Source: Escherichia coli | GTDB taxonomy: Bacteria > Pseudomonadota > Gammaproteobacteria > Enterobacterales > Enterobacteriaceae | Strand: one strand, 5' to 3' | NCBI RefSeq assembly: GCF_011045215.1 | Contig: NZ_CP049201.1 | DNA: 64,000 bases | Part shown: positions 1 to 64,000 of the stretch, one piece after another | How positions within the stretch are numbered: the first letter of the stretch is position 1 | How the letters are laid out: each line of letters starts with the position of its first letter | Translations under genes and position numbers: made by a program | The notes under the pieces: model-generated | The model's database searches: none | What the model was told of the DNA's origin: nothing | What the model saw: the letters and a program-made list of their open reading frames with translations, nothing else

Positions 1-10803: not shown

Positions 10804-11114
10804 ATTTTTATCCTTGAATTGTGAAATATTCTTCTAAATTTAAAATAATCAGGGGGTGGGGAAAGATAAGCTTTGCACAGAAACTTATCTTTTAACATTA
10901 CAACACCCGGTAATCATTTTATTTCTCTAAGCATGATTATGGGTTTAAGTATAATGCAATATATATTGTATTTTAGACGCGCAATAGGAAGGTGCTATCA
11001 AAAATCGCTCATTTTGTGGATGGGAAATATTTCACGGCAGGCGAGATATTTACTACAACTTCCTTCATGCAGGATTATGCGCAGCCAATTATCCGGTTGG
11101 TATATTTAAAGATC

Positions 11115-11377
11115 CTATTGCCTGGTTGACGCTTCTGCATCGTAATGCACCACGCACTGCCAGTCGCTGCCCTGCTGGCAATATATCGCTTCGGTTTGCC
11201 CAGGGATCACCCATTGTATTTCCTCGCCGGGGGGACAGGTCAGCCAAATGCATAACCCGCAGCCGCCGCGTAAATCACGGGGAATATCGCTGACGCGAAA
11301 AGTCATGCCCGCTGCCTGCAACGCCTTGCGGGTTTGTATGACGCCGACCGTGGAGTGAAATAAAAATAAAAACTCTT

Positions 11378-11381
<4 letters not shown>
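11115..11381 (-). CDS. Small Cys-containing hypothetical protein, possibly translationally coupled to yjiL
   Basis: 88-aa ORF whose start overlaps the yjiL stop by 4 bp (ATGA arrangement); contains a GGCGLC motif; function unknown. Confidence 0.5.
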
Positions 11382-12148
<767 letters not shown>

Positions 12149-12154
12149 TACTCC

Positions 12155-13306
12155 TTACAGCATCTCAATAAAGGCCGCGACACGGGTACTGAGCTGCCCA
12201 ACATCCGAGGTGGAGTAGTCTGTTTCAATAGCGATATAAGGAATGTTGTGCTGCTGACGCACATGACGTTTAATCGCCAGCGATTCCACCGCGTAGGTAT
12301 GGCACGCCTGCAAAATCACATCAACTACGCCATCGACCTGATATTCTTCCACCATCTGGCTGAGCATTTTCAGGCGCTGATCGTTCGGCGAAACACAGGA
12401 GCAGCCAATCGCCAGATATTTATCCGCCAGCGCGTCGTAGACATCGCCCGTTTCTGCCACGCATTGCTCGGTCGCTTTCGCCCCGGTGCAGTTTTCATAA
12501 CCGACAACCCAGCCGCCATTCTCTTCAATCGCGCGCACCACTTTCTCTGCTGCGCCGCCAATCGGGCAGCCGGTGATTAAAATGCGCGGACGCGGGTCCA
12601 GTCGCTGGCCTTCTTCCCACTGCTGACGAATGCGGGCGGTCATCGCGTCCAGTTCATTGATCAACGCCTCTTTATCGAACCGGAAGGTTGCGCCGTAAAC
12701 CACTTTCAGAATGTCGCTGCCGCTAAGCGCCGGAGGATTTAACTGCCCAAGATGATAAAAATTGGCCAGTGCGCGACGTTCGCGGTTTTTCAGCGCAATG
12801 GCATCGCGCAGAGCATCTTCGCTAATCTCGTGCCCAAAACGTTTTTCTACCGTTTTTTGCAAGCGCAGCATCTCGGCTTTCCATAATGCACGCGAGGCAC
12901 CGTCCTTAACGCTGTTCGGCAACTGCATCACATGAACGGGCTTAAATTCCGCCATGTATTCATACATTTTCTTTTTGCCGTCGCAGGTGGTTTCACCGAC
13001 CACCAGATCCGAAAAGTAGAAGTAGGGGCATTTATCGGTTTTGCCAAAGCCGTAGCTGCTTTTAATCAGCGGGCAGAGGTTGCGCGGCAGATCTTTCTCC
13101 GCTTCTTCAATGGTTTCATCAGAGGTGGAACAGAGCGAAACCACAACCGCACCGGCTGCCATCGGGATCTCTTGCGGCATAAAGGTGCAGTAAGTGCCAA
13201 CCAGCGGAATGCCGCGCTCCTTGAGATCCATGACGGTGAGAAAGCCTTTCTGGCGAGCTTCAGAGAACTGATCGAAAATGGCGGGTAGATCGGTGACAAG
13301 TGACAT
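12155..13306 (-). CDS. yjiM: 2-hydroxyglutaryl-CoA dehydratase D-component-like protein
   Basis: ORF 12155..13327; start trimmed to the internal Met (MSLVTDLPAIF) to give the 383-aa length I recall for K-12 YjiM. Confidence 0.75.
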   Translation of the reverse strand: MSLVTDLPAIFDQFSEARQKGFLTVMDLKERGIPLVGTYCTFMPQEIPMAAGAVVVSLCSTSDETIEEAEKDLPRNLCPLIKSSYGFGKTDKCPYFYFSDLVVGETTCDGKKKMYEYMAEFKPVHVMQLPNSVKDGASRALWKAEMLRLQKTVEKRFGHEISEDALRDAIALKNRERRALANFYHLGQLNPPALSGSDILKVVYGATFRFDKEALINELDAMTARIRQQWEEGQRLDPRPRILITGCPIGGAAEKVVRAIEENGGWVVGYENCTGAKATEQCVAETGDVYDALADKYLAIGCSCVSPNDQRLKMLSQMVEEYQVDGVVDVILQACHTYAVESLAIKRHVRQQHNIPYIAIETDYSTSDVGQLSTRVAAFIEML

Positions 13307-13421
13307 GATTTTCCTTCCCCGTACCACGGGAGATAATGAAAAGAGGCCACATTATTACCATTCTTTTAGTATGGTTTATTTGATCTCTCTCGCGGTTAGC
13401 CACTTAGTTTTTCATGGATTT

Positions 13422-14702
13422 CTAAAAATTGCCGAGGGGGAACAAGGCCGGGAGCTGCGACAGCAAATATAAAATTAGCCCAATACAACCGCCAACCAGC
13501 GTACCGTTGACACGAATAAACTGCAGATCTTTGCCGATATTTAACTCTATTTGCCGCGACATATCCCGGGCATCCCAGCTTTTTACCGTATCGCTGATGT
13601 GGCGCGTCAGGAATGCGGAAAACTCAGGCGCGACGCGGTGCGCGGCTTGTTCCAGGTGACCATTTAACGACGCCCGCAAGGCATCATCGGCAATTAACGT
13701 TTCGCCAAACCATTGACCCGCCCGCGCGATACGTTCTTTCACACGAGAATCTTCACTGTTGATATCCGCTTTCAGCCATTCCCGTAAATCCCCCCACAAT
13801 TCACTGAGATAGCGGTTAAAGGCTTCATCCTCTTTCAGATAGCTTTTTACGGCATCAGCTCGCGCTGCCATTTCAGGATCGTTTTTCAACTTGTCGATCA
13901 GGGCAAAAGTGGCGCGATCAAACGCATGGCGGATCTGATGTGCACGATCGCGGCTGATATCGTCAAGCAAAGAATTCACCGCGTCAGAAACCAATTCCGC
14001 GCTATGTTCGCCCAGCCATTCGGTGGGGAGAATTTTGGCTTTCAGTGGATGCTCACTCTCCAGCCAGCGAACAATCTGCTGGGCGATAAACTTGCGCGAT
14101 TTATCGCGCTGGAGAAGGGCGATCAACTGTGCGATCAGCGTATCCAGCAGCACCTGATGACGATCGTTTTTGGTCATACTCTCCAGCATCAACGCACTGG
14201 TGCCGGAAAGATCGACCTTATCAATCGCCCGATGGACTGCGCGCTTAAGCAGGCGCTGAATACGCGCATCATCGGTCAGTTCAAGAAAACCACTCATGAT
14301 CTGCAACAGATGCTGACCAACGCGGCGGGCGTTTTCTGGCTGGCTAAACCAGTTGCCAATCAGCAACGCCGGTTCGTGGCGTCGAATCAATGCCACCAGC
14401 GACTGGGTATCGAGAAATTTTTCCTGCACGAACTGACCGAGATTTTCGCCAATCCGGTCTTTATTACGCGGGATAATCGCCGTATGACGAGAAATGATCG
14501 GAATCGGCACGCGGCGAAACAGCGCCACCACCGCAAACCAGTCCGCCAGCGCGCCGACCATCGCCGCTTCAGCAATCGCCTTCACGCCGCTCACCCAAAA
14601 ATTGGGCGGCAAAAACAGCGTAACGACAAAGGTAGCAGCGGCGATAAGCAGTAAAGAGAGCGCCAACATTTTGGCGCGTCTGAGTTCAATGAGTTTATTC
14701 AT
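13422..14702 (-). CDS. yjiN: DUF445-family inner membrane protein
   Basis: ORF 13422..14834; start trimmed to [19 protein letters not shown]... giving 426 aa; N-terminal TM helices. Confidence 0.75.
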
Positions 14703-14742
14703 AACGTTAAGAATAGAGCCTGACGGCAGGATCGCGCAAAAA

Positions 14743-15975
14743 TCACCGCTCCTCCGCCAGCTCGGCAGCCTGATGTTGGCGCACGCGATTAAGCAATCCG
14801 GCCAGGGTGAAAACGACGATAACGCCTGCCACAACGGCTAACAGATGAAACGGCAAGCGACCGCCGTTAAACCACAGCCAGCGGCCAATTTCGACCGAGA
14901 CAGACATCACCATCAGGATCACCATATTCAGCGATGCGGAGACGGTCCCTTTCGGTAAGTTATTGGAAAAAAGCGTAAAGCGGAATAAGGTCGGGAAGAT
15001 CAAACCAATCCCGAAAGCAAACAAACTGGTGCCCAGCACCGACCACAGCCAGACGTGCGGTGACAGCAGGTTGCCGATAATCAACAGCGCGAGGCCAACC
15101 AGTTGAATGGGTACGGCACGCCAGATAAAGCGCGGTTCGGTCGGATCTTTAACGAAACGCGCCACGATGGCATTCGCGACAATCACCGCGCCGAACACCG
15201 GAACCTGTGTCCAGGCGAACTGCGAGGTCGTTAAGCCGCCTGCGTCAATCAGGATCACCGGCGAGACAGCCACCCAACTCATCATGGGGATATAGCTTAA
15301 AGAGATGGTTGCTGCGCCAAAGAGGAACAGCCGATTGCAAAAGACATTACGAAAATCGCGCAAGACGCTTTTGGCGCTAAATGGAACCGCGCCGCGCTTC
15401 ACCGTCTCTGGCATCGCCAGCAGTAAGCCAACAAATGAGATAAAACCCATAACCGCAATGATGGCAAAAAGGACTTTCCAGTGCACAAAGTGCATCAGAG
15501 CTGCGCCGGAAAGCGGGCCAATAATCGGCGCAATCAGTACGATGGAGGTGATAATCGCCATCAACTTGATCCCTTTTGTCTGTCCGAACGCCTCCTGCAC
15601 CGTGACATAACCAACGGTAGCAATAAAACAGATACTGGTGCCCTGAATTGCACGCGCGATAAGAAACTGTGTCATAGACGTTGTGAACATTGTCGCGGCG
15701 CAGGCAAGGGTAAATATTAGCGCCCCGGTAATCAGCACCGGCCTGCGGCCAATCCTGTCGGAAAGCGGCCCCAGCAGCCACTGTAACGCCATACCGCCCG
15801 CGAGATAGAGACTGACGGCTGCCGGGGCCAGACTGACATCGGCATTAAAATCACGGACCACATTAATGATCCCCGGCTGGATCAGGTCCGTCGACAGATA
15901 GGCGGCAAAGTCATACAAAATCAACGCCATCGGGAAAAACAGCGTAGCGGCATGGCGGGCAAAAAAACGTGGCAT
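14743..15975 (-). CDS. mdtM: Multidrug efflux MFS transporter
   Basis: ORF 14743..15984; start trimmed to [23 protein letters not shown]... (410 aa), matching my memory of MdtM. Confidence 0.85.
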
Positions 15976-16441
15976 AACAAACAACTCCTTGTCCGGAGAA
16001 CCCCAACGGGGAAAACGAAATTCAATACCGTCGGTAATGACGAAAGGCAGGCGAGAAGGGCAAATGTACTGAATTTCATGTAATCAATCACACTGCCTGT
16101 GAACACACAGACAGAGAAATACCTTCTGACTCCAGGTCAGAATGTATAACGATTACAAATAGTCATCAGCACATTACACCTCTTGAATTGATGGGTTGCA
16201 TAGAAAATATACACCTTAAGTGTAATTAAAATTTGCGGTTAATCAAAAGAGCGCGGTGGAAAGGGGAATATCTGCCGGGTACAGGAAATGTAAAACGCGA
16301 GCCTGTTTCCGGAAAAATGTATCGTTTGCAGACGAACAAAAATAGCCTGGAAAGCGCCTCGGGGAACGGGAAATTGCCGGGTGAGAATGGTTTTGTTAGT
16401 CGCTAAAGTCGGGCCATCTTATCAACAGGTGACGGATCGCC

Positions 16442-17385
16442 ATGACAAACTTCACGACCAGCACGCCGCATGACGCATTATTTAAATCTTTTCTCATGCA
16501 CCCTGACACCGCGCGGGATTTTATGGAGATCCACTTACCCAAAGATTTACGTGAACTGTGCGATCTCGACAGCTTAAAACTGGAATCCGCCAGCTTTGTC
16601 GATGAAAAATTGCGGGCGCTACACTCCGATATTCTGTGGTCGGTAAAGACCCGGGAAGGCGATGGCTATATCTATGTGGTGATTGAACATCAGAGCCGTG
16701 AGGATATTCATATGGCCTTTCGCCTGATGCGCTATTCCATGGCAGTGATGCAGCGCCATATAGAGCATGATAAACGCGGTTGCTACCGCTGGTCATCCCG
16801 ATGCTGTTTTATCACGGTAGCCGTAGTCCTTATCCCTGGTCCCTGTGCTGGCTGGACGAATTTGCCGACCCGACTACTGCACGGAAAGTTTATACTGCAG
16901 CGTTCCCGCTGGTGGATGTCACTGTCGTGCCAGACGACGAGATTGTGCAGCACCGCAGAGTCGCCCTGTTGGAGTTGATCCAAAAGCATATTCGCCAGCG
17001 CGATCTGATGGGGCTTATCGATCAACTGGTAATATTACTGGTTACAGAGTGTGCTAATGACAGCCAGATAACTGCGCTGTTAAATTACATTTTACTGACT
17101 GGCGATGAAGCGCGTTTTAATGAGTTTATCAGTGAACTTACCCGTCGAATGCCACAACAAAGGGAGCGAATAATGACGATTGCAGAGCGAATTCATAATG
17201 ATGGATGGCTGTTAGGGATGGAAAAGGGGAAAGAAGAAGGGGAACAACGCCTCCTTAGATTGCTTTTGCAGAACGGTGCGGATCCTGAATGGATACAACG
17301 ATATACTGGACTTTCGGCAGAGCAAATGCAGGCATTAGAGCAACCCTTGCCTGAAAGCAAGCGCGATCCATGGATCGAGTACTAA
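16442..17385 (+). pseudogene. rpnD: Rpn (YhgA-like, transposase_31 / PD-(D/E)XK) recombination-promoting nuclease, interrupted by a frameshift
   Basis: Two overlapping ORFs (16442..16978 and 16780..17385) in different frames together span an Rpn-family protein; the N-terminal part ([19 protein letters not shown]...YVVIEHQSR) continues in the second frame ([27 protein letters not shown]) after a frame change near 16775-16800. Confidence 0.7.
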
Positions 17386-17473
17386 TCAGAGACTGATGAC
17401 AAACGCAAAGCTGCCTGATGTGCTACGCTTATCAGACCTACATTACCTCTGCAATCTATTGAATTTGCGCGAT

Positions 17474-17510
17474 TTGTAAGCCGGATAAGGCGTTCACGCC
17501 GCATCCGGTA
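17474..17510. repeat. REP (repetitive extragenic palindromic) element
   Basis: gccggataaggcgttcacgccgcatccgg-type palindrome. Confidence 0.8.
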
Positions 17511-17626
17511 TGAACAAAGCACACTTTGCCTAAGCCATGCTGGAACGTGGCGATGCCCCTGCAAAGATAAAACGAGTCACAGGCGATTCGTGAGAGGAAA
17601 TCAGGGGCCTCGCCACTAATTCGAAT

Positions 17627-19039
17627 TCATTCCATTGCCTGATACACGGCCTCGCCAATTTGCTTCAGTGCTTCGCGATAGGTTTCGCTGAGCGGCAAAG
17701 CGCAGTTGATACGTAGACAATTACGGTATTTGCCGGAAGCCGAGAAAATCGAGCCTGCCGCCACCTGGATTTTCATGCGGTACAGCTGCCGCGCGACGCA
17801 GACCATATCGACCTGTTCAGGCAATTCTATCCACAGTAAAAATCCGCCTTTCGGGCGCGTAATACAGATTTCGCAGGGAAAATATTCCCGTATCCAGCAG
17901 GTATAAAGCGCCAAATTGCGCTGATAGATCTGCCGCATCCGCCGGATATGGCGATGATAGTGACCTTCCAGCACAAACGTTGCCGCCGCCATTTGCGTGG
18001 ACGGTACATTAAAGCTGCTGATGGCGTATTTCATATGCAGCAGTTTATCGTGATAACGCCCCGGTGCGACCCAACCCACGCGCAGGCCTGGTGCAATACT
18101 TTTACTGAACGAGCTGCACAACAGCACTCGCCCGTCGATATCCCAGGAATGAATGGTCCGCGGGCGCGGATACTCCGTTGCCAGTTCGCCGTAGACATCA
18201 TCTTCAAAAATCACAATATCATGACGCTGAGCGAGAGAGAGAACGGCCCGTTTGCGCGCGTCCGGCATAATAAATCCCAGCGGATTATTACAGTTTGGCA
18301 CCAGAATGATGCCTTTAATCGGCCACTGTTCCAGCGCCAGTTCCAGCGCTTCAACGCTGATGCCTGTTTCTGGATCGGTTGGGATTTCAATCACTTTCAC
18401 GCCCATGCCGCGCAGCATCTGCATCGAACCGTAATAACAGGGGGATTCGACCGCGACAATATCGCCCGGTTTACACACCGCCATTAACGCCAGCGACATC
18501 GAGTTATGGCAGCCGCTGGTGATAATGATGTCATCGGCGGTGACCACCGAGCCGCTGTCGAGCATCAGGCGGGCAATCTGCTCTCGCAACACTCGCTGAC
18601 CGGCTAACAAGTCATAACCGAGAACGGTTTGTAGATTATGCTGCACCACCCGGCTTAGCTCCCGCCAGAGTGGTTTCAGGCTGGGCGTTTCGACATCCGG
18701 CGTGCTTTTGCTTAACGGAACAATGGAACTGTCGCTATGCGCCTCCAGCATATCCAGTACCTGATCCCACTGAGTAATTTCCACCGGGCGCTGCACCGGA
18801 CGCGTCATCGGCGGCACTGGCGGTTGGGCTTTCCGTTGTGCGACAAAATAACCCGAACGCGGCTGCGGAGTGATGAGCTTCATCGTCTCCAGCGTCTGGT
18901 ACGCCTGCTGCACGGTGCTGATGCTGACGCCGTGCTCCTGACTTAAGCTGCGCACCGACGGCAATTTCTCCCCGTGACGATACAGCCCTTGCTCAATCCG
19001 CTCGGCAAGTAGAGTCGCCAGATGTTGATAACGCGTCAT
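17627..19039 (-). CDS. yjiR: MocR-type regulator (GntR-family HTH fused to PLP-dependent aminotransferase-like domain)
   Basis: 470-aa ORF; N-terminal wHTH, C-terminal fold-type I aminotransferase-like region; synteny. Confidence 0.85.
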   Translation of the reverse strand: MTRYQHLATLLAERIEQGLYRHGEKLPSVRSLSQEHGVSISTVQQAYQTLETMKLITPQPRSGYFVAQRKAQPPVPPMTRPVQRPVEITQWDQVLDMLEAHSDSSIVPLSKSTPDVETPSLKPLWRELSRVVQHNLQTVLGYDLLAGQRVLREQIARLMLDSGSVVTADDIIITSGCHNSMSLALMAVCKPGDIVAVESPCYYGSMQMLRGMGVKVIEIPTDPETGISVEALELALEQWPIKGIILVPNCNNPLGFIMPDARKRAVLSLAQRHDIVIFEDDVYGELATEYPRPRTIHSWDIDGRVLLCSSFSKSIAPGLRVGWVAPGRYHDKLLHMKYAISSFNVPSTQMAAATFVLEGHYHRHIRRMRQIYQRNLALYTCWIREYFPCEICITRPKGGFLLWIELPEQVDMVCVARQLYRMKIQVAAGSIFSASGKYRNCLRINCALPLSETYREALKQIGEAVYQAME

Positions 19040-19215
19040 GCTGTATTCCTTATTTGGACCATACAGAAAGAAAAACCGGTACAGATGAGGCTAAAAAACC
19101 GGATGCAGATTCTGTTTTAACCTGTCTGTATGTTAAATAAAACTAATATTTGCATCTGTATTGTGAACTGCCAGAAGGCGGATGATGAAGCCTCTGAAAG
19201 ATGAGGAGGCAGCAG

Positions 19216-19380
19216 ATGGAATTTTACGAAAACAAAGCCAAAACGCCGTTTATCAGACTTGTGCAACTCTGGCAGGCGGTGAGGCGTTGGCGGCGGCAAA
19301 TGCAGACCCGACGAGTGTTACAGCAGATGAGTGATGAGCGGTTGAGGGATATTGGGTTACGCAGGGAGGATGTGGAGTGA
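19216..19380 (+). CDS. yjiS: DUF1127-family small protein
   Basis: 54-aa ORF below the cutoff of the supplied track; I translated it by hand (MEFYENKAKTPFIRLVQLWQAVRRWRRQMQTRRVLQQMSDERLRDIGLRREDVE); RBS-like aggagg upstream. Confidence 0.7.
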   Translation: MEFYENKAKTPFIRLVQLWQAVRRWRRQMQTRRVLQQMSDERLRDIGLRREDVE

Positions 19381-19477
19381 TGGGGTATGTTCGTCGCGGA
19401 TAAACCGGATTTCGCTATAACCTTCACAAGGAAGTGGTTATTATTGCGTCATTATTGCTTCACGGAAGGACGCCAGG

Positions 19478-21571
19478 ATGAAAGCCACAGAGGCTCGCCT
19501 ACTCGATTTTTTAAAACGTTCGCAGCAGTTTGTTATTCCCATTTATCAACGCACTTATTCATGGACCGGGCAACAATGTCGGCAACTTTGGGACGACATC
19601 ATTCGTGCCGGAAAGCGTGACGATATATCAGCACATTTTATCGGTTCGGTTGTTTATATAGAGCAGGGATTGTATCAGGTTTCTGGTATTTCTCCGTTGC
19701 TGGTCATTGATGGTCAGCAGCGGCTGACGACCGCAATGTTGCTGATTGAGGCTTTATCGCGCCATCTTGGCGAAGACGAAGTTTTTGATGGCTTTTCGGC
19801 AATGAAATTGCGTAATTATTATTTGCTCAATCCTTATGAGTCCGGCGAGAAAGGTTTTAAATTACTGCTGACCGAGACTGATAAAGACAGTTTACTGGCG
19901 TTAATAAAACAAAGACCAATGCCAGAAAACTATTCCCATCGAATAATGGAAAACTTTACTTTCTTTGATGAACAAATTGCCAAACTCGGTGATGACTTGA
20001 TCCCCTTATGTCGTGGGTTAGCAAAGTTATTAATTGTCGATGTGGCGCTTAATCGTGGTCAGGATAATCCGCAACTGATTTTTGAAAGTATGAACTCTAC
20101 CGGTAAGGCGTTAAGTCAGGCCGATCTGGTGCGCAATTTTATTCTGATGGGCCTCGAACCAGAGCATCAAACCCGGTTGTATGAAGATCACTGGCGTCCA
20201 ATGGAAGTCGCTTTTGGTCAGCAAGGTTACAGCGAATATTTTGACAGTTTTATGCGTCATTATCTGACGGTAAAAACGGGGGAGATCCCTCGGACAGATG
20301 AAGTCTATGAGGCATTTAAACTCCATGCCCGCAGCCAGCGTGTTGCTGAAAAAGGCGTAGATCGGCTGGTTGAAGATATTCACATCTACGCGGAGTATTA
20401 CTGTGCAATGGCATTGGGAAAAGAAAGTGACAAATCGCTTGCTACGGCTTTTCAGGATTTGCGCGAGTTAAAGGTCGATGTGGCGTATCCTTTCTTACTG
20501 GCGCTTTATCATGACTATAAAAATGACGATTTGTCTCACGAAGATTTCCTGAGCATAATTCGTTTAATTGAATCTTATGTTTTCCGCCGTGCAGTATGTG
20601 CAATTCCGACAAATTCTTTGAACAAGACATTTGCCACTTTTTATAAAGTTATTAATAAAGAAAATTATCTGGAAAGTATTCAGGTACATTTTTTGAATCT
20701 ACCTTCATATCGTCGTTTCCCCAACGATGATGAATTTAAACGGGAATTAAAAGTTCGCGATCTCTATAACTTCCGCAGTCGCAGCTACTGGTTACGACGA
20801 CTGGAAAACGATAAACGCAGAGAGCGCGTAGAAGAGTTTACTATTGAGCATATTATGCCGCAGAACGAAAATTTGTCGGCTAAATGGCGTGAAGAGCTGG
20901 GAAGTGACTGGCAACGCATTCATAAAGAATTATTGCATACGTTGGGGGATCTCACTTTAACGCGCTATAACTCCCGCTACAGTGACAGACCTTTCGCGGA
21001 AAAACGCGATATTGAAGACGGCTTTAAACATAGCCCGCTCTATTTGAATATCGGTCTTGGACAGTGCGAAAAATGGGATGAAGCCGCCATTCATGCCCGA
21101 GCCGATCGTCTGGCCGATCTCGCGGTTCAGGTCTGGCAAGCGCCTTCTCTTCCTGAAGAGGTTTTGGCTGTTTATCGGGGACAGCCTGAAAACAAAACCA
21201 GTTACAGCCTGAGTGATTATCCTTTTCTTGCTGATGGTTCGCATAGCCGGGTGTTATTCGATCATCTTCGCGATGAAGTTATGCGCCTGGACGCAGGGAT
21301 CACGCAGGAAGTATTGAAGCTATATATTGCGTTTAAAGCTGAAACGAATTTTGTTGATGTTGTGCCGCAAAAAAGCCGACTGCGATTGTCGCTTAATATG
21401 CAGTTTCATGAACTGGTCGATCCGAAAGGTATTGCCAAAGATGTGACAAATGTTGGGCGCTGGGGCAATGGCGATGTGGAAATTGGTTTCAGTGACCTCG
21501 CACAACTTCCTTACGTTATGGGATTAATTCGTCAGGCATTTGAAAAACAGATGGAGAGCGCGTTGGTCTAA
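19478..21571 (+). CDS. DUF262 (ParB-like NTPase) / DUF1524 (His-Me finger) fusion nuclease, GmrSD-family-like; candidate type IV (modification-dependent) restriction enzyme
   Basis: 697-aa ORF. N-terminal motifs IPIYQRTYSW, LVIDGQQRLTT and FESMNSTGKALSQADLVRNF are DUF262 hallmarks; C-terminal half contains EHIMPQ and GDLTLT (DUF1524-like), followed by a ~170-aa tail with no motif I recognise. Occupies the position of mcrBC in the K-12 immigration control region. Confidence 0.75.
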   Translation: MKATEARLLDFLKRSQQFVIPIYQRTYSWTGQQCRQLWDDIIRAGKRDDISAHFIGSVVYIEQGLYQVSGISPLLVIDGQQRLTTAMLLIEALSRHLGEDEVFDGFSAMKLRNYYLLNPYESGEKGFKLLLTETDKDSLLALIKQRPMPENYSHRIMENFTFFDEQIAKLGDDLIPLCRGLAKLLIVDVALNRGQDNPQLIFESMNSTGKALSQADLVRNFILMGLEPEHQTRLYEDHWRPMEVAFGQQGYSEYFDSFMRHYLTVKTGEIPRTDEVYEAFKLHARSQRVAEKGVDRLVEDIHIYAEYYCAMALGKESDKSLATAFQDLRELKVDVAYPFLLALYHDYKNDDLSHEDFLSIIRLIESYVFRRAVCAIPTNSLNKTFATFYKVINKENYLESIQVHFLNLPSYRRFPNDDEFKRELKVRDLYNFRSRSYWLRRLENDKRRERVEEFTIEHIMPQNENLSAKWREELGSDWQRIHKELLHTLGDLTLTRYNSRYSDRPFAEKRDIEDGFKHSPLYLNIGLGQCEKWDEAAIHARADRLADLAVQVWQAPSLPEEVLAVYRGQPENKTSYSLSDYPFLADGSHSRVLFDHLRDEVMRLDAGITQEVLKLYIAFKAETNFVDVVPQKSRLRLSLNMQFHELVDPKGIAKDVTNVGRWGNGDVEIGFSDLAQLPYVMGLIRQAFEKQMESALV

Positions 21572-21585
21572 CACGGCGAATAATA

Positions 21586-21609
21586 CCCGGTAGCACTGGT
21601 GCTACCGGG
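21586..21609. terminator. Perfect palindrome (cccggtagcac/gtgctaccggg) between the convergent DUF262 gene and symE; likely bidirectional terminator
   Basis: Read directly in the sequence. Confidence 0.55.
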
Positions 21610-21617
21610 TCAATGTA

Positions 21618-21959
21618 TCAGGCAACTTTCTGTTTACCCGCAATCACTCCAATAAACTCCTGCACCTGCTTTTGTTTACGTGCCGACAGTTTGCACACCT
21701 GGCGTAGCGACTGCATCAGTTCGCTCTCTTCGGCGGTGGGTGGTTGGGCGGTGAGGACAATACAGCCTTCCATCACTTTGACATCTACCGCCGTGCCGGT
21801 GGCAAAACCGGCGGCTTCCAGCCACTGACCTTTCAGGGTGATGGCGGGAATACGGCTGTAATCCGGGTAGCGACTCGCATAACTCACGGTTAATTGACGG
21901 TTATTTGCCGGGGAGACTTCTGCTTCGAACGGTTGTGCAATAGAATGCGTGTCAGTCAT
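21618..21959 (-). CDS. symE: SOS-induced toxin-like protein SymE (type I TA system toxin)
   Basis: ORF 21618..22016 trimmed to [34 protein letters not shown]... (113 aa), matching my memory of SymE. Confidence 0.85.
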
Positions 21960-22030
21960 AACTGCTATTCTCCGATAATAGTGATTGTGATTAGCGGTGC
22001 GGGTGTGTTGGCGCACATCCGCACCGCGCT
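21954..22030 (+). ncRNA. symR: Probable SymR antisense sRNA overlapping the symE translation start (coordinates approximate)
   Basis: From established knowledge SymR is cis-encoded opposite the symE 5' end; a stem-loop (gcggtgcgg...ccgcaccgc) at ~21994-22030 on the plus strand could be its 3' structure. Ends not determined. Confidence 0.35.
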
Positions 22031-22034
22031 AAAT

Positions 22035-22054
22035 ACCTGGATATATCATCAGTA
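22035..22054. promoter_or_regulatory. LexA box (acCTGgatatatcatCAGta) in the symE promoter region
   Basis: CTG-N10-CAG with AT-rich centre, about 80 bp upstream of the symE start. Confidence 0.7.
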
Positions 22055-22186
22055 AATACAGGGAAAGTCCAGCTAAAAATAGAATAAAATAGGCAGTTTC
22101 TGGAATAATTTAAATATATTTGCGTGAGTTATGATTGGCATGAAATAATAAAAAGCGCACCGGAAAGGTGCGCCAGAAAATAATGA

Positions 22187-23563
22187 TCAGGATTTTTTAC
22201 GCGAGGCTTTTTTACCCCCGTTGGCTGCGCGTTCAGCTTTGATTTTTTCCAGCAACGCGGCGGCGCTGTTTTCTCCGCTGATTAAATCCGGGTTTTCGGC
22301 CCGCCACTGGGCGGTGAGTTCTCCACGGAACGCTTTTGCCAGGATGGATTGCGTCAGGTTGTTGACGCGGGCTAAGGCGTTGTTGACCTGTTTTTCTATG
22401 GTGTCGGCGTAGGCGAAGAGCTGCTCGACGCGGCGAACGATTTCGGCTTGTTCATAGAGTGAATATAAAGGTACCATTATTGATGAAATTTTAGAAATAC
22501 TTAATGTATAGAGTCCTGCTCCAGATGTGGCGCGATTAATAATTTCTGCCTTACCTTGTGCAGACATTAAATAGAAAAGGAGAAACCTTGGAGAAATTAT
22601 TTCTCTATTTGCCCTAACTTTTATTAAATGGTTTTGATGTACGCACTCTTTGATTTCATCACGCCATAGTGCAGCTCGACCAATTTGATCAAGACTACCA
22701 TTGCCTTCAACTATTAATAAATCTTCATACTCTAATGATACACGATCCAGTTCTTTTTGTTGAACTCCGATTTCGGAAATATCTTCTAATCTCAATTCAT
22801 TTTCATAGACATTTGCCACACGCAAATATGGAACTTGCAACTCAAAATTATTACGTTTCGAGTTTTTTGTAAGACCGCCAATCACTTGGGCTATTTGACT
22901 AATATTGAAATAATTAATTGGGGAGATATTTGTAAGTTTCCCACTTACAGCCGCAGCCAATACCGCCTGACGAAAACGTTTCATGATTTGTGGGATTTTC
23001 TCAAGGCGTGCTTTGGTGCTGTCTACTTGCGCCAGCAGCGTATCGAGTTTTTCCGCAATTATTTTTTGCTCGGCAAGTGGTGGCAACGGAAGTAGGGTAT
23101 CTTGAAGTGTCCTGGAAGAAAGATGCTTCACCGTAACCGAGGACGTATTTGCATTGATTGCGGATAAATATCCTGGTAAGGCATGATAGAAAAATCTTTT
23201 ATTGTATTTGTCTTCCTGAACTTCGATTTTACATACTCGTTGATTTAACAGAGCGGGCTCCGAGCGCCATATAGTTGTATTAAAATCACCATCCATTCCC
23301 ACGATTAAGTCTTCGGGATATACCCAATATCCCTCAGGAATTTGCCCCGAGTAATAAGTCGATGTATTACCTTTAAGAACATCACGAATTCTAATTAATG
23401 GTACACCTTCTTTACGATTATTAAATTCTGCCGACTTAAAAGCAAAACCGTTTGTGATGTTTGCTACGGAATCCATTGGAATACGTAACCAGCTCTCATG
23501 GATTGAAAGTAACCCATTGATATTTTGCTCAATTAATTCTTTTGATGTTGAGTTGAAACTCAT
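22187..23563 (-). CDS. hsdS: Type I restriction-modification specificity subunit HsdS (type IA frame, divergent TRDs)
   Basis: 458-aa ORF; central conserved region (LAEQKIIAEKLDTLLAQVDSTKAR) and C-terminal region (EQAEIVRRVEQLFAYADTIEKQVNNALARVNNLTQSILAKAFRGELTAQWRAENPDL) match my memory of EcoKI HsdS, whereas the two variable domains are AT-rich and different. Confidence 0.85.
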   Translation of the reverse strand: MSFNSTSKELIEQNINGLLSIHESWLRIPMDSVANITNGFAFKSAEFNNRKEGVPLIRIRDVLKGNTSTYYSGQIPEGYWVYPEDLIVGMDGDFNTTIWRSEPALLNQRVCKIEVQEDKYNKRFFYHALPGYLSAINANTSSVTVKHLSSRTLQDTLLPLPPLAEQKIIAEKLDTLLAQVDSTKARLEKIPQIMKRFRQAVLAAAVSGKLTNISPINYFNISQIAQVIGGLTKNSKRNNFELQVPYLRVANVYENELRLEDISEIGVQQKELDRVSLEYEDLLIVEGNGSLDQIGRAALWRDEIKECVHQNHLIKVRANREIISPRFLLFYLMSAQGKAEIINRATSGAGLYTLSISKISSIMVPLYSLYEQAEIVRRVEQLFAYADTIEKQVNNALARVNNLTQSILAKAFRGELTAQWRAENPDLISGENSAAALLEKIKAERAANGGKKASRKKS

Positions 23564-25149
23564 TCCTTCACCCCACCAAACGCTTCTTCCAGCAACTGAC
23601 GCTGCGCATCCGCCTCATCGCTCGCCCCCAGTTCACGCATCAGCGCATCCAGTTCAGACAGCGCCTGCACCAGCTCGCCCATCGCTTCTGCCGCTAATAC
23701 ATCCGGCTCCGGCAGGCTGTCGGCATCAATACTGTCTTTATCTTTCAGCCAGGAGATATCCAGCGAATCGGATTTCGCGGTGCGGATCCACTCGCGGCTG
23801 AACTTACGCCAGCGGCTGGTAGCCAGGTGCTGGTCGGTGTTTTTGTTCTCTTCGCTGTCGGCAACTTCCGTCTCTTCGGCGTTAAAACTCCATTCCCCTT
23901 CACTACGCGGGCTTAAACCGTGCGGGTCTTCGCCATACACGCGCTCAAACGGCTGCAAATACTCGTCGGTAAACGGCGTGCGTTTACCAAAGCTCGGCAT
24001 ATTGGTCCGCAGGTCGTACACCCACACGTCATCGGTGCAGTTCTTATCCTGATGCGGGTTCGCCACTGTACCTTTGGTAAAGAACAGCACGTTGGTCTTC
24101 ACGCCCTGCGCGTAAAAAATACCGGTCGGCAGACGTAGAATGGTGTGCAGATGACACTTATCCATCAGGTCACGACGAATGTCGGTGCCTTTGCCGCCTT
24201 CAAACAGCACGTTATCCGGCACCACCACCGCCGCACGACCGCCGGGATGTAGCGTTTCGATAATATGCTGCATAAAGCACAACTGTTTGTTGCTGGTCGG
24301 GTGAACAAAGGTGCGGGTAATGTTGGTGCCTGCGGCGCTGCCAAACGGCGGGTTAGTGGCGACAATATGCGCCTTCGGCAGGTTTTCGCCGTCGCTACCC
24401 AGGGTGTTGCCCAGACGGATTGCGCCGCCGTGGTCGAGGTTGCCTTCAATATCGTGCAGCAGGCAGTTCATCAGCGCCAGACGACGGGTGCCGGGCACCA
24501 GTTCGAGGCCGATAAACGCGCGGTGGATCTGGAAATCCTGCGTGTCGCCATCAAGGTCGTCCAGATCGTTAGTCTGCGACTTAACGTAGCGGTCGGCTTC
24601 AATCAAAAAGCCCGCCGTACCTGCTGCCGGGTCCTGCACCACTTCGCGCGGCTGCGGTTTCAGCAGATGAATAATGGTTTTAATCAGCGGACGCGGGGTG
24701 AAGTACTGGCCCGCGCCCGACTTGGTTTCGTTCGCGTTCTTCTGCAACAGCCCTTCGTACATATCGCCGAAGTCATCGCGCGACTTACCGTGCGCACCGT
24801 TGTACCAGTCCAGTGAATCCATATTGCTGACCAGTTCGGTCAACTGTTTCGGCTGGGTAATGGTGGTGTTGACGTTCTGGAACACCGCCTGCACCAGCTT
24901 TTGATTGTCGGCGCCCAGATGCACCAGCAGGTTACGGTAGAACTGCAACTGCTCCTGGCCGATGCGGGATTTCAGGTCATCCCAGCGGTAGCCTTCCGGC
25001 AGGTATTCCGCTTCCTGCCCGGTCTCTTTACACATTTTCAAAAACAGCAGCGAGGCGAGTTCATTGACGTAGTTTTGATAGGAAACGCCGCCATCGCGCA
25101 GGTTGTCGCACAGCTTCCACAGCTTGGCGACCAGATCGTTATTGTTCAT
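23560..25149 (-). CDS. hsdM: Type I R-M DNA methyltransferase subunit HsdM
   Basis: 529-aa ORF, N6-adenine methyltransferase with NPPF motif (ATNPPFGSAAG); 4-bp overlap with hsdS. Confidence 0.9.
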   Translation of the reverse strand: MNNNDLVAKLWKLCDNLRDGGVSYQNYVNELASLLFLKMCKETGQEAEYLPEGYRWDDLKSRIGQEQLQFYRNLLVHLGADNQKLVQAVFQNVNTTITQPKQLTELVSNMDSLDWYNGAHGKSRDDFGDMYEGLLQKNANETKSGAGQYFTPRPLIKTIIHLLKPQPREVVQDPAAGTAGFLIEADRYVKSQTNDLDDLDGDTQDFQIHRAFIGLELVPGTRRLALMNCLLHDIEGNLDHGGAIRLGNTLGSDGENLPKAHIVATNPPFGSAAGTNITRTFVHPTSNKQLCFMQHIIETLHPGGRAAVVVPDNVLFEGGKGTDIRRDLMDKCHLHTILRLPTGIFYAQGVKTNVLFFTKGTVANPHQDKNCTDDVWVYDLRTNMPSFGKRTPFTDEYLQPFERVYGEDPHGLSPRSEGEWSFNAEETEVADSEENKNTDQHLATSRWRKFSREWIRTAKSDSLDISWLKDKDSIDADSLPEPDVLAAEAMGELVQALSELDALMRELGASDEADAQRQLLEEAFGGVKE

Positions 25150-25225
25150 TGTGAGTTCCGTAAATTAAGCAGCGGCCCAAATTTATCGGGCCGCAGAAGA
25201 AGAAATTGCCGGGAATGATACCGTG

Positions 25226-28200
25226 TCAGGCCAGCTCGTCCCAGATGTAATCGCTGAATTTGCCCAGCAGGGTATCGAGATTATCGTCAAAGGTTCTTTG
25301 CAGCATCGCCTTCCCGCCGCGACGGTGGAAGTTGCCGGTTTTGAACACATCGTCGTCGAGCACCACTTTCTCTTTCAGCGCCTGCGCTAAACGATCGAGC
25401 CAGCTTAATTGCTCGCTGCTCCAGTCGTTTTCGCCCTTAATGCGCGTCAGCGCGTGATCGACACGTTCCTCAAACGGTTTCAGCGCATCTCCCACCGCAG
25501 CGCGGCGAATATGACCGATCAGCCGGGCGGCGATATCTTCATTGCGCGTCTCTTTCCACGCTTTGCGCAGGGAAGATTCCTCAAAGTGCTGGCGGTCAAA
25601 CCACTCCTGTAGCTCGACCAGCCCTTTACGGGTGAGATCGCGCGGGCGATTGATCACCGCCTGCAATGCCGGCTGTGCGTTCGGGGAACGTTGCACCAGC
25701 GAGTCAAAGGCTTCGAGGAAATCCTGCGGTGTGTCGTAATCACCGTACAGCGATTTTACGCTCACCACTTCATCGTCGATATCGAGGAAGATCGGCGCAT
25801 CATTCAGGTTATTGATGTCGGTTTTCAACTTTTCCAGACGGGCGATAAAGCCAGGCAGTTTGTTAAAGACCTCGGCGCTCCAGTGCGGCCCTTTTTCCCG
25901 CAGGCGCGAGGCGAAGCCGTTAAAGTTCACCCCCGCCGCATCCTGGCATAGCTCATCCAGACGACGCACCTGTTTATCTATCGTTTCGCTGCGGTCACGG
26001 TTAAACGTGGCCAGGCCGACGATGCGCTGGAGCTTCGCCACCAGTTGTTCATGGCTGTGCTCGGCAAAGCTGCGGCCGTCCGCTTCGGTGATTTTATAGG
26101 TTTCTGAATCGGTAATTTCGTTGACCAGCGTTTGCAGTTCCACCTTCGGACGCACCACCACCGGACGCATGGTGTCGACGCTCTCCAGCGTGCTGTAGAT
26201 ATCGACACAGTCGAAAATCTTAAAGCTGGTTTTATTCACGTCCGGGCATAAGCGTGTGGCGCGGCCTTTCATCTGCTCGTACAGAATACGGCTGCGTACT
26301 TTACGCAGGAACACGATGTTACAGATCGACGGAATATCGACGCCGGTCGTCAGCAGGTCGACGGTTACCACGATATTGGGCAGCCGCTCTTTATTGAAGC
26401 GGGTGATCATGGTCTGCACTTTGCGCGCGTCTTTATCGGCATCACCGGTGATCTTGATGATCGCGTCGTGCTCCAGTTGCGGATACTTTTTCTTGAACGC
26501 GGTACGCAGCTCTTCCACCACCATATCGGCATGAGCATTGGTGACGCAGAAGACCAGCGTTTTTTGCGACCCGGTCGGATCAAGGTAATTGGTGAGTTCA
26601 TTACAAACGGCGCGGTTAAACGCCGGGATCACCAGACCACGGTTAAAGTCGGCGACCTCAAAATCCTGATCGTCTTCCAGGGTGTCATTGATCACTTCTC
26701 CCTGCGGGCTGATGCGCTCTACCTGTTCGCCTTTGGAGAGATAAACCCCTTCCTGGGCGTTGCGGGTGGTGATTTGAATCGGCGGATCCTGGTCGATCAG
26801 AAAACCGTCGATAACCGCGGTACGGTAGGTATAACGGTAAACCGGCTCGCCGAAAATCTGCACCGTATGCAGCGCCGGGGTGGCGGTGAGGGCGATTTTT
26901 ACCGCATCGAAGTGATCGAGAATGCGACGATAGGCAGAAACGTAATCCAACTGACTGCGGAACTGCAGTTCGCCTTCGGTCTGCTCTTTATCGAGAATGT
27001 AGCCACGATGCGCTTCGTCAACAACGATACAGTCATAACGGGCCACCGGCATTGGTTCATCTGATTGCAGGGTGCGTTTCACCAGCGACTGTACGGTGGC
27101 AACGTGAATTTTGGTGCTGTCTTCCGGGAATTTATCCGTCAGCCCTTTAATGTCGAAAATGCTGTTGAAGGTGTCGCCGTTAATACGCGTATCTTCAAAC
27201 GCGCCCAGCGCCTGCTCGCCAAGAGAACGGCGATCCACAAGGAAGAGAATGCGTTTAAAACGCTGAGACTGGATCAGGCGGAACATCATGGCAATTGCGG
27301 TGCGGGTTTTACCAGTACCGGTCGCCATCGCCAGCAGGATCTCTTGTTGACCCTTGACGATTGCCTTTTCAACCGCGCGGACAGCATCTTCCTGATAATA
27401 ACGCAGGCCCAGCTCGCTCATGCCAGGGTTGTCGGCAAACCACTGATTCTGTTTTTGCGGTTCGCTGCCGAGCATTTCCAGCAGCTCTTCCGGGCGATGC
27501 CACTCGGGTAAGGCTTTCGACATATTGCGGGTATCACGCACGTCGCGATACCAGATGCCGCTTTTAGTCTTCATCGCTGCGCGATATTCGCGCCCGTTTG
27601 TGGAGTAGCAGAAGGGGATTTTAAACCGTTGTTGGCCGCTGGTGTCCTGCCAGCTGGTTTCATACTCCGGCACCGCTTCATGCACTTCATCCGGTGAGTA
27701 ATGCTCAAGCAAGGTTTCCCGCAGGAAGCCATTATCGAAACATTTACTGTAGCGATACGACTCATTGAGCTTGGCGGGAACGTCGATATTTTTACGTTTC
27801 GCCTCTACCACCGCGATGGGTTTGAGGCCGACAAACAGCACATAATCCGCAAAGCCCTGATTACCCATTTCATCTTTCCCGGTCGGCCATTCGGCAATGG
27901 CTTTATTGACGCCGGGTTCCGGGCGCGCGCCTTTGGAGAAACGCAGGGTTTTGCTGTCGGCCTGCCAGCCCGCTTTACGCAGTTGGGCATCAATCAGGAA
28001 GCGGCTCTCTTCTTCGCTGAGGTTGAGCGTGCGCTTGATGGCCTGATCGGTAATTTCTTTGTGGTAAGCCTTACGTTCCTGTTCTGTCTGTTTGGCCAGC
28101 TCCGCGTTTTTCTCGGCGAGCTGTGCTTCAAGCGCCGCAAGGCGGGCCTGGGTTTGCGCTTCGGTTTCCTGCTGTTTACCTTCCAGAATGGCGATATAGC

Positions 28201-28738
28201 CGTTCAGGGCAACCAGCTTTTGCTGCTGCGCTTCGACTTCTGCCTGACTCTGCGCTTTTTCTCGCACCTGCTGTTCAAGCTGTTGTTTTAGCGTCAGCAC
28301 TTCCTGGTGATAGAGGTTTTCACCACGTTCCGGCAACACAAACACCGGCACCGAGAAGTCATAATCTTTAGTGACCAGACGGTAGTACCAGACAGCCAGG
28401 CGAAACCCGAGTCGCAGGCACATCTGGGCATCGTCGAGATCGTTATGATATTCGTGCACCGCCTGGTTACCAATGCGGCGTAATTTGTGGAATACAGAGA
28501 GAATGTTGTCATCAACGAAGGCGATTTTGCCGAGTTCGCGCAGGAGATCGTGTTGATTCTCACAAGGGGGGATGTTGAGTAACAGACCAAGATGTTTCGC
28601 TGTGGCTTCGCCAAACATACGCATTTTAATCAGCGTCGTGTTGGGATCATCCGGGTAGTTATTCTCCGCCGCACAGGCGATGGCATAAGTGAAGTCGTTG
28701 ACGCCCTTCAGGAATTCAAAATTGGATTTATTCATCAT
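25226..28738 (-). CDS. hsdR: Type I R-M restriction endonuclease/helicase subunit HsdR
   Basis: 1170-aa ORF with SF2 helicase motifs (LLAMATGTGKTRTA Walker A, DEAH-like VVDEAHR) preceded by an N-terminal nuclease region. Confidence 0.9.
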   Translation of the reverse strand: MMNKSNFEFLKGVNDFTYAIACAAENNYPDDPNTTLIKMRMFGEATAKHLGLLLNIPPCENQHDLLRELGKIAFVDDNILSVFHKLRRIGNQAVHEYHNDLDDAQMCLRLGFRLAVWYYRLVTKDYDFSVPVFVLPERGENLYHQEVLTLKQQLEQQVREKAQSQAEVEAQQQKLVALNGYIAILEGKQQETEAQTQARLAALEAQLAEKNAELAKQTEQERKAYHKEITDQAIKRTLNLSEEESRFLIDAQLRKAGWQADSKTLRFSKGARPEPGVNKAIAEWPTGKDEMGNQGFADYVLFVGLKPIAVVEAKRKNIDVPAKLNESYRYSKCFDNGFLRETLLEHYSPDEVHEAVPEYETSWQDTSGQQRFKIPFCYSTNGREYRAAMKTKSGIWYRDVRDTRNMSKALPEWHRPEELLEMLGSEPQKQNQWFADNPGMSELGLRYYQEDAVRAVEKAIVKGQQEILLAMATGTGKTRTAIAMMFRLIQSQRFKRILFLVDRRSLGEQALGAFEDTRINGDTFNSIFDIKGLTDKFPEDSTKIHVATVQSLVKRTLQSDEPMPVARYDCIVVDEAHRGYILDKEQTEGELQFRSQLDYVSAYRRILDHFDAVKIALTATPALHTVQIFGEPVYRYTYRTAVIDGFLIDQDPPIQITTRNAQEGVYLSKGEQVERISPQGEVINDTLEDDQDFEVADFNRGLVIPAFNRAVCNELTNYLDPTGSQKTLVFCVTNAHADMVVEELRTAFKKKYPQLEHDAIIKITGDADKDARKVQTMITRFNKERLPNIVVTVDLLTTGVDIPSICNIVFLRKVRSRILYEQMKGRATRLCPDVNKTSFKIFDCVDIYSTLESVDTMRPVVVRPKVELQTLVNEITDSETYKITEADGRSFAEHSHEQLVAKLQRIVGLATFNRDRSETIDKQVRRLDELCQDAAGVNFNGFASRLREKGPHWSAEVFNKLPGFIARLEKLKTDINNLNDAPIFLDIDDEVVSVKSLYGDYDTPQDFLEAFDSLVQRSPNAQPALQAVINRPRDLTRKGLVELQEWFDRQHFEESSLRKAWKETRNEDIAARLIGHIRRAAVGDALKPFEERVDHALTRIKGENDWSSEQLSWLDRLAQALKEKVVLDDDVFKTGNFHRRGGKAMLQRTFDDNLDTLLGKFSDYIWDELA

Positions 28739-28925
28739 TGTTATTAATCCATTGCTGTGTGGGCCTGTCCAAATATTTAAGGCCCATAGCGCCTTATCTT
28801 AGCTTTCTGTACCTTTCCGGGCAATGACCACGGTCACAGCAACTGACTCATTTCTAACGTGTTCGTCTATTTTGGTAGTGTTATAGTAGCCGAAAAACAT
28901 CTACCTGATTCTGCAAGGATGTACT

Positions 28926-29839
28926 ATGACGGTTCCTACCTATGACAAATTTATTGAACCTGTTCTGCGTTATCTGGCGACAAAACCGGAAGGTGCAGCC
29001 GCGCGTGATGTTCATGAGGCTGCCGCGGATGCATTAGGACTGGATGACAGCCAGCGAGCGAAAGTCATTACCAGCGGACAACTTGTTTATAAAAATCGTG
29101 CAGGCTGGGCGCATGACCGTTTAAAACGTGCCGGGTTGTCGCAAAGTTTGTCGCGTGGCAAATGGTGCCTGACTCCTGCGGGTTTTGACTGGGTTGCGTC
29201 TCATCCCCAGCCAATGACGGAGCAGGAGACGAACCATCTGGCCTTCGATTTTGTGAATGTCAAACTTAAGTCACGGCCGGATGCCGTCGATTTAGATCCG
29301 AAAGCCGACTCTCCCGATCATGAAGAACTTGCAAAGAGCAGCCCGGACGATCGGTTAGATCAGGCGCTAAAAGAGCTTCGTGATGCGGTGGCTGATGAGG
29401 TTCTGGAAAACTTATTGCAGGTTTCTCCTTCGCGCTTTGAAGTCATTGTTCTGGATGTTTTGCATCGCCTGGGGTATGGCGGCCACCGTGATGATTTGCA
29501 GCGTGTTGGCGGTACTGGAGATGGTGGCATCGATGGTGTGATATCGCTTGATAAACTTGGCCTGGAGAAAGTTTATGTTCAGGCAAAACGTTGGCGAACA
29601 CTGTAGGCAGGCCAGAATTACAGGCATTTTACGGCGCACTGGCTGGGCAAAAGGCGAAACGTGGGGTGTTTATTACCACTTCTGGATTTACGTCTCAGGC
29701 GCGTGACTTTGCTCAATCCGTCGAGGGTATGGTGTTGGTTGATGGGGAACGCCTGGTGCACTTAATGATCGAAAACGAAGTAGGGGTTTCTTCACGTTTG
29801 TTGAAGGTGCCGAAACTGGATATGGACTATTTTGAGTGA
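28926..29839 (+). pseudogene. mrr: Mrr modification-dependent restriction endonuclease, apparently frameshifted
   Basis: Two ORFs (28926..29606, 226 aa; 29591..29839, 82 aa) in different frames jointly cover a ~304-aa Mrr; the frame changes near 29595-29606 inside the catalytic domain (…VQAKRW then stop, versus ANTVGRPELQAFYGAL… in the other frame). Confidence 0.7.
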
Positions 29840-29845
29840 AATATC

Positions 29846-29876
29846 AGGCCGGATGCGGCTGCGCCTTATCCGGCCC
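29846..29876. repeat. REP element
   Basis: gccggatgcggctgcgccttatccggcc palindrome. Confidence 0.75.
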
Positions 29877-29884
29877 ATAACCCC

Positions 29885-30841
29885 TTACTTCCTCAACCCC
29901 GCAAACGCCGCCCGAATCTCATCCTCCGGCAGCTGAATCCCGATAAACACCATCGTGCTATGCGGTTTTTCATCGCCCCACGGGCGGTCCCAGTCGGCGC
30001 TGTAGAGGCGCTGGACGCCCTGGAACAGCAGGCGGTTAGGTTCGCCGTCAATCCATAGCATCCCTTTGTAACGCAGTAGTTTATCCGCCGATTCCAGCAG
30101 CAGGTTTTCCATCACCCGGGAAACTTCGCTGATATCTACCGGGTAATCCAGTTCCACCACAATCGACGAAATATCGTTTTGTTTATCCGCGATAAAGTGG
30201 AAACGCGGTTTGGTGCTGACGACGTTCTCTTCCAGCATAAAACCGTTGGTGTTGAACAGCAGGCCCAGGTCGATGTCGCCGTGGGTAACTGTGTAGATCG
30301 GTGCACGGGCGTTGATGCGCGCCAGGCGTTCGCGCAGTTTTTCTGCTTCGCCTGCGACGTCGGTTTTGGTCAGCAGAATACGGTCGGCGTAGCCCACCTG
30401 GGACTGGGCGATGGTGAACTGGTTCATCTGCTCATCGGCATGTACCGCATCCACCAGCGCAATCACGCCGTCCAGCAGGTAGCGCTGGCATAAAATCTCA
30501 TGGGAGAAAAAGGTCTGAATAATCGGGCCGGGATCGGCCATGCCGGTGCATTCAATCACCAGACGATCGAACTGAATATTGCCCTTGTCGAGATTATCCA
30601 GCAGGTCGAGTAGTGCGTCTTCCAGCTCGTTGGAGCGCGAACAGCAGATGCAGCCGTTGGTCAGCGTTTTGATCTGCGTGGCGCGGTCGCCAATCAATTG
30701 ATCATCAACGGAGACTTCGCCGAATTCGTTTTCAATCACGGCAATCTTGTAGCCGTGTTGTTCGTTAAGAATATGGCGCAGCAGGGTGGTTTTGCCCGCG
30801 CCTAAAAAACCGGTGAGTAGGGTAACTGCAATCGGGTTCAT
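29885..30841 (-). CDS. yjiA: CobW/P47K-family (COG0523) GTPase
   Basis: ORF 29885..30925 trimmed to MNPIAVTLLTGFLGAGKTTLLRHILNE... (318 aa); Walker A and CxCC metal motif (GCICCS). Confidence 0.85.
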   Translation of the reverse strand: MNPIAVTLLTGFLGAGKTTLLRHILNEQHGYKIAVIENEFGEVSVDDQLIGDRATQIKTLTNGCICCSRSNELEDALLDLLDNLDKGNIQFDRLVIECTGMADPGPIIQTFFSHEILCQRYLLDGVIALVDAVHADEQMNQFTIAQSQVGYADRILLTKTDVAGEAEKLRERLARINARAPIYTVTHGDIDLGLLFNTNGFMLEENVVSTKPRFHFIADKQNDISSIVVELDYPVDISEVSRVMENLLLESADKLLRYKGMLWIDGEPNRLLFQGVQRLYSADWDRPWGDEKPHSTMVFIGIQLPEDEIRAAFAGLRK

Positions 30842-30851
30842 GCTCTCTCCA

Positions 30852-31055
30852 TTAACAACAGCGCATACCGCCTTTACCATCGCCGCCGTAGCGCGCGTTC
30901 TGGCGTTCGCGGAAGAATTCTTCATAGCTCATGTACGGCTTGTCGGGATGGTTGGTCTTCATATGCTCGACGTAGTTGTCGTAGTCTGGAATGCCAATCA
31001 ACATCTTCGCCGCCTGGCCGAGATATTTTTTTGCCTGTCCTAAGTTACCAAACAT
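30852..31055 (-). CDS. yjiX: DUF466-family small protein
   Basis: ORF 30852..31181 trimmed to [32 protein letters not shown]... (67 aa); the longer ORF would read through REP sequence. Confidence 0.8.
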
Positions 31056-31103
31056 TTTGCCTTCCAGATATGCGTAAAGCCCGGAAGGTCCGGGCTGGGG
31101 ATT

Positions 31104-31182
<79 letters not shown>

Positions 31183-31185
31183 CGG

Positions 31186-33336
31186 TTAGTGGTGCGAAGA
31201 GATCTTCACGCCGCCTTCCGGGATTGGAACGTACGGTGTTTCTTTGTCAGTACGTTTGTCGCTGTTACGCACCGCAAGCCAGGTTTTGAAACCGTAGAAG
31301 ATGATGCTGTACACCACAATCAGGAACAGAATACTCAGGCCTGCGTTGGTGTAGTTGTTCACAACGATGTGGTTCATGTTGGCAATCTGCTGCGCCGTCA
31401 GGTCAGTACCGTTAGAAATCTTCTCTTTGTACTGGCTTGCCATGTAGAAGAAGCCTTCCATCTGCGGGTTGGTGCTGAACAGTTTCAGACCCAGCGCCCA
31501 GGTGGTGCAGATAAGCAGCCATACAGCCGGAACAACAGTTACCCAGATGTATTGGGTGCGCTTCATCTTAATCAGCACAACGGTGCCCAGTACCAGCGCT
31601 ACGGCTGCCAGCATCTGGTTGGAGATACCGAACAGCGGCCACAGGCTCTTAACGCCGCCCAGCGGATCGACCACGCCCTGATACAGCAGGTAGCCCCACA
31701 GACCCACACAGCCCGCAGTACCGATGATACCGGCAACCAGAGAGTCGGTTTTTTTCAGGAACGGGATGAAGTTACCCAGCAGGTCTTGCAGCATAAAGCG
31801 GCCAGAACGGGTACCCGCATCCAGCGCGGTCAGGATGAACAGGGCTTCGAACAGAATACCGAAGTGATACCAGAAGCCCATGTCAGCCATCGGCAGCACT
31901 TTGTGGAACACATGAGCGATACCTACCGCCAGCGTCGGCGCACCACCTGCACGGTTCAGGACAGAAGGCTCACCAATGTCTTTCGCGGTTTGCAGGATCT
32001 GCTCTGGCGAAATCACGAAGCCCCAGGAGCTGACGGTCGCCGCCGCGTGTGCGGTAACGTCTTTCAGCTGCGCCATGATGATCGGCGCGTTCTCGCCACC
32101 CATTTCATGCAGGTTAGGCATGGTGATGCCAAGGCCAGCAGGCGGGGTGTTCATCGCGAAGTAAAGACCCGGTTCGATGATGGACGCTGCAACCAGCGCC
32201 ATAATCGCCACGAAGGACTCCATCAGCATTGCGCCGTAGCCGATGAAACGCGCGTCGGTTTCGTTAGCCAGCAGTTTCGGCGTCGTACCGGAAGAGATCA
32301 GCGCGTGGAAGCCAGATACCGCACCACAGGCGATGGTGATGAACAGGAACGGGAACAGAGCGCCTTTCCACAGCGGGCCAGTACCGTCAATGTACTGGGT
32401 CATCGCAGGCATTTTCAGTTCCGGGTTCAGCACCACGATACCCAGCGCCAGGCCGACGATAACGCCGATTTTCAGGAAGGTTGCCAGATAGTCGCGCGGT
32501 GCGAGGATCAGCCACACCGGCAGCAGTGCGGAAACAAACGCATAGCCAATCAGCGCGAAGGTAATGGTGGTGTCTTTAAAGGTCAGTGCCGGACCCCAGT
32601 ACGGATCGTGAGCAATCACGCCACCGAAGTAGATAGAGGCAACCAGCAGCACGATACCAATGACAGAGACTTCACCTACACGCCCCGGACGAATAAAGCG
32701 CATATAGATACCCATAAACAGCGCAATCGGTACGGTTGAGCAAACGGTGAAGACACCCCACGGACTTTCGGCCAGGGCTTTAACCACAATCAGCGCCAGG
32801 ACGGCAAGGATGATGATCATGATTAAGAAACAGCCAAACAGCGCGATAGTCCCCGGTACTGGTCCCATCTCTTCTTTGATCATCTCACCGAGAGATGCGC
32901 CGTTACGGCGAGAGGAGATAAACAGCACCATAAAGTCCTGTACCGCACCGGCCAGTACTACCCCCGCCAGCAGCCACAGCGTGCCAGGTAGGTAGCCCAT
33001 CTGCGCGGCGAGAACCGGACCAACCAGCGGACCAGCACCGGCGATAGCGGCGAAGTGGTGACCAAACAACACGTAACGGTTGGTCGGAACGTAGTTCAGA
33101 CCGTCGTTGTTAATAACCGCAGGCGTCGCGCGCGTGGGGTCGAGTTTCATCACCTTCTGGGCGATATACAAACTGTAGTAGCGATACGCCACCAGATACA
33201 CCGACACCGAGGCGACCACGATCCACAGGGCGCTGACGTGCTCCCCCCGACGTAATGCAACTACCGCGAGGCAGAATGCACCGATGATTCCGAGAATCAC
33301 CCAGGGTATGTGCTTGAATAGTTTTTTCGTATCCAT
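31186..33336 (-). CDS. btsT: CstA-family pyruvate/H+ symporter
   Basis: ORF 31186..33351 trimmed to [19 protein letters not shown]... (716 aa); polytopic membrane protein; synteny (yjiY). Confidence 0.85.
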
Positions 33337-33728
33337 AGTAAAACCTGGCATTTTACTCGTCGTCTTTTGGCTTACAGGTGCGGCAGCTGCGTTCGTTCAC
33401 CCCTGTCACTTACTGTTGTAAGCTCCCGGGGATTCACTCACTTGCTGCCTTCCTGCAAATCAAAATCCATAGAGTAATTTGTTAATCATAGGCCGAAGCC
33501 GTTCTAGGTTTGCGTTGCGTTTGAGGAGGTAAATTGACCGCTATCCTGCAGTGATGTTGCCAGAGATACGCGCGCGTAAAGTAAGGTAAATAACTGAGTG
33601 GTTATTTTAGGGATGTAAGCGGTCAGGAATGGCGGTGAGCGGTTGGGCAAGAATTATTCATCGGGTGGATATGTGATTGAGATCACAATAAAAATGCCCC
33701 TTCGACGAATGCGTGAAGGGGCTGGAGC

Positions 33729-34241
33729 TTAAATCGCAGCTTCCATTTCCAGCATCACCGGATGGAAACGGCGTTTAAAGTAGATAAGTCCGTGACCTTC
33801 TGCACTGAGGATGATGTTTTTAATCTCCACCAGATAGACCAGATGTGTGCCAATTGCCTGCACATCGCGGATCTCACCTTCAAGACTGGCCAGCGAACCT
33901 TTCAGCACCGGCTGCGCCAGCGGACCTTTTTGCCAGCATGAGAGGCTAAAACGCTCTTCCATCGCCATGCCTGTCATGCCCGCGAAGTGGCGCGCCATCA
34001 GTTCCTGCTCATGATTGAGGACGTTGACGCACAACTTGCCGTTGCCCTGAAAAACCGGGTTCATCGCACTGTTGGCGTTAATGCACACCATCAGCGACGG
34101 TGGTGTATCCGTGACCGAGCAGACGGCCGTTGCCGTAATCCCGCATTGTCCGGCGTCGCCCTCGGTGGTGATAATATTTACCGCTGCCGACAGGCTGGCC
34201 ATCGCGTCACGAAAGCGCAGGCGTTGTTCATCTAATTGCAT
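33729..34241 (-). CDS. hpaC: 4-hydroxyphenylacetate 3-monooxygenase, flavin reductase component
   Basis: 170-aa ORF, flavin reductase-like; sits immediately downstream of hpaB. Confidence 0.85.
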   Translation of the reverse strand: MQLDEQRLRFRDAMASLSAAVNIITTEGDAGQCGITATAVCSVTDTPPSLMVCINANSAMNPVFQGNGKLCVNVLNHEQELMARHFAGMTGMAMEERFSLSCWQKGPLAQPVLKGSLASLEGEIRDVQAIGTHLVYLVEIKNIILSAEGHGLIYFKRRFHPVMLEMEAAI

Positions 34242-34258
34242 CTTAACCTCCTGCTGCG

Positions 34259-35821
34259 TTATTTCAGCAGCTTATCCAGCATGTTGATATCGTCGTTGTT
34301 GTGCAGGTGCGGCACAGTCCAGCCGTTCTGGTCGTATTCCGACAGGCAGCGATCAACCATCGCCATCATCTTGTCCATATTGCCGGAGCTTTGTGCCTGG
34401 CGCAGACATTGCAGGCGAATCTCATCCTGGCTACCGGAGTAGTTGATTTCATACAGCTCGTGACGACCACCAAATTCGCTGCCAATGGCGTCCCACATCA
34501 GTTTGAGGATCTTGATGCGCTGGACGTGATCCATACCGTTCGAACCGCGCACATACTTCGCCAGATACTGGTCGATCTGCGGATTGTTCAGGTCACGGGC
34601 ACTGGAAGGGAGGTAGATCAGGCCACTGGTAACGTTGCGTTCGATAATGTTTTTGATCTTCGCGTAGGCCATTGGTGCCAGTACGCGATAGGTTTGCAGT
34701 GCGGCATGATCCGGTAAATAAGCCCCGTTGACCCACGGCGTCGCTTCTGAACACATCGAGTCACTCAATGCCCAGAAGGTGTTGCACCACGCCACCACTT
34801 CACCGAGATCGGCCTGCACACCACGGAACTCCAGGGTGCCGGTACATTCGAGTGATTTTTTCAGCAGTGCCGTGATGAAGTCGAGTTTCACTGCCAGGCG
34901 CACACAGGCTTGCAGCGGATACATACGGGCAAAACCGCCTTCCATCGTCCAGCGACGGCAGCGATCGAAATCGCGGTAGATCAGCACGTTTTCCCACGGG
35001 ATCAGTACGTTATCCATCACCAGGATCGCATCGTTCTCATCGAAGCGGCTGGAGAGCGGGTAGTCGTACGGCGAGCCGGTAGCACCCGCGACCATCTCAT
35101 AAGAGGCGCGGGAGATTAATTTCACGCCATCGGCATCCATTGGCGCAACGAACATCAGTGCGAAGTCCGGGTTTTCGCCCATCACTTGTGCCGAGCCGAA
35201 GCCAATCATGTTGTAGTGAGTCAGCGCCGAGTTGGTGGCAACCACTTTCGCACCACTGACGATAATCCCGGCGTCAGTCTCTTTTTCCAGCTTGATGTAA
35301 ACGTCTTTCACTTTATCGGTCGGCAAATGACGATCGATCGGTGGGTTAACAATCGCGTGGTTAAAGTAGAGGCCAGTTTCCTGAATACGGGTGTACCAGT
35401 TACGGGCGTTCTGCTCGAACTGACCGTAAAAGCCCGGATTCGCGCCCAGTGCGCAACCGAAAGCGGCTTTGTAGTCTGGGGTGCGACCCATCCAGCCATA
35501 GCTCAGGCGTGACCACTCAGCGATGGCGTCGCGTTGCTGGCGCAGGTCGTCGGCACTTTTCGCCACGCGGAAGAATTTATGGGTATAGCCGCCGCTGCCG
35601 GTGTCGGTGTTCCAGCACAGAGAGTCCTGCATTTCCGGTTTGTGTAGCGCGTCGTACAGTTGGGCAACAGACGCTGCCGCATTACGAAATGCCGGATGAG
35701 TAGTGACGTCTTTCACTCGCTCGCCATAGATATAGATCGCGCGACCATCCTGCAGGCTTTTCAGATACTCTTCCCCGGTGAACGGACGTTGGGTACTGGC
35801 GCGGAAATCTTCTGGTTTCAT
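34259..35821 (-). CDS. hpaB: 4-hydroxyphenylacetate 3-monooxygenase, oxygenase component
   Basis: 520-aa ORF matching my memory of HpaB. Confidence 0.9.
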   Translation of the reverse strand: MKPEDFRASTQRPFTGEEYLKSLQDGRAIYIYGERVKDVTTHPAFRNAAASVAQLYDALHKPEMQDSLCWNTDTGSGGYTHKFFRVAKSADDLRQQRDAIAEWSRLSYGWMGRTPDYKAAFGCALGANPGFYGQFEQNARNWYTRIQETGLYFNHAIVNPPIDRHLPTDKVKDVYIKLEKETDAGIIVSGAKVVATNSALTHYNMIGFGSAQVMGENPDFALMFVAPMDADGVKLISRASYEMVAGATGSPYDYPLSSRFDENDAILVMDNVLIPWENVLIYRDFDRCRRWTMEGGFARMYPLQACVRLAVKLDFITALLKKSLECTGTLEFRGVQADLGEVVAWCNTFWALSDSMCSEATPWVNGAYLPDHAALQTYRVLAPMAYAKIKNIIERNVTSGLIYLPSSARDLNNPQIDQYLAKYVRGSNGMDHVQRIKILKLMWDAIGSEFGGRHELYEINYSGSQDEIRLQCLRQAQSSGNMDKMMAMVDRCLSEYDQNGWTVPHLHNNDDINMLDKLLK

Positions 35822-36071
35822 GTCGACCTCTACAGTATTAATCGGAATACGATTGTTAATTTTGTGTGTTGTTTTTGTTATTCAATTGAAGCTTGCAGGG
35901 GCGATTACGGGAAGAGACTTTTGGGACAATGGCTGGTACTTTTCAGGTCGGGTACGGTTTTGTGATCGAGGTCGCTTTTAGCTATTTTTGACGTTACTAA
36001 ATCCCCTTGCTCCAGGCGGAGAAAGAGGAATAGCAGGTGATGCCTGGTTTCCCGTTAAGGCTAAGGGATTT

Positions 36072-36962
36072 TCACGTCACAGGTACTTTTTTGGCACGGT
36101 AAGCACTGGGCGAGCAACCGACTAAACGATTAAAAAAGCGCGCAAAATAAGCCGGATCCTTAAAACCGAGTTGCCAGGCAATATTGTTCACGGCGTTATC
36201 AGAAAACAGCAGCAGCCGCTTGGCTTCTCGCAGCTGCCTGTCGAAAATCAACCGTTTTGGCGGACGGTTGGCAAAGCGGCGGCAGATGTCGGTGAGGCGT
36301 GATTCGGTGATATGCAGTTCGTTAGCGTAATCCGGTACTGTCCAGTGCTGATGAAAATGGCTTTCAATCAGCATATGAAAACGCTGGAACAGTTTTAATT
36401 CTCCGCGCATTCCGCTGGCGGCATGATCGTCAAGTTTTGCGTTACGCAGCAGTAGGGTGAACACTGCCTGTGCCAGGAGCGTCAGGGTGTGTTCCCGACC
36501 AGGCAGTTGTTCTACCGATTCCCGCTCTATCAGTTGCCAATAGTGTTCCAGCGCCGCCAGTTCGTCGGGTTTATCTGCCAGTGACAGGCAAATCCCCGGC
36601 AGGCCGAAGGTTTCCCGAGTGCCCGGATAAAGAACTTCCAGCAGGGGCCAGATCAGATCTTCCCGTACCGTCAATACATGACCGTCGGCGTCAGACTCCG
36701 TAATAAACGCATGAGGTACTGACGGCGGCGTCAGGACAAACAGGGGCGCTTCCACCGAGTAGCGATGATTGTCAAGCTGTAGCTCAATCTGTCCGCTATT
36801 GAGGAAATGCATCTGAAAGTACTGTTCGTGGCGATGTGGCAGCATATGGCGGCCAAAAAATGCCGCCATGCGGGCGAAGGACTGATAATGCACATCGTCC
36901 GTGCCCAGGCTTTCATCGTACTCTTTGCTGATATCAATATTGGCAATCTGACGGTCACACAT
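36072..36962 (-). CDS. hpaA: AraC/XylS-family activator of hpaBC
   Basis: 296-aa ORF with C-terminal AraC-type HTH. Confidence 0.85.
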   Translation of the reverse strand: MCDRQIANIDISKEYDESLGTDDVHYQSFARMAAFFGRHMLPHRHEQYFQMHFLNSGQIELQLDNHRYSVEAPLFVLTPPSVPHAFITESDADGHVLTVREDLIWPLLEVLYPGTRETFGLPGICLSLADKPDELAALEHYWQLIERESVEQLPGREHTLTLLAQAVFTLLLRNAKLDDHAASGMRGELKLFQRFHMLIESHFHQHWTVPDYANELHITESRLTDICRRFANRPPKRLIFDRQLREAKRLLLFSDNAVNNIAWQLGFKDPAYFARFFNRLVGCSPSAYRAKKVPVT

Positions 36963-36971
36963 CGTCGTTCC

Positions 36972-38348
36972 TTACGGGGTCGCTCGCGGACGGGAGGACT
37001 GCATTGGAATTGCCCAGATAATCCCCGCACCAATCACCAGCAGCGCGGCAACAAACCACAATCCACTGTTAAAGCTGCCGGTCAGATCTTTCAACCAGCC
37101 GATCATAAACGGACTTAATGCTGAACCAATGTTGCCAGTGGCGTTGATCACCGCAATACCGATCGCTCGTGCCCGCAGGCTGATGGACTGATCCGGTGTT
37201 GTCCAGAAAATCGCCATTGCGCTGAATGATCCGGTCGAAGCCATAATGATCCCCAGCATCTGGATCATGTTGTGATCAGTTGCCGAAGCCAGTAACCAAC
37301 CAGCGGCAGCGAACAAATAAGGAAGGGCGGTGTGATGCCTTCGTTCCTGGCGGCGATCTGAGTGACGGCTCCAGTAAATCATCCCGAGAATGGTACAAAT
37401 CTGCGGTACGGCGGCCAGCAGGCCGATGGTGATATTACTGCTGCCTTGATTAAAGCTTTGTAGGATCTGCGGTGTCCAGATGCTGATCGCACTAAGTGTG
37501 TTGGTCAGGCAGAAATACGCCAGGGTATACATCATCACCACCGGAGTGAAGATCTCCCGCCACATGCTGCGTTGTTGCATGGCATGGTGGCTGATGGCTC
37601 CCTCTGGCTGAACCAGCGTCAGACGATCGTTATCCATCATCTCTTGCAGGCATTTTTTGTCTTCTTTCGTCAGCCACTTAGCTTTGTCCGGTGAGTCATC
37701 AAGCCAGAACCACACCATGACGCCGAGTAATACCGACGGGAAGCCTTCCAGCAAAAACAGCCACTGCCAGCCTTTTAATGCCATTACGCCATCCAGCGAC
37801 AAAATGTAGCCGGAAACGATCGATCCCAACGCTGTCGTTACCGGCATTGCAACCATAAACAAGGCGTTGGCACGGGCGCGGAAGTAGGCCGGAAACCAGA
37901 AGGTTAAATACAGCAGAATGCCAGGCAGAAAGCCGGCTTCGGTAATGCCAACCAGTATACGCAGTACGTACAAGCTGGTGGGGCCAGTGGCAAACATGGT
38001 GGCAGTAGAGGCGATGCCCCAAAGCACCATGATGGTGGCGATCCAGCGCCGCGCACCGACAATACTCAGCATAATGTTGCTGGGAATGCCGAAGATGACA
38101 TAAGCGGCATAGAACAGGGTGGTAGCGAGGCCAAACATGGTGGCGCTCAGACCGAGGTCGCGTCCCATCGTGAGTCCGGCAAAGCCGATGTTGATGCGAT
38201 CAAGGAACGAGAAGATAAACAGCACGAACAGAAAGACGATCAGGCGGCGAAATAGCTTCTTAATAACCGCCTGTTGTCCGGCAGTCAGCGCTTTATGCTG
38301 ATTCGCCGGATCGATACTCTCCGGTATGGCAGGTGAGGTGTCGCTCAT
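36972..38348 (-). CDS. hpaX: 4-hydroxyphenylacetate MFS permease
   Basis: 458-aa ORF, 12-TM MFS. Confidence 0.85.
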   Translation of the reverse strand: MSDTSPAIPESIDPANQHKALTAGQQAVIKKLFRRLIVFLFVLFIFSFLDRINIGFAGLTMGRDLGLSATMFGLATTLFYAAYVIFGIPSNIMLSIVGARRWIATIMVLWGIASTATMFATGPTSLYVLRILVGITEAGFLPGILLYLTFWFPAYFRARANALFMVAMPVTTALGSIVSGYILSLDGVMALKGWQWLFLLEGFPSVLLGVMVWFWLDDSPDKAKWLTKEDKKCLQEMMDNDRLTLVQPEGAISHHAMQQRSMWREIFTPVVMMYTLAYFCLTNTLSAISIWTPQILQSFNQGSSNITIGLLAAVPQICTILGMIYWSRHSDRRQERRHHTALPYLFAAAGWLLASATDHNMIQMLGIIMASTGSFSAMAIFWTTPDQSISLRARAIGIAVINATGNIGSALSPFMIGWLKDLTGSFNSGLWFVAALLVIGAGIIWAIPMQSSRPRATP

Positions 38349-38395
38349 TTTTCTTCCTCTAATGGGATTTTTGTAGGGTACGACAAGGTTTATGG

Positions 38396-38523
<128 letters not shown>

Positions 38524-39312
38524 TTAATACACGCCGGGCTTAATCGCTGTAGCCTGCGCGCTAAACCGTGCTGCCAGCGCTTCGGCGGCGCGGGCGAGCA
38601 GGGTGGTGTCAACGCCGACGGCGACAAACAGCGCGCCCAGTTCCAGATAGCGTTTTGCCAGTTGCTCATTGGCGATCAGGATCCCTGGCGCTTTACCCGC
38701 TTCGCGGATCTGCACGATCGCCTGCTCAATGGCGGCCTGTACTTCCGGGTGCTGCGGATTACCGGCATAACCCATATCGGCGCTCAGATCCGCCGGGCCG
38801 ATAAACACGCCGTCGACGCCTTCCACGTCCAGAATCTGCGGTAAGTTCTTCATTGCCTCACGCGTTTCGATCTGCACCAGCACGCACATTTGATCGTTGG
38901 CTTTTTGCAGGTAATCAGGAATACGATTCCAGCGCGAGGCTCGGGCCAGCGCACTGCCCACACCGCGAATACCGGCGGGGGGATAACGGGTGGCGCGTAC
39001 CGCTTCACGGGCTTCGTCAGCGTTTTGTACCATCGGCACCAGCAAGGTTTGTGTGCCGACGTCCAGCAGTTGTTTGATTTGCACCGGATCGTTCCACGAC
39101 GGACGTACTACCGGCTGGCTGGGGTAGGGCGCAATCGCCTGTAGCTGGGTGAGCACGGTTTGCACGTTATTCGGCGCGTGTTCACCGTCGATCAACAACC
39201 AGTCGAATCCTGCTCCGGCCAGTAACTCTGCGCTGTAACTGCTACTCAGCCCCAGCCATAATCCGATCTGCGGGCGGCCTGCTTTCAGCGCCGCTTTAAA
39301 ACTGTTTTCCAT
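38524..39312 (-). CDS. hpaI: 2,4-dihydroxyhept-2-ene-1,7-dioate aldolase
   Basis: ORF 38524..39453 trimmed to [22 protein letters not shown]... (262 aa); the longer ORF would begin inside REP/hpaH sequence. Confidence 0.85.
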
Positions 39313-39322
39313 CGTTCTCTCC

Positions 39323-40126
39323 TTAAACAAAGCGGCAGCTAATGGAACCCATGTTGCCGTAATCGACGTGGAAGGTGTCGCCCTTACGCGCCGGAACCGG
39401 GCGGGTGAACGAACCGCCGAGAATGATTTGCCCGGCTTCCAGTTGTACGTCATACGGTGCGAGTTTGTTCGCCAGCCAGGCCACGCCGTTTGCCGGGTGA
39501 TTCAGCACGCCAGCGGCGACGCCGGTTTCTTCAATCACGCCATTGCGATACATCAGGGCGGAGATCCAACGTAGATCCAACTCATCGGGCTTAATGGGAC
39601 GACCACCGAGGATCACCCCGGCATTGGCGGCGTTATCAGAAATGGTGTCGAACACTTTACGCGGGCGCTGGGTTTCCGGATCGATGTTGTGGCAGCGAGC
39701 GTCGATCAGCTCCAGCGCCGGGATCACATAGTCCGTGGCGTTGTAAACGTCGAACAGCGTGCAGTTTGGTCCACGCAGCGGTTTTGCCAGCACGAAAGCC
39801 AGCTCCACTTCAATGCGCGGCACGATAAAGCGATCGGTTGGGATATCGCTGCCATCGTGGAAGAACATGTCATCCAGCAGGGCACCGTAATCCGGCTCGC
39901 TGATTTGTGAGCTGGCCTGCATCGCTTTCGAGGTCAGGCCGATTTTGTGGCCTTTCAGCGTACGGCCTTCGGCAATTTTCAGGCGAACCCATTCGCGCTG
40001 TACGGCGTAGGCGTCTTCGATGGTGATCTCCGGGTAATCCAGCGAGATCGCGCGGATCTGTTCGCGCTGTTTTTCTGCCTGATCCAGACGCTGGGCGATC
40101 AGGGTGTGGGTGTGTTTATCGAACAT
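39323..40126 (-). CDS. hpaH: 2-oxo-hept-4-ene-1,7-dioate hydratase
   Basis: ORF 39323..40144 trimmed to [19 protein letters not shown]... (267 aa). Confidence 0.85.
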
Positions 40127-40144
40127 AGCGATATCCTGTGGCAT

Positions 40145-40180
40145 TGCCGGATGCGGCTGCTCCTTATCATCCGGCCTGGA
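40145..40180. repeat. REP-like palindrome
   Basis: gccggatgcggctgctccttatcatccggcc. Confidence 0.6.
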
Positions 40181-40193
40181 AGCTGGTGCAAAT

Positions 40194-40574
40194 TTATTTA
40201 AACAACGCGTGTACGTTGTTCTGTTTGAAATTCAACGTCGGGTGCAGCTCTGCAATCTCAAATGAAAGCGCCAGGTAACGGCTCTCCATCAGTGAGGCGA
40301 AGTGCGTTTTAATCAGATCAAACAGCATTTCGCCCACTTCCTGACGGCTTTCCAGACTGCGTCCGCTGCCGATTTTTAGCGTCATATGCACAAAGGCGTA
40401 ATCGTGCTTGCCATCAGCCATTTGCCAGGTATCGATCCAGTGCGCCCGGCTACGTATTCCCCCAAGCGGAAAAATCCCCGTTGCCGCCAGTGCAGTGTTA
40501 ACACTGGCAAACAGCTCAGGTAAGCGGGCTTCTTCACGAATATTTTCAGTACATTCCACGATAAAGTGCGGCAT
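40194..40574 (-). CDS. hpaF: 5-carboxymethyl-2-hydroxymuconate isomerase
   Basis: 126-aa ORF, tautomerase-like, N-terminal MPHF. Confidence 0.85.
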
Positions 40575-40583
40575 AAAACGTCC

Positions 40584-41435
40584 TTACGCGGGCAGCGGGA
40601 AAACAGCGTTAACCTGACCGGTGCCAGAGCTTGGGAACAGCTCGGTAATAAACTCCACCTTGCCGTCGTATTTATCCCAGCCGAGCATCCCCAGCAGCAT
40701 CACCGTGTCGTGCATATTGCCTTCGCCGTAGCAGTAGTCGGCGTACTCCGGCAGCATATTGCAAAACTCTTTGAACTGGCCTTCGCGCCACAGCTTCACC
40801 ACACGCTCGTCCATCTGGCGGTCGAACTCGCGGGTGTAGCTGTTCATCCCTTCTTCCGCACGCTGATCGTCAATAAAGCGGTGCGATAACGAACCGCTGG
40901 CAAGGACCGCCACGGTGCCGTCGTACTGTTCGATCGCTTTCAGAATCGCTTCGCCCAGCTTGCGGCTGTCGGCAAAATCGTGAACCGTGCAGAAAGCCGA
41001 AATGGAGACCACTTTGAAGTGCTTGTCTTCATTCATGTAGCGCATCGGTACCAGCGTGCCGTATTCCAGTTTCAGGCTGGGAATATTGTGCGCTTTTGCC
41101 CGCACGCCGAGCTTTAAGGCTTCATCGGCAATAAGCTGCCCCAACTCCGGGTTGCCCTCGTAGTTGTAGGTCATGTCACGAATAAAATGCGGCAGCTCGT
41201 TGCTGGTGTAGACGCCTTCAAAATGGTCTGCACAGTTGATGTGATAAGCACTGTTGACCAGCCAGTGGGTATCGAAAACGATAATGGTATCGACGCCCAT
41301 TTCCCGGCAACGCTTGCTGATCTCTTTATGCCCGTCGATCGCGCCCTGGCGACAACCGTGGTTTTTCCCAGGCAGCTCAGAGAGATACATCGACGGTACG
41401 TGCGTGATCTTGGCGGCTAACGCTAACTTACCCAT
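40584..41435 (-). CDS. hpaD: 3,4-dihydroxyphenylacetate (homoprotocatechuate) 2,3-dioxygenase
   Basis: 283-aa ORF, extradiol dioxygenase. Confidence 0.85.
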   Translation of the reverse strand: MGKLALAAKITHVPSMYLSELPGKNHGCRQGAIDGHKEISKRCREMGVDTIIVFDTHWLVNSAYHINCADHFEGVYTSNELPHFIRDMTYNYEGNPELGQLIADEALKLGVRAKAHNIPSLKLEYGTLVPMRYMNEDKHFKVVSISAFCTVHDFADSRKLGEAILKAIEQYDGTVAVLASGSLSHRFIDDQRAEEGMNSYTREFDRQMDERVVKLWREGQFKEFCNMLPEYADYCYGEGNMHDTVMLLGMLGWDKYDGKVEFITELFPSSGTGQVNAVFPLPA

Positions 41436-41436
41436 A

Positions 41437-42903
41437 TCAGACTCCCCATTTCGGAATTGGATGGTCGCCCATGGAAATGCAGACGTTCTTCATTTCCGCG
41501 AACACTTCGAAGCTGTACTCACCGCCTTCACGCCCGGTGCCGGAGGCTTTTACGCCGCCAAACGGCTGGCGCAGGTCACGCACGTTCTGGGTGTTGACGA
41601 ACACCATGCCTGCTTCGATGCCACGCGCCAGGCGTAGCACTTTGCTGACATCCTGCGTCCAGATGTACGATGCGAGGCCGTACTCCACGTCGTTTGCCAG
41701 GCGTAAGCCTTCGGCTTCATCTTTAAACGGCAGCAGGCAGGCGACCGGCCCGAAAATCTCTTCCTGGGCGACACGCATACGGTTATCAACGTCTGCCAGC
41801 ACCGTTGGGCGCAGGAAGTTGCCGCCTTTCAGGTGCGCAGGCAGGTCAGACGGTTTATCCGGGCCGCCCGCCAGCAGGGTGGCGCCTTCTTCAATGCCGA
41901 GACGGATATAGCCGGAGACTTTTTCCCAGTGCTGCTGGCTGATAAGCGCCCCAACCTGGGTATTCGGATCGGTCGGATCGCCCACGCGCAGACGGTTGGC
42001 GCGTTCGGCAAAGCGTTTAACGAATTCCGGGTAGATGCTTTGCTGAATAAAGATGCGCGAACCGGCGGTGCAGCGCTCGCCGTTGATCGAGAAGATGGTG
42101 AACAGGGCGGCGTCCAGCGCGCGTTCAATATCGGCATCTTCAAAAATCAGCACTGGCGATTTTCCGCCCAGTTCCATGGAGTATTTTTTCAGCCCGGCGT
42201 TTTTCATGATGTTGCGCCCGGTGGCGGTACCGCCGGTGAACGACACGGCACGCACGTCATGATGACGGACCAGCGCATCCCCTGCGGTTGCGCCGTAGCC
42301 CTGTACCACGTTCAGCACGCCCGCCGGAATACCGGCTTCCAGCGCCAGCTCACCCAGGCGGTCAGCGGTCAGCGGGGAGAGTTCTGACATCTTCAGCACC
42401 GCGGTATTGCCCAGCGCAAGACACGGCGCGACCTTCCATGTGGCGGTCATAAACGGCACGTTCCACGGCGATACCAGCGCACAAACGCCTACCGGTTGCA
42501 CCAGCGTGTAGTTGAGCATCTTGTCGTCAACCGGATAGGTCTTGCCGTTCATCTGCTGGCAGACTTCCGCGAAAAATTCAAAGTTGTGAGAAGCGCGTGG
42601 GATCAACACATTTTTGGTCTGATGGATCGGCAGGCCCGTGTCCGCGGTTTCCATCGCGGCGATCTCAGGCACGTTCTGGTCGATCAGATCGCCCAGACGG
42701 CGCATCAGGCGCGCACGCTCTTTCATCGGCAGATTGGCCCATTTCGGGAACGCCTCTTTCGCTGCCGCTACCGCCTGATTGATCTCCGCTTCACCGCCAG
42801 AGGCCACATCCGCCAGCACTTCACCCGTTGCCGGATTGGTGGTCTGGAAGTAGTCGTTACCTGCAACATTTTTGCCGTTGATCCAATGATTTACTTTTTT
42901 CAT
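41437..42903 (-). CDS. hpaE: 5-carboxymethyl-2-hydroxymuconate semialdehyde dehydrogenase
   Basis: 488-aa ORF, aldehyde dehydrogenase family. Confidence 0.9.
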   Translation of the reverse strand: MKKVNHWINGKNVAGNDYFQTTNPATGEVLADVASGGEAEINQAVAAAKEAFPKWANLPMKERARLMRRLGDLIDQNVPEIAAMETADTGLPIHQTKNVLIPRASHNFEFFAEVCQQMNGKTYPVDDKMLNYTLVQPVGVCALVSPWNVPFMTATWKVAPCLALGNTAVLKMSELSPLTADRLGELALEAGIPAGVLNVVQGYGATAGDALVRHHDVRAVSFTGGTATGRNIMKNAGLKKYSMELGGKSPVLIFEDADIERALDAALFTIFSINGERCTAGSRIFIQQSIYPEFVKRFAERANRLRVGDPTDPNTQVGALISQQHWEKVSGYIRLGIEEGATLLAGGPDKPSDLPAHLKGGNFLRPTVLADVDNRMRVAQEEIFGPVACLLPFKDEAEGLRLANDVEYGLASYIWTQDVSKVLRLARGIEAGMVFVNTQNVRDLRQPFGGVKASGTGREGGEYSFEVFAEMKNVCISMGDHPIPKWGV

Positions 42904-44189
42904 TTCGCTGTTTCCTCACTCACAATTCGGTTCACCAGGCGGCCCACGCCTTCTACTTCCACCACTACTTCATCGCCAGGCACCACGTCAGATAAGCCTT
43001 TTGGTGTGCCGGTGGCGATCATGTCGCCCGGATTCAGGGTCATAAATTCGCTTAAGTAGGCGATCAGGAAGGGCACGCTGAAGATCAGATCGGCGGTGGT
43101 GCCTTGCTGGCGTAACTCGCCGTTGACGAAGGTGCGAAGGGTCAGATTATGCGGGTCCGGGATCGCCTCTTTCGGCACGATGGTTGAAAGCATCGGCGTC
43201 AGTCCGTCGCGGCTTTTGACCCGCAGGTTAGGGCGGTAGTAGTTTTCCAGATAGTCGCGAATGGCGTAGTCGTTACACACGGTGTAGCCCGCGACATAAT
43301 CCATGGCATCGGCTTCGCTGACGTTACGAGCCTGCTTGCCAATAACTACCACCAGCTCCGCTTCGTAGTGCATGTATTCAATATTGTTCGGGCGCACGGA
43401 GGTCTGGTTATCGCCAGTGAGGGTATTCGGTGCTTTCAGGAACACCAGCGGCTCTTCCGGTGGCTTAAATTCCAGTTCGCTGGCGTGGTCGGCGTAGTTC
43501 AGGCCGAGGGCAAACAGCGTACCGTGCGGGTGTGGCTGCGTTGGGAAGCTCTTGCGCGTGGTCACTTCACGTTCGTCCACTACCGGATTCTCCAGCGGCG
43601 GGAAACCTTCTGCGAGAACACGCACGCGATCGCCTGGCTGTATTTCCACGCGCGCCTGTGGCGTGCCGAGCAGAATGGCATCGCCTGGATTCAGCGTGGC
43701 AAATTCGCTCAGGGCGCTCAGCAGCTGTGCGGCGTTACGTTGTAAATCGGCGGTATTCCAGTGATCGGCAGGACGCCCGTTGATCTCGGTATAGATAGTC
43801 AGATTATCGACATTGCTGAGAGCCACGGTTTCGCCAATGGGGCAGAATCCATCACGACATTTTGCTTTGATTGCCGGACGGTAAAAGCTCTCTTCCGGCA
43901 GGCTGACGTCGTTAGCCAGCGCATATCCGGCGATGTACTCTGCCGCATCTTCTTCACGTACTTTCGTCGCCGTTTTTCCCACAATCAGCGCAACTGTCGC
44001 ACCGCTCAGTACCTTTTCACCCTGTGGAAAGGGAATCGGTTCACCGCAACCAATCACCGTATTGCGCGGTTTAATAAACCAGACCGCAGTTTTAGGCGGG
44101 GCTTTGTAGGGAGATTGCTGGAACGCTTCCTGCCAGGCATCAAGTTGGCTGCGATGGTTCAACGCTACGGCGAAGATAGTGCCTTTCAT
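42900..44189 (-). CDS. hpaG: Bifunctional HHDD isomerase / OPET decarboxylase
   Basis: ORF 42900..44195 begins at GTG; I trimmed to the ATG of MKGTIFAVALNH... (429 aa); two FAH-fold repeats. Confidence 0.85.
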   Translation of the reverse strand: MKGTIFAVALNHRSQLDAWQEAFQQSPYKAPPKTAVWFIKPRNTVIGCGEPIPFPQGEKVLSGATVALIVGKTATKVREEDAAEYIAGYALANDVSLPEESFYRPAIKAKCRDGFCPIGETVALSNVDNLTIYTEINGRPADHWNTADLQRNAAQLLSALSEFATLNPGDAILLGTPQARVEIQPGDRVRVLAEGFPPLENPVVDEREVTTRKSFPTQPHPHGTLFALGLNYADHASELEFKPPEEPLVFLKAPNTLTGDNQTSVRPNNIEYMHYEAELVVVIGKQARNVSEADAMDYVAGYTVCNDYAIRDYLENYYRPNLRVKSRDGLTPMLSTIVPKEAIPDPHNLTLRTFVNGELRQQGTTADLIFSVPFLIAYLSEFMTLNPGDMIATGTPKGLSDVVPGDEVVVEVEGVGRLVNRIVSEETAK

Positions 44190-44460
44190 TACCACTCCTC
44201 GGATTCGATCATCTTAATCATTAATATGTTAATGATTACTTTTATTCCCGATTGCGTAGTTTGGCAAAAGTAAGTGATGTAAATGTGATCTAATTAACAA
44301 ACTATTTACATTAAAAGATAATAAAATATTAAATATCAGTGTGTTAATAAAACATCCTCAATTTTGATAAAATGAAGAATTGCGGGGGCAGCTCAGTCCC
44401 GGTAACGTGATGATTAATTGTTTCTATATTAATGATTTTGAATTTTTCAGGGGAAAGATA

Positions 44461-44907
44461 ATGCACGACTCACTAACCATTGCGTTGCTCCAGGCGCGAG
44501 AAGCGGCGATGAGTTATTTTCGCCCAATCGTTAAACGGCATAATTTGACTGAGCAACAGTGGCGCATCGTGCGTATTCTGGCGGAAAGCCCATCAATGGA
44601 TTTTCACGATCTGGCGTATCGCGCCTGCATTTTGCGCCCAAGCCTGACCGGGATCCTCACGCGGATGGAACGCGACGGTTTAGTGTTGCGATTAAAGCCG
44701 ATCAATGATCAGCGGAAGCTCTATATCTCGCTGACCAAAGAGGGGCAGGCGCTGTATAACCGCGCTCAGACACAGATTGAAGAAGCCTATCGGCAGATTG
44801 AAGCTCAGTTTACTGCCGAGAAAATGCAACAGTTAACCCATCTGTTAGAGGAATTTATTGCTCTGGGCAATTCCCGACAAGAAGACATCCCGGGCGATAA
44901 TGAATAA
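44461..44907 (+). CDS. hpaR: MarR-family repressor of the hpa meta-cleavage operon
   Basis: ORF 44380..44907 trimmed to MHDSLTIALLQAREAAMSYFRP... (148 aa); divergent from hpaG. Confidence 0.85.
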   Translation: MHDSLTIALLQAREAAMSYFRPIVKRHNLTEQQWRIVRILAESPSMDFHDLAYRACILRPSLTGILTRMERDGLVLRLKPINDQRKLYISLTKEGQALYNRAQTQIEEAYRQIEAQFTAEKMQQLTHLLEEFIALGNSRQEDIPGDNE

Positions 44908-45025
44908 CTTTTTAGTATCTGATAACCAGCGCCTGGTTTTTCCATGGATGGCGGGTTACACCTTTTCATAAAGTTTTTGCTTTCCAGGCCGAAAATCTTG
45001 CATCGGTCCACAGGAAAGAGAAACC

Positions 45026-46699
45026 ATGTTAAAACGTATCAAGATCGTGACCAGCTTACTGCTGGTTTTGGCCGTTTTTGGCCTTTTACAACTGACATCA
45101 GGCGGTCTGTTCTTTAATGCCTTAAAGAATGACAAAGAAAATTTCACTGTTTTACAAACCATTCGCCAGCAGCAATCTACGCTGAATGGCAGCTGGGTCG
45201 CGTTGTTGCAGACGCGTAACACCCTCAACCGCGCGGGTATCCGCTACATGATGGATCAGAATAATATTGGTAGCGGTTCAACCGTTGCTGAGCTGATGCA
45301 GAGTGCCAGTATTTCGCTGAAACAGGCGGAAAAAAACTGGGCAGATTACGAAGCGTTGCCGCGTGACCCGCGTCAGAGCACCGCCGCAGCGGCAGAGATC
45401 AAACGTAATTACGATATTTATCACAATGCGCTGGCGGAGCTGATCCAACTGTTAGGTGCAGGCAAAATCAACGAGTTCTTTGATCAGCCGACCCAGGGAT
45501 ATCAGGACGGTTTCGAGAAGCAGTATGTGGCTTACATGGAGCAAAACGATCGGCTCTATGATATCGCCGTCAGCGATAACAATGCCTCCTACAGCCAGGC
45601 GATGTGGATTCTGGTGGGCGTGATGATCGTCGTACTGGCGGTCATCTTCGCCGTCTGGTTCGGTATTAAAGCCTCGCTGGTAGCGCCAATGAATCGCCTG
45701 ATTGACAGCATTCGTCATATTGCAGGCGGCGATCTGGTGAAACCGATTGAGGTGGATGGCTCTAATGAGATGGGGCAACTGGCAGAGAGTTTGCGCCATA
45801 TGCAGGGAGAGCTGATGCGTACCGTCGGTGATGTGCGCAACGGGGCCAATGCCATCTATAGCGGTGCCAGCGAAATCGCTACCGGCAATAACGATCTCTC
45901 TTCGCGCACCGAGCAACAGGCCGCTTCGCTGGAAGAGACGGCAGCCAGCATGGAGCAACTGACCGCAACGGTGAAACAGAACGCCGAGAATGCGCGCCAG
46001 GCCAGCCACCTGGCGTTAAGTGCTTCTGAAACGGCGCAACGCGGCGGCAAAGTGGTAGATAACGTGGTGCAGACTATGCGTGATATCTCCACCAGTTCGC
46101 AGAAAATCGCCGATATTATCAGCGTAATTGACGGCATTGCCTTCCAGACCAATATTCTGGCTTTGAACGCGGCGGTTGAAGCAGCGCGTGCGGGTGAGCA
46201 AGGACGTGGTTTTGCGGTGGTTGCGGGAGAAGTGCGTAATCTGGCCCAGCGTAGCGCCCAGGCGGCTCGTGAAATTAAAAGCCTGATTGAAGACTCGGTG
46301 GGGAAAGTGGATGTTGGCTCTACGCTGGTCGAAAGCGCCGGGGAAACAATGGCGGAGATTGTCAGCGCCGTGACCCGCGTGACGGACATTATGGGCGAAA
46401 TTGCTTCTGCTTCTGATGAGCAGAGCCGTGGTATCGATCAGGTTGGCTTAGCGGTTGCTGAGATGGACCGGGTAACTCAACAGAACGCCGCGCTGGTGGA
46501 AGAATCTGCCGCTGCCGCCGCCGCGCTGGAAGAGCAGGCCAGTCGCCTGACCGAAGCTGTGGCAGTGTTCCGGATTCAGCAACAGCAGCAACAGCAGCAA
46601 CAGCAGCGTGAAACATCGGCTGTGGTAAAAACCGTGACGCCAGCTACGCCGCGTAAAATGGCAGTGGCAGATAGCGGGGAGAACTGGGAAACGTTTTAA
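45026..46699 (+). CDS. tsr: Methyl-accepting chemotaxis protein I (serine chemoreceptor)
   Basis: 557-aa ORF with periplasmic domain, HAMP, methylation helices and C-terminal NWETF pentapeptide; contains a 10-Gln tract. Confidence 0.9.
46577..46606 (+). repeat. CAG/CAA trinucleotide repeat encoding Q10 in the Tsr C-terminal linker
   Basis: cagcaacagcagcaacagcagcaacagcag read directly. Confidence 0.9.
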
Positions 46700-46710
46700 T
46701 CGCCATAAAA

Positions 46711-46740
46711 ATGCCCGATAAGCAAAATGTTATCGGGCAT
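46711..46740. terminator. Bidirectional rho-independent terminator between convergent tsr and lgoT
   Basis: atgcccgataa...ttatcgggcat perfect stem, preceded by A-run and followed by T-rich context. Confidence 0.65.
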
Positions 46741-46747
46741 AGGGAGT

Positions 46748-48109
46748 TTAATCTTTACGCGGGTCGTTGATCGGCTGACGAACCAGGAAGATGTACGCCA
46801 GTGCTCCCGCTGCGGTGACGCAACCGCAAATGATTAGTGCCAGACGGAATGAGTGGGTTGTATCAACAATAAAACCAGTAATGATCGGCGCGAAAGAGGC
46901 GCAGATGAAGCTGGCAAAGTTCTGGATACTGCCCACCGACGCAGTCATGCGAGAAGCAACTGCGACGTGGATCAAGCCCCAGCAGGATGTTCCGGCAAAG
47001 TGAATACAGAACAGTGCCATGCCAATCAGCAGAACCGCCATCATGGATGTTGTCGCTTGTGGTACTATCAGCGTAAAGGCGGCAGAACAGAACATCCCGG
47101 CAATAATGCAGATCTTACGGCTTTTAATCGGAGCCATTCCCCCTTTGACCAGCCAGTCAGTAACGTAACCGTTGACCAGCATCCCGGCAGCCCCAAACAG
47201 GAAAGGGATAGCCGCCATCAACCCTGTGCTTTTTAAATCCAGGTTATAGGCTGTTTGCAGGTAACCAGGAAGCCAGGCCAGATACAGCCACGCAGTGTAG
47301 TTGATGCCACTGAATCCGAGCATCATTCCCCACATTGTGCGGTTACGGAACAGGCTGCGCCATTCGGCAAAACTGAGCGGATCTCGGCGGGCATTGACGC
47401 TACCTGCATTGAGATAAGCTTGTTCAACGGCAGTCAGTTCTACGTGCTCGCGGTTGCGATAGAGCATATACCAGCCAATGGCGAGAAAAATCCCCAGTAC
47501 ACCAATGGTAATAAACATCCCGCGCCAGCCCATCACCAGCATCATCGCCGCCAGAATCGGTGGGCTTACGGCAACGCCAATGGTAGAAGCTGCGTTGAAG
47601 AAGCCCATCGGGCGTCCGCGCTCTTTGATGTTGAACCAGTCGTTAATGACTTTTACACCGCATGGGTTCATCGGCGCTTCACCAATCCCCATACCGATAC
47701 GCACCAACACGAACTGCGTAAAGCTGTGCACCATGCCAGACATGGCCTGGAACAGTGACCAGAAGAACATCCCCAGTCCCAGCATCAGGCGTGGGCCTTT
47801 ACGATCCAATAGTGGGCCGCAAGGAAGTTGCGCAATGCCGTAAGCGAGTGAAAACACGGAGAGCAAAGCGCCGATTTCGGTGGCACTTAATCCCAATTCT
47901 TCACGAATCGTTAAATTTGCTACCGACAGCGAACTGCGGTCGAGATAATTGATTACCGCCGCAAAAAATAATAACAACATGGCGGTGGTTTGAATGCGTT
48001 TAATTCGGGTACTGCGTTGAACTAATCCATCTGGTGGCACGGGAATATCTGCCGACGAAGATGGAGTAAATGAAGAACGCGGATCGAGGGTGATATTTTC
48101 TTTTTCCAC
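46748..48109 (-). CDS. lgoT: L-galactonate MFS transporter
   Basis: 453-aa ORF; MFS sugar-acid transporter; synteny (yjjL). Confidence 0.8.
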   Translation of the reverse strand: MEKENITLDPRSSFTPSSSADIPVPPDGLVQRSTRIKRIQTTAMLLLFFAAVINYLDRSSLSVANLTIREELGLSATEIGALLSVFSLAYGIAQLPCGPLLDRKGPRLMLGLGMFFWSLFQAMSGMVHSFTQFVLVRIGMGIGEAPMNPCGVKVINDWFNIKERGRPMGFFNAASTIGVAVSPPILAAMMLVMGWRGMFITIGVLGIFLAIGWYMLYRNREHVELTAVEQAYLNAGSVNARRDPLSFAEWRSLFRNRTMWGMMLGFSGINYTAWLYLAWLPGYLQTAYNLDLKSTGLMAAIPFLFGAAGMLVNGYVTDWLVKGGMAPIKSRKICIIAGMFCSAAFTLIVPQATTSMMAVLLIGMALFCIHFAGTSCWGLIHVAVASRMTASVGSIQNFASFICASFAPIITGFIVDTTHSFRLALIICGCVTAAGALAYIFLVRQPINDPRKD

Positions 48110-48323
48110 GCCGGACTCCTGTATTTATAATTTTAATTGTTTACGTAATTGTGCATTACGCAAGGTTGACATTAACGGCAGGTTAAAGTTTTAGGACTTT
48201 ACTACCGCTCACAAAAACATTTTTAGTCGACTGATTGTGAGCATAGGTAAGCGGGAATTTCCCGGTATTTATCTTTTGATAAAACCGTGCACCCGCTAAT
48301 AGTTTGCTGTTTTTAATCCGTAC

Positions 48324-49238
48324 TTAATGAGCATAACGCGTGTTCTCATTAATGGATCGAATCATTGATTGTTTAGCTGAATTCAAATGGTTACGGAGCG
48401 CAAGGGTGGCATCAAGGTCACTGCGGCAAATCAGAGCGCTGAGAATGGTCATATGCTCATCGACGGCAATGATATTGCGCTGTTTAAGATCGCTTTCGTC
48501 CCATTGATAGTGAAAATGAAAGATGACTGAGATGATCTCAAGCGATTGATCAAAAAAGATATTGTCGGCAGCTGAAAGCAGTAAGGAGTGAAAATCTCTG
48601 TCAAGTTGCGAGAACATGCGAAAGCTATTGCCGATGTTGTCACGCAGTAGCCGATGACGTTCGAGCATGGTTTTCGCCTGCAGCCAGCGGGGATCATGAT
48701 CAGGCAGGTTGAGAAAGTGCTGAAGTGAATGTGTTTCGAGCATTTCGCGTAGCTCAAACAGCTGCTCGGCGTAGGATTGATCGAATTGCTTCATGCTCCA
48801 CTGGCCGCGCTTTTCGCTTTGAATAAGATTATAACGGCCGAATTTTAAAAGATATTCTCTTACAACCACCGGGCTGACACCCGCGGCCCGAGCCAGTTGC
48901 AGTTCAGAAAAAGTTTCCCCAGGGCGTAACTGACGCTGGTTTATCATCGTGAAAAAAGCCTGCTCAAACACTTTGTTTTGTTCACTCATTGAAGCGGTAG
49001 TACAGGCGAAACCGTCATCATGGTCAGGTTTACGCGCAATAACATAGTCGTTTCCAACCTGCGTTAAGACGCCGCATTCGCGTAAGTGGCTGAGAATATG
49101 ACGCACTGTGGTGCGGCTGATGTTGTACATTTCCGCCAGCGCACTTTGCGATGGAAGTGGGGAAGGGATATGACCCCGCGCCATATCATCAATGACCTGG
49201 TTAATCACATTGTGGCGTAAATTTTGTGAACGACTCAT
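48324..49238 (-). CDS. lgoR: GntR-family transcriptional regulator of L-galactonate catabolism
   Basis: 304-aa ORF with N-terminal wHTH; synteny (yjjM). Confidence 0.8.
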   Translation of the reverse strand: MSRSQNLRHNVINQVIDDMARGHIPSPLPSQSALAEMYNISRTTVRHILSHLRECGVLTQVGNDYVIARKPDHDDGFACTTASMSEQNKVFEQAFFTMINQRQLRPGETFSELQLARAAGVSPVVVREYLLKFGRYNLIQSEKRGQWSMKQFDQSYAEQLFELREMLETHSLQHFLNLPDHDPRWLQAKTMLERHRLLRDNIGNSFRMFSQLDRDFHSLLLSAADNIFFDQSLEIISVIFHFHYQWDESDLKQRNIIAVDEHMTILSALICRSDLDATLALRNHLNSAKQSMIRSINENTRYAH

Positions 49239-49376
49239 ATTTTCCTCCTTGTGAGTCCATTAAAACCCGATTTAAAACATTTTTATGCGTGTGTTTTCAC
49301 AAAACAGATTTTCCGTTCCGCTGCCATTTTTCATTTTCATTGATATCTAAGGTAACAAAAAATGGAGAGCCGAATC

Positions 49377-50399
49377 ATGTCTACGATGAATGTTTTAATT
49401 TGCCAGCAGCCGAAAGAATTAGTCTGGAAACAACGTGAGATACCTATTCCGGGTGACAATGAAGCATTAATAAAAATTAAGTCTGTCGGGATTTGCGGTA
49501 CCGATATTCATGCCTGGGGTGGAAATCAACCATTTTTTAGTTATCCACGGGTTTTAGGCCATGAAATATGTGGGGAGATTGTTGGGCTGGGTAAAAATAT
49601 TGCTGATCTTAAAAATGGTCAGCAAGTTGCTGTGATCCCTTATGTTGCCTGTCAGCAATGCCCGGCGTGTAAAAGCGGGCGTACCAATTGCTGTGAAAAA
49701 ATTTCAGTCATCGGCGTGCATCAGGATGGCGGTTTTAGTGAGTATTTGAGCGTGCCGGTGGCGAACATTTTGCCCGCAGACGGTATTGACCCGCAGGCGG
49801 CCGCATTGATTGAACCTTTCGCTATTAGCGCTCATGCGGTGCGTCGCGCAGCCATTGCTCCCGGCGAGCAGGTGCTGGTGGTCGGGGCGGGGCCAATCGG
49901 TCTGGGCGCGGCGGCAATCGCTAAAGCCGATGGCGCACAGGTGGTGGTGGCGGATACCAGTCCGGCGCGCCGTGAACATGTGGCAACGCGTCTGGAGTTG
50001 CCCGTGCTGGACCCGTCAGCCGAAGATTTTGACGCGCAGCTGCGGGCGCAGTTTGGTGGTTCGCTGGCGCAGAAAGTGATCGACGCGACAGGTAATCAAC
50101 ATGCGATGAATAACACCGTGAATCTGATTCGTCACGGCGGCACGGTGGTATTTGTCGGCCTGTTTAAAGGAGAGTTGCAGTTCTCCGATCCGGAATTCCA
50201 TAAAAAAGAAACGACGATGATGGGTAGCCGCAACGCCACGCCGGAAGATTTTGCTAAAGTCGGTCGACTGATGGCGGAAGGAAAAATCACTGCTGACATG
50301 ATGTTAACCCATCGCTATCCGTTCGCCACGCTGGCAGAAACCTACGAGCGCGATGTGATTAACAATCGTGAGTTAATTAAAGGCGTAATTACTTTCTGA
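49377..50399 (+). CDS. lgoD: L-galactonate 5-dehydrogenase (Zn-dependent MDR family)
   Basis: ORF 49362..50399 trimmed to MSTMNVLICQQPKELVW... (340 aa); GHE..G..VG Zn-ADH motifs. Confidence 0.85.
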   Translation: MSTMNVLICQQPKELVWKQREIPIPGDNEALIKIKSVGICGTDIHAWGGNQPFFSYPRVLGHEICGEIVGLGKNIADLKNGQQVAVIPYVACQQCPACKSGRTNCCEKISVIGVHQDGGFSEYLSVPVANILPADGIDPQAAALIEPFAISAHAVRRAAIAPGEQVLVVGAGPIGLGAAAIAKADGAQVVVADTSPARREHVATRLELPVLDPSAEDFDAQLRAQFGGSLAQKVIDATGNQHAMNNTVNLIRHGGTVVFVGLFKGELQFSDPEFHKKETTMMGSRNATPEDFAKVGRLMAEGKITADMMLTHRYPFATLAETYERDVINNRELIKGVITF

Positions 50400-50536
50400 T
50401 AAGGCGAGATTATTAAAGTTGCCATGCAGCGTCCGGGGAAGTGTTGGGCGCTGTTTTTTTTGTTTCTTAATAATGTGTTGTAAGCCGGAGAAGGTGTGTA
50501 GGTCGCACCCTATGCGACCTACACATCAGTCAGGAA

Positions 50537-52828
50537 TTACCCTTCACGTTCTACCACTTTAATTTCCACCATGCCGATCCCGAGCTTACGCGGCGAGTGT
50601 CCGAGGATATTCCCTTCGTTGGTTGAGACAGGTTCCGGCGGCACAATTACCAGTGTGTTGGCATCGGTTGGGTTATCGAAATGCAGTGTGGTGGTGGTCA
50701 CTTCATTGCCCAGCACAAGAGTTTGTTCTTCATTGCCTACGCGTACCGGAATAGGACGGCTGGCGTTATTGCCGTATGCTTTGGCGGTAATCACCAGGTC
50801 AAATTTCTTCGGCAGCGGATGCTTGTACTCGATTTTTACTTCATCGCCCAGCTGCGCGTTGGACCAGCGGCCCCACGACTCCGGACGGGAAATCCCGCTA
50901 AACTGTTTCACCTCTTCTGGCGCACCGGCGACGTTAAAGATGAAACTGTCGGCTTTGTAGCGAATATCGTTATCAACAATCTTCAGCGTATCGACATTGC
51001 CTTTGTAACGCGCCATGTCGATGACCGTATCTTTAAATGCCGTCTTGCTCTTCCATGTTGTTTTGTCAACATGCTGAACAATTTGCTGACCGCCAAGCTG
51101 CCCCTGCGAGACACACCAGTCGGTGGAAAGTGCCAGTTCCGGAGCCCAGAGTTGTGCCATCTTGTAGCAACGGTCAACCCAGACGAAATTGTCGCGTGGA
51201 GCGAAATCGGCCAGCTGGAAACGCAGCGGTGCTGAGTATTCACTTTCCGGCAGCGGTTCCACGCGTTTGTCTGAAACCCGCAACAGCAGCGGCAAACGGA
51301 AATGGCTACCCGAGAAGGCAATCATGTTTTTCTGCTGGTCGATGGTGAACTCTTTCATCTCTTTAGGGAATTTCCACAGGCGGATGATATCCGGCTTCCA
51401 CGCCAATGTTTTCTCTTTGATATTGAGGAAGATTTCCGACATCGACTGCCCGGATAAACTGCTACGACCAAGTCCGAGATAGTTATCGCCACCGAGAATG
51501 TCCAGCACCGTCGCGCCGTTATCCATCGTGTTACGCTTCACTGCCAGCGTCTCTTGCTGCGGCTTGTCGCCACGAATGACAAAAAACAGGTTATTGCGAT
51601 CCTGCTTATTGAGGTATTTCCACGCCGTGTTGTTCATCGCTAAATGGTCAGAAGAGACGACGATGACAGTATCTTTAAACCACGGTGACGCTTTGATTTT
51701 GTTGATAAACGTCGCGATATTCTCCTGGCTGCAACTTACCGCGCTGAATGACTGATTCGGCTTACCGTCAAAATCATATTTTTTGCGGTTACAGGTGCGC
51801 GAGATAAAACCATCCGGGTGATGGGTATCGACTGTCAGGGTAAACAGTGAGAATCGCTGACCTGAGCGGGAAAGCTCTTCAAACTTTTTCCACGCTTCAT
51901 CGAGAACGGTATCGTCGTAGAATCCCCAGTCGTTGCGATAGTGCGGGTCGGCTACCACGCTTTTCAGCTCTTCTGAGCCGTATAAGTGGTCGAAGCCATG
52001 CGACTTCAGGAACACATCTTTACCGGCAAAACGCAGATTCGCGCCCTGCACGAAATAGTTCTGATAACCCGAGTTTTTCAGGATATCGCCCAGACAGATG
52101 TTCTGCGGGAAGAAGCTGGAAACAGAAGCGGAGGCGTTGCCTTCAAAGGGGGCAAACAGCGGTATGCCGCACTGAGAAGCCACCATGCCCGCAATCGTGT
52201 AATCCGTTCCTGGCAGCTGCTGCGTGTGGCTGAAATCCAGGCCTTCATTTTTCAACGCGCCCAGTTCAGGCGTGAGATCCGGGAAAGCTTCGTTATCAAA
52301 ATAGGTCCGCTCGAGACTTTCGCCGTAGATATAAACCAGGTTGAGTTTCGGGTCAGGGATAGTTTTCGACGGCTCTTTATAATAAGCCGCAAAGTCCGGG
52401 TCGCCGTCGCGTGACTGGGATTTCACCAGTTCCGTTATCTGACGAAATGCCGGGCTGGCGTCCACCGAACCCAGCGCCAGTAAGAGCGCCAGCAGGCTGT
52501 AACCAAAATGGTGCGGATGATGGCGACGACGGCGCAGGATCCAGCCCAGCGCACCGAACACCGCTGTCAGCCCCAGCACAATGCCGATACCCGGCAAAAT
52601 GTATTTGCTGACGCCAGCACCGGTCAGGCTGTTGGTTAAGGTATAGAGAACCGCGTCGTTAATACCATCGCCAGTAAAATAGTCGCTGGCAAACAGGGTG
52701 ATATTTAAAACGACAAATAGCCCCAGCACCGTTAATGTAGCTGCAAACCACCAGGTGTTACGTCCCGCTTTCCATGCGTAAATCAGCACAGAGGCGAGAA
52801 AAAGGGCGAAAGAGAGTAGTTCTGACAA
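50537..52828 (-). CDS. opgB: Phosphoglycerol transferase I (osmoregulated periplasmic glucan biosynthesis)
   Basis: 763-aa ORF; N-terminal TM helices plus sulfatase-like domain; synteny (mdoB). Confidence 0.85.
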
Positions 52829-53081
52829 CGGGCGATCCTCACTAAACCGGGCCGTTTAGCCAACGTTTAAGCTTTTTGAGAAGCACAATGTAATGGCGTC
52901 GCCATATTGCTGCAATTCTAGTGTCAAAAAAATGCGATGTTGTTAGGAATTAGTTTATAAACAGACTTTTTTGATAACGGTCACTTCCCGTGTAACAGGG
53001 GGAAAACCGTCCAGGAGCAGGGAAAAGGGCAGGAGAGAGCCGCGTCAGCCGGGTAACAGCTAAAACGCGGCGTTTCGCGGT

Positions 53082-53579
53082 TCAGGAAATGAAGTTCAGC
53101 CCCTGCTTTAACACCAGATCGCAGGCTTTGGTTTTCACCTTTTCTGCCAGCGGAGTTGTTCCGATGTTATCCAGATTGAGTTGCTGACCATCTTTGGTTT
53201 TCAGCAAACCCTGAATGCCGTCCAGATAGTTGGTGTCTTCTTTTTGCTCTTCACTGTTCAGGCCCAGCTTTTCCAGTACCTGATTCTTGATGTTTTCGGC
53301 ATCGGTTACCGACGCCAGCTTTTGCTTCGCGCAGTATTGCAGAATGCCTGCGGCATTGTTCATGTTATCTGCGCTTAAGGCCTGGTTTCCGCTGCTAAGC
53401 AAGTTAGTTAATGACGCGAGCGACCAACCGCCTTCCTGTGTCGTGCTGTTTTGGTTGCCAAGTTCGCTGGCGGCGCTGGAGAGCGCATCTTTCCAGGACG
53501 CAGCATGCACCCCGGTGGAAATTAATGCGCTGGCGGCAATGGCACAGCACAGAAGGTGTTTAATAGTTTTCATCATCAT
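53082..53579 (-). CDS. yjjA: DUF2501-family periplasmic protein
   Basis: 165-aa ORF with signal peptide; synteny upstream of dnaC. Confidence 0.75.
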   Translation of the reverse strand: MMMKTIKHLLCCAIAASALISTGVHAASWKDALSSAASELGNQNSTTQEGGWSLASLTNLLSSGNQALSADNMNNAAGILQYCAKQKLASVTDAENIKNQVLEKLGLNSEEQKEDTNYLDGIQGLLKTKDGQQLNLDNIGTTPLAEKVKTKACDLVLKQGLNFIS

Positions 53580-53624
53580 TACTCAAGGTGGAATTGTGTC
53601 GCAGTATACCGCCAGAAACGGGGA

Positions 53625-54362
53625 TTAATACTCTTTACCCGTTACCCGGCTACGGTAGCTATCCCAGTTGAAGATCACCCATAAACTGTTACCCAGGCGC
53701 ATACGGTCCATCACGCGTTCGCCCAGCAACTTGGTCATCTCTTCCATATTACTGTTGGTCAGCATCCCGGTTGGGCGTTTGGAAGAAGAGCGGCGATCGA
53801 CGATCTGGTTGATGATCACTTTTTCGTATTTCGATTCGGTCTGCACGCCGATCTCATCGATCACCAGCAGATCAACGTTGCTCAGATCGTTAAGCAGTTG
53901 TTCTTCGCTGGTACCGCTATTCCTGAAGGTATCTTTCATCGCCGACATAATATCGGCCACGGTGATGATCAATACGGATTTACCGCGTAGCAGCAGCTCG
54001 TTGCAGATTGCCGCCGCCAGATGGTTTTTGCCGGTTCCTGGCTTACCAGAAAAGATGAAGCTGGCGATGTTGCCGTCAAACTCTTCGACATACTGGCGCG
54101 CTTTGCTTAACGCATTCATCTGCCCTTCACACTCAACGCGATAGTTCTCAAAGGAACAGTTCTGATGCAGTGGACGAATACCGGAGCGGTTAAAGGTGCG
54201 CTGCATTTTCATCGCCCGATTTTCACGTTCGAGAGCGGCGGAGCGGATCGCCCCTTGTTCTTTCTGCCAGGCCAGTAGCTCTTCACCCGTTTTGAATGCA
54301 GGTTTGATATGGGCAGGCATCATTTTTTGCAGGCGTTGCATCAGGTCGCCAACGTTTTTCAT
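53625..54362 (-). CDS. dnaC: Replicative helicase loader DnaC
   Basis: 245-aa ORF with Walker A (GKPGTGKNHLAAAI). Confidence 0.92.
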   Translation of the reverse strand: MKNVGDLMQRLQKMMPAHIKPAFKTGEELLAWQKEQGAIRSAALERENRAMKMQRTFNRSGIRPLHQNCSFENYRVECEGQMNALSKARQYVEEFDGNIASFIFSGKPGTGKNHLAAAICNELLLRGKSVLIITVADIMSAMKDTFRNSGTSEEQLLNDLSNVDLLVIDEIGVQTESKYEKVIINQIVDRRSSSKRPTGMLTNSNMEEMTKLLGERVMDRMRLGNSLWVIFNWDSYRSRVTGKEY

Positions 54363-54364
54363 CG

Positions 54365-54904
54365 TTACCCTCTGAATCCTGGTGGAATTTGGCTGTCAGG
54401 TTCGCTGACCGTATTCACATCTCGTTTCGGCAGTCCGCCGTTGCTGGCACGACCGATTTGCAGGCTGCGCGCCAGTTTTTGTTGCCACTGCACATGGTGA
54501 AAGACTTTACCTTCCGCCTGCCAGTAGGCAATGAATGAGGCCAGTTCTTCGGTGGTCACCGGCTCTCTTAGCGCCACGCCCCATAGAGCCGCCAGGCGGA
54601 TAAAGTCGGCATCGGGTTGCCAGTCCGGATACATGGCGAATTTCCCCATGGGTACAGCAACGGGAGCGGCTTGCGGTTCCTGATAGAGTTGATCGTCCAG
54701 AGCGACATCGCTTCCCGGACGCGCCAGCTTTTCTTCCAGCGCCAGCAGTTCAGCCAGGCGTGCAGGCGTGACGGCATAAAACGCCGGGGCATTGTTAGCA
54801 AATACGGCAACCACACCGCCTTCAGCTTTTGCCAGAACGGTTTGGTGATCGTGTACCAGGGCGTCAATACCAACGACGTCCGGGGTCAAAACTCTGGAAG
54901 ACAT
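54365..54904 (-). CDS. dnaT: Primosomal protein DnaT
   Basis: ORF 54365..54916 trimmed to [16 protein letters not shown]... (179 aa). Confidence 0.9.

Positions 54905-64000: not shown

Follow-up and report, generated by a model that had tools for sequence, protein, structure and literature searches.

An apparently private one-base deletion in the Rpn-family gene rpnD of an Escherichia coli genome, with the embedded small-protein frame left intact

The rpnD locus

The stretch of DNA analysed here, referred to throughout as the window, comprises 64,000 nucleotides of an Escherichia coli genome (contig NZ_CP049201.1). Two overlapping open reading frames (ORFs) on its plus strand, 16442..16978 (178 aa) and 16780..17385 (201 aa), were found to be the halves of one Rpn-family gene (Table 1). 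The first of them follows the native sequence up to ...HIEHDKRG and afterwards continues into a tail without similarity to anything. The division is seen most directly in the domain matches: against the 203-position profile of Pfam Transposase_31 (PF04754, YhgA-like), ORF 16442..16978 covers positions 1-106 (E 2e-47) and ORF 16780..17385 covers positions 108-202 (E 4e-32), while the protein obtained by repairing the frame aligns with the same profile end to end, residues 8-210 on positions 1-202 of 203, with 288.6 bits. The repaired protein also scored 171.7 bits against TIGR01784, the NCBIfam model of the Rpn subfamily (cut-off 52.1), and matched the RpnA model in one stretch, from residue 3 to residue 300. 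With its 314 residues it is present as an exact database entry on 16 contigs, the chromosome of strain A30 among them.

The locus is flanked by mdtM upstream and yjiR downstream, and the same neighbours are found in A30, K-12 and 1504D004. It is from this synteny, together with the matches to PF04754 and TIGR01784, that the gene is identified as rpnD (the yjiP/yjiQ locus), predicted to encode an Rpn-family PD-(D/E)XK nuclease/toxin. The sequence-only reading, made before any database was searched, had already given the gene this name and had placed a switch of frame at 16770-16800; the identification was borne out, the coordinates proved correct, and the split into two ORFs was upheld by the domain halves, by tblastn and by alignment to intact orthologues. 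A split of this pattern lies far beyond chance. The family has been annotated as “putative transposase”, and a section heading in PMC10400941 states that Rpn proteins are not conventional transposases.

The PD-(D/E)XK residues and the PDDEI motif are separated by the break. Mutation of D11, D63, E82, Q84 or R94 abolishes or alters the activity of RpnA (PMC5350276), and in the translation of ORF 16442..16978 all five of these core catalytic residues are read at the same numbering, still encoded before the break. The PDDEI motif, in the form VVPDDEIV, is carried by ORF 16780..17385, and the catalytic residues and the motif are now in different frames.

Table 1. Coordinates of features at the rpnD locus, numbered from the first nucleotide of the window
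Feature	Position	Strand	Remarks
ORFs flanking rpnD	14743..15984 and 17627..19039	both -	synteny
rpnD 5' part	16442..16777	+	native codons 1-112; holds the PD-(D/E)XK residues
TAA stop in the downstream (-1) frame	16771..16773	+	closes the -1 frame just upstream of the lesion
Lesion, one C of a CC pair missing	16777..16778	+	from alignment to intact orthologues; intact AAA CGC CGG TTG, window AAA CGC GGT TGC
rpnD 3' part	16777..17385	+	native codons 113-314, -1 frame; mechanical ORF starts at TTG 16780
Out-of-frame tail of the truncated product	16778..16978	+	about 65-66 missense codons, then TGA stop
Promoter-like ATGACA-18-TAAATT, TG before the second hexamer	17057..17086	+	9 of 12 positions match; weak internal-promoter candidate
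Shine-Dalgarno-like AAGGGAG	17160..17166	+	6 nt upstream of internal ATG 17173; candidate RpnD_S start
rpnD_S ORF, 70 aa, ...WIEY	17173..17385	+	intact; in frame with the native C-terminus; predicted antitoxin/small protein
Length-polymorphic G-x-x-x four-residue units	17207..17230	+	alleles of 921, 945 and 957 nt; steps of 12 or 24 nt

Several other features of the window were recorded. An intact 697-aa GmrSD-type restriction enzyme with GmrSD_N, GmrSD_C and DUF5655 domains is encoded at 19478-21571 (+); for the corresponding region, the annotation of 1504D004, the nearest complete genome, has a partial DUF262 pseudogene and a separate GmrSD gene. The SymR antitoxin sRNA was located at 21954-22030 (+) (Rfam RF01809, 90.9 bits), adjoining the symE position of the 1504D004 annotation. 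Towards the far end of the window, an Rfam tRNA match at 59471-59554 (-) has its counterpart in the tRNA-Leu of the PapRG-06-5 annotation, and Rfam also matched an naRNA4 element at 59694-59776 (+).

A single-nucleotide deletion in rpnD

Comparison with intact genes located the cause of the split in the loss of one C between 16777 and 16778, by which AAACGCCGGTTG became AAACGCGGTTG; when the window is aligned to intact orthologues, the base that is gone proves to be one of the CC in AAACGCCGG. A single gap is seen against A30, LR14 and K-12, the intact genes reading GATAAACGCCGGTTG and the window GATAAACGCGGTTG. When the repaired protein was searched by tblastn, residues 1-112 were found at 16442-16777 and residues 113-314 at 16777-17382, in adjacent frames, and the two pieces, both 100% identical to the query, had one nucleotide in common, a pattern characteristic of a 1-nt deletion. 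This one 1-nt gap is not divisible by three, and the window is otherwise collinear with the intact orthologues.

A close intact counterpart is the RpnD of E. coli A30 and its relatives (WP_218076203.1-type, 314 aa): once the C is restored, the protein is identical, and the DNA is 99.8% identical over 1.2 kb. Over the 6.1 kb that the window and A30 have in common, the deletion is the sole indel within a gene, and rpnD has just one further difference. Genomes of the A30 type carry CGCCGG and a single ORF of 945 nt, whereas in the window a C is missing and two ORFs result. The account that best fits these comparisons, to which a probability of about 0.9 may be given, is that rpnD has been inactivated by a recent and private deletion of this one C. 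A genuine pseudogene had been one of the two alternatives put forward from the sequence, and the 1-nt deletion relative to intact orthologues supports it.

Is the deletion real?

The deletion is exceedingly rare. Of the 5,426 complete RefSeq E. coli genomes, 4,246 have the locus, and the 81-nt junction is matched exactly in none of the 5,426; 24 complete genomes, the best matches, are identical but for the extra C (82 nt in the record, 98.8%). The junction was likewise absent from 100,044 GTDB species-representative genomes in an exact-pattern scan, and neither the 178-aa nor the 201-aa ORF product had an exact entry in a collection of 15 billion proteins. The 194-aa product that begins at ATG 16801 occurs once in that collection, on a Logan contig of SRA run SRR11014969, a run for which a literature search gave no match. 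This contig, SRR11014969_113, matches the window from 11801 to 17509 (5.7 kb) at 100% identity and without gaps, deletion included. Logan is a k-mer assembly built directly from SRA reads, and the reads of that run therefore contain the deletion, so that neither the assembler nor polishing can have produced it, with the qualification that the Logan assembly may derive from the same reads as the source assembly of the window, in which case a systematic read error would persist. An intact ORF recovered by resequencing had been proposed as the observation that would speak against a frameshift; no intact ORF was seen, and the proposal is answered in part, the read source being possibly shared.

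The alternative that the rpnD of this genome is intact and the missing C a base-calling or polishing error would account for the loss of a single base in a 2-base homopolymer, for a deletion unique to the window sequence, and for the presence of a second private 1-bp deletion 12.8 kb away. This second deletion is the only other frameshifting indel in the first 35 kb of the window and lies at 29596 in mrr, the gene of the Mrr restriction endonuclease (28926-29606, +), where TGGCAGAAC became TGGCGAAC; it, too, is found in 0 of the 5,426 complete genomes, 950 of which have the extra base. Against an error stands the exact reproduction of both deletions in the k-mer assembly of SRR11014969, the mrr deletion being carried by contig SRR11014969_148 of the same run. 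Furthermore, no frameshifting indel was found in 32 further genes between 30.8 and 64 kb, among them dnaC, dnaT, opgB, rsmC and prfC, when they were compared with relatives at 98-98.7% identity, so that indel noise is not a trait of the window sequence. For a set of about 55 genes, a count of two pseudogenes is within what is usual in E. coli annotation. A 9-bp insertion in tsr at 46577-46585, relative to strain PapRG-06-5, is in frame. An artefact is thus improbable, and the absence of the deletion from 5,426 genomes, taken with its reproduction by Logan, makes it most likely that the deletion is a real mutation private to this isolate.

Predicted products of the two frames

Translation from ATG 16442 would yield 112 native residues followed by 66 missense residues. 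With 202 of the 314 residues lost, the resulting 178-aa product would stop short of completing the nuclease core and would have neither the conserved PDDEI segment nor the C-terminal domain. In the delimitation of Kingston et al. (PMC5350276), the nuclease core stops about 81 residues short of where Transposase_31 ends, a boundary that corresponds to roughly residue 129 of RpnD; the break falls at codon 113. From the loss of the end of the core, the PDDEI segment and the C-terminal domain we infer that the 178-aa product is inactive and that the long toxic form, RpnD_L, is null.

The fate of the 3' part depends on whether translation can begin near the junction. No Shine-Dalgarno sequence was found before TTG 16780 or before ATG 16801, and translation of the 201-aa ORF in that form is therefore improbable; the 3' part would lack a usable start at the junction, and no 201-aa protein would be made. 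The same observation bears on the idea of a functional split gene, in which the N-terminal fragment and a separately initiated C-terminal fragment of 194 or 201 aa would come together again as an active nuclease. Apart from the deletion, neither half is damaged, and the 194-aa ORF from ATG 16801 is the one chosen by a gene caller, but with neither start preceded by a Shine-Dalgarno sequence, with the break lying within the core boundaries set by Kingston et al., and with the arrangement private to one isolate, such a reassembly is highly improbable.

Programmed frameshifting

The other alternative offered by the sequence-only reading was that the junction might be a candidate for programmed frameshifting. 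A -1 ribosomal frameshift of the kind used by IS1 and IS3 transposases would then give some full-length RpnD, and there is a likeness to these elements in that two frames overlap, here from 16774 to 16978, and their fusion would give a full-length protein; -1 is moreover the right direction, and the family has been annotated as “putative transposase”. The likeness does not extend to the elements on which IS3/IS1-type frameshifting relies, the rpnD junction having neither a slippery heptamer nor a stimulatory structure, and its shift not being conserved.

A slippery heptamer at the junction had been suggested as a check, and no in-frame X XXY YYZ heptamer is present in the overlap 16774-16978. 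The TAA codon of the -1 frame (Table 1) limits any slip that would restore the protein to 16774-16779, and so to the codons CGC and GGT (16775-16780), where re-pairing of the tRNA from CGC to ACG is not slippery. Half-canonical heptamers (for example, A AAG TTT at 16885) were all found downstream, where a shift would not restore conserved sequence. The search for a stable stimulatory RNA structure, which would have to lie 5-9 nt downstream, was equally negative: the 116 nt from 16765 to 16880 fold with a minimum free energy of -28 kcal/mol, compared with a mean of -29.8 for shuffled sequences (z = +0.55, for pseudoknot-free folds), which is no better than the shuffles. There is also no A/T run that would serve transcriptional slippage.

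The most decisive argument is that the shift is not conserved among orthologues. It occurs in 0 of the 5,426 complete genomes and in none of the GTDB representatives, and outside the window it is found in one SRA run only; the orthologues carry the additional base and read through in one frame, and in 11 of 14 sampled genomes the gene is a single ORF. Programmed recoding can on these grounds be regarded as excluded for practical purposes, and the candidate frameshift site is better read as what the alignment shows, a one-base deletion.

The embedded small-protein gene

The rpn genes are known to encode a second, shorter protein. Ribo-RET located internal, in-frame starts in each of the five rpn genes, among them rpnD (bioRxiv 10.1101/520783), and Zhong et al. 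(PMC10400941) describe the detection of all five Rpn small proteins, the confirmation of internal starts by tagging and the finding, for the rpn genes of K-12, that RpnS keeps its RpnL from being toxic and from cleaving DNA.

In the window, the counterpart of this internal gene is undisturbed. About 400 nt separate the frameshift from ATG 17173, the internal start downstream of it; that start is untouched, and the antitoxin-like small protein can therefore still be encoded. The core GAGCG and the internal ATG were kept in 15 of 15 alleles, and the RpnD_S of the window is identical to that of the A30, LR14 and 1504D004 alleles. By extrapolation from the K-12 experiments, which were done on a different allele, it is probable that the isolate can still produce RpnD_S, which the published Rpn model casts as the cognate antitoxin. 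Few similarities could be attached to the 70-aa protein itself: the crystal chain of RpnA_S (7th0) gave a weak match, with E 0.3, and a Pfam search returned no significant family.

The C-terminal domain of RpnD varies among strains in its GxxxGxxx segment, the variants of which include GWLLGRERGRKEGKVEGERS. Zhong et al. [quoted passage not shown] The promoter-like sequence listed in Table 1 was one of 3 such sites found in the region, where 2.2 were expected from shuffled sequences, and there is no enrichment. Repeat and Rfam scans around rpnD gave nothing relevant.

Compared with the intragenic RpnL/RpnS toxin-antitoxin pairs described in PMC10400941, the window's rpnD is alike at the sequence level in its PD-(D/E)XK long form, its internal ribosome-binding site and ATG, and its C-terminal variation by four-residue units. 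The difference is that the toxin frame is broken in the window, so that at most the antitoxin half remains. In outcome this resembles the stand-alone RpnS genes (ypaA/RpnE_Ss); in origin it does not.

rpnD lesions in K-12 and other strains

The split had been likened to the yjiP/yjiQ pair of K-12, and here the locus was right and the lesion wrong. In K-12, a CAG codon about 25 nt upstream of the position of the window's deletion has become an in-frame amber codon, TAG, without any indel (ATGCAGCGC to ATGTAGCGC), while the window has CAG at this site. A glnV(supE) suppressor host would put Gln at the TAG and restore the ancestral residue. The K-12 rpnD is annotated in RefSeq as a pseudogene with the note “internal stop”, whereas Kingston et al. 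2017 treated it as an active 921-nt gene and never mentioned a stop codon, an amber codon or a pseudogene (PMC5350276); the TAG (record L002, at about 3454) is the point on which the annotation and the treatment of the gene as active differ.

The two alleles have in common the position between mdtM and yjiR, the interruption of Transposase_31 in mid-domain, and an intact internal start and small-protein ORF. They differ in distribution, the exact K-12 81-mer with the amber codon being present in 339 complete genomes and the window's frameshift in none. They are also of different classes, the repaired window being of the 945-nt (314-aa) type and K-12 of the 921-nt (306-aa) type, and at the locus the DNA of the window and of K-12 is 91.2% identical; from this identity, and as the window is not K-12, it follows that the two lesions arose independently. 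That the window simply has the pseudogene that K-12 inherited, as shared locus and synteny and two lesions merely about 25 nt apart might suggest, can accordingly be dismissed outright in view of the retained CAG, the lack of an indel in K-12 and the distinct allele class.

Further lesions were encountered when 14 genomes were sampled across the range of identity, in 11 of which rpnD is intact as a single ORF. The rpnD of 1504D004 has a different 1-bp deletion, at the window equivalent of 16668 (record position 17717), and is annotated as “frameshifted”; this deletion is common to three genomes, 1504D004, 1604D011 and ES5. In O157:H7 strain F8952, a 25-bp tandem duplication (ATGACGATTGCAGAGCGAATTCATA, record 970-1019) starts exactly at the internal ATG (window equivalent about 17173). 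It frameshifts the long protein, and its second copy recreates an intact small-protein ORF of 66 aa. By alignment, then, rpnD_L is seen to be broken in at least four independent ways in E. coli: by the K-12 amber codon, by two 1-bp deletions and by the 25-bp duplication.

Significance

The deletion is an ordinary, recent loss-of-function mutation in a well-described family, and no new mechanism is required to explain it. That rpnD can be a pseudogene was already known at this locus from K-12, through another mutation. The correct label for the gene in the window is a frameshifted rpnD pseudogene, and it is neither a recoding site nor the K-12 allele; beyond this correction of the annotation, the significance of the finding is small.

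A broader interpretation may be considered, namely that rpnD loss reflects recurrent selection against self-damaging nucleases, with the antitoxin being kept, rather than neutral decay, and that the frameshift in mrr is due to the same pressure. Each of the four rpnD_L lesions known here leaves an RpnD_S ORF available, and the break in mrr comes directly after the QAKRW motif, cutting Mrr_cat at profile position 58 of 115. Given four lesions in a gene of which about 78% belongs to the long form alone, the pattern is statistically indistinguishable from chance, and the interpretation is on balance unlikely. If it were true, the surviving rpnD_S would be an orphan antitoxin that might act, for example, against incoming Rpn toxins. 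The repeated and independent disabling of rpnD with its embedded small-protein gene left intact is a pattern that could be surveyed across genomes, and the published toxin-antitoxin model could be put to the test in this way.

Follow-up and report, generated by a model that had tools for sequence, protein, structure and literature searches.

Does an Escherichia coli defense island that lacks mcrBC, carries a GmrSD-family gene, and has a broken mrr record a single exchange of defense systems, as an earlier note on this DNA had proposed, or a common arrangement that picked up mutations of its own? We studied this question in a 64,000-nucleotide stretch of contig NZ_CP049201.1 (assembly GCF_011045215.1; hereafter called the window), where Pfam, Rfam, and reading-frame checks located all named elements of positions 19216 to 29839 at the coordinates given below. 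The framework genes yjiS and yjiA here enclose a GmrSD-family gene, symE/symR, a type I restriction-modification (R-M) system, and mrr, and we consider it likely that the locus is the E. coli Immigration Control Region (ICR; hotspot 36) in one common allelic state with an ordinary architecture. Known ICRs show the same framework genes and the same set of alternatives (type I hsd families, mrr, and either mcrBC or a GmrSD homologue), and we see no difference in kind but only strain details, i.e., the HsdS allele, a missing ERIC-like repeat, and three private mutations. Cassette-like variation of this region was reportedly described by Sibley and Raleigh in 2004. Our favored explanation, which is probably the right one, combines this common layout with fresh and probably disabling lesions in both modification-dependent nucleases and a base change upstream of hsdR.

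The conserved left-hand framework gene yjiS (19216..19380, plus strand) encodes a small DUF1127 protein of 54 amino acids (Pfam E 2e-13) that differs from K-12 YjiS at 5 residues and is identical to the copy in NZ_OZ197100.1. Alignment to K-12 with blastn, part of what the earlier note had asked for, placed the breakpoints of the variable cassette at 19389..21621 (2233 bp, no strand assigned), i.e., from the 3' end of yjiS to the 3' end of symE. The K-12 counterpart of this cassette measures 7579 bp and holds yjiT, yjiV', mcrC, and mcrB, confirming that mcrBC is replaced at this locus by a GmrSD-family cassette. Such a replacement of McrBC by a GmrSD homologue at the ICR has been described before (He 2015, PMC4437046, Fig. 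8) and is also covered by a 2025 EcoSal Plus review (PMC12707154, GmrSD family section), which gives ICR frequencies of 12% for GmrSD, 6% for McrBC, 22% for Mrr, and 14% for type IA systems (its Table 3).

To the right of the cassette, symE (21618..21959, minus strand) is an intact frame of 113 codons (Pfam SymE_toxin E 2e-21) with 5 amino acid differences to K-12. Its product is SOS-induced and goes either as a type I toxin or, according to how K-12 is currently annotated, as a nucleoid-associated protein. The antisense RNA gene symR (21954..22030, plus strand; Rfam RF01809 at 90.9 bits over a gathering score of 61, E 5e-17, full length 1-77) overlaps the 5' end of symE, which starts at 21959, and a LexA-box-like CTG-N10-CAG lies upstream of symE at 22037. 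The features of a SymE/SymR type I toxin-antitoxin system, namely a SymE_toxin frame, a cis-antisense symR, and an upstream LexA-box-like sequence, are thus all present. The view that every element except hsdM/hsdR is changed does not hold, since yjiS, symE, and symR are intact and ordinary orthologues with about 96% DNA identity to K-12.

How unusual is the cassette? Among 5426 complete E. coli genomes, it is found in 1357 to 1482, i.e., in about a quarter, and with it comes a three-domain GmrSD-like enzyme. The junction of the GmrSD-like gene with symE occurs in 1285 of these genomes compared to 590 for the mcrB-symE junction, so that a GmrSD homologue is the commonest neighbor of symE, which is itself essentially single-copy; K-12-type mcrBC is present in 597 genomes, once in each and never on a plasmid. 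That the locus might simply be the commonest E. coli configuration, which would speak against any special remodeling, is therefore true of the yjiS-symE cassette but not of the full 11-kb combination, which only 253 of the 5426 genomes carry at a coverage of at least 80%. The GmrSD-like gene and mcrBC are thus alternatives of a polymorphism that is old within the species. Positions 17100 to 24181 of the window are identical to NZ_OZ197100.1 except for two sites, while the flanks differ by 1.5% to 4%. Because these approximately 7 kb match a genome that is otherwise 1.5% diverged, we conclude that homologous recombination carries one block, made up of the cassette with symE, hsdS, and the final (3') third of hsdM, from lineage to lineage.

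The GmrSD-family gene (19478..21571, plus strand) is an open frame of 697 codons (GmrSD_N E 4e-34, GmrSD_C E 5e-25, DUF5655 E 8e-14) whose product has four modules: a DUF262/ParB-like NTPase, a helical linker, a DUF1524 His-Me/HNH nuclease, and a C-terminal DUF5655 domain (about residues 575 to 697). The N-terminal hallmark of the GmrSD family is present as D78-G-Q-Q-R82 within VIDGQQRLTT (residues 76 to 85), and none of D78, Q81, and R82 varies among the representatives compared (124/124). Three motifs mark the DUF1524 His-Me finger of the family, namely (E/D)HxxPQ, L(G/A)NLxLLxxxN, and NxxFxxKK. In the nuclease domain we find E457-H458, D491, and N498, with both the IEHIMPQ motif and N498 preserved; the second of the three motifs reads LGDLTL here, i.e., the family allele matches this motif and the copy in the window differs at one residue. 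The DUF5655 domain adopts the YjbR/YdhG “double-wing” (CyaY-like) fold, an alpha-beta sandwich of a helix, an antiparallel sheet, and a C-terminal helix. A single chain, the DGQQR motif, the (E/D)HxxPQ, GNLxL, and N motifs of the nuclease, and location in a defense island are shared with GmrSD, Eco94GmrSD, and BrxU, but the sequence similarity to these enzymes is remote (no phmmer match to BrxU; Foldseek E 0.027), the protein studied here adds the double-wing-like domain, and the Asn of its GNL motif is Asp in this strain.

Phage defense has been described for related GmrSD-like proteins, which depend in this on their DGQQR and (E/D)H residues (PMC12373910, PMC8565348, bioRxiv 10.1101/2024.01.29.577857); no tested member of the 697-residue, DUF5655-bearing subfamily was found in the literature searched. 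By analogy to the family, the enzyme would be an NTP-dependent nuclease directed against phage DNA with hypermodified bases (e.g., hmC or glucosyl-hmC), and its extra double-wing domain probably adds contacts to DNA or to modified bases. The subfamily appears to be very widely transferred, with DUF262-DUF1524-DUF5655 proteins of about 700 residues and at least 70% identity found from Enterobacteriaceae to Kiritimatiella, and sampling of 10 E. coli genomes showed an intact gene in 8.

The aspartate at position 491 results from a strain-specific A-to-G change at 20948 (20948..20948, plus strand) and stands where the L(G/A)NLxLL motif otherwise has a conserved Asn; the motif was defined, and a structural role of its Asn predicted, in earlier work (Machnicka 2015, PMC4619093). 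Position 491 is Asn in each of 165 homologues, i.e., in 124/124 diverse representatives, in 32/32 closer homologues, and in 9/9 sampled E. coli alleles with a readable motif; no exact 81-mer match to the G form was found among 1288 genomes, and the D491 protein is encoded on 1 public contig compared to 27 for the N491 protein. Published mutants of GmrSD-family enzymes affect the D/E-H pair, N522 of Eco94GmrSD, and N541 of DndI, the last of which aligns to N498 of the protein in the window, and the literature holds no mutant at the Asn equivalent to N491. We suggest that the GmrSD-like enzyme may be impaired by N491D, though an Asn-to-Asp exchange is conservative and partial activity could remain. 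The natural N491D variant and its N491 siblings, identical at all other residues, make a ready-made pair for a test.

At the other end of the island, mrr (28926..29839, plus strand) is a pseudogene split into frames of 226 and 82 codons. One A is deleted at 29596 (TGGC[A]GAA), at codon 224 of 304 and just after the catalytic QAK motif, so that the frame shifts after W223 (RTL*), the winged-helix domain and the D...QAK motif are kept, and the last 81 residues (224 to 304) of Mrr_cat are lost. Profile positions 2-58 and 59-115 of Mrr_cat consequently fall in separate frames, and an intact frame of about 304 codons with winged-helix and Mrr_cat domains is absent. Putting the A back restores a 304-residue protein with 1 amino acid difference to K-12 Mrr. 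The frameshift bears out the impression that mrr is inactivated as far as the reading frame is concerned, with loss of Mrr activity its probable consequence. No exact match to the deleted form was found among 950 genomes that match this mrr segment.

The type I system is intact and, with its hsdR then hsdM-hsdS order, frames without internal stops, and DNA identity of 95% to 97%, shows the features of type IA (EcoKI family) systems. Gene order and the conserved HsdS regions are the same as for EcoBI and EcoKI, and HsdR and HsdM are about 97% to 99% identical to theirs. The restriction/translocase subunit HsdR (25226..28738, minus strand; 1170 aa; Pfam ResIII, HSDR_N, and EcoEI_R_C; PADLOC REase_I 2809 bits) differs from EcoKI of K-12 at 12/1170 residues, and the N6-adenine methyltransferase subunit HsdM (23560..25149, minus strand; 529 aa; Pfam N6_Mtase E 2e-94) differs at 14/529 residues from EcoKI and at 7 from E. 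coli B. The spacer between hsdR and hsdM (25150..25225, no strand) spans 76 bp compared to 200 bp in K-12, B, and NZ_OZ197100.1, and lacks, as the alignment shows, a 124-bp dispersed repeat that we take to be ERIC/IRU-like from its consensus; a hairpin at 25172-25194 is kept, and another copy of the repeat lies at 33386-33458 of the window.

HsdS (22187..23563, minus strand; 458 aa) is a hybrid specificity subunit with the type IA pattern of two variable target recognition domains (TRDs) within conserved central (46-49/53 residues identical to EcoKI/EcoBI) and C-terminal (84-87/90) regions. The idea that its recognition domains are different fits only one of them: TRD1 (aa 1-158) is that of E. 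coli B HsdS (EcoBI) with 152/158 identical residues (96%), while TRD2 (aa 212-368) is rare and unrelated to its EcoBI and EcoKI counterparts (23% to 24% identity; 34/148 residues for EcoBI). Among 5.8 billion proteins the nearest other TRD2 is 67% identical, and the sequences closest to it, at no more than 67% identity, belong to S subunits of half size found in environmental metagenomes. The full hsdS allele was found once among the 5426 complete genomes as well as on 43 public contigs, and would have arisen by reassortment of recognition domains, similar to natural hybrids of the StySQ/StySJ type that likewise join one known recognition domain to a different second one within conserved flanks. 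EcoBI recognizes TGA N8 TGCT, and the N-terminal recognition domain sets the 5' half-site (PMC3874165, Tables 1-2). Given TRD1, the target of the system, for methylation as well as restriction, should be TGA(N)x followed by a second, 3' half-site, provided that the 6 substitutions in TRD1 leave specificity as it is; the complete EcoBI specificity is ruled out by TRD2, so that only the TGA half is predictable. The allele thus comes with a concrete and checkable target prediction.

Besides the mrr frameshift and N491D, the third strain-specific change of the locus is an A-to-G substitution at 28789 (28789..28789, no strand) between the divergently oriented genes hsdR and mrr, at a distance of 51 nt upstream from the ATG of hsdR, where K-12, B, and NZ_OZ197100.1 all have A. 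Five close relatives with 99.93% to 99.97% identity carry the same cassette, and all five have an intact mrr and A28789; the four whose contigs cover 20948 have A at that site, i.e., N491. The cassette thus exists without the mrr frameshift, and there is no link in time between the two. All three changes are reproduced by the Logan k-mer assembly of the strain's own sequencing run SRR11014969, which matches the window with 100% identity over 10,205 bp that include both lesion sites. We also noted other derived substitutions nearby, in yjiA (I182) and btsT. In our favored explanation of a common layout with fresh lesions, the modification-dependent restriction by the island is more likely reduced or nil in this strain, and the type I system is probably the only fully competent barrier still standing at the locus; the sequence changes are directly observed, and the loss of activity is what they would predict. 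Two hits in nuclease genes could also reflect drift instead of selection.

Selection could have come from a conflict in which foreign modification (e.g., by a methyltransferase of a prophage or plasmid) turned Mrr and the GmrSD-like enzyme against the host's own DNA, so that loss mutants were favored. We regard this scenario as unlikely, and it would add to the favored explanation instead of excluding it. It accords with private, derived, and qualitatively damaging changes in both modification-dependent nucleases next to intact type I genes, with the genotoxicity of Mrr alongside certain foreign methyltransferases (PMC3152355), and with a large chromosome of 5.41 Mb that suggests many accessory elements. 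However, the 64 kb examined hold no DNA methyltransferase besides hsdM, neutral-looking derived substitutions occur nearby at similar density and make chance a possible cause, and damage by N491D is deduced from the sequence. A bolder and rather unlikely version holds that DUF262-DUF1524-DUF5655 proteins are a distinct GmrSD-like subfamily whose double-wing domain, of one fold class with the N-terminal 5mC reader of McrB, reads a modified base or self mark, and that the private lesions record selection against self-attack after a new modification was acquired; the substrate range of the subfamily would then differ from those of GmrSD and BrxU.

It is quite improbable that the GmrSD-like protein falls outside the type IV enzymes and instead works like DndI and SspE, phosphorothioate-sensing DUF262-HNH effectors with the same two-domain core, and attacks unmarked DNA while being held off by a self mark (possibly type I or Dam adenine methylation). 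DndI (PDB 9jfl) is indeed the closest solved structure by sequence (phmmer E 3e-12) and by fold (Foldseek E 3.6e-9, obtained with a low-confidence AlphaFold model of the full-length protein, pLDDT 67), PADLOC gives as its best model Orf5, which has its accessions in the phosphorothioate block just before PbeA and presumably equals DndI, GmrSD homologues most often adjoin type I R-M genes (PMC4619093), and DUF5655 could be the sensor. Yet DndI shares only about 18% identity with the protein and lacks DUF5655, and its logic, with unmodified DNA as the target and the need for a self mark, is the reverse of that of GmrSD (PMC11662687). No dnd or ssp genes were found in the 64-kb window, as judged from the annotation of NZ_OZ197100.1, which is collinear from kptA to prfC with all unaligned stretches no longer than about 440 bp. 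A protein of about 97% identity adjoins type IA systems of differing specificity and, in O157:H7, a type IB system, and a more distant allele of 76% identity adjoins another type I system; because its neighbors differ in specificity, the GmrSD-like protein cannot read one type I target. DndI is moreover toxic without its modification (PMC11662687), while the intact copies in sampled E. coli genomes do without a partner.

The exchange that we set out from, in which the three differences to K-12 would be parts of one adaptive event that swapped McrBC and Mrr for one DUF262/DUF1524 enzyme of other specificity, is in our view highly improbable and largely refuted by the relatives. Its basis is a locus with a GmrSD-family gene, a broken mrr, and no McrBC, together with the different substrate range of GmrSD-family enzymes compared to McrBC (PMC4437046, PMC8565348). 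Against it, the cassette alternative is ancient and species-wide as seen from the junction counts, mrr is intact in most cassette carriers (as annotated among the matches listed) as well as in all the close relatives, its lesion is a separate single-strain event on a background almost identical to K-12 Mrr, and HsdS is in part that of EcoBI; the supposed replacement enzyme may itself be impaired because of its private change at an invariant residue of the nuclease motif. That the two lesions are sequencing or assembly artefacts in a fully functional locus is extremely improbable, since, although single-base indels are a common assembly error and the record is absent from the searched set of RefSeq complete genomes (best match 98.5% to 98.8%), the independent k-mer assembly reproduces both sites, the deletion at 29596 lies outside any homopolymer, N491D is a substitution and not an indel, and mrr is the only otherwise-intact gene noted as disrupted in the 64 kb compared to the nearest complete genome (with indels partly mapped).

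The locus type, the alternation of GmrSD homologues with McrBC, and the reshuffling of HsdS domains are textbook knowledge or recently reviewed, so that the field gains little from this locus. The strain stands out by the probably disabling lesions in both enzymes that cut modified DNA, next to a type I enzyme of uncharacterized specificity. Whoever transforms the strain or uses it with phages should expect type I restriction, whereas DNA that is methylated or hypermodified would probably be restricted little by the island. We further observed that the RefSeq annotation splits the intact GmrSD-like gene into a pseudogene and a short coding sequence in every intact copy sampled, so that surveys of defense systems will undercount this enzyme.

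The window is a stretch of E. coli chromosome that is collinear with the nearest complete genome, NZ_OZ197100.1, from kptA to prfC at ~98.5% identity. ORF listing and Pfam scans of its Immigration Control Region (19216-29839) recovered the gene list of the earlier note: yjiS (19216-19380, plus strand; DUF1127), a 697-aa open frame for a GmrSD-like protein with GmrSD_N, GmrSD_C and DUF5655 as a third domain (19478-21571, plus strand), symE (21618-21959, minus strand), symR (21954-22030; Rfam, 90.9 bits against a gathering score of 61), then hsdS (22187-23563), hsdM (23560-25149) and hsdR (25226-28738), all on the minus strand, and finally mrr, split into a 226-aa frame (28926-29606) and an 82-aa frame (29591-29839). 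A CTG-N10-CAG motif resembling a LexA box is kept upstream of symE. Promoter and terminator scans gave counts not above those in shuffled sequence, and we therefore make no regulatory claims.

Local blastn against MG1655 showed that homology to K-12 spans yjiR-yjiS up to position 19388 and restarts where symE has its 3' end (21622). Between these points, a cassette of 2233 bp stands in for 7579 bp that carry yjiT, the yjiV pseudogene, mcrC and mcrB in K-12, confirming that mcrBC is replaced at the locus. The suggestion that every element except hsdM and hsdR has changed is too strong, since YjiS and SymE show just 5 residue differences each from their K-12 counterparts. In hsdS, alignment to K-12 is confined to the conserved central and C-terminal regions, while hsdM is 95% and the stretch from hsdR to yjiX 97% identical; HsdM and HsdR are full length and differ from EcoKI at 14 of 529 and 12 of 1170 residues, respectively. 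The hsdR-hsdM spacer measures 76 bp compared to 200 bp, and a 124-bp dispersed repeat found there in K-12, B and NZ_OZ197100.1, which we take to be ERIC/IRU from its consensus, is missing from the window (25211-25222) and from close relatives of the strain. A partial copy of the ERIC/IRU-like repeat lies upstream of btsT (33386-33458). Between yjiX and btsT we also observed a REP/BIME-type palindromic insert of 127 bp (31055-31183; 46 bp in K-12) with a match to Rfam naRNA4 below threshold (47 bits).

Among 5426 complete E. coli genomes, the cassette is present at ≥80% coverage in 1357 and with any match in 1482, and K-12-type mcrBC occurs in 597, as a single copy in each and on no plasmid. 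symE is essentially single-copy in about 2900 of these genomes, a GmrSD-symE junction is found in 1285 and an mcrB-symE junction in 590, with K-12-type mcrBC almost always adjacent to symE across the population. The GmrSD-like and mcrBC cassettes thus alternate at a single site, where the former is more frequent. The full 11-kb combination of cassette, type IA hsd and mrr is shared by 253 genomes. This alternative is already published: He et al. (2015) described an Immigration Control Region that lacks McrBC and in which GmrSD homologues accompany type I and Mrr genes (PMC4437046), and a 2025 EcoSal Plus review states that a GmrSD homologue took the place of McrBC in some genomes, giving frequencies for the region of 12% for GmrSD, 6% for McrBC, 22% for Mrr and 14% for type IA systems (PMC12707154). 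The locus represents an ordinary case of a defence island whose hypervariability is well known. In O157:H7 the same GmrSD-like gene is frameshifted and adjoins a type IB system, and an allele of 76% identity adjoins another type I system with Fic and BrnA genes. In O157:H7 strain 2149, where the frameshifted GmrSD-like gene reaches a stop at codon 294, a short DUF262 ORF and a 452-aa HNH endonuclease-family gene occupy the mrr position (L003 17791-19442, the sampled contig of this strain), so the island there has two different DUF262/HNH systems.

RefSeq (PGAP) divides the intact 697-aa gene (window 19478-21571) into a DUF262 pseudogene, labelled partial, and a 387-aa GmrSD_C CDS of its own. 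This split annotation was found in 8 of 8 sampled genomes with the open frame (NZ_OZ197100.1 at L001 3479-5572 and the sampled genomes L008-L013 and L015), and its likely source is evidence proteins from the frameshifted O157:H7 copy. Surveys relying on RefSeq annotation will consequently miscount this gene.

The GmrSD-like protein has the NTPase motif DGQQR and the DUF1524 motifs IEHIMPQ, LG[D]LTLTRYN and SDRPFAEKR, as defined by Machnicka et al. (PMC4619093). Among PADLOC models, Orf5 scores best (738 bits), followed by HEC-06 (220 bits). The family is large, comprising 18,570 cluster representatives (clustering at 50% identity) with E ≤ 1e-3, and its three-domain form of ~700 aa keeps at least 70% identity across very different bacteria; the C-terminal domain is kept in 103 of 124 diverse representatives. 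When this domain was used by itself as the query, a homologue search found no further architectures, just partial sequences from its own family, and neither the PDB nor any other Pfam family yielded a sequence relative. Double-wing DNA-binding folds have been described for YjbR and DUF419, and McrB-N is reported to be similar to YjbR (PMC3424535 and PMC7641849); from fold similarity, we infer that the C-terminal domain may be an extra DNA-contacting module. The DUF5655-bearing GmrSD subfamily is one residual interest of the locus.

The closest solved structure is DndI, a phosphorothioate-sensing DUF262-HNH effector (PMC11662687), both by sequence (E 3e-12) and by fold, the latter from a low-confidence full-length AlphaFold model (pLDDT 67; 33-sequence alignment of low diversity, 70% to 98% identity) that we used for a coarse Foldseek match only; BrxU is farther away. 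This likeness could point to a DndI-like sensor of a self mark, but no dnd or ssp genes lie nearby, and an almost identical protein adjoins type I systems of differing specificity. Related GmrSD-like proteins guard against T-even phages and require their DGQQR and (E/D)H residues (PMC8565348, PMC12373910 and bioRxiv 10.1101/2024.01.29.577857). Because of these three points, we favour a stand-alone modification-dependent nuclease as the probable nature of the protein.

Three changes set the strain apart. In mrr, a single A is deleted at position 29596, outside any homopolymer, which ends Mrr after W223 with loss of half of the catalytic domain and is probably disabling, in line with the proposed inactivation; with the base restored, the protein differs from K-12 Mrr by 1 aa. 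The deletion had no exact match among the 950 complete genomes that match this segment. In the cassette, A-to-G at 20948 is the sole substitution compared to NZ_OZ197100.1 and gives N491D. Residue 491 is N in 32/32 close homologues, in 9/9 sampled E. coli alleles with a readable motif and in 124/124 diverse representatives, a conservation above that of H458 (H in 121/124), and the D-coding 81-mer of the site was matched in 0 of 1288 genomes. The third change, G28789, lies in the divergent intergenic region of hsdR and mrr, 51 nt upstream of the hsdR ATG and in a small inverted repeat (TAAGGC...GCCTTA), where all comparators, K-12, B and NZ_OZ197100.1 included, have A. By exact-sequence look-up, the D491 protein is on one contig only (QIF15163.1, 5,409,430-bp chromosome) and the N491 version on 27, and the only source of the truncated Mrr was run SRR11014969, whose Logan assembly has it on a contig that matches the window at 100% identity for 10,205 bp. 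Five assemblies that share the exact HsdR (GCA_013049645.1, ERR3329136, SRR8062141, SRR8297627 and SRR8297619) show 99.93% to 99.97% identity to the window; mrr is intact and position 28789 is A in every one of the five, and N491 is present in the four whose contigs reach 20948. The look-ups, the read assembly and these relatives therefore show that the lesions are real, derived and recent.

The Asn equivalent to N491 was predicted to be structurally crucial (PMC4619093), and N491D may, judging from sequence, abolish activity. We dropped the idea that experiments have proved a requirement for this very Asn in the family, as published mutants affect other residues; Eco94GmrSD N522 is at a different position from the N491 equivalent (PMC4619093), and DndI N541 aligns to N498 of the window protein. 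Further derived substitutions of the strain lie nearby in yjiA (I182) and btsT. Selection for loss of the nucleases is plausible, and the natural N491/D491 allele pair is a further residual interest. The earlier note read the locus as a trade of McrBC and Mrr for one DUF262/DUF1524 enzyme; this is not supported, because the two cassettes represent a polymorphism of long standing that is common and already published, the loss of mrr is a separate recent event (the gene is intact in the five close relatives), and the supposedly compensating enzyme is itself altered at an invariant nuclease-motif residue (N491D).

Only two sites differ from NZ_OZ197100.1 in a block of ~7 kb (window ~17100-24181) that takes in yjiR, yjiS, the cassette, symE, hsdS and the 3' third of hsdM, while its flanks are 1.5% to 4% different and divergence from that genome is 1.5% elsewhere. 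The recombination breakpoint on the right falls within hsdM between 23560 and 24181, and the pattern is the expected signature of specificity-allele exchange via conserved flanking sequence. The same hsdS allele is found in 1 complete genome and the exact HsdS protein on 43 public contigs. Its N-terminal recognition domain (TRD1) is identical to that of EcoBI at 152 of 158 positions and only 20% identical to that of EcoKI, as aligned with HsdS of E. coli B and K-12, whereas the C-terminal one (TRD2) shows 23% to 24% identity to both alike. Searched by itself against 5.8 billion proteins, TRD2 matched one E. coli cluster at 100%, with a metagenomic sequence next at 67%. TRD2 is rare, but TRD1 is that of EcoBI, and the HsdS called novel in the earlier note is not wholly so; this is the same kind of recognition-domain reassortment as in StySQ. 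EcoBI targets TGA N8 TGCT, with the 5' half-site set by the N-terminal recognition domain (PMC3874165), and from the likeness of TRD1 we predict TGA as one half-site of this HsdS, the prediction being confined to that half. This uncharacterised hybrid type I specificity is another residual interest of the locus.

Within the block, yjiR of the window is intact (470 aa); yjiR of NZ_OZ197100.1 (L001 1629-3040) lacks one base, at window position 18560, and its annotation marks a frameshift. An Rpn-family gene (rpnD, yjiP/yjiQ; 16442-17385) is in two frames, and its frameshift is annotated too in NZ_OZ197100.1 and O157:H7, making it a pseudogene common to several lineages. Compared to three tandem tRNA-Leu(CAG) copies in NZ_OZ197100.1 (L006 24719-25041), corresponding to the leuQPV array of K-12, the window has one such gene (59468-59554), either through real deletion by repeat recombination or else through assembly collapse. 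Finally, tsr has gained a 9-bp in-frame CAGCAACAG repeat at position 46577 relative to NZ_OZ197100.1.

Follow-up and report, generated by a model that had tools for sequence, protein, structure and literature searches.

[quoted passage not shown] Within the window (the whole stretch of 64,000 nucleotides analysed here), blastn homology to the K-12 locus stops at 19388, 8 bp past yjiS, and restarts at 21622, at the 3' end of symE. Hence, a 2233 bp cassette takes the place of 7579 bp in K-12, where yjiT, yjiV', mcrC and mcrB are found. It carries an uninterrupted ORF of 697 codons (ATG start, no internal stops), as originally proposed, and the gene order is yjiR-yjiS-nuclease gene-symE-hsdS-hsdM-hsdR-mrr-yjiA. 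These breakpoints, together with the K-12 annotation, place the gene between yjiS and symE in the McrBC slot, in line with the original prediction, and its GC content (44.0%, against 51.7% and 50.8% in the 5-kb flanks) agrees with the claim that it is more AT-rich than its surroundings. The further claim that McrBC has been replaced holds in that the slot is occupied; the word replacement is K-12-centric, however, as out of 5426 complete E. coli genomes 1480 (27%) carry the nuclease gene and 597 carry K-12-type mcrB. The features of the locus are collected in Table 1.

Table 1 Features of the ICR locus, with positions in the window and the basis of each assignment.
Feature	Position	Strand	Basis or remark
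Variable ICR cassette	19389..21621		2233 bp, 44% GC; blastn against the K-12 locus
yjiS (DUF1127), left conserved flank	19216..19380	+	syntenic-record annotation; K-12 homology
Putative Shine-Dalgarno GGAAGG	19464..19469	+	8 nt 5' of the ATG, by direct reading
GmrSD-family (DUF262 + DUF1524) nuclease gene with C-terminal DUF5655	19478..21571	+	uninterrupted ORF, 697 aa
GmrSD_N / DUF262 ParB-like NTPase domain, residues 9-222	19502..20143	+	PF03235, E 4.1e-34
Alpha-helical linker, residues 223-414	20144..20719	+	helices in AF2 model
GmrSD_C / DUF1524 His-Me finger nuclease domain, residues 415-547	20720..21118	+	PF07510, E 1e-24
Codon GAT (D491), private A>G at 20948	20948..20950	+	structural-Asn position of the E/D-H-N-N motif
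DUF5655 domain, residues 591-690	21248..21547	+	PF18899, E 2.6e-13
Perfect 11-bp inverted repeat ACCCGGTAGCA / TGCTACCGGGT, loop CTGG	21585..21610		direct reading
symE, right conserved flank	21618..21959	-	syntenic-record annotation; K-12 homology
symR, sRNA antisense to symE	21954-22030	+	Rfam RF01809, 90.9 bits
Type I R-M block hsdS/hsdM/hsdR	22187..28738	-	neighbours of the nuclease gene in the defence island
hsdS, Type I R-M	22187-23563	-	same defence island
hsdM, Type I R-M	23560-25149	-	same defence island
hsdR, Type I R-M	25226-28738	-	same defence island

Profile-HMM searches matched both DUF262 and DUF1524, which bears out the two-domain GmrSD-type architecture put forward for this protein. 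The DUF262 motifs that had been named are present, with IPIYQRTYSW starting at residue 20, VIDGQQRLTT at 76 and FESMNSTGKALSQADLVRNF at 202; the elements PxYQR (21-25, with YQR at 23-25), DGQQR (78-82; codons at 19709-19723 of the plus strand) and FESMN (202-206) are invariant across 24 homologues. As for the DUF1524 signature, EHIMPQ was found at 457, where E457-H458-I-M-P461 forms the (D/E/H)HxxP motif, while GDLTLT at 490 proved to be a private deviation from the family motif. E457-H458 is encoded at 20846-20851 and N498 at 20969-20971, and the domain aligns with the EH...GN...N motif of DndI (PDB 9JFL) and SspE (PDB 6JIV). A full-length AlphaFold model (24 close homologues) has a mean pLDDT of 62; only the helical linker reaches 75-94, and the active-site regions fall below 50, too low to judge how H458, D491 and N498 are arranged. 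In PADLOC, the protein matches the Orf5/DndI-type model PDLC02693 (E 1.6e-222; residues 10-553 cover positions 1-542 of a 543-position profile), the HEC-06 model PDLC04155 (E 7.2e-66; residues 8-555 cover positions 12-560 of a 562-position profile) and mREase_IV (E 5e-27). The first two span nearly the whole core and support the designation as a candidate defence nuclease.

The family itself is already known. The window protein is identical at 685 of 697 residues (98%) to APECO1_2080 of E. coli APEC O1, which He et al. 2015 (PMC4437046) describe as a GmrSD homologue with DUF262 and DUF1524 motifs, 24% identical to Eco94GmrSD and located in an ICR without McrBC. It is the same gene in the same place, beside symE-hsdSMR-mrr-yjiA, while the window allele has D491 for N491 plus 11 further substitutions, and the upstream start of APECO1_2080, whose published length is 733 aa, is not open in the window. 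An EcoSal review of 2025 (PMC12707154) restates the ICR GmrSD homologue and puts the frequency of GmrSD in the ICR at 12%. In a 2025 Nat Commun survey (PMC12373910), CLS_001 is given as the largest enterobacterial GmrSD cluster, with D782_3934 and WP_021557501 listed as members and a representative reportedly tested against phage. D782_3934 is 74% identical to the window nuclease. The number of WP_021557501 falls between the RefSeq identifiers of the yjiR and symE proteins of O157:H16 Santai, and we infer that it is the former full-length record of the gene. The nuclease family is of the CLS_001 / APECO1_2080 type, i.e. the commonest enterobacterial GmrSD type, and in E. coli it is about 2.5 times as common as K-12 McrBC. 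A GmrSD homologue in the ICR instead of McrBC is hence a published arrangement, and a common one that roughly one in four E. coli genomes carries; new here are the extra C-terminal DUF5655 domain and a private mutation in the nuclease motif. No statement of the family's substrate was found in the accessible text of this literature.

The window protein and the representative of its E. coli cluster share 98% identity. In 1358 of the 1480 carriers at least 80% of the gene is retained in one aligned place. Compared with the allele at locus L004, there are 25 synonymous and 9 non-synonymous differences, which together with this retention indicates purifying selection. At 70% identity or above, the family of ~700-aa proteins extends from Enterobacteria to Kiritimatiella.

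By analogy with characterised relatives, the protein is most likely a nuclease of the His-Me-finger type that is regulated by NTP and restricts phage DNA. The reading we favour, with some reservation, is that the gene belongs to an ICR allele family of single-chain GmrSD-type defence nucleases, gated by NTP through DUF262, most probably directed against modified phage DNA and with the tail as an accessory. As in Eco94GmrSD, BrxU, HEC-06, TgvAB, DndI and SspE, the DUF262 domain would bind and hydrolyse NTP and so gate the nuclease, and the DUF1524 domain would nick or cut invading DNA. The target would most probably be phage DNA with modified bases that evade the neighbouring Type I system of the EcoKI family. 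With such a target the protein would be a Type IV enzyme, filling the role of McrBC with a different fold. McrBC, the K-12 occupant of this chromosomal position with its Type IV modification-dependent restriction role, is a two-gene system of unrelated proteins, an AAA+ GTPase and a PD-(D/E)xK nuclease.

Comparison with the relatives places the protein more closely. Eco94GmrSD (EcoCT596 GmrSD), the Type IV prototype, is likewise a single chain of DUF262 and DUF1524 and cleaves hmC and glc-hmC DNA in a reaction that depends on Mg/Mn and is stimulated by NTP; it differs in its length of 629 aa, its prophage location beside tail-fibre genes and its inhibition by T4 IPI*. HEC-06 is also a single-gene GmrSD-like defence protein and has the DGQQR and E-H-x-x-P motifs in common with the window nuclease; mutants in DGQQR and EH abolish its defence (Payne et al. 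2024, bioRxiv 10.1101/2024.01.29.577857). A HEC-06 homologue is reported to be a modification-dependent antiphage nuclease from plaque assays of T-even phages against unmodified T4-GT7. HEC-06 models comprise ~560 positions, ending where the tail of the window protein starts, and the match is weaker than that to the Orf5 model, so that the two are better seen as sister groups than as one subfamily. Furthermore, HEC-06 was originally found embedded in Hma systems, whereas the neighbours of the window gene are yjiS and symE-hsdSMR. TgvAB (V. cholerae VPI-2) and other GmrSD-like systems embedded in Type I R-M are encoded within Type I R-M operons or next to them, and are active against T-even phages. 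Homologues of the window protein share this embedding, whereas TgvAB consists of two proteins and the window gene is single, convergent with symE and outside the hsd operon. BrxU (a GmrSD protein embedded in BREX, PDB 7P9K) and SspE belong to the same two-domain family as NTP-regulated nucleases in defence islands. In the PDB, neither a single-sequence search (E up to 1) nor a profile search (E up to 0.01) returned a BrxU chain, and no BREX genes are present in the window; the match to SspE, which requires SspABCD, covers residues 10-94 only (E 1.6e-5). The nearest solved structure is DndI of Salmonella enterica Cerro 87 (9JFL; E 1.3e-16, residues 10-556), which shares the DUF262 NTPase and DUF1524 nickase, with P-x-Y-Q-R, DGQQR, EH, GN and N aligned. 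DndI is co-transcribed with dndFGH and acts with dndBCDE, whereas the window gene has no dnd neighbours. It cuts unmodified DNA, is restrained by host phosphorothioate on self DNA and is toxic without it. As DndI is thus not modification-dependent, the family name alone leaves the trigger unfixed. This counts against the favoured reading, as do the low identity to Eco94GmrSD and the lack of a sequence match to BrxU.

The C-terminal tail, originally described as lacking any assignable motif, is in fact a DUF5655 domain, preceded by a variable linker (residues about 555-590). Structure prediction of the tail gave a YdhG/YjbR-like alpha/beta sandwich with the alpha-beta4-beta-alpha fold at pLDDT 94. 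In the homologue alignment, conservation of the tail equals that of the catalytic core, and DUF5655 is elsewhere fused to HsdS subunits and present in the PADLOC candidate PDC-S18. This conservation and recurrence suggest that the tail would serve as an accessory DNA- or partner-binding module. Clearly distinct tail architectures are few among the best 150 matches (HsdS fusions, PDC-S18-type proteins and tandem copies). Tail relatives of 100-600 aa were considered as new architectures and rejected, with 56 of the 150 best matches showing GmrSD-core similarity and many others being fragment-sized. A literature search on DUF5655 function returned a single irrelevant paper and one on PDC-S18 returned none; the available text of He et al. 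2015 and of the PMC12373910 survey makes no mention of the tail.

The surroundings of the homologues support a role in defence and also bear on what the nuclease responds to. In Kiritimatiella, Salinivibrio and Halopseudomonas, relatives with at least 70% identity form part of hsdM-hsdS-X-hsdR operons whose genes overlap in their codons, while others at this level are found downstream of hsdR (Oceanimonas) or adjoining BrxL (a metagenomic contig). Such translational coupling to Type I genes would fit a DndI/SspE-like logic, in which the nuclease acts on DNA by itself, or is triggered by way of it, depending on a host-made mark (phosphorothioate, possibly the m6A of the adjacent Type I system) rather than a phage modification. 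The best PADLOC family, Orf5, is DndI, as is the best solved-structure match, and Y23 of PxYQR aligns with the residue that senses phosphorothioate in DndI, Y25; PxYQR is, however, a general DUF262 motif and not specific to phosphorothioate readers. Neither dnd nor ssp genes are present in the window, as judged from an annotated genome region that lacks both and is collinear across 63,863 of the 64,000 bases, and none occurs within 6-8 kb of any of the eight homologues with examined flanks. Dnd is moreover rare (2% at hotspot 37), in contrast to the 27% of E. coli genomes that carry the nuclease gene. A mark made by the Type I system sits poorly with loci L003 and L004, where the gene is intact though only a fragment remains of the neighbouring hsd genes, and with homologues adjoining BREX or Mks-like genes with no Type I system within 6 kb. 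We therefore regard a host-made trigger as distinctly unlikely. It is also conceivable, if unlikely, that the tail is a module which moves between restriction systems and provides specificity or coupling, reading a DNA feature or bringing the nuclease to Type I R-M complexes or to their inhibitors. The ~700-aa family would then work together with Type I restriction instead of being a Type IV enzyme in its own right, and N491D would be a naturally occurring change that weakens a toxic effector. A housekeeping or mobile-element role, for a ParB-like/HNH protein that happens to lie in the variable region, would agree with the NCBIfam search, which gave the protein no family; this is hardly credible, as the window locus and each of 9 independent contexts of homologues is a defence island or a defence operon, BrxU, HEC-06, TgvAB and DndI are antiphage by experiment, and the cassette holds no linked integrase, transposase or replication gene.

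The favoured reading of an antiphage GmrSD-type nuclease has to accommodate the D491 substitution, which departs from an invariant motif residue and is counted against it for the window copy. Residue 491 is Asn in 23 of 23 aligned homologues, in all 149 homologues with a recognisable motif and in loci L001, L003, L004 and L006, so that the window copy alone reads GDLTLT in place of GNLTLT. The 33-mer with G at 20948 was found, in two backgrounds, in 0 of 5426 genomes, compared to 859 for the A 33-mer used as positive control. This change is the sole within-gene difference from NZ_OZ197100.1, and one of 2 differences in about 6.5 kb. The E/D-H-N-N catalytic set is therefore incomplete, with E457, H458 and N498 present and the first Asn replaced. 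This set is required for activity and not for homology, and the motif Asn has a crucial structural role (Machnicka et al. 2015). Hence, 98% identity to N491 alleles makes GmrSD membership by descent sure, with the catalytic competence of the D491 allele in doubt. Equating D491 with Eco94GmrSD N522, which is dead when mutated, was rejected, as N522 is not the canonical motif Asn (Machnicka et al.). The tested DndI residue N541, important there, aligns with N498 and not with residue 491. In colicin E7 the equivalent N560D substitution reportedly leaves the HNH loop disordered and activity greatly reduced. GmrSD enzymes are often toxic, such that attenuating mutations would be favoured. In view of the invariance of N491, including in every E. 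coli allele examined, the window copy could be an attenuated or dead allele of a defence-nuclease family. Asp for Asn is a conservative replacement, however, E457, the general base H458 and N498 as second Asn are intact with the rest of the ORF unchanged, and a sequencing error in the window source could also explain a single base. On balance we consider such an allele unlikely as the full account, while the motif position indicates that D491 may reduce nuclease activity. The restriction phenotype of the source strain is accordingly unsafe to predict from genotype.

Outside the coding sequence, a scan of the 97-nt gap between yjiS and the nuclease gene for a promoter of its own scored no higher than shuffles, with no convincing candidate. 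The inverted repeat lies within the cassette and separates the convergent nuclease gene and symE. A T-run terminator scan, itself no better than shuffles, did not call it; from its sequence and position, the repeat is likely a terminator shared by both genes. In every genome inspected, RefSeq currently splits this intact gene into a pseudogene fragment and a truncated protein, and the nuclease could thus be missed in defence-system censuses.

Profile searches matched both the GmrSD_N and GmrSD_C families in the translated ORF, a result the original prediction had treated as decisive, and every motif it quoted is present in the encoded protein (residues 20, 76, 202, 457 and 490). The gene is also more AT-rich than its neighbours, as had been claimed, with 44.0% GC compared to 51.7% and 50.8% in the 5-kb flanks. 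The observation itself is confirmed.

Features of the nuclease locus in the window
Feature	Position	Strand	Details
Nuclease ORF	19478..21571	+	697 aa, ATG start, uninterrupted
GmrSD_N (PF03235, formerly DUF262)	residues 9-222		Pfam E 4.1e-34
GmrSD_C (PF07510, formerly DUF1524)	residues 415-547		Pfam E 1e-24
DUF5655 (PF18899)	residues 591-690		Pfam E 2.6e-13
Plausible Shine-Dalgarno	8 nt upstream of nuclease ATG		GGAAGG
Perfect 11-bp inverted repeat	21585-21610		between nuclease gene and convergent symE
SymR antisense sRNA	21954-22030	+	Rfam RF01809, 90.9 bits; overlaps symE 5' end, directly right of cassette

The gene order, taken from the syntenic annotation of NZ_OZ197100.1 and from K-12, is yjiR, yjiS, the nuclease gene, symE, hsdS, hsdM, hsdR, mrr and yjiA. 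Homology to K-12 stops at 19388, 8 bp past yjiS, and restarts at 21622, in the 3' end of symE; hence, the 2233 bp cassette occupies the position of the 7579 bp yjiT-yjiV'-mcrC-mcrB segment of K-12. A promoter scan gave no convincing candidate for a separate nuclease promoter. The ~6.5 kb from 17500 to 24000 (yjiR, yjiS, nuclease gene, symE, hsdS and the start of hsdM) contains 2 differences from NZ_OZ197100.1, compared to 1-4% divergence in the flanks, suggesting that this part of the immigration control region (ICR) was shared recently through recombination. The window (25211-25222) lacks a ~125-134 bp element, apparently an ERIC/IRU-like repeat, that is present between hsdR and hsdM in K-12 (locus L002, 15112-15245) and NZ_OZ197100.1; it falls where the hsdM promoter is expected. 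A frameshift divides an Rpn-family (rpnD-like) gene at 16442-17385 into overlapping ORFs of 178 and 201 aa, as it also does in the annotations of K-12 and NZ_OZ197100.1, while yjiR (17627-19039) is intact in the window and annotated as frameshifted in NZ_OZ197100.1.

The original interpretation is supported, yet the presence of a GmrSD homologue at the ICR is common and has been published before. He et al. (2015, PMC4437046, section 17) reported that APECO1_2080, a divergent homologue of GmrSD, bears the motifs of DUF262 and DUF1524 and lies in an ICR that has symE, hsdSMR, mrr and a GTPase but no McrBC. The APEC O1 locus carries the nuclease gene in the same position, its product identical to the window protein at 685 of 697 residues. 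A 2025 EcoSal Plus review (PMC12707154) likewise notes E. coli in which a GmrSD homologue takes the place of the McrBC locus, with GmrSD accounting for 12% of ICRs. In a 2025 Nature Communications study (PMC12373910), enterobacterial GmrSD proteins were clustered, the largest cluster (CLS_001) including D782_3934 and WP_021557501; representatives of 15 systems were synthesised and tested on T-even phages, and five were active beyond three named ones. D782_3934 (our homologue P0033) is 74% identical to the window protein. The number of WP_021557501 lies between those that RefSeq now assigns to the neighbouring yjiR and symE products of O157:H16 Santai, and we infer that it is the former full-length record of the nuclease gene. 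The points of interest that remain are the DUF5655 module, which recurs on HsdS, the tight embedding of near-identical homologues in Type I operons of different phyla, a private motif mutation and the RefSeq mis-annotation.

The nuclease gene was found in 1480 of 5426 complete E. coli genomes, O157:H7 strains among them. For 1358 of these carriers at least 80% of the gene aligned in one place, nearly always chromosomal and with 95-99% identity. K-12-type mcrB was found in 597 of the 5426, making the K-12 arrangement the minority state. The claim that McrBC has been replaced thus stands insofar as the gene fills the K-12 McrBC slot, while the wording is K-12-centred. A second E. coli ICR allele (P0021; 76% identical, 699 aa, 595 member sequences; loci L009-L011, 6001-8100) adjoins a different Type I family (781-aa HsdM, 1087-aa HsdR) near yjiA; an unannotated gene of 244 aa and one for a BrnA-like antitoxin come after it. 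RefSeq/PGAP splits the 697-codon ORF into a 'DUF262 partial pseudogene' (the first about 202-218 codons) and a 387-aa CDS starting at internal Met311. This was seen in all four genomes inspected (NZ_OZ197100.1, L001 9001-11094; GDSC2227PM and O157:H16 Santai, L003 and L004, both 3001-5094; APEC O1, L006 22614-24707), and because the ORF is uninterrupted in each, the split is likely an artefact. The paired feature names are the same under 24 of the 25 matches listed, with the 25th pairing 'DUF1524' with 'DUF262'. The mis-annotation looks systematic, and could hide the gene from censuses.

The best PADLOC model is 'Orf5' (PDLC02693; E 1.6e-222, residues 10-553), the former designation of DndI in the dnd cluster of Salmonella Cerro 87, followed by HEC-06 models (E 7e-66) and mREase_IV (E 5e-27); NCBIfam contains no family matching the protein. 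DndI is also the nearest solved structure by sequence (PDB 9JFL; E 3e-12 with a single sequence and 1.3e-16 with a profile, residues 10-556). In contrast, SspE matches only the first ~95 residues, and neither a single-sequence nor a profile search of the PDB retrieved BrxU. HEC-06 is an experimentally validated single-gene defence requiring the DGQQR and EH motifs (Payne et al. 2024, 10.1101/2024.01.29.577857), and a Bacteroides homologue is reported as a modification-dependent antiphage nuclease in T-even plaque assays with unmodified T4-GT7 as comparator. DndI, on the other hand, is a nickase active regardless of modification, which phosphorothioate releases from self DNA. The family name thus sets the proposed machinery, an NTP-gated His-Me finger nuclease, but not its trigger.

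A DndI-like trigger would fit both the best model and the nearest structure. However, no dnd, ssp or BREX genes occur in the window (63,863 of 64,000 bases are collinear with an annotated region devoid of them), and the nuclease gene remains intact in L003 and L004, where the adjacent hsd genes have shrunk to a fragment, arguing against dependence on an adjacent modification module. We therefore regard a DndI-like trigger as improbable. Surrounding genes were examined for eight homologues in other lineages, and a ninth context, strain FGI 57, adjoins hsdM according to a supplementary table in the 2025 study (PMC12373910). Kiritimatiella, Salinivibrio and Halopseudomonas homologues (at least 70% identity) lie within hsdM-hsdS-X-hsdR operons with overlapping stop/start codons, while that of Oceanimonas overlaps the end of the preceding hsdR and has a PDDEXK_4 gene after it (operon or hsdR-linked loci: L012 8001-10103, L015 6001-8103, L016 6001-8103 and L014 6001-8100). 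The Halopseudomonas homologue is accompanied by similarly embedded AAA_13, DUF4411 and Abi_C genes. P0021 and another homologue, P0024, have a different Type I family beside them within the ICR; further homologues adjoin BrxL (a metagenomic contig) or Mks-like genes (Nitrincola). This arrangement follows the 'embedded complementary defence' pattern known from BrxU, TgvAB and HEC-06. Given these contexts and the phenotypes of relatives, the best reading is a GmrSD-type Type IV nuclease that would attack modified DNA escaping Type I restriction, an explanation we consider reasonably probable. Homologues from across the Gammaproteobacteria and from Kiritimatiella retain the three domains in ~700 aa at ≥70% identity, and 25 synonymous against 9 non-synonymous differences separate the window gene from the O157:H16 allele (L004). 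Both findings indicate that the gene has spread horizontally under purifying selection.

The GDLTLT motif, originally presented as a family signature, is private to this copy. GNLTLT is found in 23 of 23 aligned homologues, the E. coli cluster representative, the four inspected alleles and all 149 homologues with a recognisable motif. The window codon is GAT (Asp491) rather than AAT (Asn), the responsible base, 20948, being the sole difference from NZ_OZ197100.1 inside the gene and one of the two within the ~6.5 kb. A 33-mer with the G, in two local sequence backgrounds, occurs in 0 of 5426 genomes, compared to 859 matches with the A; the G is possibly a sequencing error. Alignment to DndI and SspE places D491 at the first Asn of the E/D-H-N-N scheme, to which Machnicka et al. 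ascribe a structural role. E457, H458 and the second Asn, N498, are intact, the latter aligned with DndI N541, mutation of which abolishes defence. At the residue equivalent to 491, the colicin E7 N560D variant reportedly has a disordered HNH loop and strongly lowered activity. As GmrSD enzymes are often toxic (PMC12373910), an attenuating mutation is plausible, but substantial impairment of this copy by N491D appears rather unlikely. A 2-aa deletion at residues 450-451 (about 20825-20830; RRER--VEEF, where every other homologue has RKERVPVDEY), which lies five residues before the catalytic pair E457-H458, is common to all E. coli ICR alleles seen and not specific to the window.

The C-terminal tail, for which no motif had originally been assigned, is matched by DUF5655. 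Following a variable linker (residues ~555-590), residues 591-697 match the catalytic core in their degree of conservation. A tail-only search of 1.84 billion representatives returned 1469 relatives; 56 of the 150 best show GmrSD-core similarity, and many others are short enough to be fragments. Some Type I HsdS subunits (P0190, P0227) carry a C-terminal DUF5655 as well; the domain is further found on the PADLOC candidate PDC-S18, and PDC-S18-like proteins have it in tandem, two or three times over. Structure prediction, proposed originally for the tail, gave a confident AlphaFold model from 48 diverse sequences (pLDDT 94). The fold runs from a helix through a sheet of four strands and then a fifth strand to a long helix at the C-terminus. 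Foldseek placed YdhG/YjbR-like families on top with non-significant E-values. YjbR has been described as a 'double-wing' putative DNA-binding fold like MotA, and the tail may be an accessory DNA- or partner-binding module. Among the tail relatives P0190, P0227, P0251, P0137 and P0151, one protein carries DUF5655 after a viperin-like (radical-SAM) fragment.

Follow-up and report, generated by a model that had tools for sequence, protein, structure and literature searches.

The symE/SymR locus of Escherichia coli K-12

SymE and SymR from E. coli K-12 are the closest described counterparts of the locus analysed here. Kawano, Aravind & Storz (2007; PMC1891008) identified the 77-nt RNA RyjC/SymR antisense to the beginning of yjiW/symE. 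Mitomycin C induces the K-12 symE promoter, which holds a LexA site. The promoter of SymR lies within the symE ORF, and mutation of its -10 element abolishes the RNA (Kawano et al., PMC1891008). When this -10 element is inactivated, the level of symE mRNA rises by a factor of about 3 and that of SymE protein by a factor of more than 7. SymR is very stable and approximately 10-fold more abundant than symE mRNA, and SymE is degraded by the Lon protease, the effects of LexA, SymR, and Lon being additive (PMC1891008). RNase III is dispensable for the control exerted by SymR in K-12, and a translational block is therefore indicated for this RNA.

Orthology of the locus and its prevalence

The locus described in this work is located in a 64-kb stretch of E. 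coli DNA, referred to as the window, and was studied for the presence, integrity, and orthology of its sequence elements, its regulation and biochemistry being carried over from the K-12 experiments. It occupies the same slot as K-12 symE (b4347, formerly yjiW) and symR (b4625, formerly RyjC), from hsdS to the type IV restriction position of the immigration control region (ICR). It shares with K-12 (NC_000913.3) the 113-aa length of the protein, the 77-nt RNA, the 6-nt overlap at the 5' end of symE, and the places of both the LexA box and the upstream hsdS terminator. Over the alignment, which runs from the terminator of hsdS down to the stop codon of symE, both sequences are 95% identical, and homology to K-12 stops at that codon, beside the hairpin at 21585-21610. 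As differences, the window bears two further substitutions just upstream of the LexA box, and a GmrSD-family gene follows symE where K-12 holds mcrB. The features of the locus and of its neighbourhood are collected in Table 1.

Table 1. Sequence features of the symE/SymR locus and its surroundings in the window.
Feature	Position	Strand	Basis or description
symE CDS	21618-21959	-	113-codon ORF; AbrB/MazE-like fold family
symE Shine-Dalgarno GGAG	21970-21973	-	sequence
SymR, 77-nt cis-antisense RNA	21954-22030	+	Rfam RF01809
SymR hairpin 1	21954-21992	+	predicted fold
SymR hairpin 2	21994-22027	+	predicted fold
Probable SymR promoter -10, TAGAAT	21941-21946	+	relaxed hexamer search; inside the symE CDS
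LexA operator (SOS box)	22035-22054		20-mer, minus strand TACTGATGATATATCCAGGT; matrix score and K-12 homology
Candidate symE promoter hexamers, TGGACT-18-GATATA or TTTCCC-15-TATATC	22040-22071	-	relaxed search, 7/12 matches
Terminator-like hairpin and T-run 3' of hsdS	22154-22174	-	8-bp stem, 6 G-C pairs, tail TTTTATTATT
Hairpin, 11-bp stem and 4-nt loop	21585-21610	either	fold approximately -21 kcal/mol
GmrSD-family gene	19478-21571	+	uninterrupted 697 codons; GmrSD_N, GmrSD_C, and DUF5655
mrr	28926-29845	+	1-nt deletion near 29596 relative to K-12, TGGCAGAA -> TGGC-GAA
yjiR	17627-19039	-	intact 470-codon ORF
YjiR protein			99.1% identity to K-12
HsdR protein			99.0% identity to K-12
HsdM protein			97.4% identity to K-12
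SymE protein			95.6% identity to K-12
HsdS protein			44.4% identity to K-12 (EcoKI HsdS); target-recognition domains differ

The first-pass annotation, which had proposed an SOS/LexA-controlled symE with a cis-antisense SymR beside restriction genes, agrees in each of these elements with the annotated K-12 locus. Judging from these correspondences, the window locus is the orthologue of the symE-symR locus characterized by Kawano et al. 2007, a known and common one: with an annotated symE, it is found in about 2,870 of 5,426 complete E. coli genomes. The best RefSeq match, NZ_OZ197100.1, is identical over the 631-bp symE segment and approximately 98-99% identical, with indels, over the remainder. 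The window carries the common E. coli allele of a textbook locus, in which a cis-antisense RNA and LexA jointly restrain a harmful protein, and its significance extends little beyond correct annotation.

The SymE protein and its activity

The product of the symE ORF, whose ATG start codon lies at 21957-21959 on the minus strand, begins with MTDTHSIAQ and matches both Pfam PF08845 (SymE_toxin; E 1.4e-21, 76.8 bits against a cutoff of 29) and, over residues 1-112, the NCBIfam equivalog NF010128 'endoribonuclease SymE' (229.8 bits, cutoff 132). Compared with K-12 b4347, five substitutions (H22Q, V23L, G26S, A75T, and A101E) leave 95.6% identity. These matches place the protein in the SymE_toxin family, whose members have an AbrB/MazE-like fold and a length of approximately 113 aa.

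The activity first proposed for SymE in 2007 was that of an endoribonuclease (Kawano et al., PMC1891008), and this proposal is favoured by the effects of SymE overproduction in K-12—co-purification with ribosomes, lower protein synthesis, and degradation of RNA—as well as by the name 'endoribonuclease SymE', which is still used by NCBIfam and RefSeq. However, a 2024 review reports, from Thompson et al. 2022, that SymE does not cleave RNA, but binds DNA without sequence specificity, and its overproduction results in an extreme compaction of the nucleoid. In agreement with this revision, the product is named 'nucleoid-associated protein SymE' in the current K-12 RefSeq annotation, and the fold of SymE is that of the DNA-binding antitoxins AbrB and MazE. 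An endoribonuclease toxin in the sense of the 2007 model, rather than a DNA-binding nucleoid protein, is accordingly regarded as unlikely, although it retains some weight; the window sequence itself does not discriminate between RNase and DNA-binding activity. The 'toxin' label used in the first-pass annotation is dated, since SymE now appears in that review as a nucleoid-condensing DNA-binding protein devoid of RNase activity.

The immigration control region and the proximity to restriction systems

The island of the window, a variable restriction cassette between the anchors yjiA and yjiN, is the enterobacterial ICR. Gene order in the closest record is yjiN-mdtM-rpn-yjiR-yjiS-GmrSD-symE-hsdSMR-mrr-yjiA-yjiX-btsT, and the ORFs of the window match it, running as yjiR, yjiS, the 697-aa GmrSD-family gene, symE/SymR, hsdS, hsdM, hsdR, mrr, yjiA, yjiX, and btsT. 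The GmrSD-family gene replaces yjiT/yjiV/mcrCB of K-12. A recent review describes ICRs in which a GmrSD homologue takes the place of McrBC, and also reports symE symR as part of this region. SymE had been taken for the only fully conserved element of the island, which turned out to be wrong, as HsdR, HsdM, and YjiR are all closer to their K-12 counterparts than SymE (Table 1).

Several observations concern the annotation and integrity of the neighbouring genes. Two RefSeq records (segment L001, 9919-12012, and segment L019, 5579-7672) have the GmrSD-family frame without interruption as well, yet list it as two features, a partial DUF262 pseudogene and a shorter GmrSD CDS; from the sequence, this split looks like an annotation artefact. 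The frame of mrr ends after 226 of 304 codons, with the downstream frame still encoding the Mrr C-terminus, and the frameshift represents either a pseudogene or a sequencing error. Conversely, yjiR is annotated as frameshifted in NZ_OZ197100.1, while it is intact in the window. A K-12 insert of approximately 135 bp between hsdM and hsdR (segment L002, 13111-13246) is absent from the window (25211-25222). Part of it resembles, at 88% and in inverted orientation, the window sequence downstream of btsT (33386-33458), and the insert is therefore probably a REP-type repeat.

The recurrent company of restriction genes raises the question of whether symE/SymR is functionally coupled to restriction, be it as an addiction module, as an anti-phage element, or as an SOS-induced protector of unmodified DNA. 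In E. coli, the type I systems next to symE come in two different gene orders, and its other partners vary (mcrBC, GmrSD, and BrnTA); SymE-family genes are also found near restriction-modification systems and mobile elements in other bacteria, as well as in a Pseudomonas defence hotspot. In the ST131-type NZ_CP019012.1, for instance, symE has yjiS as its immediate neighbour on one side and, on the other, hsdR of a type I system with the order M-S-R. As a further peculiarity of this record (segment L018, 9722-18549), the mcrBC slot is devoid of a type IV gene, and an additional restriction endonuclease and a BrnT/BrnA pair are present at the far end.

Nevertheless, all of this is association only. 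The search of the PADLOC defence models gave no match for SymE, the gene has its own putatively LexA-controlled promoter and is separated from hsdS by a terminator, and Kawano et al. interpreted the co-location as the gathering of selfish elements at hot spots (PMC1891008). A functional coupling to restriction is consequently judged quite unlikely, and the 'role linked to restriction systems' suggested in the first-pass annotation finds no support here, where the synteny with type I systems, already known, is all that is seen. The symE/SymR locus persists while the neighbouring cassettes change, which is an association and no evidence of a functional link. It is even less probable that the locus has been kept beside type I cassettes of different families through a job connected with them. 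If that were the case, the sequence-nonspecific coating or condensation of the chromosome by SOS-induced SymE might, for example, shield unmodified products of repair or recombination from the resident type I enzyme (restriction alleviation); alternatively, the job of symE/SymR might be the stabilisation of the island.

The LexA operator and the symE promoter

A CTG-N10-CAG core is found upstream of symE at 22037-22052 (CTGGATATATCATCAG), reading CTG-GATATATCAT-CAG on the symE strand, with 8 of the 10 central positions being A/T. The bare CTG-N10-CAG pattern was rejected as evidence of LexA binding because it is common (24 occurrences in the 64-kb window versus 12.4 expected), whereas its AT-rich form occurs only once in the window.

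The site was evaluated with a symmetrised weight matrix built from 13 K-12 operators, each of them verified in sequence at the expected promoter. These textbook operators, confirmed in eight K-12 regions, comprise those of recA, lexA (two), uvrA/ssb, uvrB, and umuDC, together with those of sulA, recN (three), dinB, dinI, and dinG. The 20-mer at 22035-22054 reaches 14.6 bits and ranks first among the approximately 64,000 20-mer positions of the window; in leave-one-out scoring, the proven operators range from 12.0 to 26.8 bits, with lexA box 1 at 12.0 and dinB at 13.4. Random sequence of 64 kb would contain 0.19 sites of this quality on average, and 17% of such sequences hold at least one, so that the matrix score taken alone is suggestive. 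The identification is decisive because the position is base-for-base homologous to the studied K-12 operator, where the published heterology index is 7.9 and symE expression is LexA-dependent. As an imperfect 20-bp palindrome similar to TACTG(TA)5CAGTA with a score in the functional range, the site has the attributes expected of a LexA operator, and the LexA box with an AT-rich centre that the first-pass annotation had placed upstream of symE is borne out, the interval given there ending at 22054, the last base of this 20-mer.

The K-12 symE/yjiW box (TACTGATGATATATACAGGT) and that of the window (TACTGATGATATATCCAGGT) differ in a single base, which changes ACAG to CCAG. This A-to-C change beside CAG, together with the CTGA arm, could lower the affinity for LexA, so that SOS control would be weakened or lost in the strain of the window and symE would be more or less constitutively transcribed, restrained only by SymR and Lon. 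Both arms do depart from CTGT-N8-ACAG, and the window box scores approximately 1.3 bits below the validated K-12 box (16.0 bits), which is itself of medium strength according to its heterology index; furthermore, AZT gave no clear induction of symE. However, the window box still surpasses the proven lexA box 1 and dinB operators in leave-one-out scoring. A C precedes CAG in 7 of the 26 half-sites of proven operators, and CCAG arms are present in those of uvrB, recN, dinB, dinI, and lexA box 2. Moreover, the exact 44-mer with CCAG is carried by 1,049 complete E. coli genomes, compared with 436 for the K-12 form, and CCAG is found in 8 of 9 sampled E. coli alleles, the CTG and CAG arms being invariant in all nine. 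The CCAG box is the majority E. coli allele and the K-12 box the exception, which argues for a functional wild type. Loss or weakening of SOS control, including the constitutive transcription that it would entail, is hence considered very unlikely, and the CCAG box, not the K-12 reference form, is the one that most E. coli strains use.

With regard to the symE promoter itself, a strict sigma-70 consensus scan found none at 22040-22071, and the relaxed search retrieved the hexamers listed in Table 1. From these weak candidates (7/12), the LexA operator is inferred to overlap the symE -10 element. The intrinsic-terminator-like hairpin downstream of hsdS, which is identical in K-12, would insulate symE from hsd read-through and suggests that symE constitutes its own transcription unit. 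At the other end, the hairpin at 21585-21610, located between the convergent GmrSD-family gene and symE, is a possible bidirectional terminator; as it has no canonical T-run, it was not called by the terminator scan.

The SymR antisense RNA

The Rfam model RF01809 (SymR) is matched over its full length (model positions 1-77 of 77) with 90.9 bits (gathering threshold 61) and an E-value of 7.5e-18. The match starts exactly at 21954, which identifies the plus-strand stem-loop noticed in the first-pass annotation as SymR, with two predicted hairpins rather than one. The idea that the palindrome and the stem-loops are chance intergenic features, which could appeal to the frequency of bare CTG-N10-CAG motifs and of equivalent matrix scores in random sequence, has a negligible probability and is already refuted by this Rfam match and by the location of all elements at homologous K-12 positions, kept in about 2,870 genomes.

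The minimum free energy of SymR is -39.9 kcal/mol, compared with -21.6 +/- 3.1 kcal/mol for dinucleotide shuffles (z = -5.89). Among nine E. coli alleles, 97% of cells are paired and no double-sided changes are observed; shuffles do as well, the divergence being too low. Because these alleles provide no compensatory changes, the structure rests on the Rfam model and on thermodynamics. SymR overlaps symE at 21954-21959, six nucleotides corresponding to the first two symE codons including the start codon, and spans both the GGAG ribosome-binding site and the ATG, in the geometry published for K-12. CUCC, the complement of the symE Shine-Dalgarno sequence, is situated in the apical loop of the predicted hairpin 1, an arrangement that, according to the fold, is suited to start antisense pairing.

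Four substitutions separate SymR of the window from that of K-12. Three of them affect the apical loop of hairpin 1 (the Shine-Dalgarno region), and the fourth converts an A.C mismatch of hairpin 2 into a G-C pair. As in K-12, SymR ends without a U-tract terminator. A strict sigma-70 scan found no SymR promoter. TAGAAT, retrieved by the relaxed search, precedes the SymR 5' end by 7 nt and is invariant in nine E. coli alleles, and the 54 nt upstream of the SymR +1 are identical in the window and K-12. TAGAAT is probably the -10 element of SymR, the exact hexamer assignment being deduced from the sequence.

Comparison of the nine E. coli alleles also reveals where this region varies. The most variable part of the symE/SymR overlap, 21970-21976 (alignment columns 71-77), is at the same time the apical loop of SymR hairpin 1 and the Shine-Dalgarno region of symE, which appears in GGAG, AGGGA, AAGGA, and GAGA-like versions. 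Since the variable loop is the Shine-Dalgarno region, the strength of translation initiation and the antisense contact loop change together. In the ST131-type allele NZ_CP019012.1, the apex of hairpin 2 stands in inverted form, as its exact reverse complement (GTGTTGGCGCAC -> GTGCGCCAACAC); this inversion of the hairpin tip leaves the stem intact and alters the loop (alignment columns 109-114, corresponding to 22006-22017 in the window).

Regarding annotation, NC_000913.3 is the only one of the RefSeq records examined that carries an ncRNA symR feature. In every non-K-12 record, the symR sequence is present and symE is annotated, but the RNA gene is not, which makes it easily overlooked.

Proposed regulation of symE in the window

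Taken together, the analysis indicates that the window symE/SymR locus most likely works as in K-12, an assignment in which we place high confidence and which no feature of the sequence contradicts. In undamaged cells, LexA bound at 22035-22054, overlapping the symE promoter, would hold transcription low. Meanwhile, a constitutive promoter within the symE CDS would produce the stable 77-nt SymR. As its sequence is fully complementary to the 5' UTR of symE together with the ribosome-binding site and the first two codons, including the start codon, SymR is predicted to block translation and also to modestly reduce the level of symE mRNA, and any residual SymE protein would be removed by the Lon protease.

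Upon DNA damage, RecA-stimulated cleavage of LexA is expected to increase symE transcription, so that some SymE would accumulate. When abundant, this protein of AbrB/MazE fold would inhibit growth through non-specific DNA binding and nucleoid condensation, according to current evidence, or alternatively through the cleavage of RNA, as in the original proposal.

Comparison with other SOS-controlled and ICR loci

The symE/SymR locus resembles other SOS-controlled type I loci of E. coli, namely tisB/istR-1 and dinQ/agrB, in the combination of a LexA-repressed toxin with a constitutive small RNA that blocks its translation. Despite this similarity, there are clear differences. The toxins TisB and DinQ are small hydrophobic membrane peptides, whereas SymE is a 113-aa soluble protein with an AbrB fold. 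Likewise, the RNAs istR-1 and agrB are divergently encoded or partly complementary to their targets, while SymR is a true cis-antisense RNA lying over the ribosome-binding site and the start codon.

With respect to the island, the window is similar to the ICR loci of the Eco94GmrSD type, which are likewise bounded by yjiA and yjiN and hold type IA hsdRMS, mrr, symE/symR, and an Rpn gene, with a GmrSD-family gene (DUF262/DUF1524) in the mcrBC slot. Unlike those loci, the window carries an mrr gene with a 1-nt deletion and an hsdS with its own target-recognition domains (44% to EcoKI HsdS).

Follow-up and report, generated by a model that had tools for sequence, protein, structure and literature searches.

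A type IA restriction-modification locus of Escherichia coli with a mosaic HsdS combining an EcoBI-type first target-recognition domain and a second domain found in Escherichia albertii

Analysis of a 64,000-nucleotide stretch of Escherichia coli DNA (hereafter referred to as the window) revealed an hsd locus that very probably encodes an intact type IA restriction-modification system of the EcoKI/EcoBI family, the mosaic specificity subunit of which, HsdS, is predicted to read TGA in one half of its target and, in the other, a half-site unlike that of either EcoKI or EcoBI. The HsdS allele represents a new, uncharacterised combination of target-recognition domains (TRDs) within a thoroughly known system, and an ordinary, textbook kind of variation.

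Gene content and chromosomal setting of the hsd locus

The genes hsdR, hsdM and hsdS lie in this order, with hsdR upstream of hsdM and the stop codon of hsdM overlapping the start codon of hsdS by 4 bp (ATGA), and all three are full length, their lengths being equal to those of the EcoKI genes [Table 1]. The product of hsdS was matched by the Pfam domain Methylase_S (PF01420) in two stretches (E=3e-33) and, in a phmmer search, by the EcoKI HsdS chain 2Y7C_A over residues 21-458 (E=3e-93); an identical copy of the protein is annotated as restriction endonuclease subunit S (WP_097315459.1). In line with the original prediction, which had described both partner subunits as EcoKI-like, HsdM is identical to its EcoKI counterpart from MG1655 at 515 of 529 residues (97%) and has an intact NPPF motif, while HsdR is identical at 1158 of 1170 residues (99%) and retains both the DEAH box (VVDEAHRG) and the nuclease motif (ADYVLF...VVEAKR). 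The hallmark of type IA enzymes is the complementation in vivo of their subunits with those of EcoKI and EcoBI, along with cross-reaction of antibodies (PMC12707154, PMC3874165). Here, membership in the family follows from the resemblance of HsdM, HsdR and the conserved regions of HsdS to their EcoKI and EcoBI counterparts, and from the allelic position of the genes.

In a collinear genome carrying an identical hsdS, the gene order reads yjiS, a GmrSD-type gene, symE, hsdS, hsdM, hsdR, mrr and yjiA, and the open reading frames (ORFs) of the window correspond to it. The region between yjiS and yjiA is known as the immigration control region (PMC3874165), and the locus thus occupies the usual chromosomal hsd site of E. 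coli. A terminator-like, G+C-rich hairpin with a T run behind it begins 13 nt past the stop codon of hsdS and is the likely point at which the hsdMS transcript ends. The symR antitoxin RNA is located opposite the start of symE, in antisense orientation, as in K-12. The place of mcrBC is taken by an uninterrupted ORF of 697 codons, the product of which harbors GmrSD_N, GmrSD_C and DUF5655 domains; replacement by an Eco94GmrSD-type gene is among the known alternatives at the immigration control region (PMC12707154). In a near-identical RefSeq genome, the PGAP annotation splits this GmrSD region into a pseudogene and a 387-aa coding sequence.

Table 1 Features of the hsd locus and its surroundings, with positions in the window
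Feature	Position	Strand	Basis or remark
Rpn-family gene	16442-17385		
GmrSD-type gene	19478-21571	+	GmrSD_N, GmrSD_C and DUF5655 domains
symE	21618-21959	-	directly downstream of hsdS, as in K-12
symR antitoxin RNA	21954-22030	+	Rfam RF01809, 90.9 bits
Terminator-like G+C-rich hairpin, then T run	22154-22174	-	consensus scan only
hsdS, type IA restriction-modification specificity subunit, 458 aa, ATG start	22187-23563	-	ORF, Methylase_S, EcoKI HsdS match
C-terminal conserved region, second dimerisation helix and tail (hsdS nt 1111-1377)	22187-22453	-	identity to EcoKI
TRD2, C-terminal target-recognition domain (hsdS nt 636-1110, aa 212-370)	22454-22928	-	divergence from EcoKI/EcoBI
Central conserved region, first dimerisation helix (hsdS nt 481-635)	22929-23083	-	identity to EcoKI/EcoBI, no indels
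TRD1, EcoBI-type N-terminal target-recognition domain (hsdS nt 1-480, aa 1-160)	23084-23563	-	identity to EcoBI
hsdM, N6-adenine methyltransferase subunit, 529 aa	23560-25149	-	97% aa identity to EcoKI HsdM
hsdR-hsdM spacer, 76 nt	25150-25225	-	alignment; 200 nt in K-12 and B
hsdR, translocase/endonuclease subunit, 1170 aa	25226-28738	-	99% aa identity to EcoKI HsdR
mrr	28926-29840		

Domain structure and mosaic origin of HsdS

The domains of HsdS follow the order S1-D1-S2-D2, as in type IA enzymes, and its conserved regions are devoid of indels relative to EcoKI and EcoBI. The central conserved region (residues 160-211) is 86.5% identical to that of EcoKI and 92.3% identical to that of EcoBI; the corresponding values for the C-terminal conserved region (residues 371-458) are 98.9% (87 of 88 residues) and 95.5%, the DNA of this region being 97.4% identical to that of K-12. 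The type IA frame is thus as conserved as originally proposed, and the two variable domains, expected at roughly residues 1-160 and 200-370, emerged from the alignment as blocks spanning residues 1-159 (TRD1) and 212-370 (TRD2). The identity of TRD1 is 18.9% to EcoKI and 96.2% to EcoBI, and that of TRD2 is 22.6% and 21.4%, respectively. That both domains would differ from those of EcoKI was therefore borne out, the resemblance (19% and 23% of residues) extending to the generic fold only; a high identity to the EcoKI TRDs, designated beforehand as the finding that would speak against the prediction, was not seen. Not recognised in the original prediction was that TRD1 is no novel domain, being identical to that of EcoBI at 153 of its 159 residues; TRD2 is at 21-23% identity to the EcoKI and EcoBI domains. 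An LPLPPLAEQ motif precedes the central conserved region. The C-terminal conserved region is preceded by VPLYSLYEQ, which is not of the usual PLP type and is kept in all relatives of TRD2. A proline-rich motif ahead of the helical regions of HsdS has been described (PMC3874165).

Both TRDs are AT-rich, with G+C contents of 37.9% (TRD1) and 33.7% (TRD2; 22% at third codon positions) compared to 47.7% in the central region, 55.4% in the C-terminal region, 56.7% in hsdM and 50.8% in the window as a whole. This agrees with the composition originally noted for the domains. The TRDs of EcoKI (36.7% and 34.2%) and EcoBI (36.2% and 31.7%), however, are equally AT-rich, so that AT-richness is a trait of the family rather than a mark of this allele or a sign of its divergence, and a recent foreign origin based on composition was rejected on the same grounds. 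A phase-variable hsdS was likewise rejected, as neither tandem nor simple repeats were found within hsdS, and as a search of the 19-30 kb interval of the window for a shufflon-type arrangement yielded no inverted hsdS copies and no significant inverted or direct repeats.

At the DNA level, TRD1 is 96.7% identical to its counterpart in REL606 and 99.0% identical to that of E. coli Z142-3. Among 5426 complete E. coli genomes, 114 carry this TRD1, and in about 107 of these it is partnered with the TRD2 of EcoBI. In Z142-3, the same TRD1 is joined to a third, unrelated TRD2, a type found in seven genomes, and a single genome among the 5426 combines TRD1 with the TRD2 of the window. To judge from these alignments, TRD1 would be the already known TGA domain of EcoBI, and only half of the specificity would be new. 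Since E. coli alleles combine TRD1 with three different TRD2s, and since the TRD2 of the window is found behind another TRD1 in E. albertii (see below), the exchange of TRDs that had been suspected from the sequence of HsdS is directly demonstrable.

A map of mismatches along hsdS indicated that recombination has made the allele a mosaic, built of three tracts. From nt 1 to about nt 500, the sequence follows the Z142-3/EcoBI lineage, and from nt 625 to nt 1142 it follows the E. albertii lineage. Between them, in the central helix (nt 504-603), lie seven substitutions that are absent from EcoBI, Z142-3, EcoKI and E. albertii and are common to the variant allele described below; this private tract suggests an unsampled donor or a third exchange. 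The zone of recombination between the two TRDs is thus the central conserved region. The surrounding island is mosaic as well. The side comprising hsdM, hsdS, symE, the GmrSD-type gene, yjiS and yjiR (16188-25211) is 99.3% identical to that of other carriers of the identical hsdS, and the side comprising hsdR and mrr (25213-29440) is 96.9% identical to theirs, which places a further recombination breakpoint at the hsdR-hsdM spacer. Despite a 100% identical hsdS, the window as a whole is about 98.5% identical to NZ_OZ197100.1; it is 99.97% identical to GCA_910665095.1 over 13.4 kb.

Relatives of TRD2 and predicted target of the enzyme

Even at blastn sensitivity, TRD2 DNA was detected in only one of the 5426 complete E. 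coli genomes, and that genome carries the identical allele. The exact HsdS protein is nevertheless indexed in 96 blocks of an assembly collection; 59 blocks contain a variant that differs by five substitutions. Carriers of the protein or of its variant fall into two island haplotypes, distinguished by GmrSD in the one and McrBC in the other. The allele is therefore not a singleton, it segregates at low frequency and is maintained in nature.

Outside of E. coli, a full-length protein search followed by alignment retrieved TRD2, with two amino acid differences, in a type IA HsdS of E. albertii (P0139, 431 aa) that harbors a different TRD1. Over nt 625-1142 of hsdS, the two species differ at four positions (99.2% DNA identity), compared to 87.7% DNA identity in the central region and ~89% in the core genes flanking the island. 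Type IA alleles from Klebsiella michiganensis, K. variicola, K. spallanzanii, Citrobacter braakii and Salmonella enterica contain relatives of TRD2 at ~80% amino acid identity, which are partnered there with eight or more different TRD1s. The K. michiganensis locus displays the same hsdR-hsdM-hsdS-symE order. In K. michiganensis CP048108.1 (L005, 8381-9078), an IS1 element is inserted at the 3′ end of an hsdS with a related TRD2 and replaces the last residues of the protein, yielding a product of 479 instead of 455 residues. At 45-60% amino acid identity, relatives of TRD2 are found in many phyla and in other type I frames. Taken together, the sequence comparisons indicate that the TRD2 lineage circulates among enterobacterial type IA alleles and is rare in E. 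coli.

None of these relatives led to a characterised enzyme. Among PDB sequences, only EcoKI and generic HsdS structures were retrieved; a tblastn search of plasmids with TRD2 returned nothing above 56% identity and nothing characterised; and none of the entries retrieved by a protein search with TRD2 alone bore a name beyond "subunit S". As an indirect comparison with EcoDI and StySPI, TRD2 DNA was matched in no E. coli genome but that of the carrier of the allele, and the protein searches yielded, for Salmonella and above roughly 45% identity, only unnamed, uncharacterised alleles of the TRD2 family (P0160 and others). In the literature on TGA-N8-type motifs and on the methylomes of E. coli, K. 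michiganensis and E. albertii, no assignment of a half-site to this TRD2 was found.

In the type I family, HsdS assembles with HsdM and HsdR, each TRD accounts for one half-site, and the helices of HsdS set the spacing between the two (PMC3874165, PMC12707154). Should the system of the window be active and follow this family mechanism, one HsdS and two HsdM subunits would form the methyltransferase, and the addition of two HsdR subunits would yield the ATP-dependent endonuclease. Each globular TRD would read one half of a bipartite site, and the two conserved helices would form an antiparallel coiled coil fixing the distance between the methylated adenines. The target of EcoBI is TGA N8 TGCT, and the half-site read by the N-terminal TRD is placed first for well-characterised sites in Table 1 of the same compilation (PMC3874165). 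Given the likeness of TRD1 to that of EcoBI, the first half-site is thus predicted to be TGA. The methylation interval is 8 for all of the type IA enzymes listed (PMC3874165, Table 1; PMC12707154, Table 1) and, with helices unchanged in length, a spacing of 8 bp is expected here. The predicted site would accordingly consist of TGA, up to eight unspecified bases and a second half-site, with the methylated adenine of the opposite strand pairing with the T at position 12 of the motif and 8 bp separating the methylated bases. As TRD2 is unrelated to that of EcoBI, the second half-site should differ from EcoBI's.

Two other readings of the specificity bear on this prediction. TRD1 differs from the EcoBI domain at six of 159 residues, and its closest relative, that of Z142-3 (99% DNA identity), is itself uncharacterised. 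These six substitutions could in principle change the TGA half-site, leaving a functional allele of which neither half matches a characterised enzyme. We consider this unlikely, as the domains are 96% identical and the changes mostly conservative (E/D, A/S, T/A), a situation in which a change of specificity would be unusual; type I TRDs that are far more divergent can keep the same half-site. Conversely, with an EcoBI-like TRD1 and with all TRDs sharing one fold, the enzyme might have the specificity of EcoBI or of EcoKI despite the differences in sequence. This appears extremely improbable: TRD2 shares 21-23% of its residues with the TRD2s of EcoBI and EcoKI, and TRD1 19% with the TRD1 of EcoKI, as is seen between domains that read different targets. 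Compared for isospecificity with EcoBI, TRD1 was similar (96.2%) and TRD2 was not (21.4%); compared with EcoKI, neither domain was (18.9% and 22.6%). A TGA half-site combined with a second half-site distinct from those of EcoBI and EcoKI is thus the reading that we retain.

The near identity of TRD2 in E. coli and E. albertii, as opposed to ~89% in the core flanks, together with the TGA-type TRD1, raises the further proposition that the enzyme would recognize a site of no characterised type I enzyme, that the half-site read by TRD2 would be new to TRDs, and that the module was recently transferred between the two species. We hold this proposition with about as much doubt as conviction. The almost identical TRD2 cassette in the two species is the mildly notable point of the present analysis, the allele being a clean case, found in nature, of TRDs shuffled as modules at hsd, with one module near-exact across a species boundary. 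Its practical value is modest: the hsdS allele predicts which incoming DNA the lineage restricts and which methylation a plasmid needs to enter it, and reading the methylome would add one more assignment of a TRD to a half-site.

Integrity of the island and comparison with known systems

The spacer between hsdR and hsdM is short. An element of ~124 bp, which we take to resemble the ERIC/IRU consensus, is missing from it, and is present in K-12, in REL606 (B) and in other carriers of the same hsdS. Matches to the junction were found in 934 complete E. coli genomes, and all of the best-listed ones have kept the element; the short, 76-nt form is also found in GCA_910665095.1. In EcoKI, a second hsd promoter is located between hsdR and hsdM (PMC12707154). 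The missing element thus falls where the hsdMS promoter lies in EcoKI, and the expression of the system in this strain is not assured.

Other genes of the island are interrupted. In mrr, a 1-nt deletion near position 29596, changing TGGCAGAAC to TGGCGAAC just past the QAK catalytic motif, results in a frameshift that, compared with K-12 and isolate 23S01245-7, removes the C-terminal ~80 residues. The deletion may reflect a real pseudogene, hinting at some decay of the island, or a sequence error. A second 1-nt deletion, at position 16777 (CCGGCG to CCGCG), divides the Rpn-family gene into two ORFs relative to GCA_910665095.1; in NZ_OZ197100.1, the annotation of the homologous gene likewise shows a frameshift.

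These features bring up the alternative that the system, although present, lacks function or expression in this strain, either due to an incompatible hybrid HsdS or to the loss of hsdMS transcription with the 124-bp element. Consistent with this alternative are the 76-nt spacer in place of the 200-nt one, a short form that none of the top-ranked complete genomes displays, the frameshift in the adjoining mrr, the 1-nt deletion in the Rpn-family gene, and the fact that a simple consensus scan of the spacer of the window found no promoter on the gene strand. The same scan, however, finds none in K-12 either, where the system is functional, and is thus uninformative. Furthermore, the three hsd ORFs are full length with their catalytic motifs kept, many assemblies combine the identical HsdS with a spacer of the normal 200 nt, and the conservation of TRD2 suggests that the domain works in type IA frames of several genera. 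Loss of function or expression is therefore quite improbable in our estimation, and an intact, active type IA system remains the preferred reading.

Natural and laboratory precedents for such an HsdS are StySQ and StySJ, hybrids of the Salmonella type IA systems StySPI and StyLTIII, in which a crossover in the central region joins the N-terminal TRD of one allele to the C-terminal TRD of another, and of which StySQ was first reported in 1976 (PMC3874165). Whereas StySQ and StySJ were made and characterised experimentally, the hybrid described here, which comprises at least three tracts, is read from its sequence. Compared to EcoKI of E. coli K-12 (type IA, AAC N6 GTGC), the system of the window has closely similar HsdM and HsdR subunits and HsdS conserved regions, the same gene order, and the same mrr and symE/symR neighbours. 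It differs from EcoKI in both TRDs, in the presence of a GmrSD-type gene instead of mcrBC, and in a spacer devoid of the ERIC-like element. EcoBI of E. coli B, also type IA, occupies the same locus with HsdM and HsdR of the same family, and its HsdS is 96% identical to that of the window in TRD1 and 92-96% identical in the conserved regions. The EcoBI subunit is longer, however (474 aa compared to 458 aa), and its TRD2 is unrelated beyond the fold (21% aa identity). The type IA HsdS P0139 of E. albertii (e.g., EJI9012205.1), finally, has a different TRD1 and a central region that is only 87.7% identical at the DNA level, and shares with the allele of the window the same TRD2 cassette and the same downstream symE and GmrSD-type neighbours.

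Follow-up and report, generated by a model that had tools for sequence, protein, structure and literature searches.

In this E. coli isolate the mrr gene, which encodes the type IV methylation-dependent restriction endonuclease EcoKMrr, very probably carries a genuine and evolutionarily very recent loss-of-function allele. Within the 64-kb window, by which we mean the whole stretch of DNA analysed, the mrr locus lies on the plus strand at 28926..29839 and would measure 915 nt, encoding 304 aa, were a single missing A restored. The ORF listing divides it into two overlapping pieces on the same strand. The 5′ fragment ORF (28926..29606, +) encodes 226 aa, consisting of native residues 1-223 followed by out-of-frame R-T-L, and so ends ...VYVQAKRWRTL. 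The 3′ fragment ORF (29591..29839, +) encodes 82 aa, consisting of a TTG start, then Ala, then native N225-E304; its translation begins M-ANTVGRPELQAFYGALAGQKAKRGVFITTSGF.... Codon Q224 (CAG) has lost its A, between bases 29595 and 29596, and the shifted frame creates a premature TAG stop at 29604..29606 (+).

Comparison with intact alleles identified the lesion. We found mrr in 951 of 5,426 complete E. coli genomes; the best matches (BL21, REL606, strain C and many wild isolates) shared 99.9% identity with the window copy and measured 915 bases, compared with 914 in the window. The window matched the BL21/REL606/C allele WP_000217934.1 at all 914 bases, one gap aside. Aligned with BL21(DE3), the gene showed one difference in 914 nt, TGG CAG AAC in BL21 corresponding to TGG C-G AAC in the window. 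The lost A stood alone between C and G, outside any homopolymer. The pattern of two ORFs does not reflect chance: the copy is that of a known gene, identical but for the loss of one base. A preliminary description of the locus had reported mrr as split into 226-aa and 82-aa ORFs, with the first frame ending at TAG 29604-29606, the remainder continuing in a different frame from 29591, and an intact gene expected to encode ~304 aa; the ORF listing and the restored length agree with it on each of these points. The comparison with intact mrr alleles for which it had called revealed one missing A and otherwise complete identity. It had located the break at 29585-29610, and a frameshift does lie there; the alignment refined its position to 29595/29596, within codon Q224 and eight bases ahead of the TAG.

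The window spans the E. coli immigration-control region (hsdSMR, mrr, yjiA) and its surroundings. Comparison with ES5 and BL21(DE3) gave the gene order kptA, iatD, yji genes, a 697-aa GmrSD gene, symE, hsdS, hsdM, hsdR, mrr, yjiA, yjiX, btsT, the hpa operon, tsr, lgoTRD, opgB, dnaCT and prfC. The hsdS-hsdM-hsdR-mrr-yjiA-yjiX-btsT arrangement matches that of both BL21(DE3) and ES5, and mrr is adjoined by hsdR and yjiA as in other E. coli, which places it at the usual immigration-control location. Besides mrr, about 50 genes of the window were full-length and in a single frame, as judged by tblastn with the 51 ES5 proteins that have a window counterpart. DNA alignment of the window with ES5 revealed no other frame-breaking indel in genes intact in ES5, and no IS element was encountered in the window. 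A Shigella-like, pseudogene-rich genome or a low-quality assembly was considered as the setting of the lesion and is not supported, given the ~50 intact genes and the absence of IS elements among the features encountered.

Several further features of the region were recorded. At 19478-21571 (+) the window carries an intact gene for a 697-aa type IV restriction enzyme with GmrSD_N, GmrSD_C and DUF5655 domains, in place of mcrBC; in ES5 this GmrSD gene is broken into two pieces. Since GmrSD and hsdRMS are both intact in the window, the isolate retains one type IV system and the type I system while losing Mrr. Deletion aside, mrr shows 100% identity to the allele of E. coli B and C, and the flanking hsdM, hsdR, yjiA and btsT genes are 96-98.8% identical to those of BL21. 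Identity of mrr was at least 99% in 707 of the 951 genomes, making it far more uniform across E. coli than its neighbour genes. Judged from sequence comparison of 28926-29839 with its flanks (23050-35920), this uniformity appears in line with a recent lateral spread of mrr. Elsewhere in the window, a gene for a pentapeptide-repeat protein at 8596-10803 (-) differs in length between strains, with products of 632 to 769 aa across the loci and, relative to ES5, indels summing to multiples of 24 nt.

We then considered what remains of the protein. The winged-helix Mrr_N DNA-binding domain is present in the truncated product (PF14338 at residues 6-91 of the 226-aa ORF; E 1.7e-20, 73 bits against a cut-off of 29.5). 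The nuclease domain, PF04471 (Mrr_cat), is halved. Positions 2-58 of its 115 profile positions match residues 164-224 of the first ORF and positions 59-115 match the 82-aa ORF (E 4.9e-18), so that no single polypeptide of ~304 aa contains the complete domain, which is split at profile positions 58/59. The active site of Mrr is of the PD-QxK type, in a wH + Mrr-cat architecture (PMC12707154), and D203A is a published catalytic mutant (PMC5435990). The catalytic D...QxK motif (29532..29588, +) lies entirely upstream of the break, with the codons of D203 (29532-29534, +), Q219 (CAG, 29580-29582, +) and K221 (AAA, 29586-29588, +) all in frame in the 5′ ORF. In 25 orthologues sharing 69-91% identity, D203, Q219, R222 and W223 were invariant and K221 nearly so, and in 109 homologues D203, Q219 and K221 were each at least 90% conserved. 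A further 34 invariant positions in the 25 orthologues fall between T226 and F303, downstream of the break. Also downstream is H279, and the H279Y substitution changes Mrr activity and the response to M.HhaII (PMC3973329). The window gene is thus the same gene as the EcoKMrr gene of K-12, B and C, in the same place between hsdR and yjiA, and shares its Mrr_N + Mrr_cat architecture and its D203/Q219/K221 motif; whereas EcoKMrr is intact, the window copy is split into 226 + 82 aa, its nuclease domain halved by the deletion of the A of codon 224. Full length is the rule in the family: of the closest 120 homologue clusters (70-99% identity), nearly all consist of one ORF of 302-310 aa, and most of 150 more distant homologue representatives are full-length, at about 290-325 aa.

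The part removed by truncation was examined on a structural model. A first AlphaFold run, based on 25 close orthologues, gave pLDDT below 50 in the nuclease domain and the model was discarded; a second, based on 109 diverse homologues from an exhaustive search, reached a mean pLDDT of 89.9, with 84-98 over residues 1-110. In this model, strands 201-207 (with D203) and 215-221 (with Q219 and K221) precede the break, which sits two residues past the catalytic K221, after strand 215-221. Helix 229-241, strand 246-251, helix 257-265, strand 269-272 and helix 274-283 follow it. Foldseek identified the nuclease domains of MspJI and AspBHI (PDB 4F0P/4F0Q, 4OC8) as the nearest solved folds, at E 4e-5 to 6e-4 and over 146-168 aligned columns, that is, the whole domain. 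These enzymes share the D...QxK active site with Mrr (PMC12707154) but are only about 18-22% identical to it and have an SRA-like rather than a winged-helix DNA-binding domain; we used them purely as a structural reference for the missing part. Sequence searches of the PDB with Mrr gave no match with a single sequence and, with a profile, only LlaBIII at E = 0.21, which is not significant.

With the A of codon Q224 lost, translation from the normal start stops three codons later and yields a 226-aa product. As judged from the model, this product keeps the DNA-binding domain and the catalytic side chains, that is, the winged-helix domain, the long helices and the two strands bearing D203 and Q219-x-K221. 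It lacks about half of the fold core, since the PD-(D/E)XK core is completed by the next helix, two beta strands and a further two helices. Conservation and predicted structure strongly suggest that such a product could neither fold nor cut: the half-domain would not form an active nuclease, and the tetramer/dimer switch controlling Mrr would be lost. No strong Shine-Dalgarno sequence was seen, on reading the sequence by eye, before the TTG of the 82-aa ORF, and this ORF is probably not translated to a useful level; it would be an unexpressed or useless remnant. The single missing base almost certainly inactivates Mrr in the isolate. The preliminary description had placed the break inside the PD-(D/E)XK domain and considered mrr probably non-functional. 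The split of Mrr_cat at positions 58/59 and the removal of predicted helices and strands confirmed the former, and the loss of half of the predicted core, with 34 invariant positions and H279 downstream, supports the latter. At the level of the cell, DNA with Mrr-eliciting m6A or m5C marks would no longer be restricted, and neither high pressure nor expression of a foreign methyltransferase would any longer trigger the Mrr-dependent SOS response. These phenotypes (methylation-dependent restriction, and SOS induction by M.HhaII, Type III Mod or high pressure) have been defined previously (PMC5435990, PMC3973329, PMC3152355); wild-type EcoKMrr itself is without any described in vitro activity (PMC12707154).

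The age and polarity of the deletion were established from sister strains, retrieved as assemblies carrying the window's exact HsdR or HsdM proteins. Five were obtained (GCA_910665095.1, GCA_013049645.1, GCA_012161625.1, ERR3329136 and SRR8297627). Four sisters are 99.95-99.97% identical to the window in the region, and GCA_012161625.1 and the longer ERR3329136 locus are ~99.7% identical, the lower value stemming from a divergent patch between 13.9 and 17.8 kb. In 5/5 sister assemblies mrr retains the A and is an intact 304-aa gene, and the A of codon Q224 was present in 19/19 other E. coli loci with a match at the site. The deletion is therefore derived and private to the isolate. Among the fetched loci it was common only to contigs of the Logan assembly of SRR11014969. 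Two of these contigs show 100% identity to the window across 13.6 kb and 7.4 kb, deletion included, indicating that the window and SRR11014969 represent the same isolate. Searches with a 51-mer spanning the deletion junction returned nothing from the 5,426 complete E. coli genomes, nor was the junction found among GTDB species representatives or JGI metagenomes. Likewise, the exact 226-aa and 82-aa products each occurred on a single contig among about 15 billion proteins, and that contig was from Logan SRR11014969. Since mrr carries no further private substitution, the pseudogene is young. The deletion arose on the terminal branch of this one isolate, the strain sequenced in SRR11014969.

The isolate carries other private changes, which we called within 35 kb (1-35148) by comparison with GCA_910665095.1, its closest sister, using the remaining loci as outgroups. 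These comprised 7 SNPs, two 1-bp deletions and one 6-bp deletion, or about 3e-4 per bp. The SNPs, a mixture of transitions and transversions, were nonsynonymous in 5 of 6 coding cases (iatD T1729S and K344N, gmrSD N491D, yjiA V182I and hpaB R346C); the remaining two were a synonymous change in btsT and an A-to-G substitution at 28789. The deletions were the mrr ΔA, a ΔC at 16777 in rpn, and a 6-bp in-frame deletion at 10416 in the pentapeptide-repeat gene. All private changes that fall inside the Logan contigs, among them the mrr deletion and four private SNPs, were reproduced there. The HpaB R346C variant was unique among about 15 billion proteins. Position 28789 lies between hsdR and mrr, 137 bp ahead of the mrr start, within a small hairpin (28778-28796); it is A in 19/19 other loci, and the G of the isolate was reproduced in the Logan contigs. 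The rpn gene (16442-17385, +), of the Rpn/YhgA-like type (Transposase_31, PD-(D/E)XK), thus carries a second private frameshift: the ΔC at 16776/16777 (GCCGG to GCGG) leaves ORFs of 178 aa and 201 aa. The C is retained, and with it an intact ORF of 314 aa, in the sisters and in about 24 other E. coli loci. In ES5, rpn is frameshifted elsewhere, at 16668. The excess of private changes, in what is a small sample, suggests a long or mutator terminal branch (or a mutagenised strain), or lower-quality data.

Disruption of mrr is not confined to this isolate. At three loci (Logan ERR3328040, SRR2070766 and SRR9105377), W80 is replaced by a stop through either G239A (TAG) or G240A (TGA), and these W80-stop alleles were present on 24-30 contigs from many sequencing runs and in at least two allelic backgrounds. 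In a further locus (Logan SRR28357615), mrr diverges after codon 257 (nt 771 on) into unrelated …TAGATTCTACGTCAGTACTTCAAAAAGC, and related contigs end there; this junction suggests that the gene may be interrupted by an insertion element. Like the window mrr, the W80-stop and codon-257 alleles are independent disruptions in wild isolates and in the same genomic context. They differ from it in being nonsense mutations or foreign sequence, several of them found in many samples, whereas the window allele is a 1-bp deletion found in one isolate. Laboratory restriction-minus hosts (e.g. HB101/RR1 and DH10B-type strains, with Delta(mrr-hsdRMS-mcrBC)) have the same expected Mrr-minus phenotype (PMC5379014). 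These hosts carry large IS-mediated or engineered deletions of the whole region, RR1 for instance a ~20-kb IS-mediated deletion of the entire immigration-control region (PMC5379014), whereas in the window hsdRMS and the 697-aa GmrSD gene are intact and only mrr was struck. HB101/RR1 was also considered as the source of a known 'mrr' mutation on a B-type allele and rejected, given the ~20-kb deletion there and a window hsdR only ~97.5% identical to the B-strain gene.

Could the missing A be a consensus error, the mrr of the isolate being intact? The preliminary description had reserved the case of a sequencing or assembly indel, and some features would fit it. Only one read set contains the deletion allele; private changes are in excess in the isolate, with deletions accounting for 3/10 and nonsynonymous changes for 5/6 of coding SNPs, as errors would give; and the rpn deletion, known from the window assembly alone, falls in a CC dinucleotide. 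Against this, a different assembler (Logan, de Bruijn) reproduces the mrr deletion, although, should both assemblies derive from a single run, the data are not independent. Across 21 kb the Logan contigs are in 100% agreement with the 64-kb window, every private change therein included. Such exact agreement argues for accurate reads, since noisy reads would not yield it from two assemblies. Moreover, the deleted A lies outside a homopolymer (C-A-G) and about 50 other genes are unbroken across the 64 kb. The lesion is thus found neither in an error-prone context nor among many broken genes, the only other frame-breaking indel being that of rpn at 16777. We consider an artefact very improbable on these grounds. 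A different proposal accepts the deletion and holds that the gene still functions, either by programmed or leaky -1 frameshifting or as a split nuclease of 226-aa and 82-aa subunits. The downstream frame is indeed open (only from 29555 on), so that any -1 slip within 29555-29603 would produce a protein of 304 aa, and, on reading the sequence by eye, the A-AAA run at 29585-29588 could permit a single-tRNA slip leading to ...QAK-TLA-NTVG...; for a split enzyme, the TTG start of the 82-aa ORF overlaps the end of the first ORF. But the overlap 29555-29603, which runs from AAA CTT GGC CTG GAG AAA to GCA AAA CGT TGG CGA ACA CTG, contains no X-XXY-YYZ heptamer, its only repeat being the A4 run, and a slip there would replace the invariant R222 and W223. 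The RNA of 29580-29680 has a folding energy of -21.7 kcal/mol, weaker than the mean of -24.6 for shuffled sequences (z = +1.0), and the frameshift is conserved in no homologue and no sister strain. The lack of a slippery heptamer, of a stimulatory RNA structure and of conservation together rule out recoding. As for a split enzyme, the break cuts the core sheet of the predicted fold and no convincing ribosome-binding site was seen for the TTG. We therefore rejected programmed frameshifting and the split enzyme alike, continued function by either route being hardly credible.

If the loss of mrr is real, it may have been neutral or selected. Selection would have operated if the isolate had acquired a methyltransferase with Mrr-eliciting marks (a Type III Mod, for example, or an enzyme of plasmid or phage origin) and survived by losing mrr. 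There are precedents: Mrr is genotoxic in combination with StyLTI Mod, ED1a Mod or M.HhaII, and in the laboratory the conflict between Mrr and a methyltransferase is resolved within generations by mutation of one partner (PMC3152355; PMC3973329). Natural mrr null alleles also recur, as the W80 stop produced by two mutations in several backgrounds and the interruption by foreign sequence indicate, and the change at 28789 is a second private mutation close to the gene. However, the sole methyltransferase in the 64-kb window is the resident hsdM, which is common to the mrr-intact sisters, and the isolate carries many other unselected-looking private mutations, including another frameshift. Given so many private changes, chance is sufficient to account for the loss of mrr, and the frameshift needs no special selective explanation; we regard selected loss as unlikely. 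In a more explicit form of this idea, which we hold to be improbable, the acquired enzyme would have made the isolate's own chromosome a target of Mrr, with the mrr frameshift as the escape. The frameshift in rpn, a neighbouring PD-(D/E)XK nuclease gene, might then be part of the same escape from self-inflicted DNA damage. Were adaptive loss true, this would be a case from nature in which the antagonism between Mrr and a methyltransferase was settled on the Mrr side, in a clone with mrr-intact sisters.

Taken together, these results describe an ordinary, recent and private frameshift pseudogene, known in kind, whose allele is absent from the collections searched. Beyond annotation and strain phenotype the mrr lesion is of little consequence, and it represents no new biological feature. 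For annotation, the locus should be described as one mrr pseudogene and not as two restriction-endonuclease genes. As for phenotype, the isolate is predicted to be Mrr-negative, and would thus be more permissive to foreign m6A or m5C patterns and lack Mrr-dependent SOS induction under pressure. Its near-identical, mrr-intact sisters would provide a clean natural isogenic pair for testing Mrr outside K-12. Together with the W80-stop and insertion alleles, the deletion adds one more case to the repeated loss of mrr in natural E. coli, which fits the described status of mrr as a cryptic, potentially genotoxic accessory gene.

Follow-up and report, generated by a model that had tools for sequence, protein, structure and literature searches.

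An eleven-gene hpa cluster between btsT and tsr in Escherichia coli, with strain-private substitutions in HpaB and HpaA

The window, by which we mean the whole 64,000-nucleotide stretch of Escherichia coli DNA analyzed here (GCF_011045215.1, NZ_CP049201.1), carries the eleven hpa genes for catabolism of 4-hydroxyphenylacetate (4-HPA) at positions 33729-44907, in the left-to-right order hpaC, B, A, X, I, H, F, D, E, G and R; hpaR alone is on the plus strand, the ten others on the minus strand (Table 1). None of the eleven open reading frames contains an internal stop or a frameshift, every product scores above its curated NCBIfam equivalog cut-off, and the length, start and stop of each gene agree with the RefSeq-annotated ortholog in strains ETEC6335, W and REL606. 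Each Hpa protein differs from its counterparts in these three strains at 0-5 amino acids, the exception being HpaF when compared with W. End-to-end alignment of the whole 11.2 kb with annotated hpa clusters gives 98.6% identity, and gene order, orientation and intergenic lengths match W and REL606 apart from the REP arrays. The first-pass annotation had described hpaR, hpaGEDFHI, hpaX, hpaA and hpaBC as all present and apparently intact, in the arrangement known from E. coli B, C and W, and this description is borne out by the reading frames, ortholog lengths and NCBIfam scores and by the same order and orientation in the W and B loci; the caveat lies in private substitutions in HpaB and HpaA that are considered below. 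The alignment to the W cluster that it had called for reveals no hidden disruption, and in a four-way alignment insertions and deletions relative to W and B are confined to two REP regions, with none relative to ETEC6335. Positions 33729-44907 very probably hold the standard chromosomal hpa cluster of the species, as originally characterized in strains W, C and B.

Table 1 Features of the hpa locus and its borders, in window coordinates
Feature	Position	Strand	Description	Support
btsT (yjiY)	31186-33336	-	Left neighbor of hpa cluster	
hpa-bearing DNA	33643..44964	.	Replaces 133 bp of K-12 (NC_000913.3 4591463-4591595)	blastn of K-12 locus against window, and local alignment
Intrinsic terminator	33687..33722	-	Just 3' of hpaC	GC-rich hairpin, then U-run
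hpaC	33729-34241	-	NADH:flavin reductase component of 4-HPA 3-monooxygenase, 170 aa	NCBIfam NF012030 385.6 bits, cut-off 315
hpaB	34259-35821	-	Oxygenase component of 4-HPA 3-monooxygenase, 520 aa	TIGR02310 1104 bits, cut-off 885
hpaA-hpaB intergenic region	35822..36071	-	HpaA-dependent hpaBC promoter, 250 bp	Role taken from literature
hpaA	36072-36962	-	AraC-family activator of hpaBC, 296 aa	TIGR02297 386.6 bits, cut-off 274.65
hpaX	36972-38348	-	MFS 4-HPA permease, 458 aa	TIGR02332 893.9 bits, cut-off 615.4
BIME	38396..38523	.	Between hpaX and hpaI; three REP units, of which two direct and one inverted	Cores 38397+, 38449+, 38499-
hpaI	38524-39312	-	4-hydroxy-2-oxoheptanedioate aldolase, 262 aa	TIGR02311 433.9 bits, cut-off 368.8
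hpaH	39323-40126	-	2-oxo-hept-4-ene-1,7-dioate hydratase, 267 aa	TIGR02312 464.7 bits, cut-off 351.5
Single REP unit	40145..40180	+	Between hpaH and hpaF	Core 40149+
hpaF	40194-40574	-	5-carboxymethyl-2-hydroxymuconate isomerase, 126 aa, B-type allele	NF011605 264.6 bits, cut-off 215
hpaD	40584-41435	-	3,4-dihydroxyphenylacetate 2,3-dioxygenase, 283 aa	TIGR02298 549.9 bits, cut-off 315.95
hpaE	41437-42903	-	5-carboxymethyl-2-hydroxymuconate semialdehyde dehydrogenase, 488 aa	TIGR02299 740 bits, cut-off 638.35
hpaG	42900-44189	-	Bifunctional isomerase/decarboxylase, 429 aa	NF011750 979.2 bits, cut-off 811
hpaG/hpaR control region	44190..44460	.	Divergent; two related palindromes	Candidate HpaR operators
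hpaR	44461-44907	+	MarR-family repressor of hpaGEDFHI and of itself, 148 aa	TIGR02337 201.1 bits, cut-off 121.2
tsr	45026-46699	+	Right neighbor of hpa cluster	

The E. coli W reference cluster (hpaR-GEDFHI-XA-BC, NC_017635.1 4841054-4852274, GenBank Z37980) has the same eleven genes in the same order and orientation between btsT and tsr, with identical lengths in 10 of 12 spacers and 97-99% nucleotide identity in all coding genes except hpaF. The HpaC, HpaD, HpaH and HpaR proteins are identical in the window, W and B, HpaC and HpaR also in ETEC6335, and HpaE and HpaG each differ from W at one amino acid. Where W departs from the window, it has one base fewer in the hpaX-hpaI BIME, 43 extra bases between hpaH and hpaF that include a second, inverted REP, and a penicillin G acylase further upstream. 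The E. coli B reference (REL606/BL21, NC_012967.1 4569647-4580773) shares the arrangement and the hpaF allele type of the window and an identical HpaX as well; REL606 differs by the loss of one REP unit (52 bp, 38396-38447) from the hpaX-hpaI BIME, which is variable in copy number, and by Cys rather than Arg at HpaB residue 379. Strains of E. coli B grow on 4-HPA (PMC7201708). The exact HpaI protein of the window occurs on at least 1000 contigs.

Conservation extends to the candidate HpaR operators, the promoter-proximal DNA and the hpaC terminator. The hpaG/hpaR control region contains two related inverted repeats that are candidate HpaR operators, TAATCATTAA-N4-TTAATGATTA at 44215-44238 and ATGATTAAT-N9-ATTAATGAT at 44410-44436, and neither differs in W, B or ETEC6335. 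The DNA nearest hpaG and hpaR is identical to W, and about 12 positions differ from W in the middle of the spacer (44313-44393). In Yersinia pseudotuberculosis, the palindromes at which HpaR represses the meta operon have the form TTAA-N4-TTAA and are described as similar to E. coli W, and the core of the window palindromes agrees with this site; the Yersinia system differs in that hpaA is missing, two genes, hpaG1 and hpaG2, stand in place of hpaG, and the genes form a single operon (PMC7180172). The hpaA-hpaB spacer is as long as its W and B counterparts, the ~160 bp closest to hpaB match W exactly, and hpaBC is known to be under HpaA control (PMC7180172). The terminator shows no sequence change in W, B or ETEC6335, and the RNA of 33670-33735 on the minus strand folds at -22.8 kcal/mol (z = -5.9), a stability equaled by 0 of 200 shuffles.

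By orthology with the established hpa pathway, HpaX would import 4-HPA or 3-HPA, and HpaA would sense the substrate and activate hpaBC. HpaC would reduce flavin with NADH, and HpaB would use the reduced flavin and O2 to convert 4-HPA to 3,4-dihydroxyphenylacetate (homoprotocatechuate), which in turn would relieve HpaR repression at the palindromic operators in the hpaG/hpaR intergenic region and allow expression of the meta-cleavage operon hpaGEDFHI. The products of this operon are then predicted to act in succession, such that HpaD opens the ring, HpaE oxidizes the semialdehyde, HpaF isomerizes the product, HpaG carries out decarboxylation and isomerization, HpaH hydrates, and HpaI cleaves to pyruvate and succinic semialdehyde. 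Full mineralization needs a succinic semialdehyde dehydrogenase, which is encoded outside the hpa cluster. Since the genes, spacing, palindromes, promoter-proximal DNA and hpaC terminator show no damage and are colinear with those of strains that grow on 4-HPA, the source strain is predicted from its sequence to grow on this substrate.

Residue 379 of HpaB bears on a second substrate. Arg379 is required for use of 3-HPA, and the R379C change of REL606 abolishes that use; position 379 lies outside the active site, yet this single Arg-to-Cys change alters the substrate range (PMC7201708). Because the window HpaB has Arg379, growth of the source strain on 3-HPA would be expected as well. The solved E. 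coli HpaB structures 6QYH and 6EB0 are near-identical to the window protein.

What qualifies intactness at the level of reading frames is that HpaB E28A and R346C and HpaA D65N are strain-private changes at residues invariant among the relatives compared, namely nine further HpaB proteins (E. coli, Salmonella, Enterobacter and Klebsiella) and five further HpaA proteins. Exact matches to the HpaB and HpaA of the window were limited to the source genome and one read-set assembly; a further HpaA change, N196H, is common to the window and strain PapM-32-1. Could the cluster be complete by reading frame and functionally altered in its upper part? Under such a reading, the three substitutions would lower or shift the activity of the hydroxylase, its substrate range or the response to inducer, so that growth on 4-HPA and/or 3-HPA is reduced or changed and the meta-cleavage operon is normal. 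Both the invariance of the three residues and the rarity of the alleles speak for it, as does the REL606 precedent, and R346 is retained even in the distant HpaB homolog 4OO2. However, this residue is Tyr in Thermus HpaB and is therefore no universal catalytic residue, none of the three positions is described as substrate-binding or catalytic in the literature consulted, and D-to-N is a conservative change. The changes absent from W, B, ETEC6335 and the closest allele (PapM-32-1) comprise 3 non-synonymous against 4 synonymous, a ratio that might hint at altered function, but such low numbers cannot support a statistical claim, and missense variants on tip branches are common and usually at most mildly deleterious. 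We consider an altered upper part very unlikely and retain the prediction of growth on both substrates.

The hpaF gene is the one coding sequence in which the window and W diverge strongly. Its nucleotide identity is 99.5% to REL606 (one amino acid difference) and only 80.6% to W, from which the protein differs at 19 of 126 residues; the catalytic N-terminal proline is kept, as judged by comparison with PDB 1OTG. The latter structure, HpcD of E. coli C, is an isomerase of the W-type allele that differs from the window HpaF at ~18 of 125 aligned residues, and the hpc genes of E. coli C otherwise encode the same pathway and enzyme family. Two classes of hpaF exist that differ at ~20% of nucleotides and ~15% of amino acids, and the rest of the cluster varies by ~2%. 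Among hpa-positive E. coli the classes number 1084 and 987 genomes without intermediates; the W/C class groups with Pseudocitrobacter, and the window/B class is ~80% identical to everything sampled. It is conceivable, if quite unlikely, that an unsampled donor supplied one hpaF class by replacement of the whole gene, as part of a wider inter-genus exchange of hpa meta-cleavage genes, and that the two classes have since persisted as a balanced dimorphism. If the dimorphism is balanced, two isomerases that differ in function are possibly the cause.

A search with the REP pattern gave 8 matches in the window, all intergenic, against 0.19 expected by chance. One of them is an exact consensus match (38446-38479), and the related cores at 38397, 38499 (inverted) and 40149 complete the two elements within the cluster, where the first-pass annotation had correctly placed REP/BIME sequences (38396-38523, three cores; 40145-40180, one core). 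Its description of the cluster as flanked and punctuated by such elements holds for the punctuation and fails for the flanks: the pattern search found no REP core in the btsT-hpaC spacer (33337-33728) or the hpaR-tsr spacer (44908-45025), and the nearest outside copies, at 31108 and 31156, lie beyond btsT. The left spacer does contain a ~127-bp imperfect intergenic palindrome (33352-33478) with ~85% match to an approximate ERIC consensus. This putative ERIC element is present in W, B and ETEC6335 and absent at the site in K-12.

The location of the cluster between btsT and tsr, as first proposed, is confirmed by the neighbor coordinates, and in K-12 btsT indeed adjoins tsr. Strains B, C and W can use 4-HPA for growth, an ability that K-12 lacks (PMC7201708, PMC7180172). 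Relative to K-12, the hpa-bearing DNA is bounded by btsT-upstream and tsr-promoter sequences common to K-12 and the window. A CRP-like TGTGA-N6-TCACA motif at ~33672-33687, slightly inward of the left edge, is matched by one in K-12, and for this reason the true left edge of the replaced segment may be near 33691. Among 5426 complete E. coli genomes, the cluster is present in 2019-2071 (~37-38%) and a K-12-type empty junction in 2757 (~51%), which makes this a common presence/absence polymorphism. The statement that the cluster marks the strain as non-K-12 is true, but the marker is a weak one. An old presence/absence polymorphism exists at the btsT-tsr junction, and the cluster represents one of its states; it is not a mobile element. 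The junction polymorphism has three states.

How did the two common states arise? One proposal is that the cluster arrived as an island by horizontal transfer, as opposed to being ancestral DNA that K-12-type strains have lost. The 133-bp filler of K-12-type strains lacks a counterpart in hpa-positive strains or Pseudocitrobacter, so that the two states differ by a replacement rather than by a clean deletion, and hpaF looks like a gene-sized foreign patch. Moreover, three Pseudocitrobacter loci (L006, L007 and L028) have the order hpaX-I-H-F-D-E-G/hpaR of the window with tsr downstream, and their HpaD, HpaE and HpaH are 99% identical to the window in amino acids (HpaE 99.4-99.8%); hpaD and hpaH share 92-98% nucleotide identity between E. 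coli and Pseudocitrobacter, whereas tsr shares only 77-79%. That central hpa genes are so much closer than tsr indicates, on these sequence comparisons, probable inter-genus exchange. The same loci differ from the window by ~3.4 kb of other genes between hpaR and tsr, by lower identity in HpaR (84-87%) and HpaX (91%), and by a W-type hpaF. Against an island stands the fact that no integrase, transposase, tRNA or terminal direct repeat (att-like) was found at the borders of the cluster, and its GC content (0.53-0.58) resembles that of neighboring btsT. The hpaR-tsr linkage is also found in Pseudocitrobacter, to which the homology upstream of the window tsr begins 12 bp further upstream than that of K-12. 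The two states are of long standing within E. coli, with 90 to 100% identity among strains in the K-12-type filler, and published opinion favors loss in K-12 (PMC7201708). Acquisition as an island thus seems doubtful to us.

The hpa cluster described here is already known, a well-described eleven-gene system and an ordinary accessory trait. Students of recombination in E. coli accessory metabolism could take an interest in the two hpaF classes, the mosaic resemblance to Pseudocitrobacter and the three states of the junction, none of which affects the reading of the cluster. HpaBC from this cluster is a widely used biocatalyst for the ortho-hydroxylation of phenols. Both 4-HPA and 3-HPA arise in the gut when tyrosine and polyphenols are broken down, and their use is common to many commensal and pathogenic E. 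coli. The finding has little significance beyond annotation, and its meaning for the organism is that the source strain is a predicted user of 4-HPA and 3-HPA as carbon sources.

The interval described in the first-pass annotation as a complete hpa cluster, for catabolism of 4-hydroxyphenylacetate (4-HPA), is filled by eleven long open reading frames, ten on the minus strand and hpaR on the plus strand. A megablast search of 5,426 complete E. coli genomes matched the whole interval end-to-end with identities up to 98.6%, and the matched regions are annotated as hpaC, B, A, X, I, H, (F), D, E and G together with hpaR. The identical eleven-gene order, with btsT on one side and tsr on the other, is observed in E. 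coli W, in the E. coli B strain REL606 and in ETEC6335, the best-matching genome, and this confirms both the content of the cluster and its location. All window hpa frames agree with their annotated orthologs in length, start codon and stop codon. Gene-by-gene comparison reveals no internal stop in any of the eleven frames and 0-5 amino-acid differences per protein, HpaF versus W excepted; HpaC, HpaD, HpaH and HpaR are identical to those of W. Moreover, 11/11 products surpass the NCBIfam equivalog cut-offs of specific Hpa families, and HpaB hardly differs from the E. coli HpaB of known crystal structure (PDB 6QYH and 6EB0). A four-way alignment of the btsT-tsr interval contains no indels between the window and ETEC6335, a single 52-bp REP-unit length difference from REL606, and indels relative to W that are confined to two REP regions (extragenic palindrome repeats), the sole length-variable parts of the cluster. 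Alignment to W, the check proposed at first pass, thus uncovers no hidden disruption. The feature is a textbook cluster that was already known, and its earlier interpretation is supported with minor corrections.

One such correction concerns the word intact, which holds for the reading frames but passes over substitutions at otherwise invariant residues of two products. HpaB carries the strain-private changes E28A and R346C, both at residues that do not vary among nine further enterobacterial HpaB sequences (R346 is kept in the distant homolog 4OO2, but is Tyr in Thermus HpaB). In HpaA, the strain-private D65N replaces an Asp that five other HpaA sequences all retain. The exact window HpaB and HpaA occur in one assembled 5.41-Mb genome (QIF15172, QIF15173) and one read-set assembly, SRR11014969. 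The closest hpaBA allele is that of PapM-32-1, a Gambian baboon isolate, at 99.3%. Counting as private the codon changes not seen in W, B, ETEC6335 or PapM-32-1, there are 3 non-synonymous versus 4 synonymous changes, numbers too small for inference. Could these substitutions alter the upper pathway? We retain this explanation because R379C in REL606 HpaB alters substrate range, Arg379 having been shown to be necessary for 3-HPA use (PMC7201708). At that position the window has Arg where REL606 has Cys, and we consider an altered upper pathway quite improbable.

The reading that we prefer is a pathway like the one whose mechanism has been worked out in W, C and B (PMC7201708, PMC7180172), which orthology would extend to the window. 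HpaX would take up the substrate, HpaA would switch on hpaBC, and HpaB with HpaC would hydroxylate 4-HPA or 3-HPA to homoprotocatechuate (3,4-dihydroxyphenylacetate). Next, hpaGEDFHI would be freed from HpaR repression, and HpaD, E, F, G, H and I would take the catechol on to pyruvate and succinic semialdehyde.

Regulatory DNA is largely conserved. The 271-bp hpaG-hpaR spacer holds two related palindromes, which, like the ~125 bp closest to hpaG, are the same in W, B and ETEC6335; the centre of the spacer varies more, with ~12 differences from W. HpaR sites are described as TTAA-N4-TTAA palindromes resembling those of E. coli W (PMC7180172), and palindromy, identity to W and this description make the two palindromes candidate HpaR operators. 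The ~160 bp 5' of hpaB are identical in W, and the hpaC stop codon is followed by a strong hairpin and U-run. Directly right of the indel that distinguishes K-12, inside DNA common to K-12, lies a putative sigma-28-type tsr promoter, TAAAGTTT-N11-GCCGAAAA, read by eye. A consensus promoter/terminator scan of 33300-45100 returned chance-level counts (7 versus 8.1 expected; 11 versus 12.9) and was left unused; it overlooked the hpaC terminator because the loop of this hairpin is 11 nt. Rfam searches at gathering thresholds gave zero matches inside the hpa cluster.

Features of the hpa region and its surroundings, in window positions
Feature	Position	Remark
SymR	21954-22030	Rfam, gathering thresholds
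hsdR and mrr	25977-31055	left flank
ERIC/IRU-like element, ~127 bp	33352-33478	left spacer, directly upstream of btsT start
Segment corresponding to K-12 filler	33643-44964	
hpa cluster	33729-44907	eleven genes
hpaB-hpaA segment	34259-36962	private substitutions
REP units, three	38396-38523	
Central hpa genes	38524-42903	compared with Pseudocitrobacter
hpaF and REP spacer	40137-40600	dimorphic
REP unit, one	40145-40180	
hpaF	40194-40574	
Palindrome TAATCATTAA-N4-TTAATGATTA	44215-44238	adjoins hpaG
Palindrome ATGATTAAT-N9-ATTAATGAT	44410-44436	adjoins hpaR
tsr	45026-46699	
Glutamine run of Tsr	46570-46600	ahead of NWETF
tRNA	59471-59554	Rfam, gathering thresholds
naRNA4, REP-derived	59694-59776	Rfam, gathering thresholds

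The two REP/BIME regions lie exactly where the first-pass annotation placed them. Its statement that such elements flank the cluster has to be withdrawn, as no REP was found in either border spacer. The left spacer holds instead an ERIC-like element that is present in W, REL606 and ETEC6335 and absent at this site in K-12, and which therefore travels with the hpa-positive haplotype. Beyond the borders, Tsr varies in length through a trinucleotide repeat that encodes a run of glutamines in its C-terminal linker: ten in the window (protein of 557 aa), seven in W (554 aa) and four in both K-12 and B (551 aa). A Tsr protein identical to that of the window occurs in 129 contigs. On the left flank, hsdR and mrr are K-12-like (97.2% identity to MG1655) and differ from the restriction genes at the same position in ETEC6335.

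In K-12 (MG1655) the cluster is missing, as had been claimed, and btsT lies directly beside tsr; by alignment, 11,322 bp of the window correspond to a K-12 filler of 133 bp. Among the 5,426 complete E. coli genomes, a contiguous stretch covering at least 80% of the cluster occurs in 2,019, hpaF or a match of whatever length to the hpaB-hpaA segment in 2,071, and the K-12-type filler in 2,757, which by subtraction leaves ~600 with neither hpaF nor filler. The junction states are almost cleanly mutually alternative and partial clusters are rare; therefore, the hpa cluster is a common accessory segment. As a non-K-12 marker it excludes a K-12-like haplotype at the junction, but says little more given that 2,019-2,071 genomes carry it. 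One genome in the neither state is ET245, in which an IS1-linked deletion takes out btsT; HB101, tried as another example, was rejected when it proved hpa-positive. Matches to hpaF on plasmids number 2/2071. A W-type copy lies on NZ_AP023206.1 of E. coli TUM18781, a 404-kb record classified as a plasmid, which presumably also carries an hpa cluster.

For hpaF, two allele classes ~20% apart in nucleotides exist, one shared by the window and B and the other by W and E. coli C (PDB 1OTG). The window and W alleles have 80.6% nucleotide identity and differ at 19/126 residues, whereas the neighboring hpaH and hpaD differ by 2-3% (97-98% identity). The window type (at least 95% identity) occurs in 1,084 complete E. 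coli genomes and the other type (80-90%) in 987, with no intermediates among those carrying hpaF. W-type hpaF is 93-98% identical to that of Pseudocitrobacter, as are hpaD and hpaH (92-98%), while the window type shows ~78-82% identity to every sampled sequence, a pattern suggesting that a segment the size of one gene was imported from a donor outside the sample. A 90%-identity cluster look-up of both HpaF alleles returned heterogeneous clusters and no donor, and we found no discussion of the dimorphism in the literature searched. The N-terminal proline is retained in window HpaF, and the window-type isomerase works in vivo, since B strains, with the same allele type, grow on 4-HPA (PMC7201708).

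How did the cluster come to lie between btsT and tsr? No mobility gene, tRNA, terminal repeat or att repeat was found at its borders, and its GC content resembles that of its neighbors; a mobile island, without mobility genes, att repeats or a GC anomaly, was ranked low. A degenerate-pattern scan of species-representative genomes located hpaR loci in Pseudocitrobacter, Klebsiella, Raoultella, Citrobacter and others. In comparison with three Pseudocitrobacter loci (L006, L007 and L028), the central hpa genes show unusual similarity, with HpaE at 99.4-99.8% amino-acid identity and hpaD at up to 98.0% nucleotide identity. They are closer than hpaR (84-87%) and Tsr (82-84%) at the amino-acid level or tsr (77-79%) at the nucleotide level, and the cluster thus has the appearance of a mosaic between genera. 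The idea of a recent transfer between E. coli and Pseudocitrobacter is tempered by a whole-cluster nucleotide identity of 85-91%, not near 100%. Nothing in Pseudocitrobacter corresponds to the K-12 filler, and homology to the region upstream of Pseudocitrobacter tsr reaches 12 bp further in the window than in K-12. Loss in K-12-type strains has been suggested previously (PMC7201708). Because Pseudocitrobacter has the hpaX-I-H-F-D-E-G / hpaR order of the window with tsr 3.4 kb downstream, the comparison favours an old linkage of hpa with tsr, which would have been followed by loss or replacement in K-12-type strains.

Follow-up and report, generated by a model that had tools for sequence, protein, structure and literature searches.

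A ten-glutamine tract at the start of the Tsr tether in Escherichia coli is probably a rare, nearly neutral allele of an in-frame 9-bp repeat

Our analysis of a 64,000-nucleotide stretch of Escherichia coli DNA (hereafter, the window) centered on a run of ten glutamines (Q10) in the chemoreceptor Tsr. The best explanation, and one that we consider quite probable, is that this run is a rare natural expanded allele of an in-frame 9-bp repeat in tsr that originated by slippage and is nearly neutral. Specifically, replication slippage on CAG(CAACAGCAG)n would add or remove whole 9-bp units, each encoding three glutamines, such that the common n=2 (Q7) allele would have gained one unit to become the n=3 (Q10) allele of the window. 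The added glutamines would then slightly shift the reach of the tethered CheR and CheB. The tract itself is an in-frame coding tandem repeat, composed of perfect head-to-tail copies, and its alleles step by whole units; we infer both the slippage mechanism and the small functional effect.

The tract falls within a plus-strand coding sequence (45026..46699; 557 aa plus stop) for the serine chemoreceptor, whose domains are TarH, HAMP, and MCPsignal. The Pfam matches to PF02203 (9e-55), PF00672 (2e-12), and PF00015 (3e-62) all exceeded the curated cut-offs, and they lie in the order by which membership was judged, namely TarH ligand-binding, HAMP, and MCP signalling. By sequence identity and shared neighbourhood, the gene is tsr, the orthologue of the K-12 gene: it is flanked by hpaR and lgoT, with lgoT downstream, as in K-12, and the RefSeq label of the matching gene was tsr in 5,382 genomes. 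The surroundings (window ~30000-46750) vary among strains. Upstream of tsr, the window holds an hpa (4-hydroxyphenylacetate) cluster, which is missing in K-12, where btsT adjoins, while MurR/RpiR or hypothetical genes take this position in other strains. Downstream, most strains have lgoT, but several, among them LF82 and A0 34/86, have a TRAP transporter. A minus-strand open reading frame (ORF) that crosses the tract (46389-46616, 75 aa) showed nothing of note, and a promoter and terminator scan of 46300-46900 returned only a hairpin between tsr and lgoT (46711-46740).

Positions 46577..46606 on the plus strand read CAG CAA CAG CAG CAA CAG CAG CAA CAG CAG, that is, ten glutamine codons (Tsr residues 518-527) in the frame of the 557-aa ORF, preceded by the ATT codon of Ile517 (46574..46576, plus strand) and followed by CGT (Arg). 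The original prediction, made from the letters of the window, described ten glutamines encoded by alternating CAG and CAA in the linker that tethers the NWETF pentapeptide. The ten in-frame codons are there, and so is the linker location, since the tract opens with the first residue (518) of the non-conserved tail. Both codons also occur, but they do not strictly alternate; the unit is instead the 9-mer CAGCAACAG, for which Tandem Repeats Finder reported a period of 9, 3.4 copies, 100% matches, and a score of 62 (the in-frame 9-bp repeat, written as CAG(CAACAGCAG)x3, amounts to 3.33 copies). Across 84 aligned orthologues, R516 and I517 are conserved at >=90%, and conservation drops after I517 and returns at the pentapeptide. 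Beyond the tract, the translated ORF continues with the remaining 25 aa of non-conserved linker (46607..46681, plus strand) and ends in SGENWETF and a stop codon, with NWETF itself at 46682..46696 on the plus strand (for its role, see PMC7390727, PMC4692393, and PMC8609364).

Homopolymeric amino acid runs of at least five residues are scarce in the window. Among its six-frame ORFs of at least 100 aa, the only two were the Q10 run and a run of six alanines (A6) in methylation helix 2 of the same gene (46508..46525, plus strand), which argues that the Q10 run is not a product of chance. Repeats of other kinds occur elsewhere in the window. A 735-aa pentapeptide-repeat protein (8596-10803, minus strand; Pfam PF00805, 6e-34), adjoined by an SdiA-regulated family protein (7487-8329, minus strand), has a C-terminal part built from 8-aa units (NDSTDKQA-like) that correspond to an in-frame 24-bp tandem repeat of 9.7 copies (8707-8938), larger than the tsr tract. 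Further, a 52-bp repeat in two copies (38389-38504) has an intergenic, REP/BIME-type likeness (GCCGGATGCGGCGTAAACGCCTTATCCGGCC).

To place the Q10 allele within the species, we searched 5,426 complete E. coli genomes, 5,382 of which have the matching part of tsr, with queries made up of the tract and 60-nt flanks, in the native Q10 version and in synthetic Q4, Q7, and Q13 versions. A 9-bp gap lowers the identity band of a match, and bands were thus used as length classes. In these classes, each of which pools differences of one to two codons, Q7 accounted for ~4,057 genomes (75% of the 5,382), Q4 for ~1,251 (23%), and Q10 for 71 (1.3%). The Q13 class comprised three genomes (0.06%), as judged solely from ranked full-length matches, given that the bands of >=95% for this query were contaminated by partial Q4 alignments. 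The class counts add up to 5,382, and the four queries agree, although the proportions reflect a genome set biased by laboratory derivatives of K-12 and BL21 (Q4) and by re-sequenced strains, such as HS, which has four records. Q10 carriers include HS, LF82, NRG 857C, A0 34/86, O104:H21 94-3024, and several mouse-gut isolates, and their sources (human, pig, chicken, frog, mouse, dog, river water, and soil) follow no evident habitat pattern.

These frequencies recast the comparison with K-12 from which the original prediction started. Its figure of about four glutamines in K-12 Tsr was accurate: the MG1655 gene reads ATT CAG CAA CAG CAG CGT, a Q4 tract in a 551-aa protein. Calling the tract of the window longer is correct relative to K-12 (six more glutamines), but the excess over the species norm of Q7 is only three. 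K-12 is a poor yardstick because the norm, at ~75% of genomes, is Q7, and K-12 itself holds a minority short allele (Q4, ~23% of complete genomes, many of them laboratory strains). Nor do K-12 and most strains share the length seen in the window, which was found in the 71 of 5,382 complete genomes noted above. The proposal of a slippage-prone microsatellite fits the exact 9-bp series of alleles and their occurrence on many haplotypes, but the slipping unit is not a trinucleotide.

At the level of individual alleles, we fetched 23 tsr genes from across the length classes, picked by tract length and not at random, along with six further n=3 loci. All 30 E. coli alleles that were read have the form CAG(CAACAGCAG)n, with n from 1 to 4, save for a one-base change to histidine in two. 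Tracts of one, two, three, and four units yield proteins of 551, 554, 557, and 560 aa, respectively, with no intermediate tract lengths among them. Gene lengths that seemed to suggest Q6 or deleted tracts arise outside the tract, through a change from A6 to A5 or through a 33-nt deletion, and the glutamine tract in those genes is of Q7 length. The histidine change is a CAG-to-CAT substitution at the penultimate codon of the tract (equivalent to 46601-46603), seen in the Q7-length allele of SCU-172 and the Q10-length allele of 2014C-3338. A search with the full-length Tsr protein listed 120 matches, all from E. coli or Shigella, at 96-99% identity and with a common length of 554 aa; among these listed matches, 11 of the 120 database proteins contain QQQQQHQ.

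Two of the changes outside the tract merit description in their own right. The alanine run, a second short repeat of tsr that is also polymorphic in length, is written in GCC and GCT with a 6-bp periodicity, and it is A5 rather than A6 in SFAD3 and SCU-172, which have 553-aa proteins. In strain 500111, tsr has lost 33 nt in frame between two direct repeats of 10 bp, GCCGCGCTGG (window 46487-46496 and 46520-46529), and with them 11 residues (~490-500), including the methylation-site pair E492/E493. The receptor of this strain is probably impaired.

Comparison of whole Tsr proteins showed how little besides the tract sets the window apart. The K-12 MG1655 gene (b4355) is alike in identity, lgoT neighbour, domains, and pentapeptide, while being exactly 18 bp, or two units, shorter, with a 30-aa tether; outside the tract, the two proteins are distinguished by E92Q, H178Y, A531T, and E541G (window numbering, tract removed). 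The commonest E. coli Tsr, of 554 aa (WP_000919571.1; found in O157:H7, 503025, PapM-32-1, and JX21CE8), is identical to that of the window outside the tract, such that one more CAACAGCAG unit, adding QQQ, is the sole amino acid difference. At the DNA level, the nearest alleles to that of the window are likewise Q7, from PapM-32-1 (5 differences) and O157:H7 (7). The exact 557-aa protein occurs on 129 public E. coli contigs, and haplotypes with 9-32 synonymous differences from the window, lying in three upstream contexts, encode it as well. More broadly, E. coli Tsr proteins vary remarkably little, differing outside the tract at 0-4 residues (21 alleles comparable by position), with 99 variable DNA sites (24 alleles), and the replacements among the fetched E. 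coli alleles are mostly in the linker, at positions 520-541. Among the 5,426 complete E. coli genomes, the best identity was 99.2% for tsr of the window and 98.8% for window positions 30000-54000, which indicates that the source strain lacks a close relative in the collection for this region.

Outside E. coli, the picture is one of conserved length with little repetition. We obtained Tsr orthologues from species representatives of 80 other Enterobacteriaceae by scanning contigs with the N-terminal 291 aa. Tsr is 554 aa long in 47 of the 80, and the tail, measured from VF[RH] to the pentapeptide, has a mode of 33 aa (47 of the 80 species) and a range of 30-36 aa, with one of 48 aa. A run of more than three glutamines was found in none of these 80 tails, which usually start with IQQEQQ[RK]. 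Two genomes of separate Escherichia species have IQQTQQRQH and IQQAQQRQH at the Q7-equivalent length. Q7 has the length typical of the family and is therefore presumably the ancestral state in E. coli, in which case the Q4 of K-12 is a contraction and Q10 and Q13 are expansions. By the same comparison of sequences, only E. coli has the perfect, putatively slippage-prone repeat.

The position of the tract offers some guidance as to its effect. According to PMC4692393, the conserved positions of the kinase-control domain end with residue 517, and PMC10561060 counts a Tsr tether of 30 aa from I517. Since the tract starts where the conserved C-terminal helix ends, the Tsr of the window has a tail of 36 residues; the corresponding figure is 33 for the majority of E. 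coli, 30 for K-12, and 34 for Tar. For each of four Tar tether lengths (22, 29, 34, and 46 aa), the step responses yielded data on adaptation that a model fitted, the corresponding length changes (-12, -5, and +12 residues) had graded effects, and the fitted position of the CheR peak shifted by 0.128 +/- 0.048 nm per residue (PMC10561060). Further, linkers of 29-39 aa coexist naturally within one organism (bioRxiv 10.1101/2024.03.07.583918). By extrapolation of the Tar slope, the peak for Q10 would lie ~+0.4 nm from that for Q7 and ~+0.8 nm from that for K-12, and, with the chain parameters of PMC10561060, the distribution would broaden by 5-10%. That Tar variants from 22 to 46 aa show graded shifts suggests that the effect of Q10 is small. 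The idea in the original prediction that linker length might tune adaptation kinetics is plausible, and the expected effect would be small. Most likely, it is small at most and the allele is nearly neutral, a reading extrapolated from Tar constructs whose sequence changes differ from that seen here. Alternatively, the rarity of Q10 and Q13, along with the conserved 33-aa tail, may reflect a mildly deleterious rather than neutral effect of longer tails.

A different possibility is that the glutamine run acts less on the length of a flexible tether than on the helix before it, prolonging the C-terminal receptor helix into a longer, semi-rigid stalk, moving the origin of the tether, and possibly altering the signalling bias of the receptor as well. 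In AlphaFold2 models, the helix does run past the tract, ending at residue 524 for Q4 and at residue 531 for Q10, and pLDDT falls below 50 from residue 516 and from residue 526, respectively. AlphaFold is inclined to over-predict polyQ helices, however, and the models are poor, as they depict a monomer of an obligate dimer with a mean pLDDT of ~62, a pTM of 0.33, and a pLDDT of 50-58 in the tract. By analogy, the polyQ tract beside a helix in the androgen receptor can be helical, with a helicity that grows with its length (PMC6497633), but the Tar tail is described as unstructured by EPR in papers citing Bartelli & Hazelbauer (2011). Taken together, we regard extension of the helix as unlikely.

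The near-neutral slippage allele that we favour is also viewed against the history of the tract, which has changed length repeatedly. In a neighbour-joining tree of tsr (1,623 ungapped columns, 99 of them variable; 24 alleles), tract lengths are scattered, and a Fitch count requires at least 11 length changes (bootstrap 9-13), a figure that is no rate, given that the alleles were chosen by tract length. The differences that separate other Q10 alleles from that of the window come to within 19 nt of the tract upstream and 7 nt downstream, and Q10 alleles are found in three upstream contexts (hpaR, MurR/RpiR, and others) and two downstream contexts (lgoT and the TRAP transporter). The presence of Q10 on many tsr haplotypes points to recurrent slippage and, as far as these sequences go, indicates that the same tract length arose independently on different backgrounds.

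Such recurrence might be taken as a sign of an adaptive tuning knob, in which selection maintains Q4, Q7, Q10, and Q13 by niche because the length of the tether governs how fast and how precisely cells adapt to gradients of serine or AI-2. Consistent with this are the measurable shifts in adaptation caused by tether length in Tar (PMC10561060), the at least 9-13 tract-length changes among 24 alleles against a protein that otherwise differs at 0-4 residues, and the recognisable lineages that carry Q10 (HS, LF82/NRG857C, O104:H21, and the mouse-gut isolates). However, a high rate of slippage would give recurrent change without selection, the step is small (3 aa, ~0.4 nm), Q10 (1.3%) and Q13 (0.06%) are rare, and the carriers of Q10 lack a habitat pattern. 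In addition, a tail of ~33 aa in 80 other species resembles stabilising more than diversifying selection. We thus find selection by niche improbable. A broader version, which we hold to be quite improbable, is that E. coli has turned the QQxQQRQ start of the tail into a pure repeat that serves as a length dial specific to the species, with lineages switching among tethers of 30, 33, 36, and 39 aa, which may be partly helical, and so shifting where CheR and CheB act, along with how fast and how precisely adaptation to serine or AI-2 proceeds, in a niche-dependent manner. Were this the case, chemotaxis research would for decades have relied on a K-12 reference receptor with an atypically short tether.

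Recurrent slippage also has to be weighed against a single origin of Q10, followed by its spread between lineages through homologous recombination. In favour of this scenario, E. coli recombines, and tsr alleles show mosaicism, in that their tree departs from simple phylogroup lines and the genes flanking tsr vary. Yet, within 373 nt of flank, the Q10 lineages examined each show a haplotype of their own, and the differences at 19 nt and 7 nt would require imported segments shorter than ~60 bp. Moreover, each linker haplotype examined has length variants, and the tract interrupted by histidine occurs at two lengths, which leaves a single origin very improbable. A sequencing or assembly artefact, for which nothing specific speaks beyond general caution about mis-assembled repeats, can be dismissed with near certainty, given that a 30-bp tract is far below read length and that the identical tract recurs in 71 complete genomes and the exact protein on 129 public contigs. 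We also considered a phase-variable ON/OFF locus and rejected it because every allele stays in frame; the 9-bp unit lies within the coding sequence, and all alleles end in NWETF.

With the preferred reading of a rare, slippage-derived, and nearly neutral allele, the Q10 tract is nothing out of the ordinary: a repeat polymorphism that keeps the reading frame of a well-known protein, and it points to neither a new system nor a new mechanism. Public databases already contain many copies of the exact protein, annotated as a methyl-accepting chemotaxis protein, while our literature search found no paper describing the glutamine-repeat polymorphism of tsr. Its practical value is twofold. First, the model K-12 Tsr has a minority tail of 30 aa; a tail of 33 aa is the commonest both in sequenced E. 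coli (around three-quarters) and among 80 other Enterobacteriaceae species, and rare strains have 36 or 39 aa. Second, the natural Q4, Q7, Q10, and Q13 series, near-identical outside the tract, provides ready alleles for tests of Tsr tether length with CheR and CheB that would complement the engineered Tar series.

The closest known counterparts are those engineered Tar variants (PMC10561060), in which the stretch from the receptor body to NWETF was likewise lengthened or shortened and which provide the only quantitative relation between length and response. The Tar tethers were altered at their pentapeptide-proximal end, by larger steps and with another sequence, whereas the Tsr of the window has a natural change, purely of glutamine, at the helix-proximal end. 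More distant parallels are the opa repeats of Notch (PMC4632060) and the androgen receptor's polyQ tract (PMC6497633), which are likewise glutamine runs of CAG and CAA whose length varies among individuals through in-frame slippage. Relative to these, the Tsr tract is bacterial, very short (4-13 glutamines), and changes in steps of 9 rather than 3 bp, and it sits in an enzyme tether, whereas the Notch and androgen-receptor tracts lie in a region of transcription-factor interaction.
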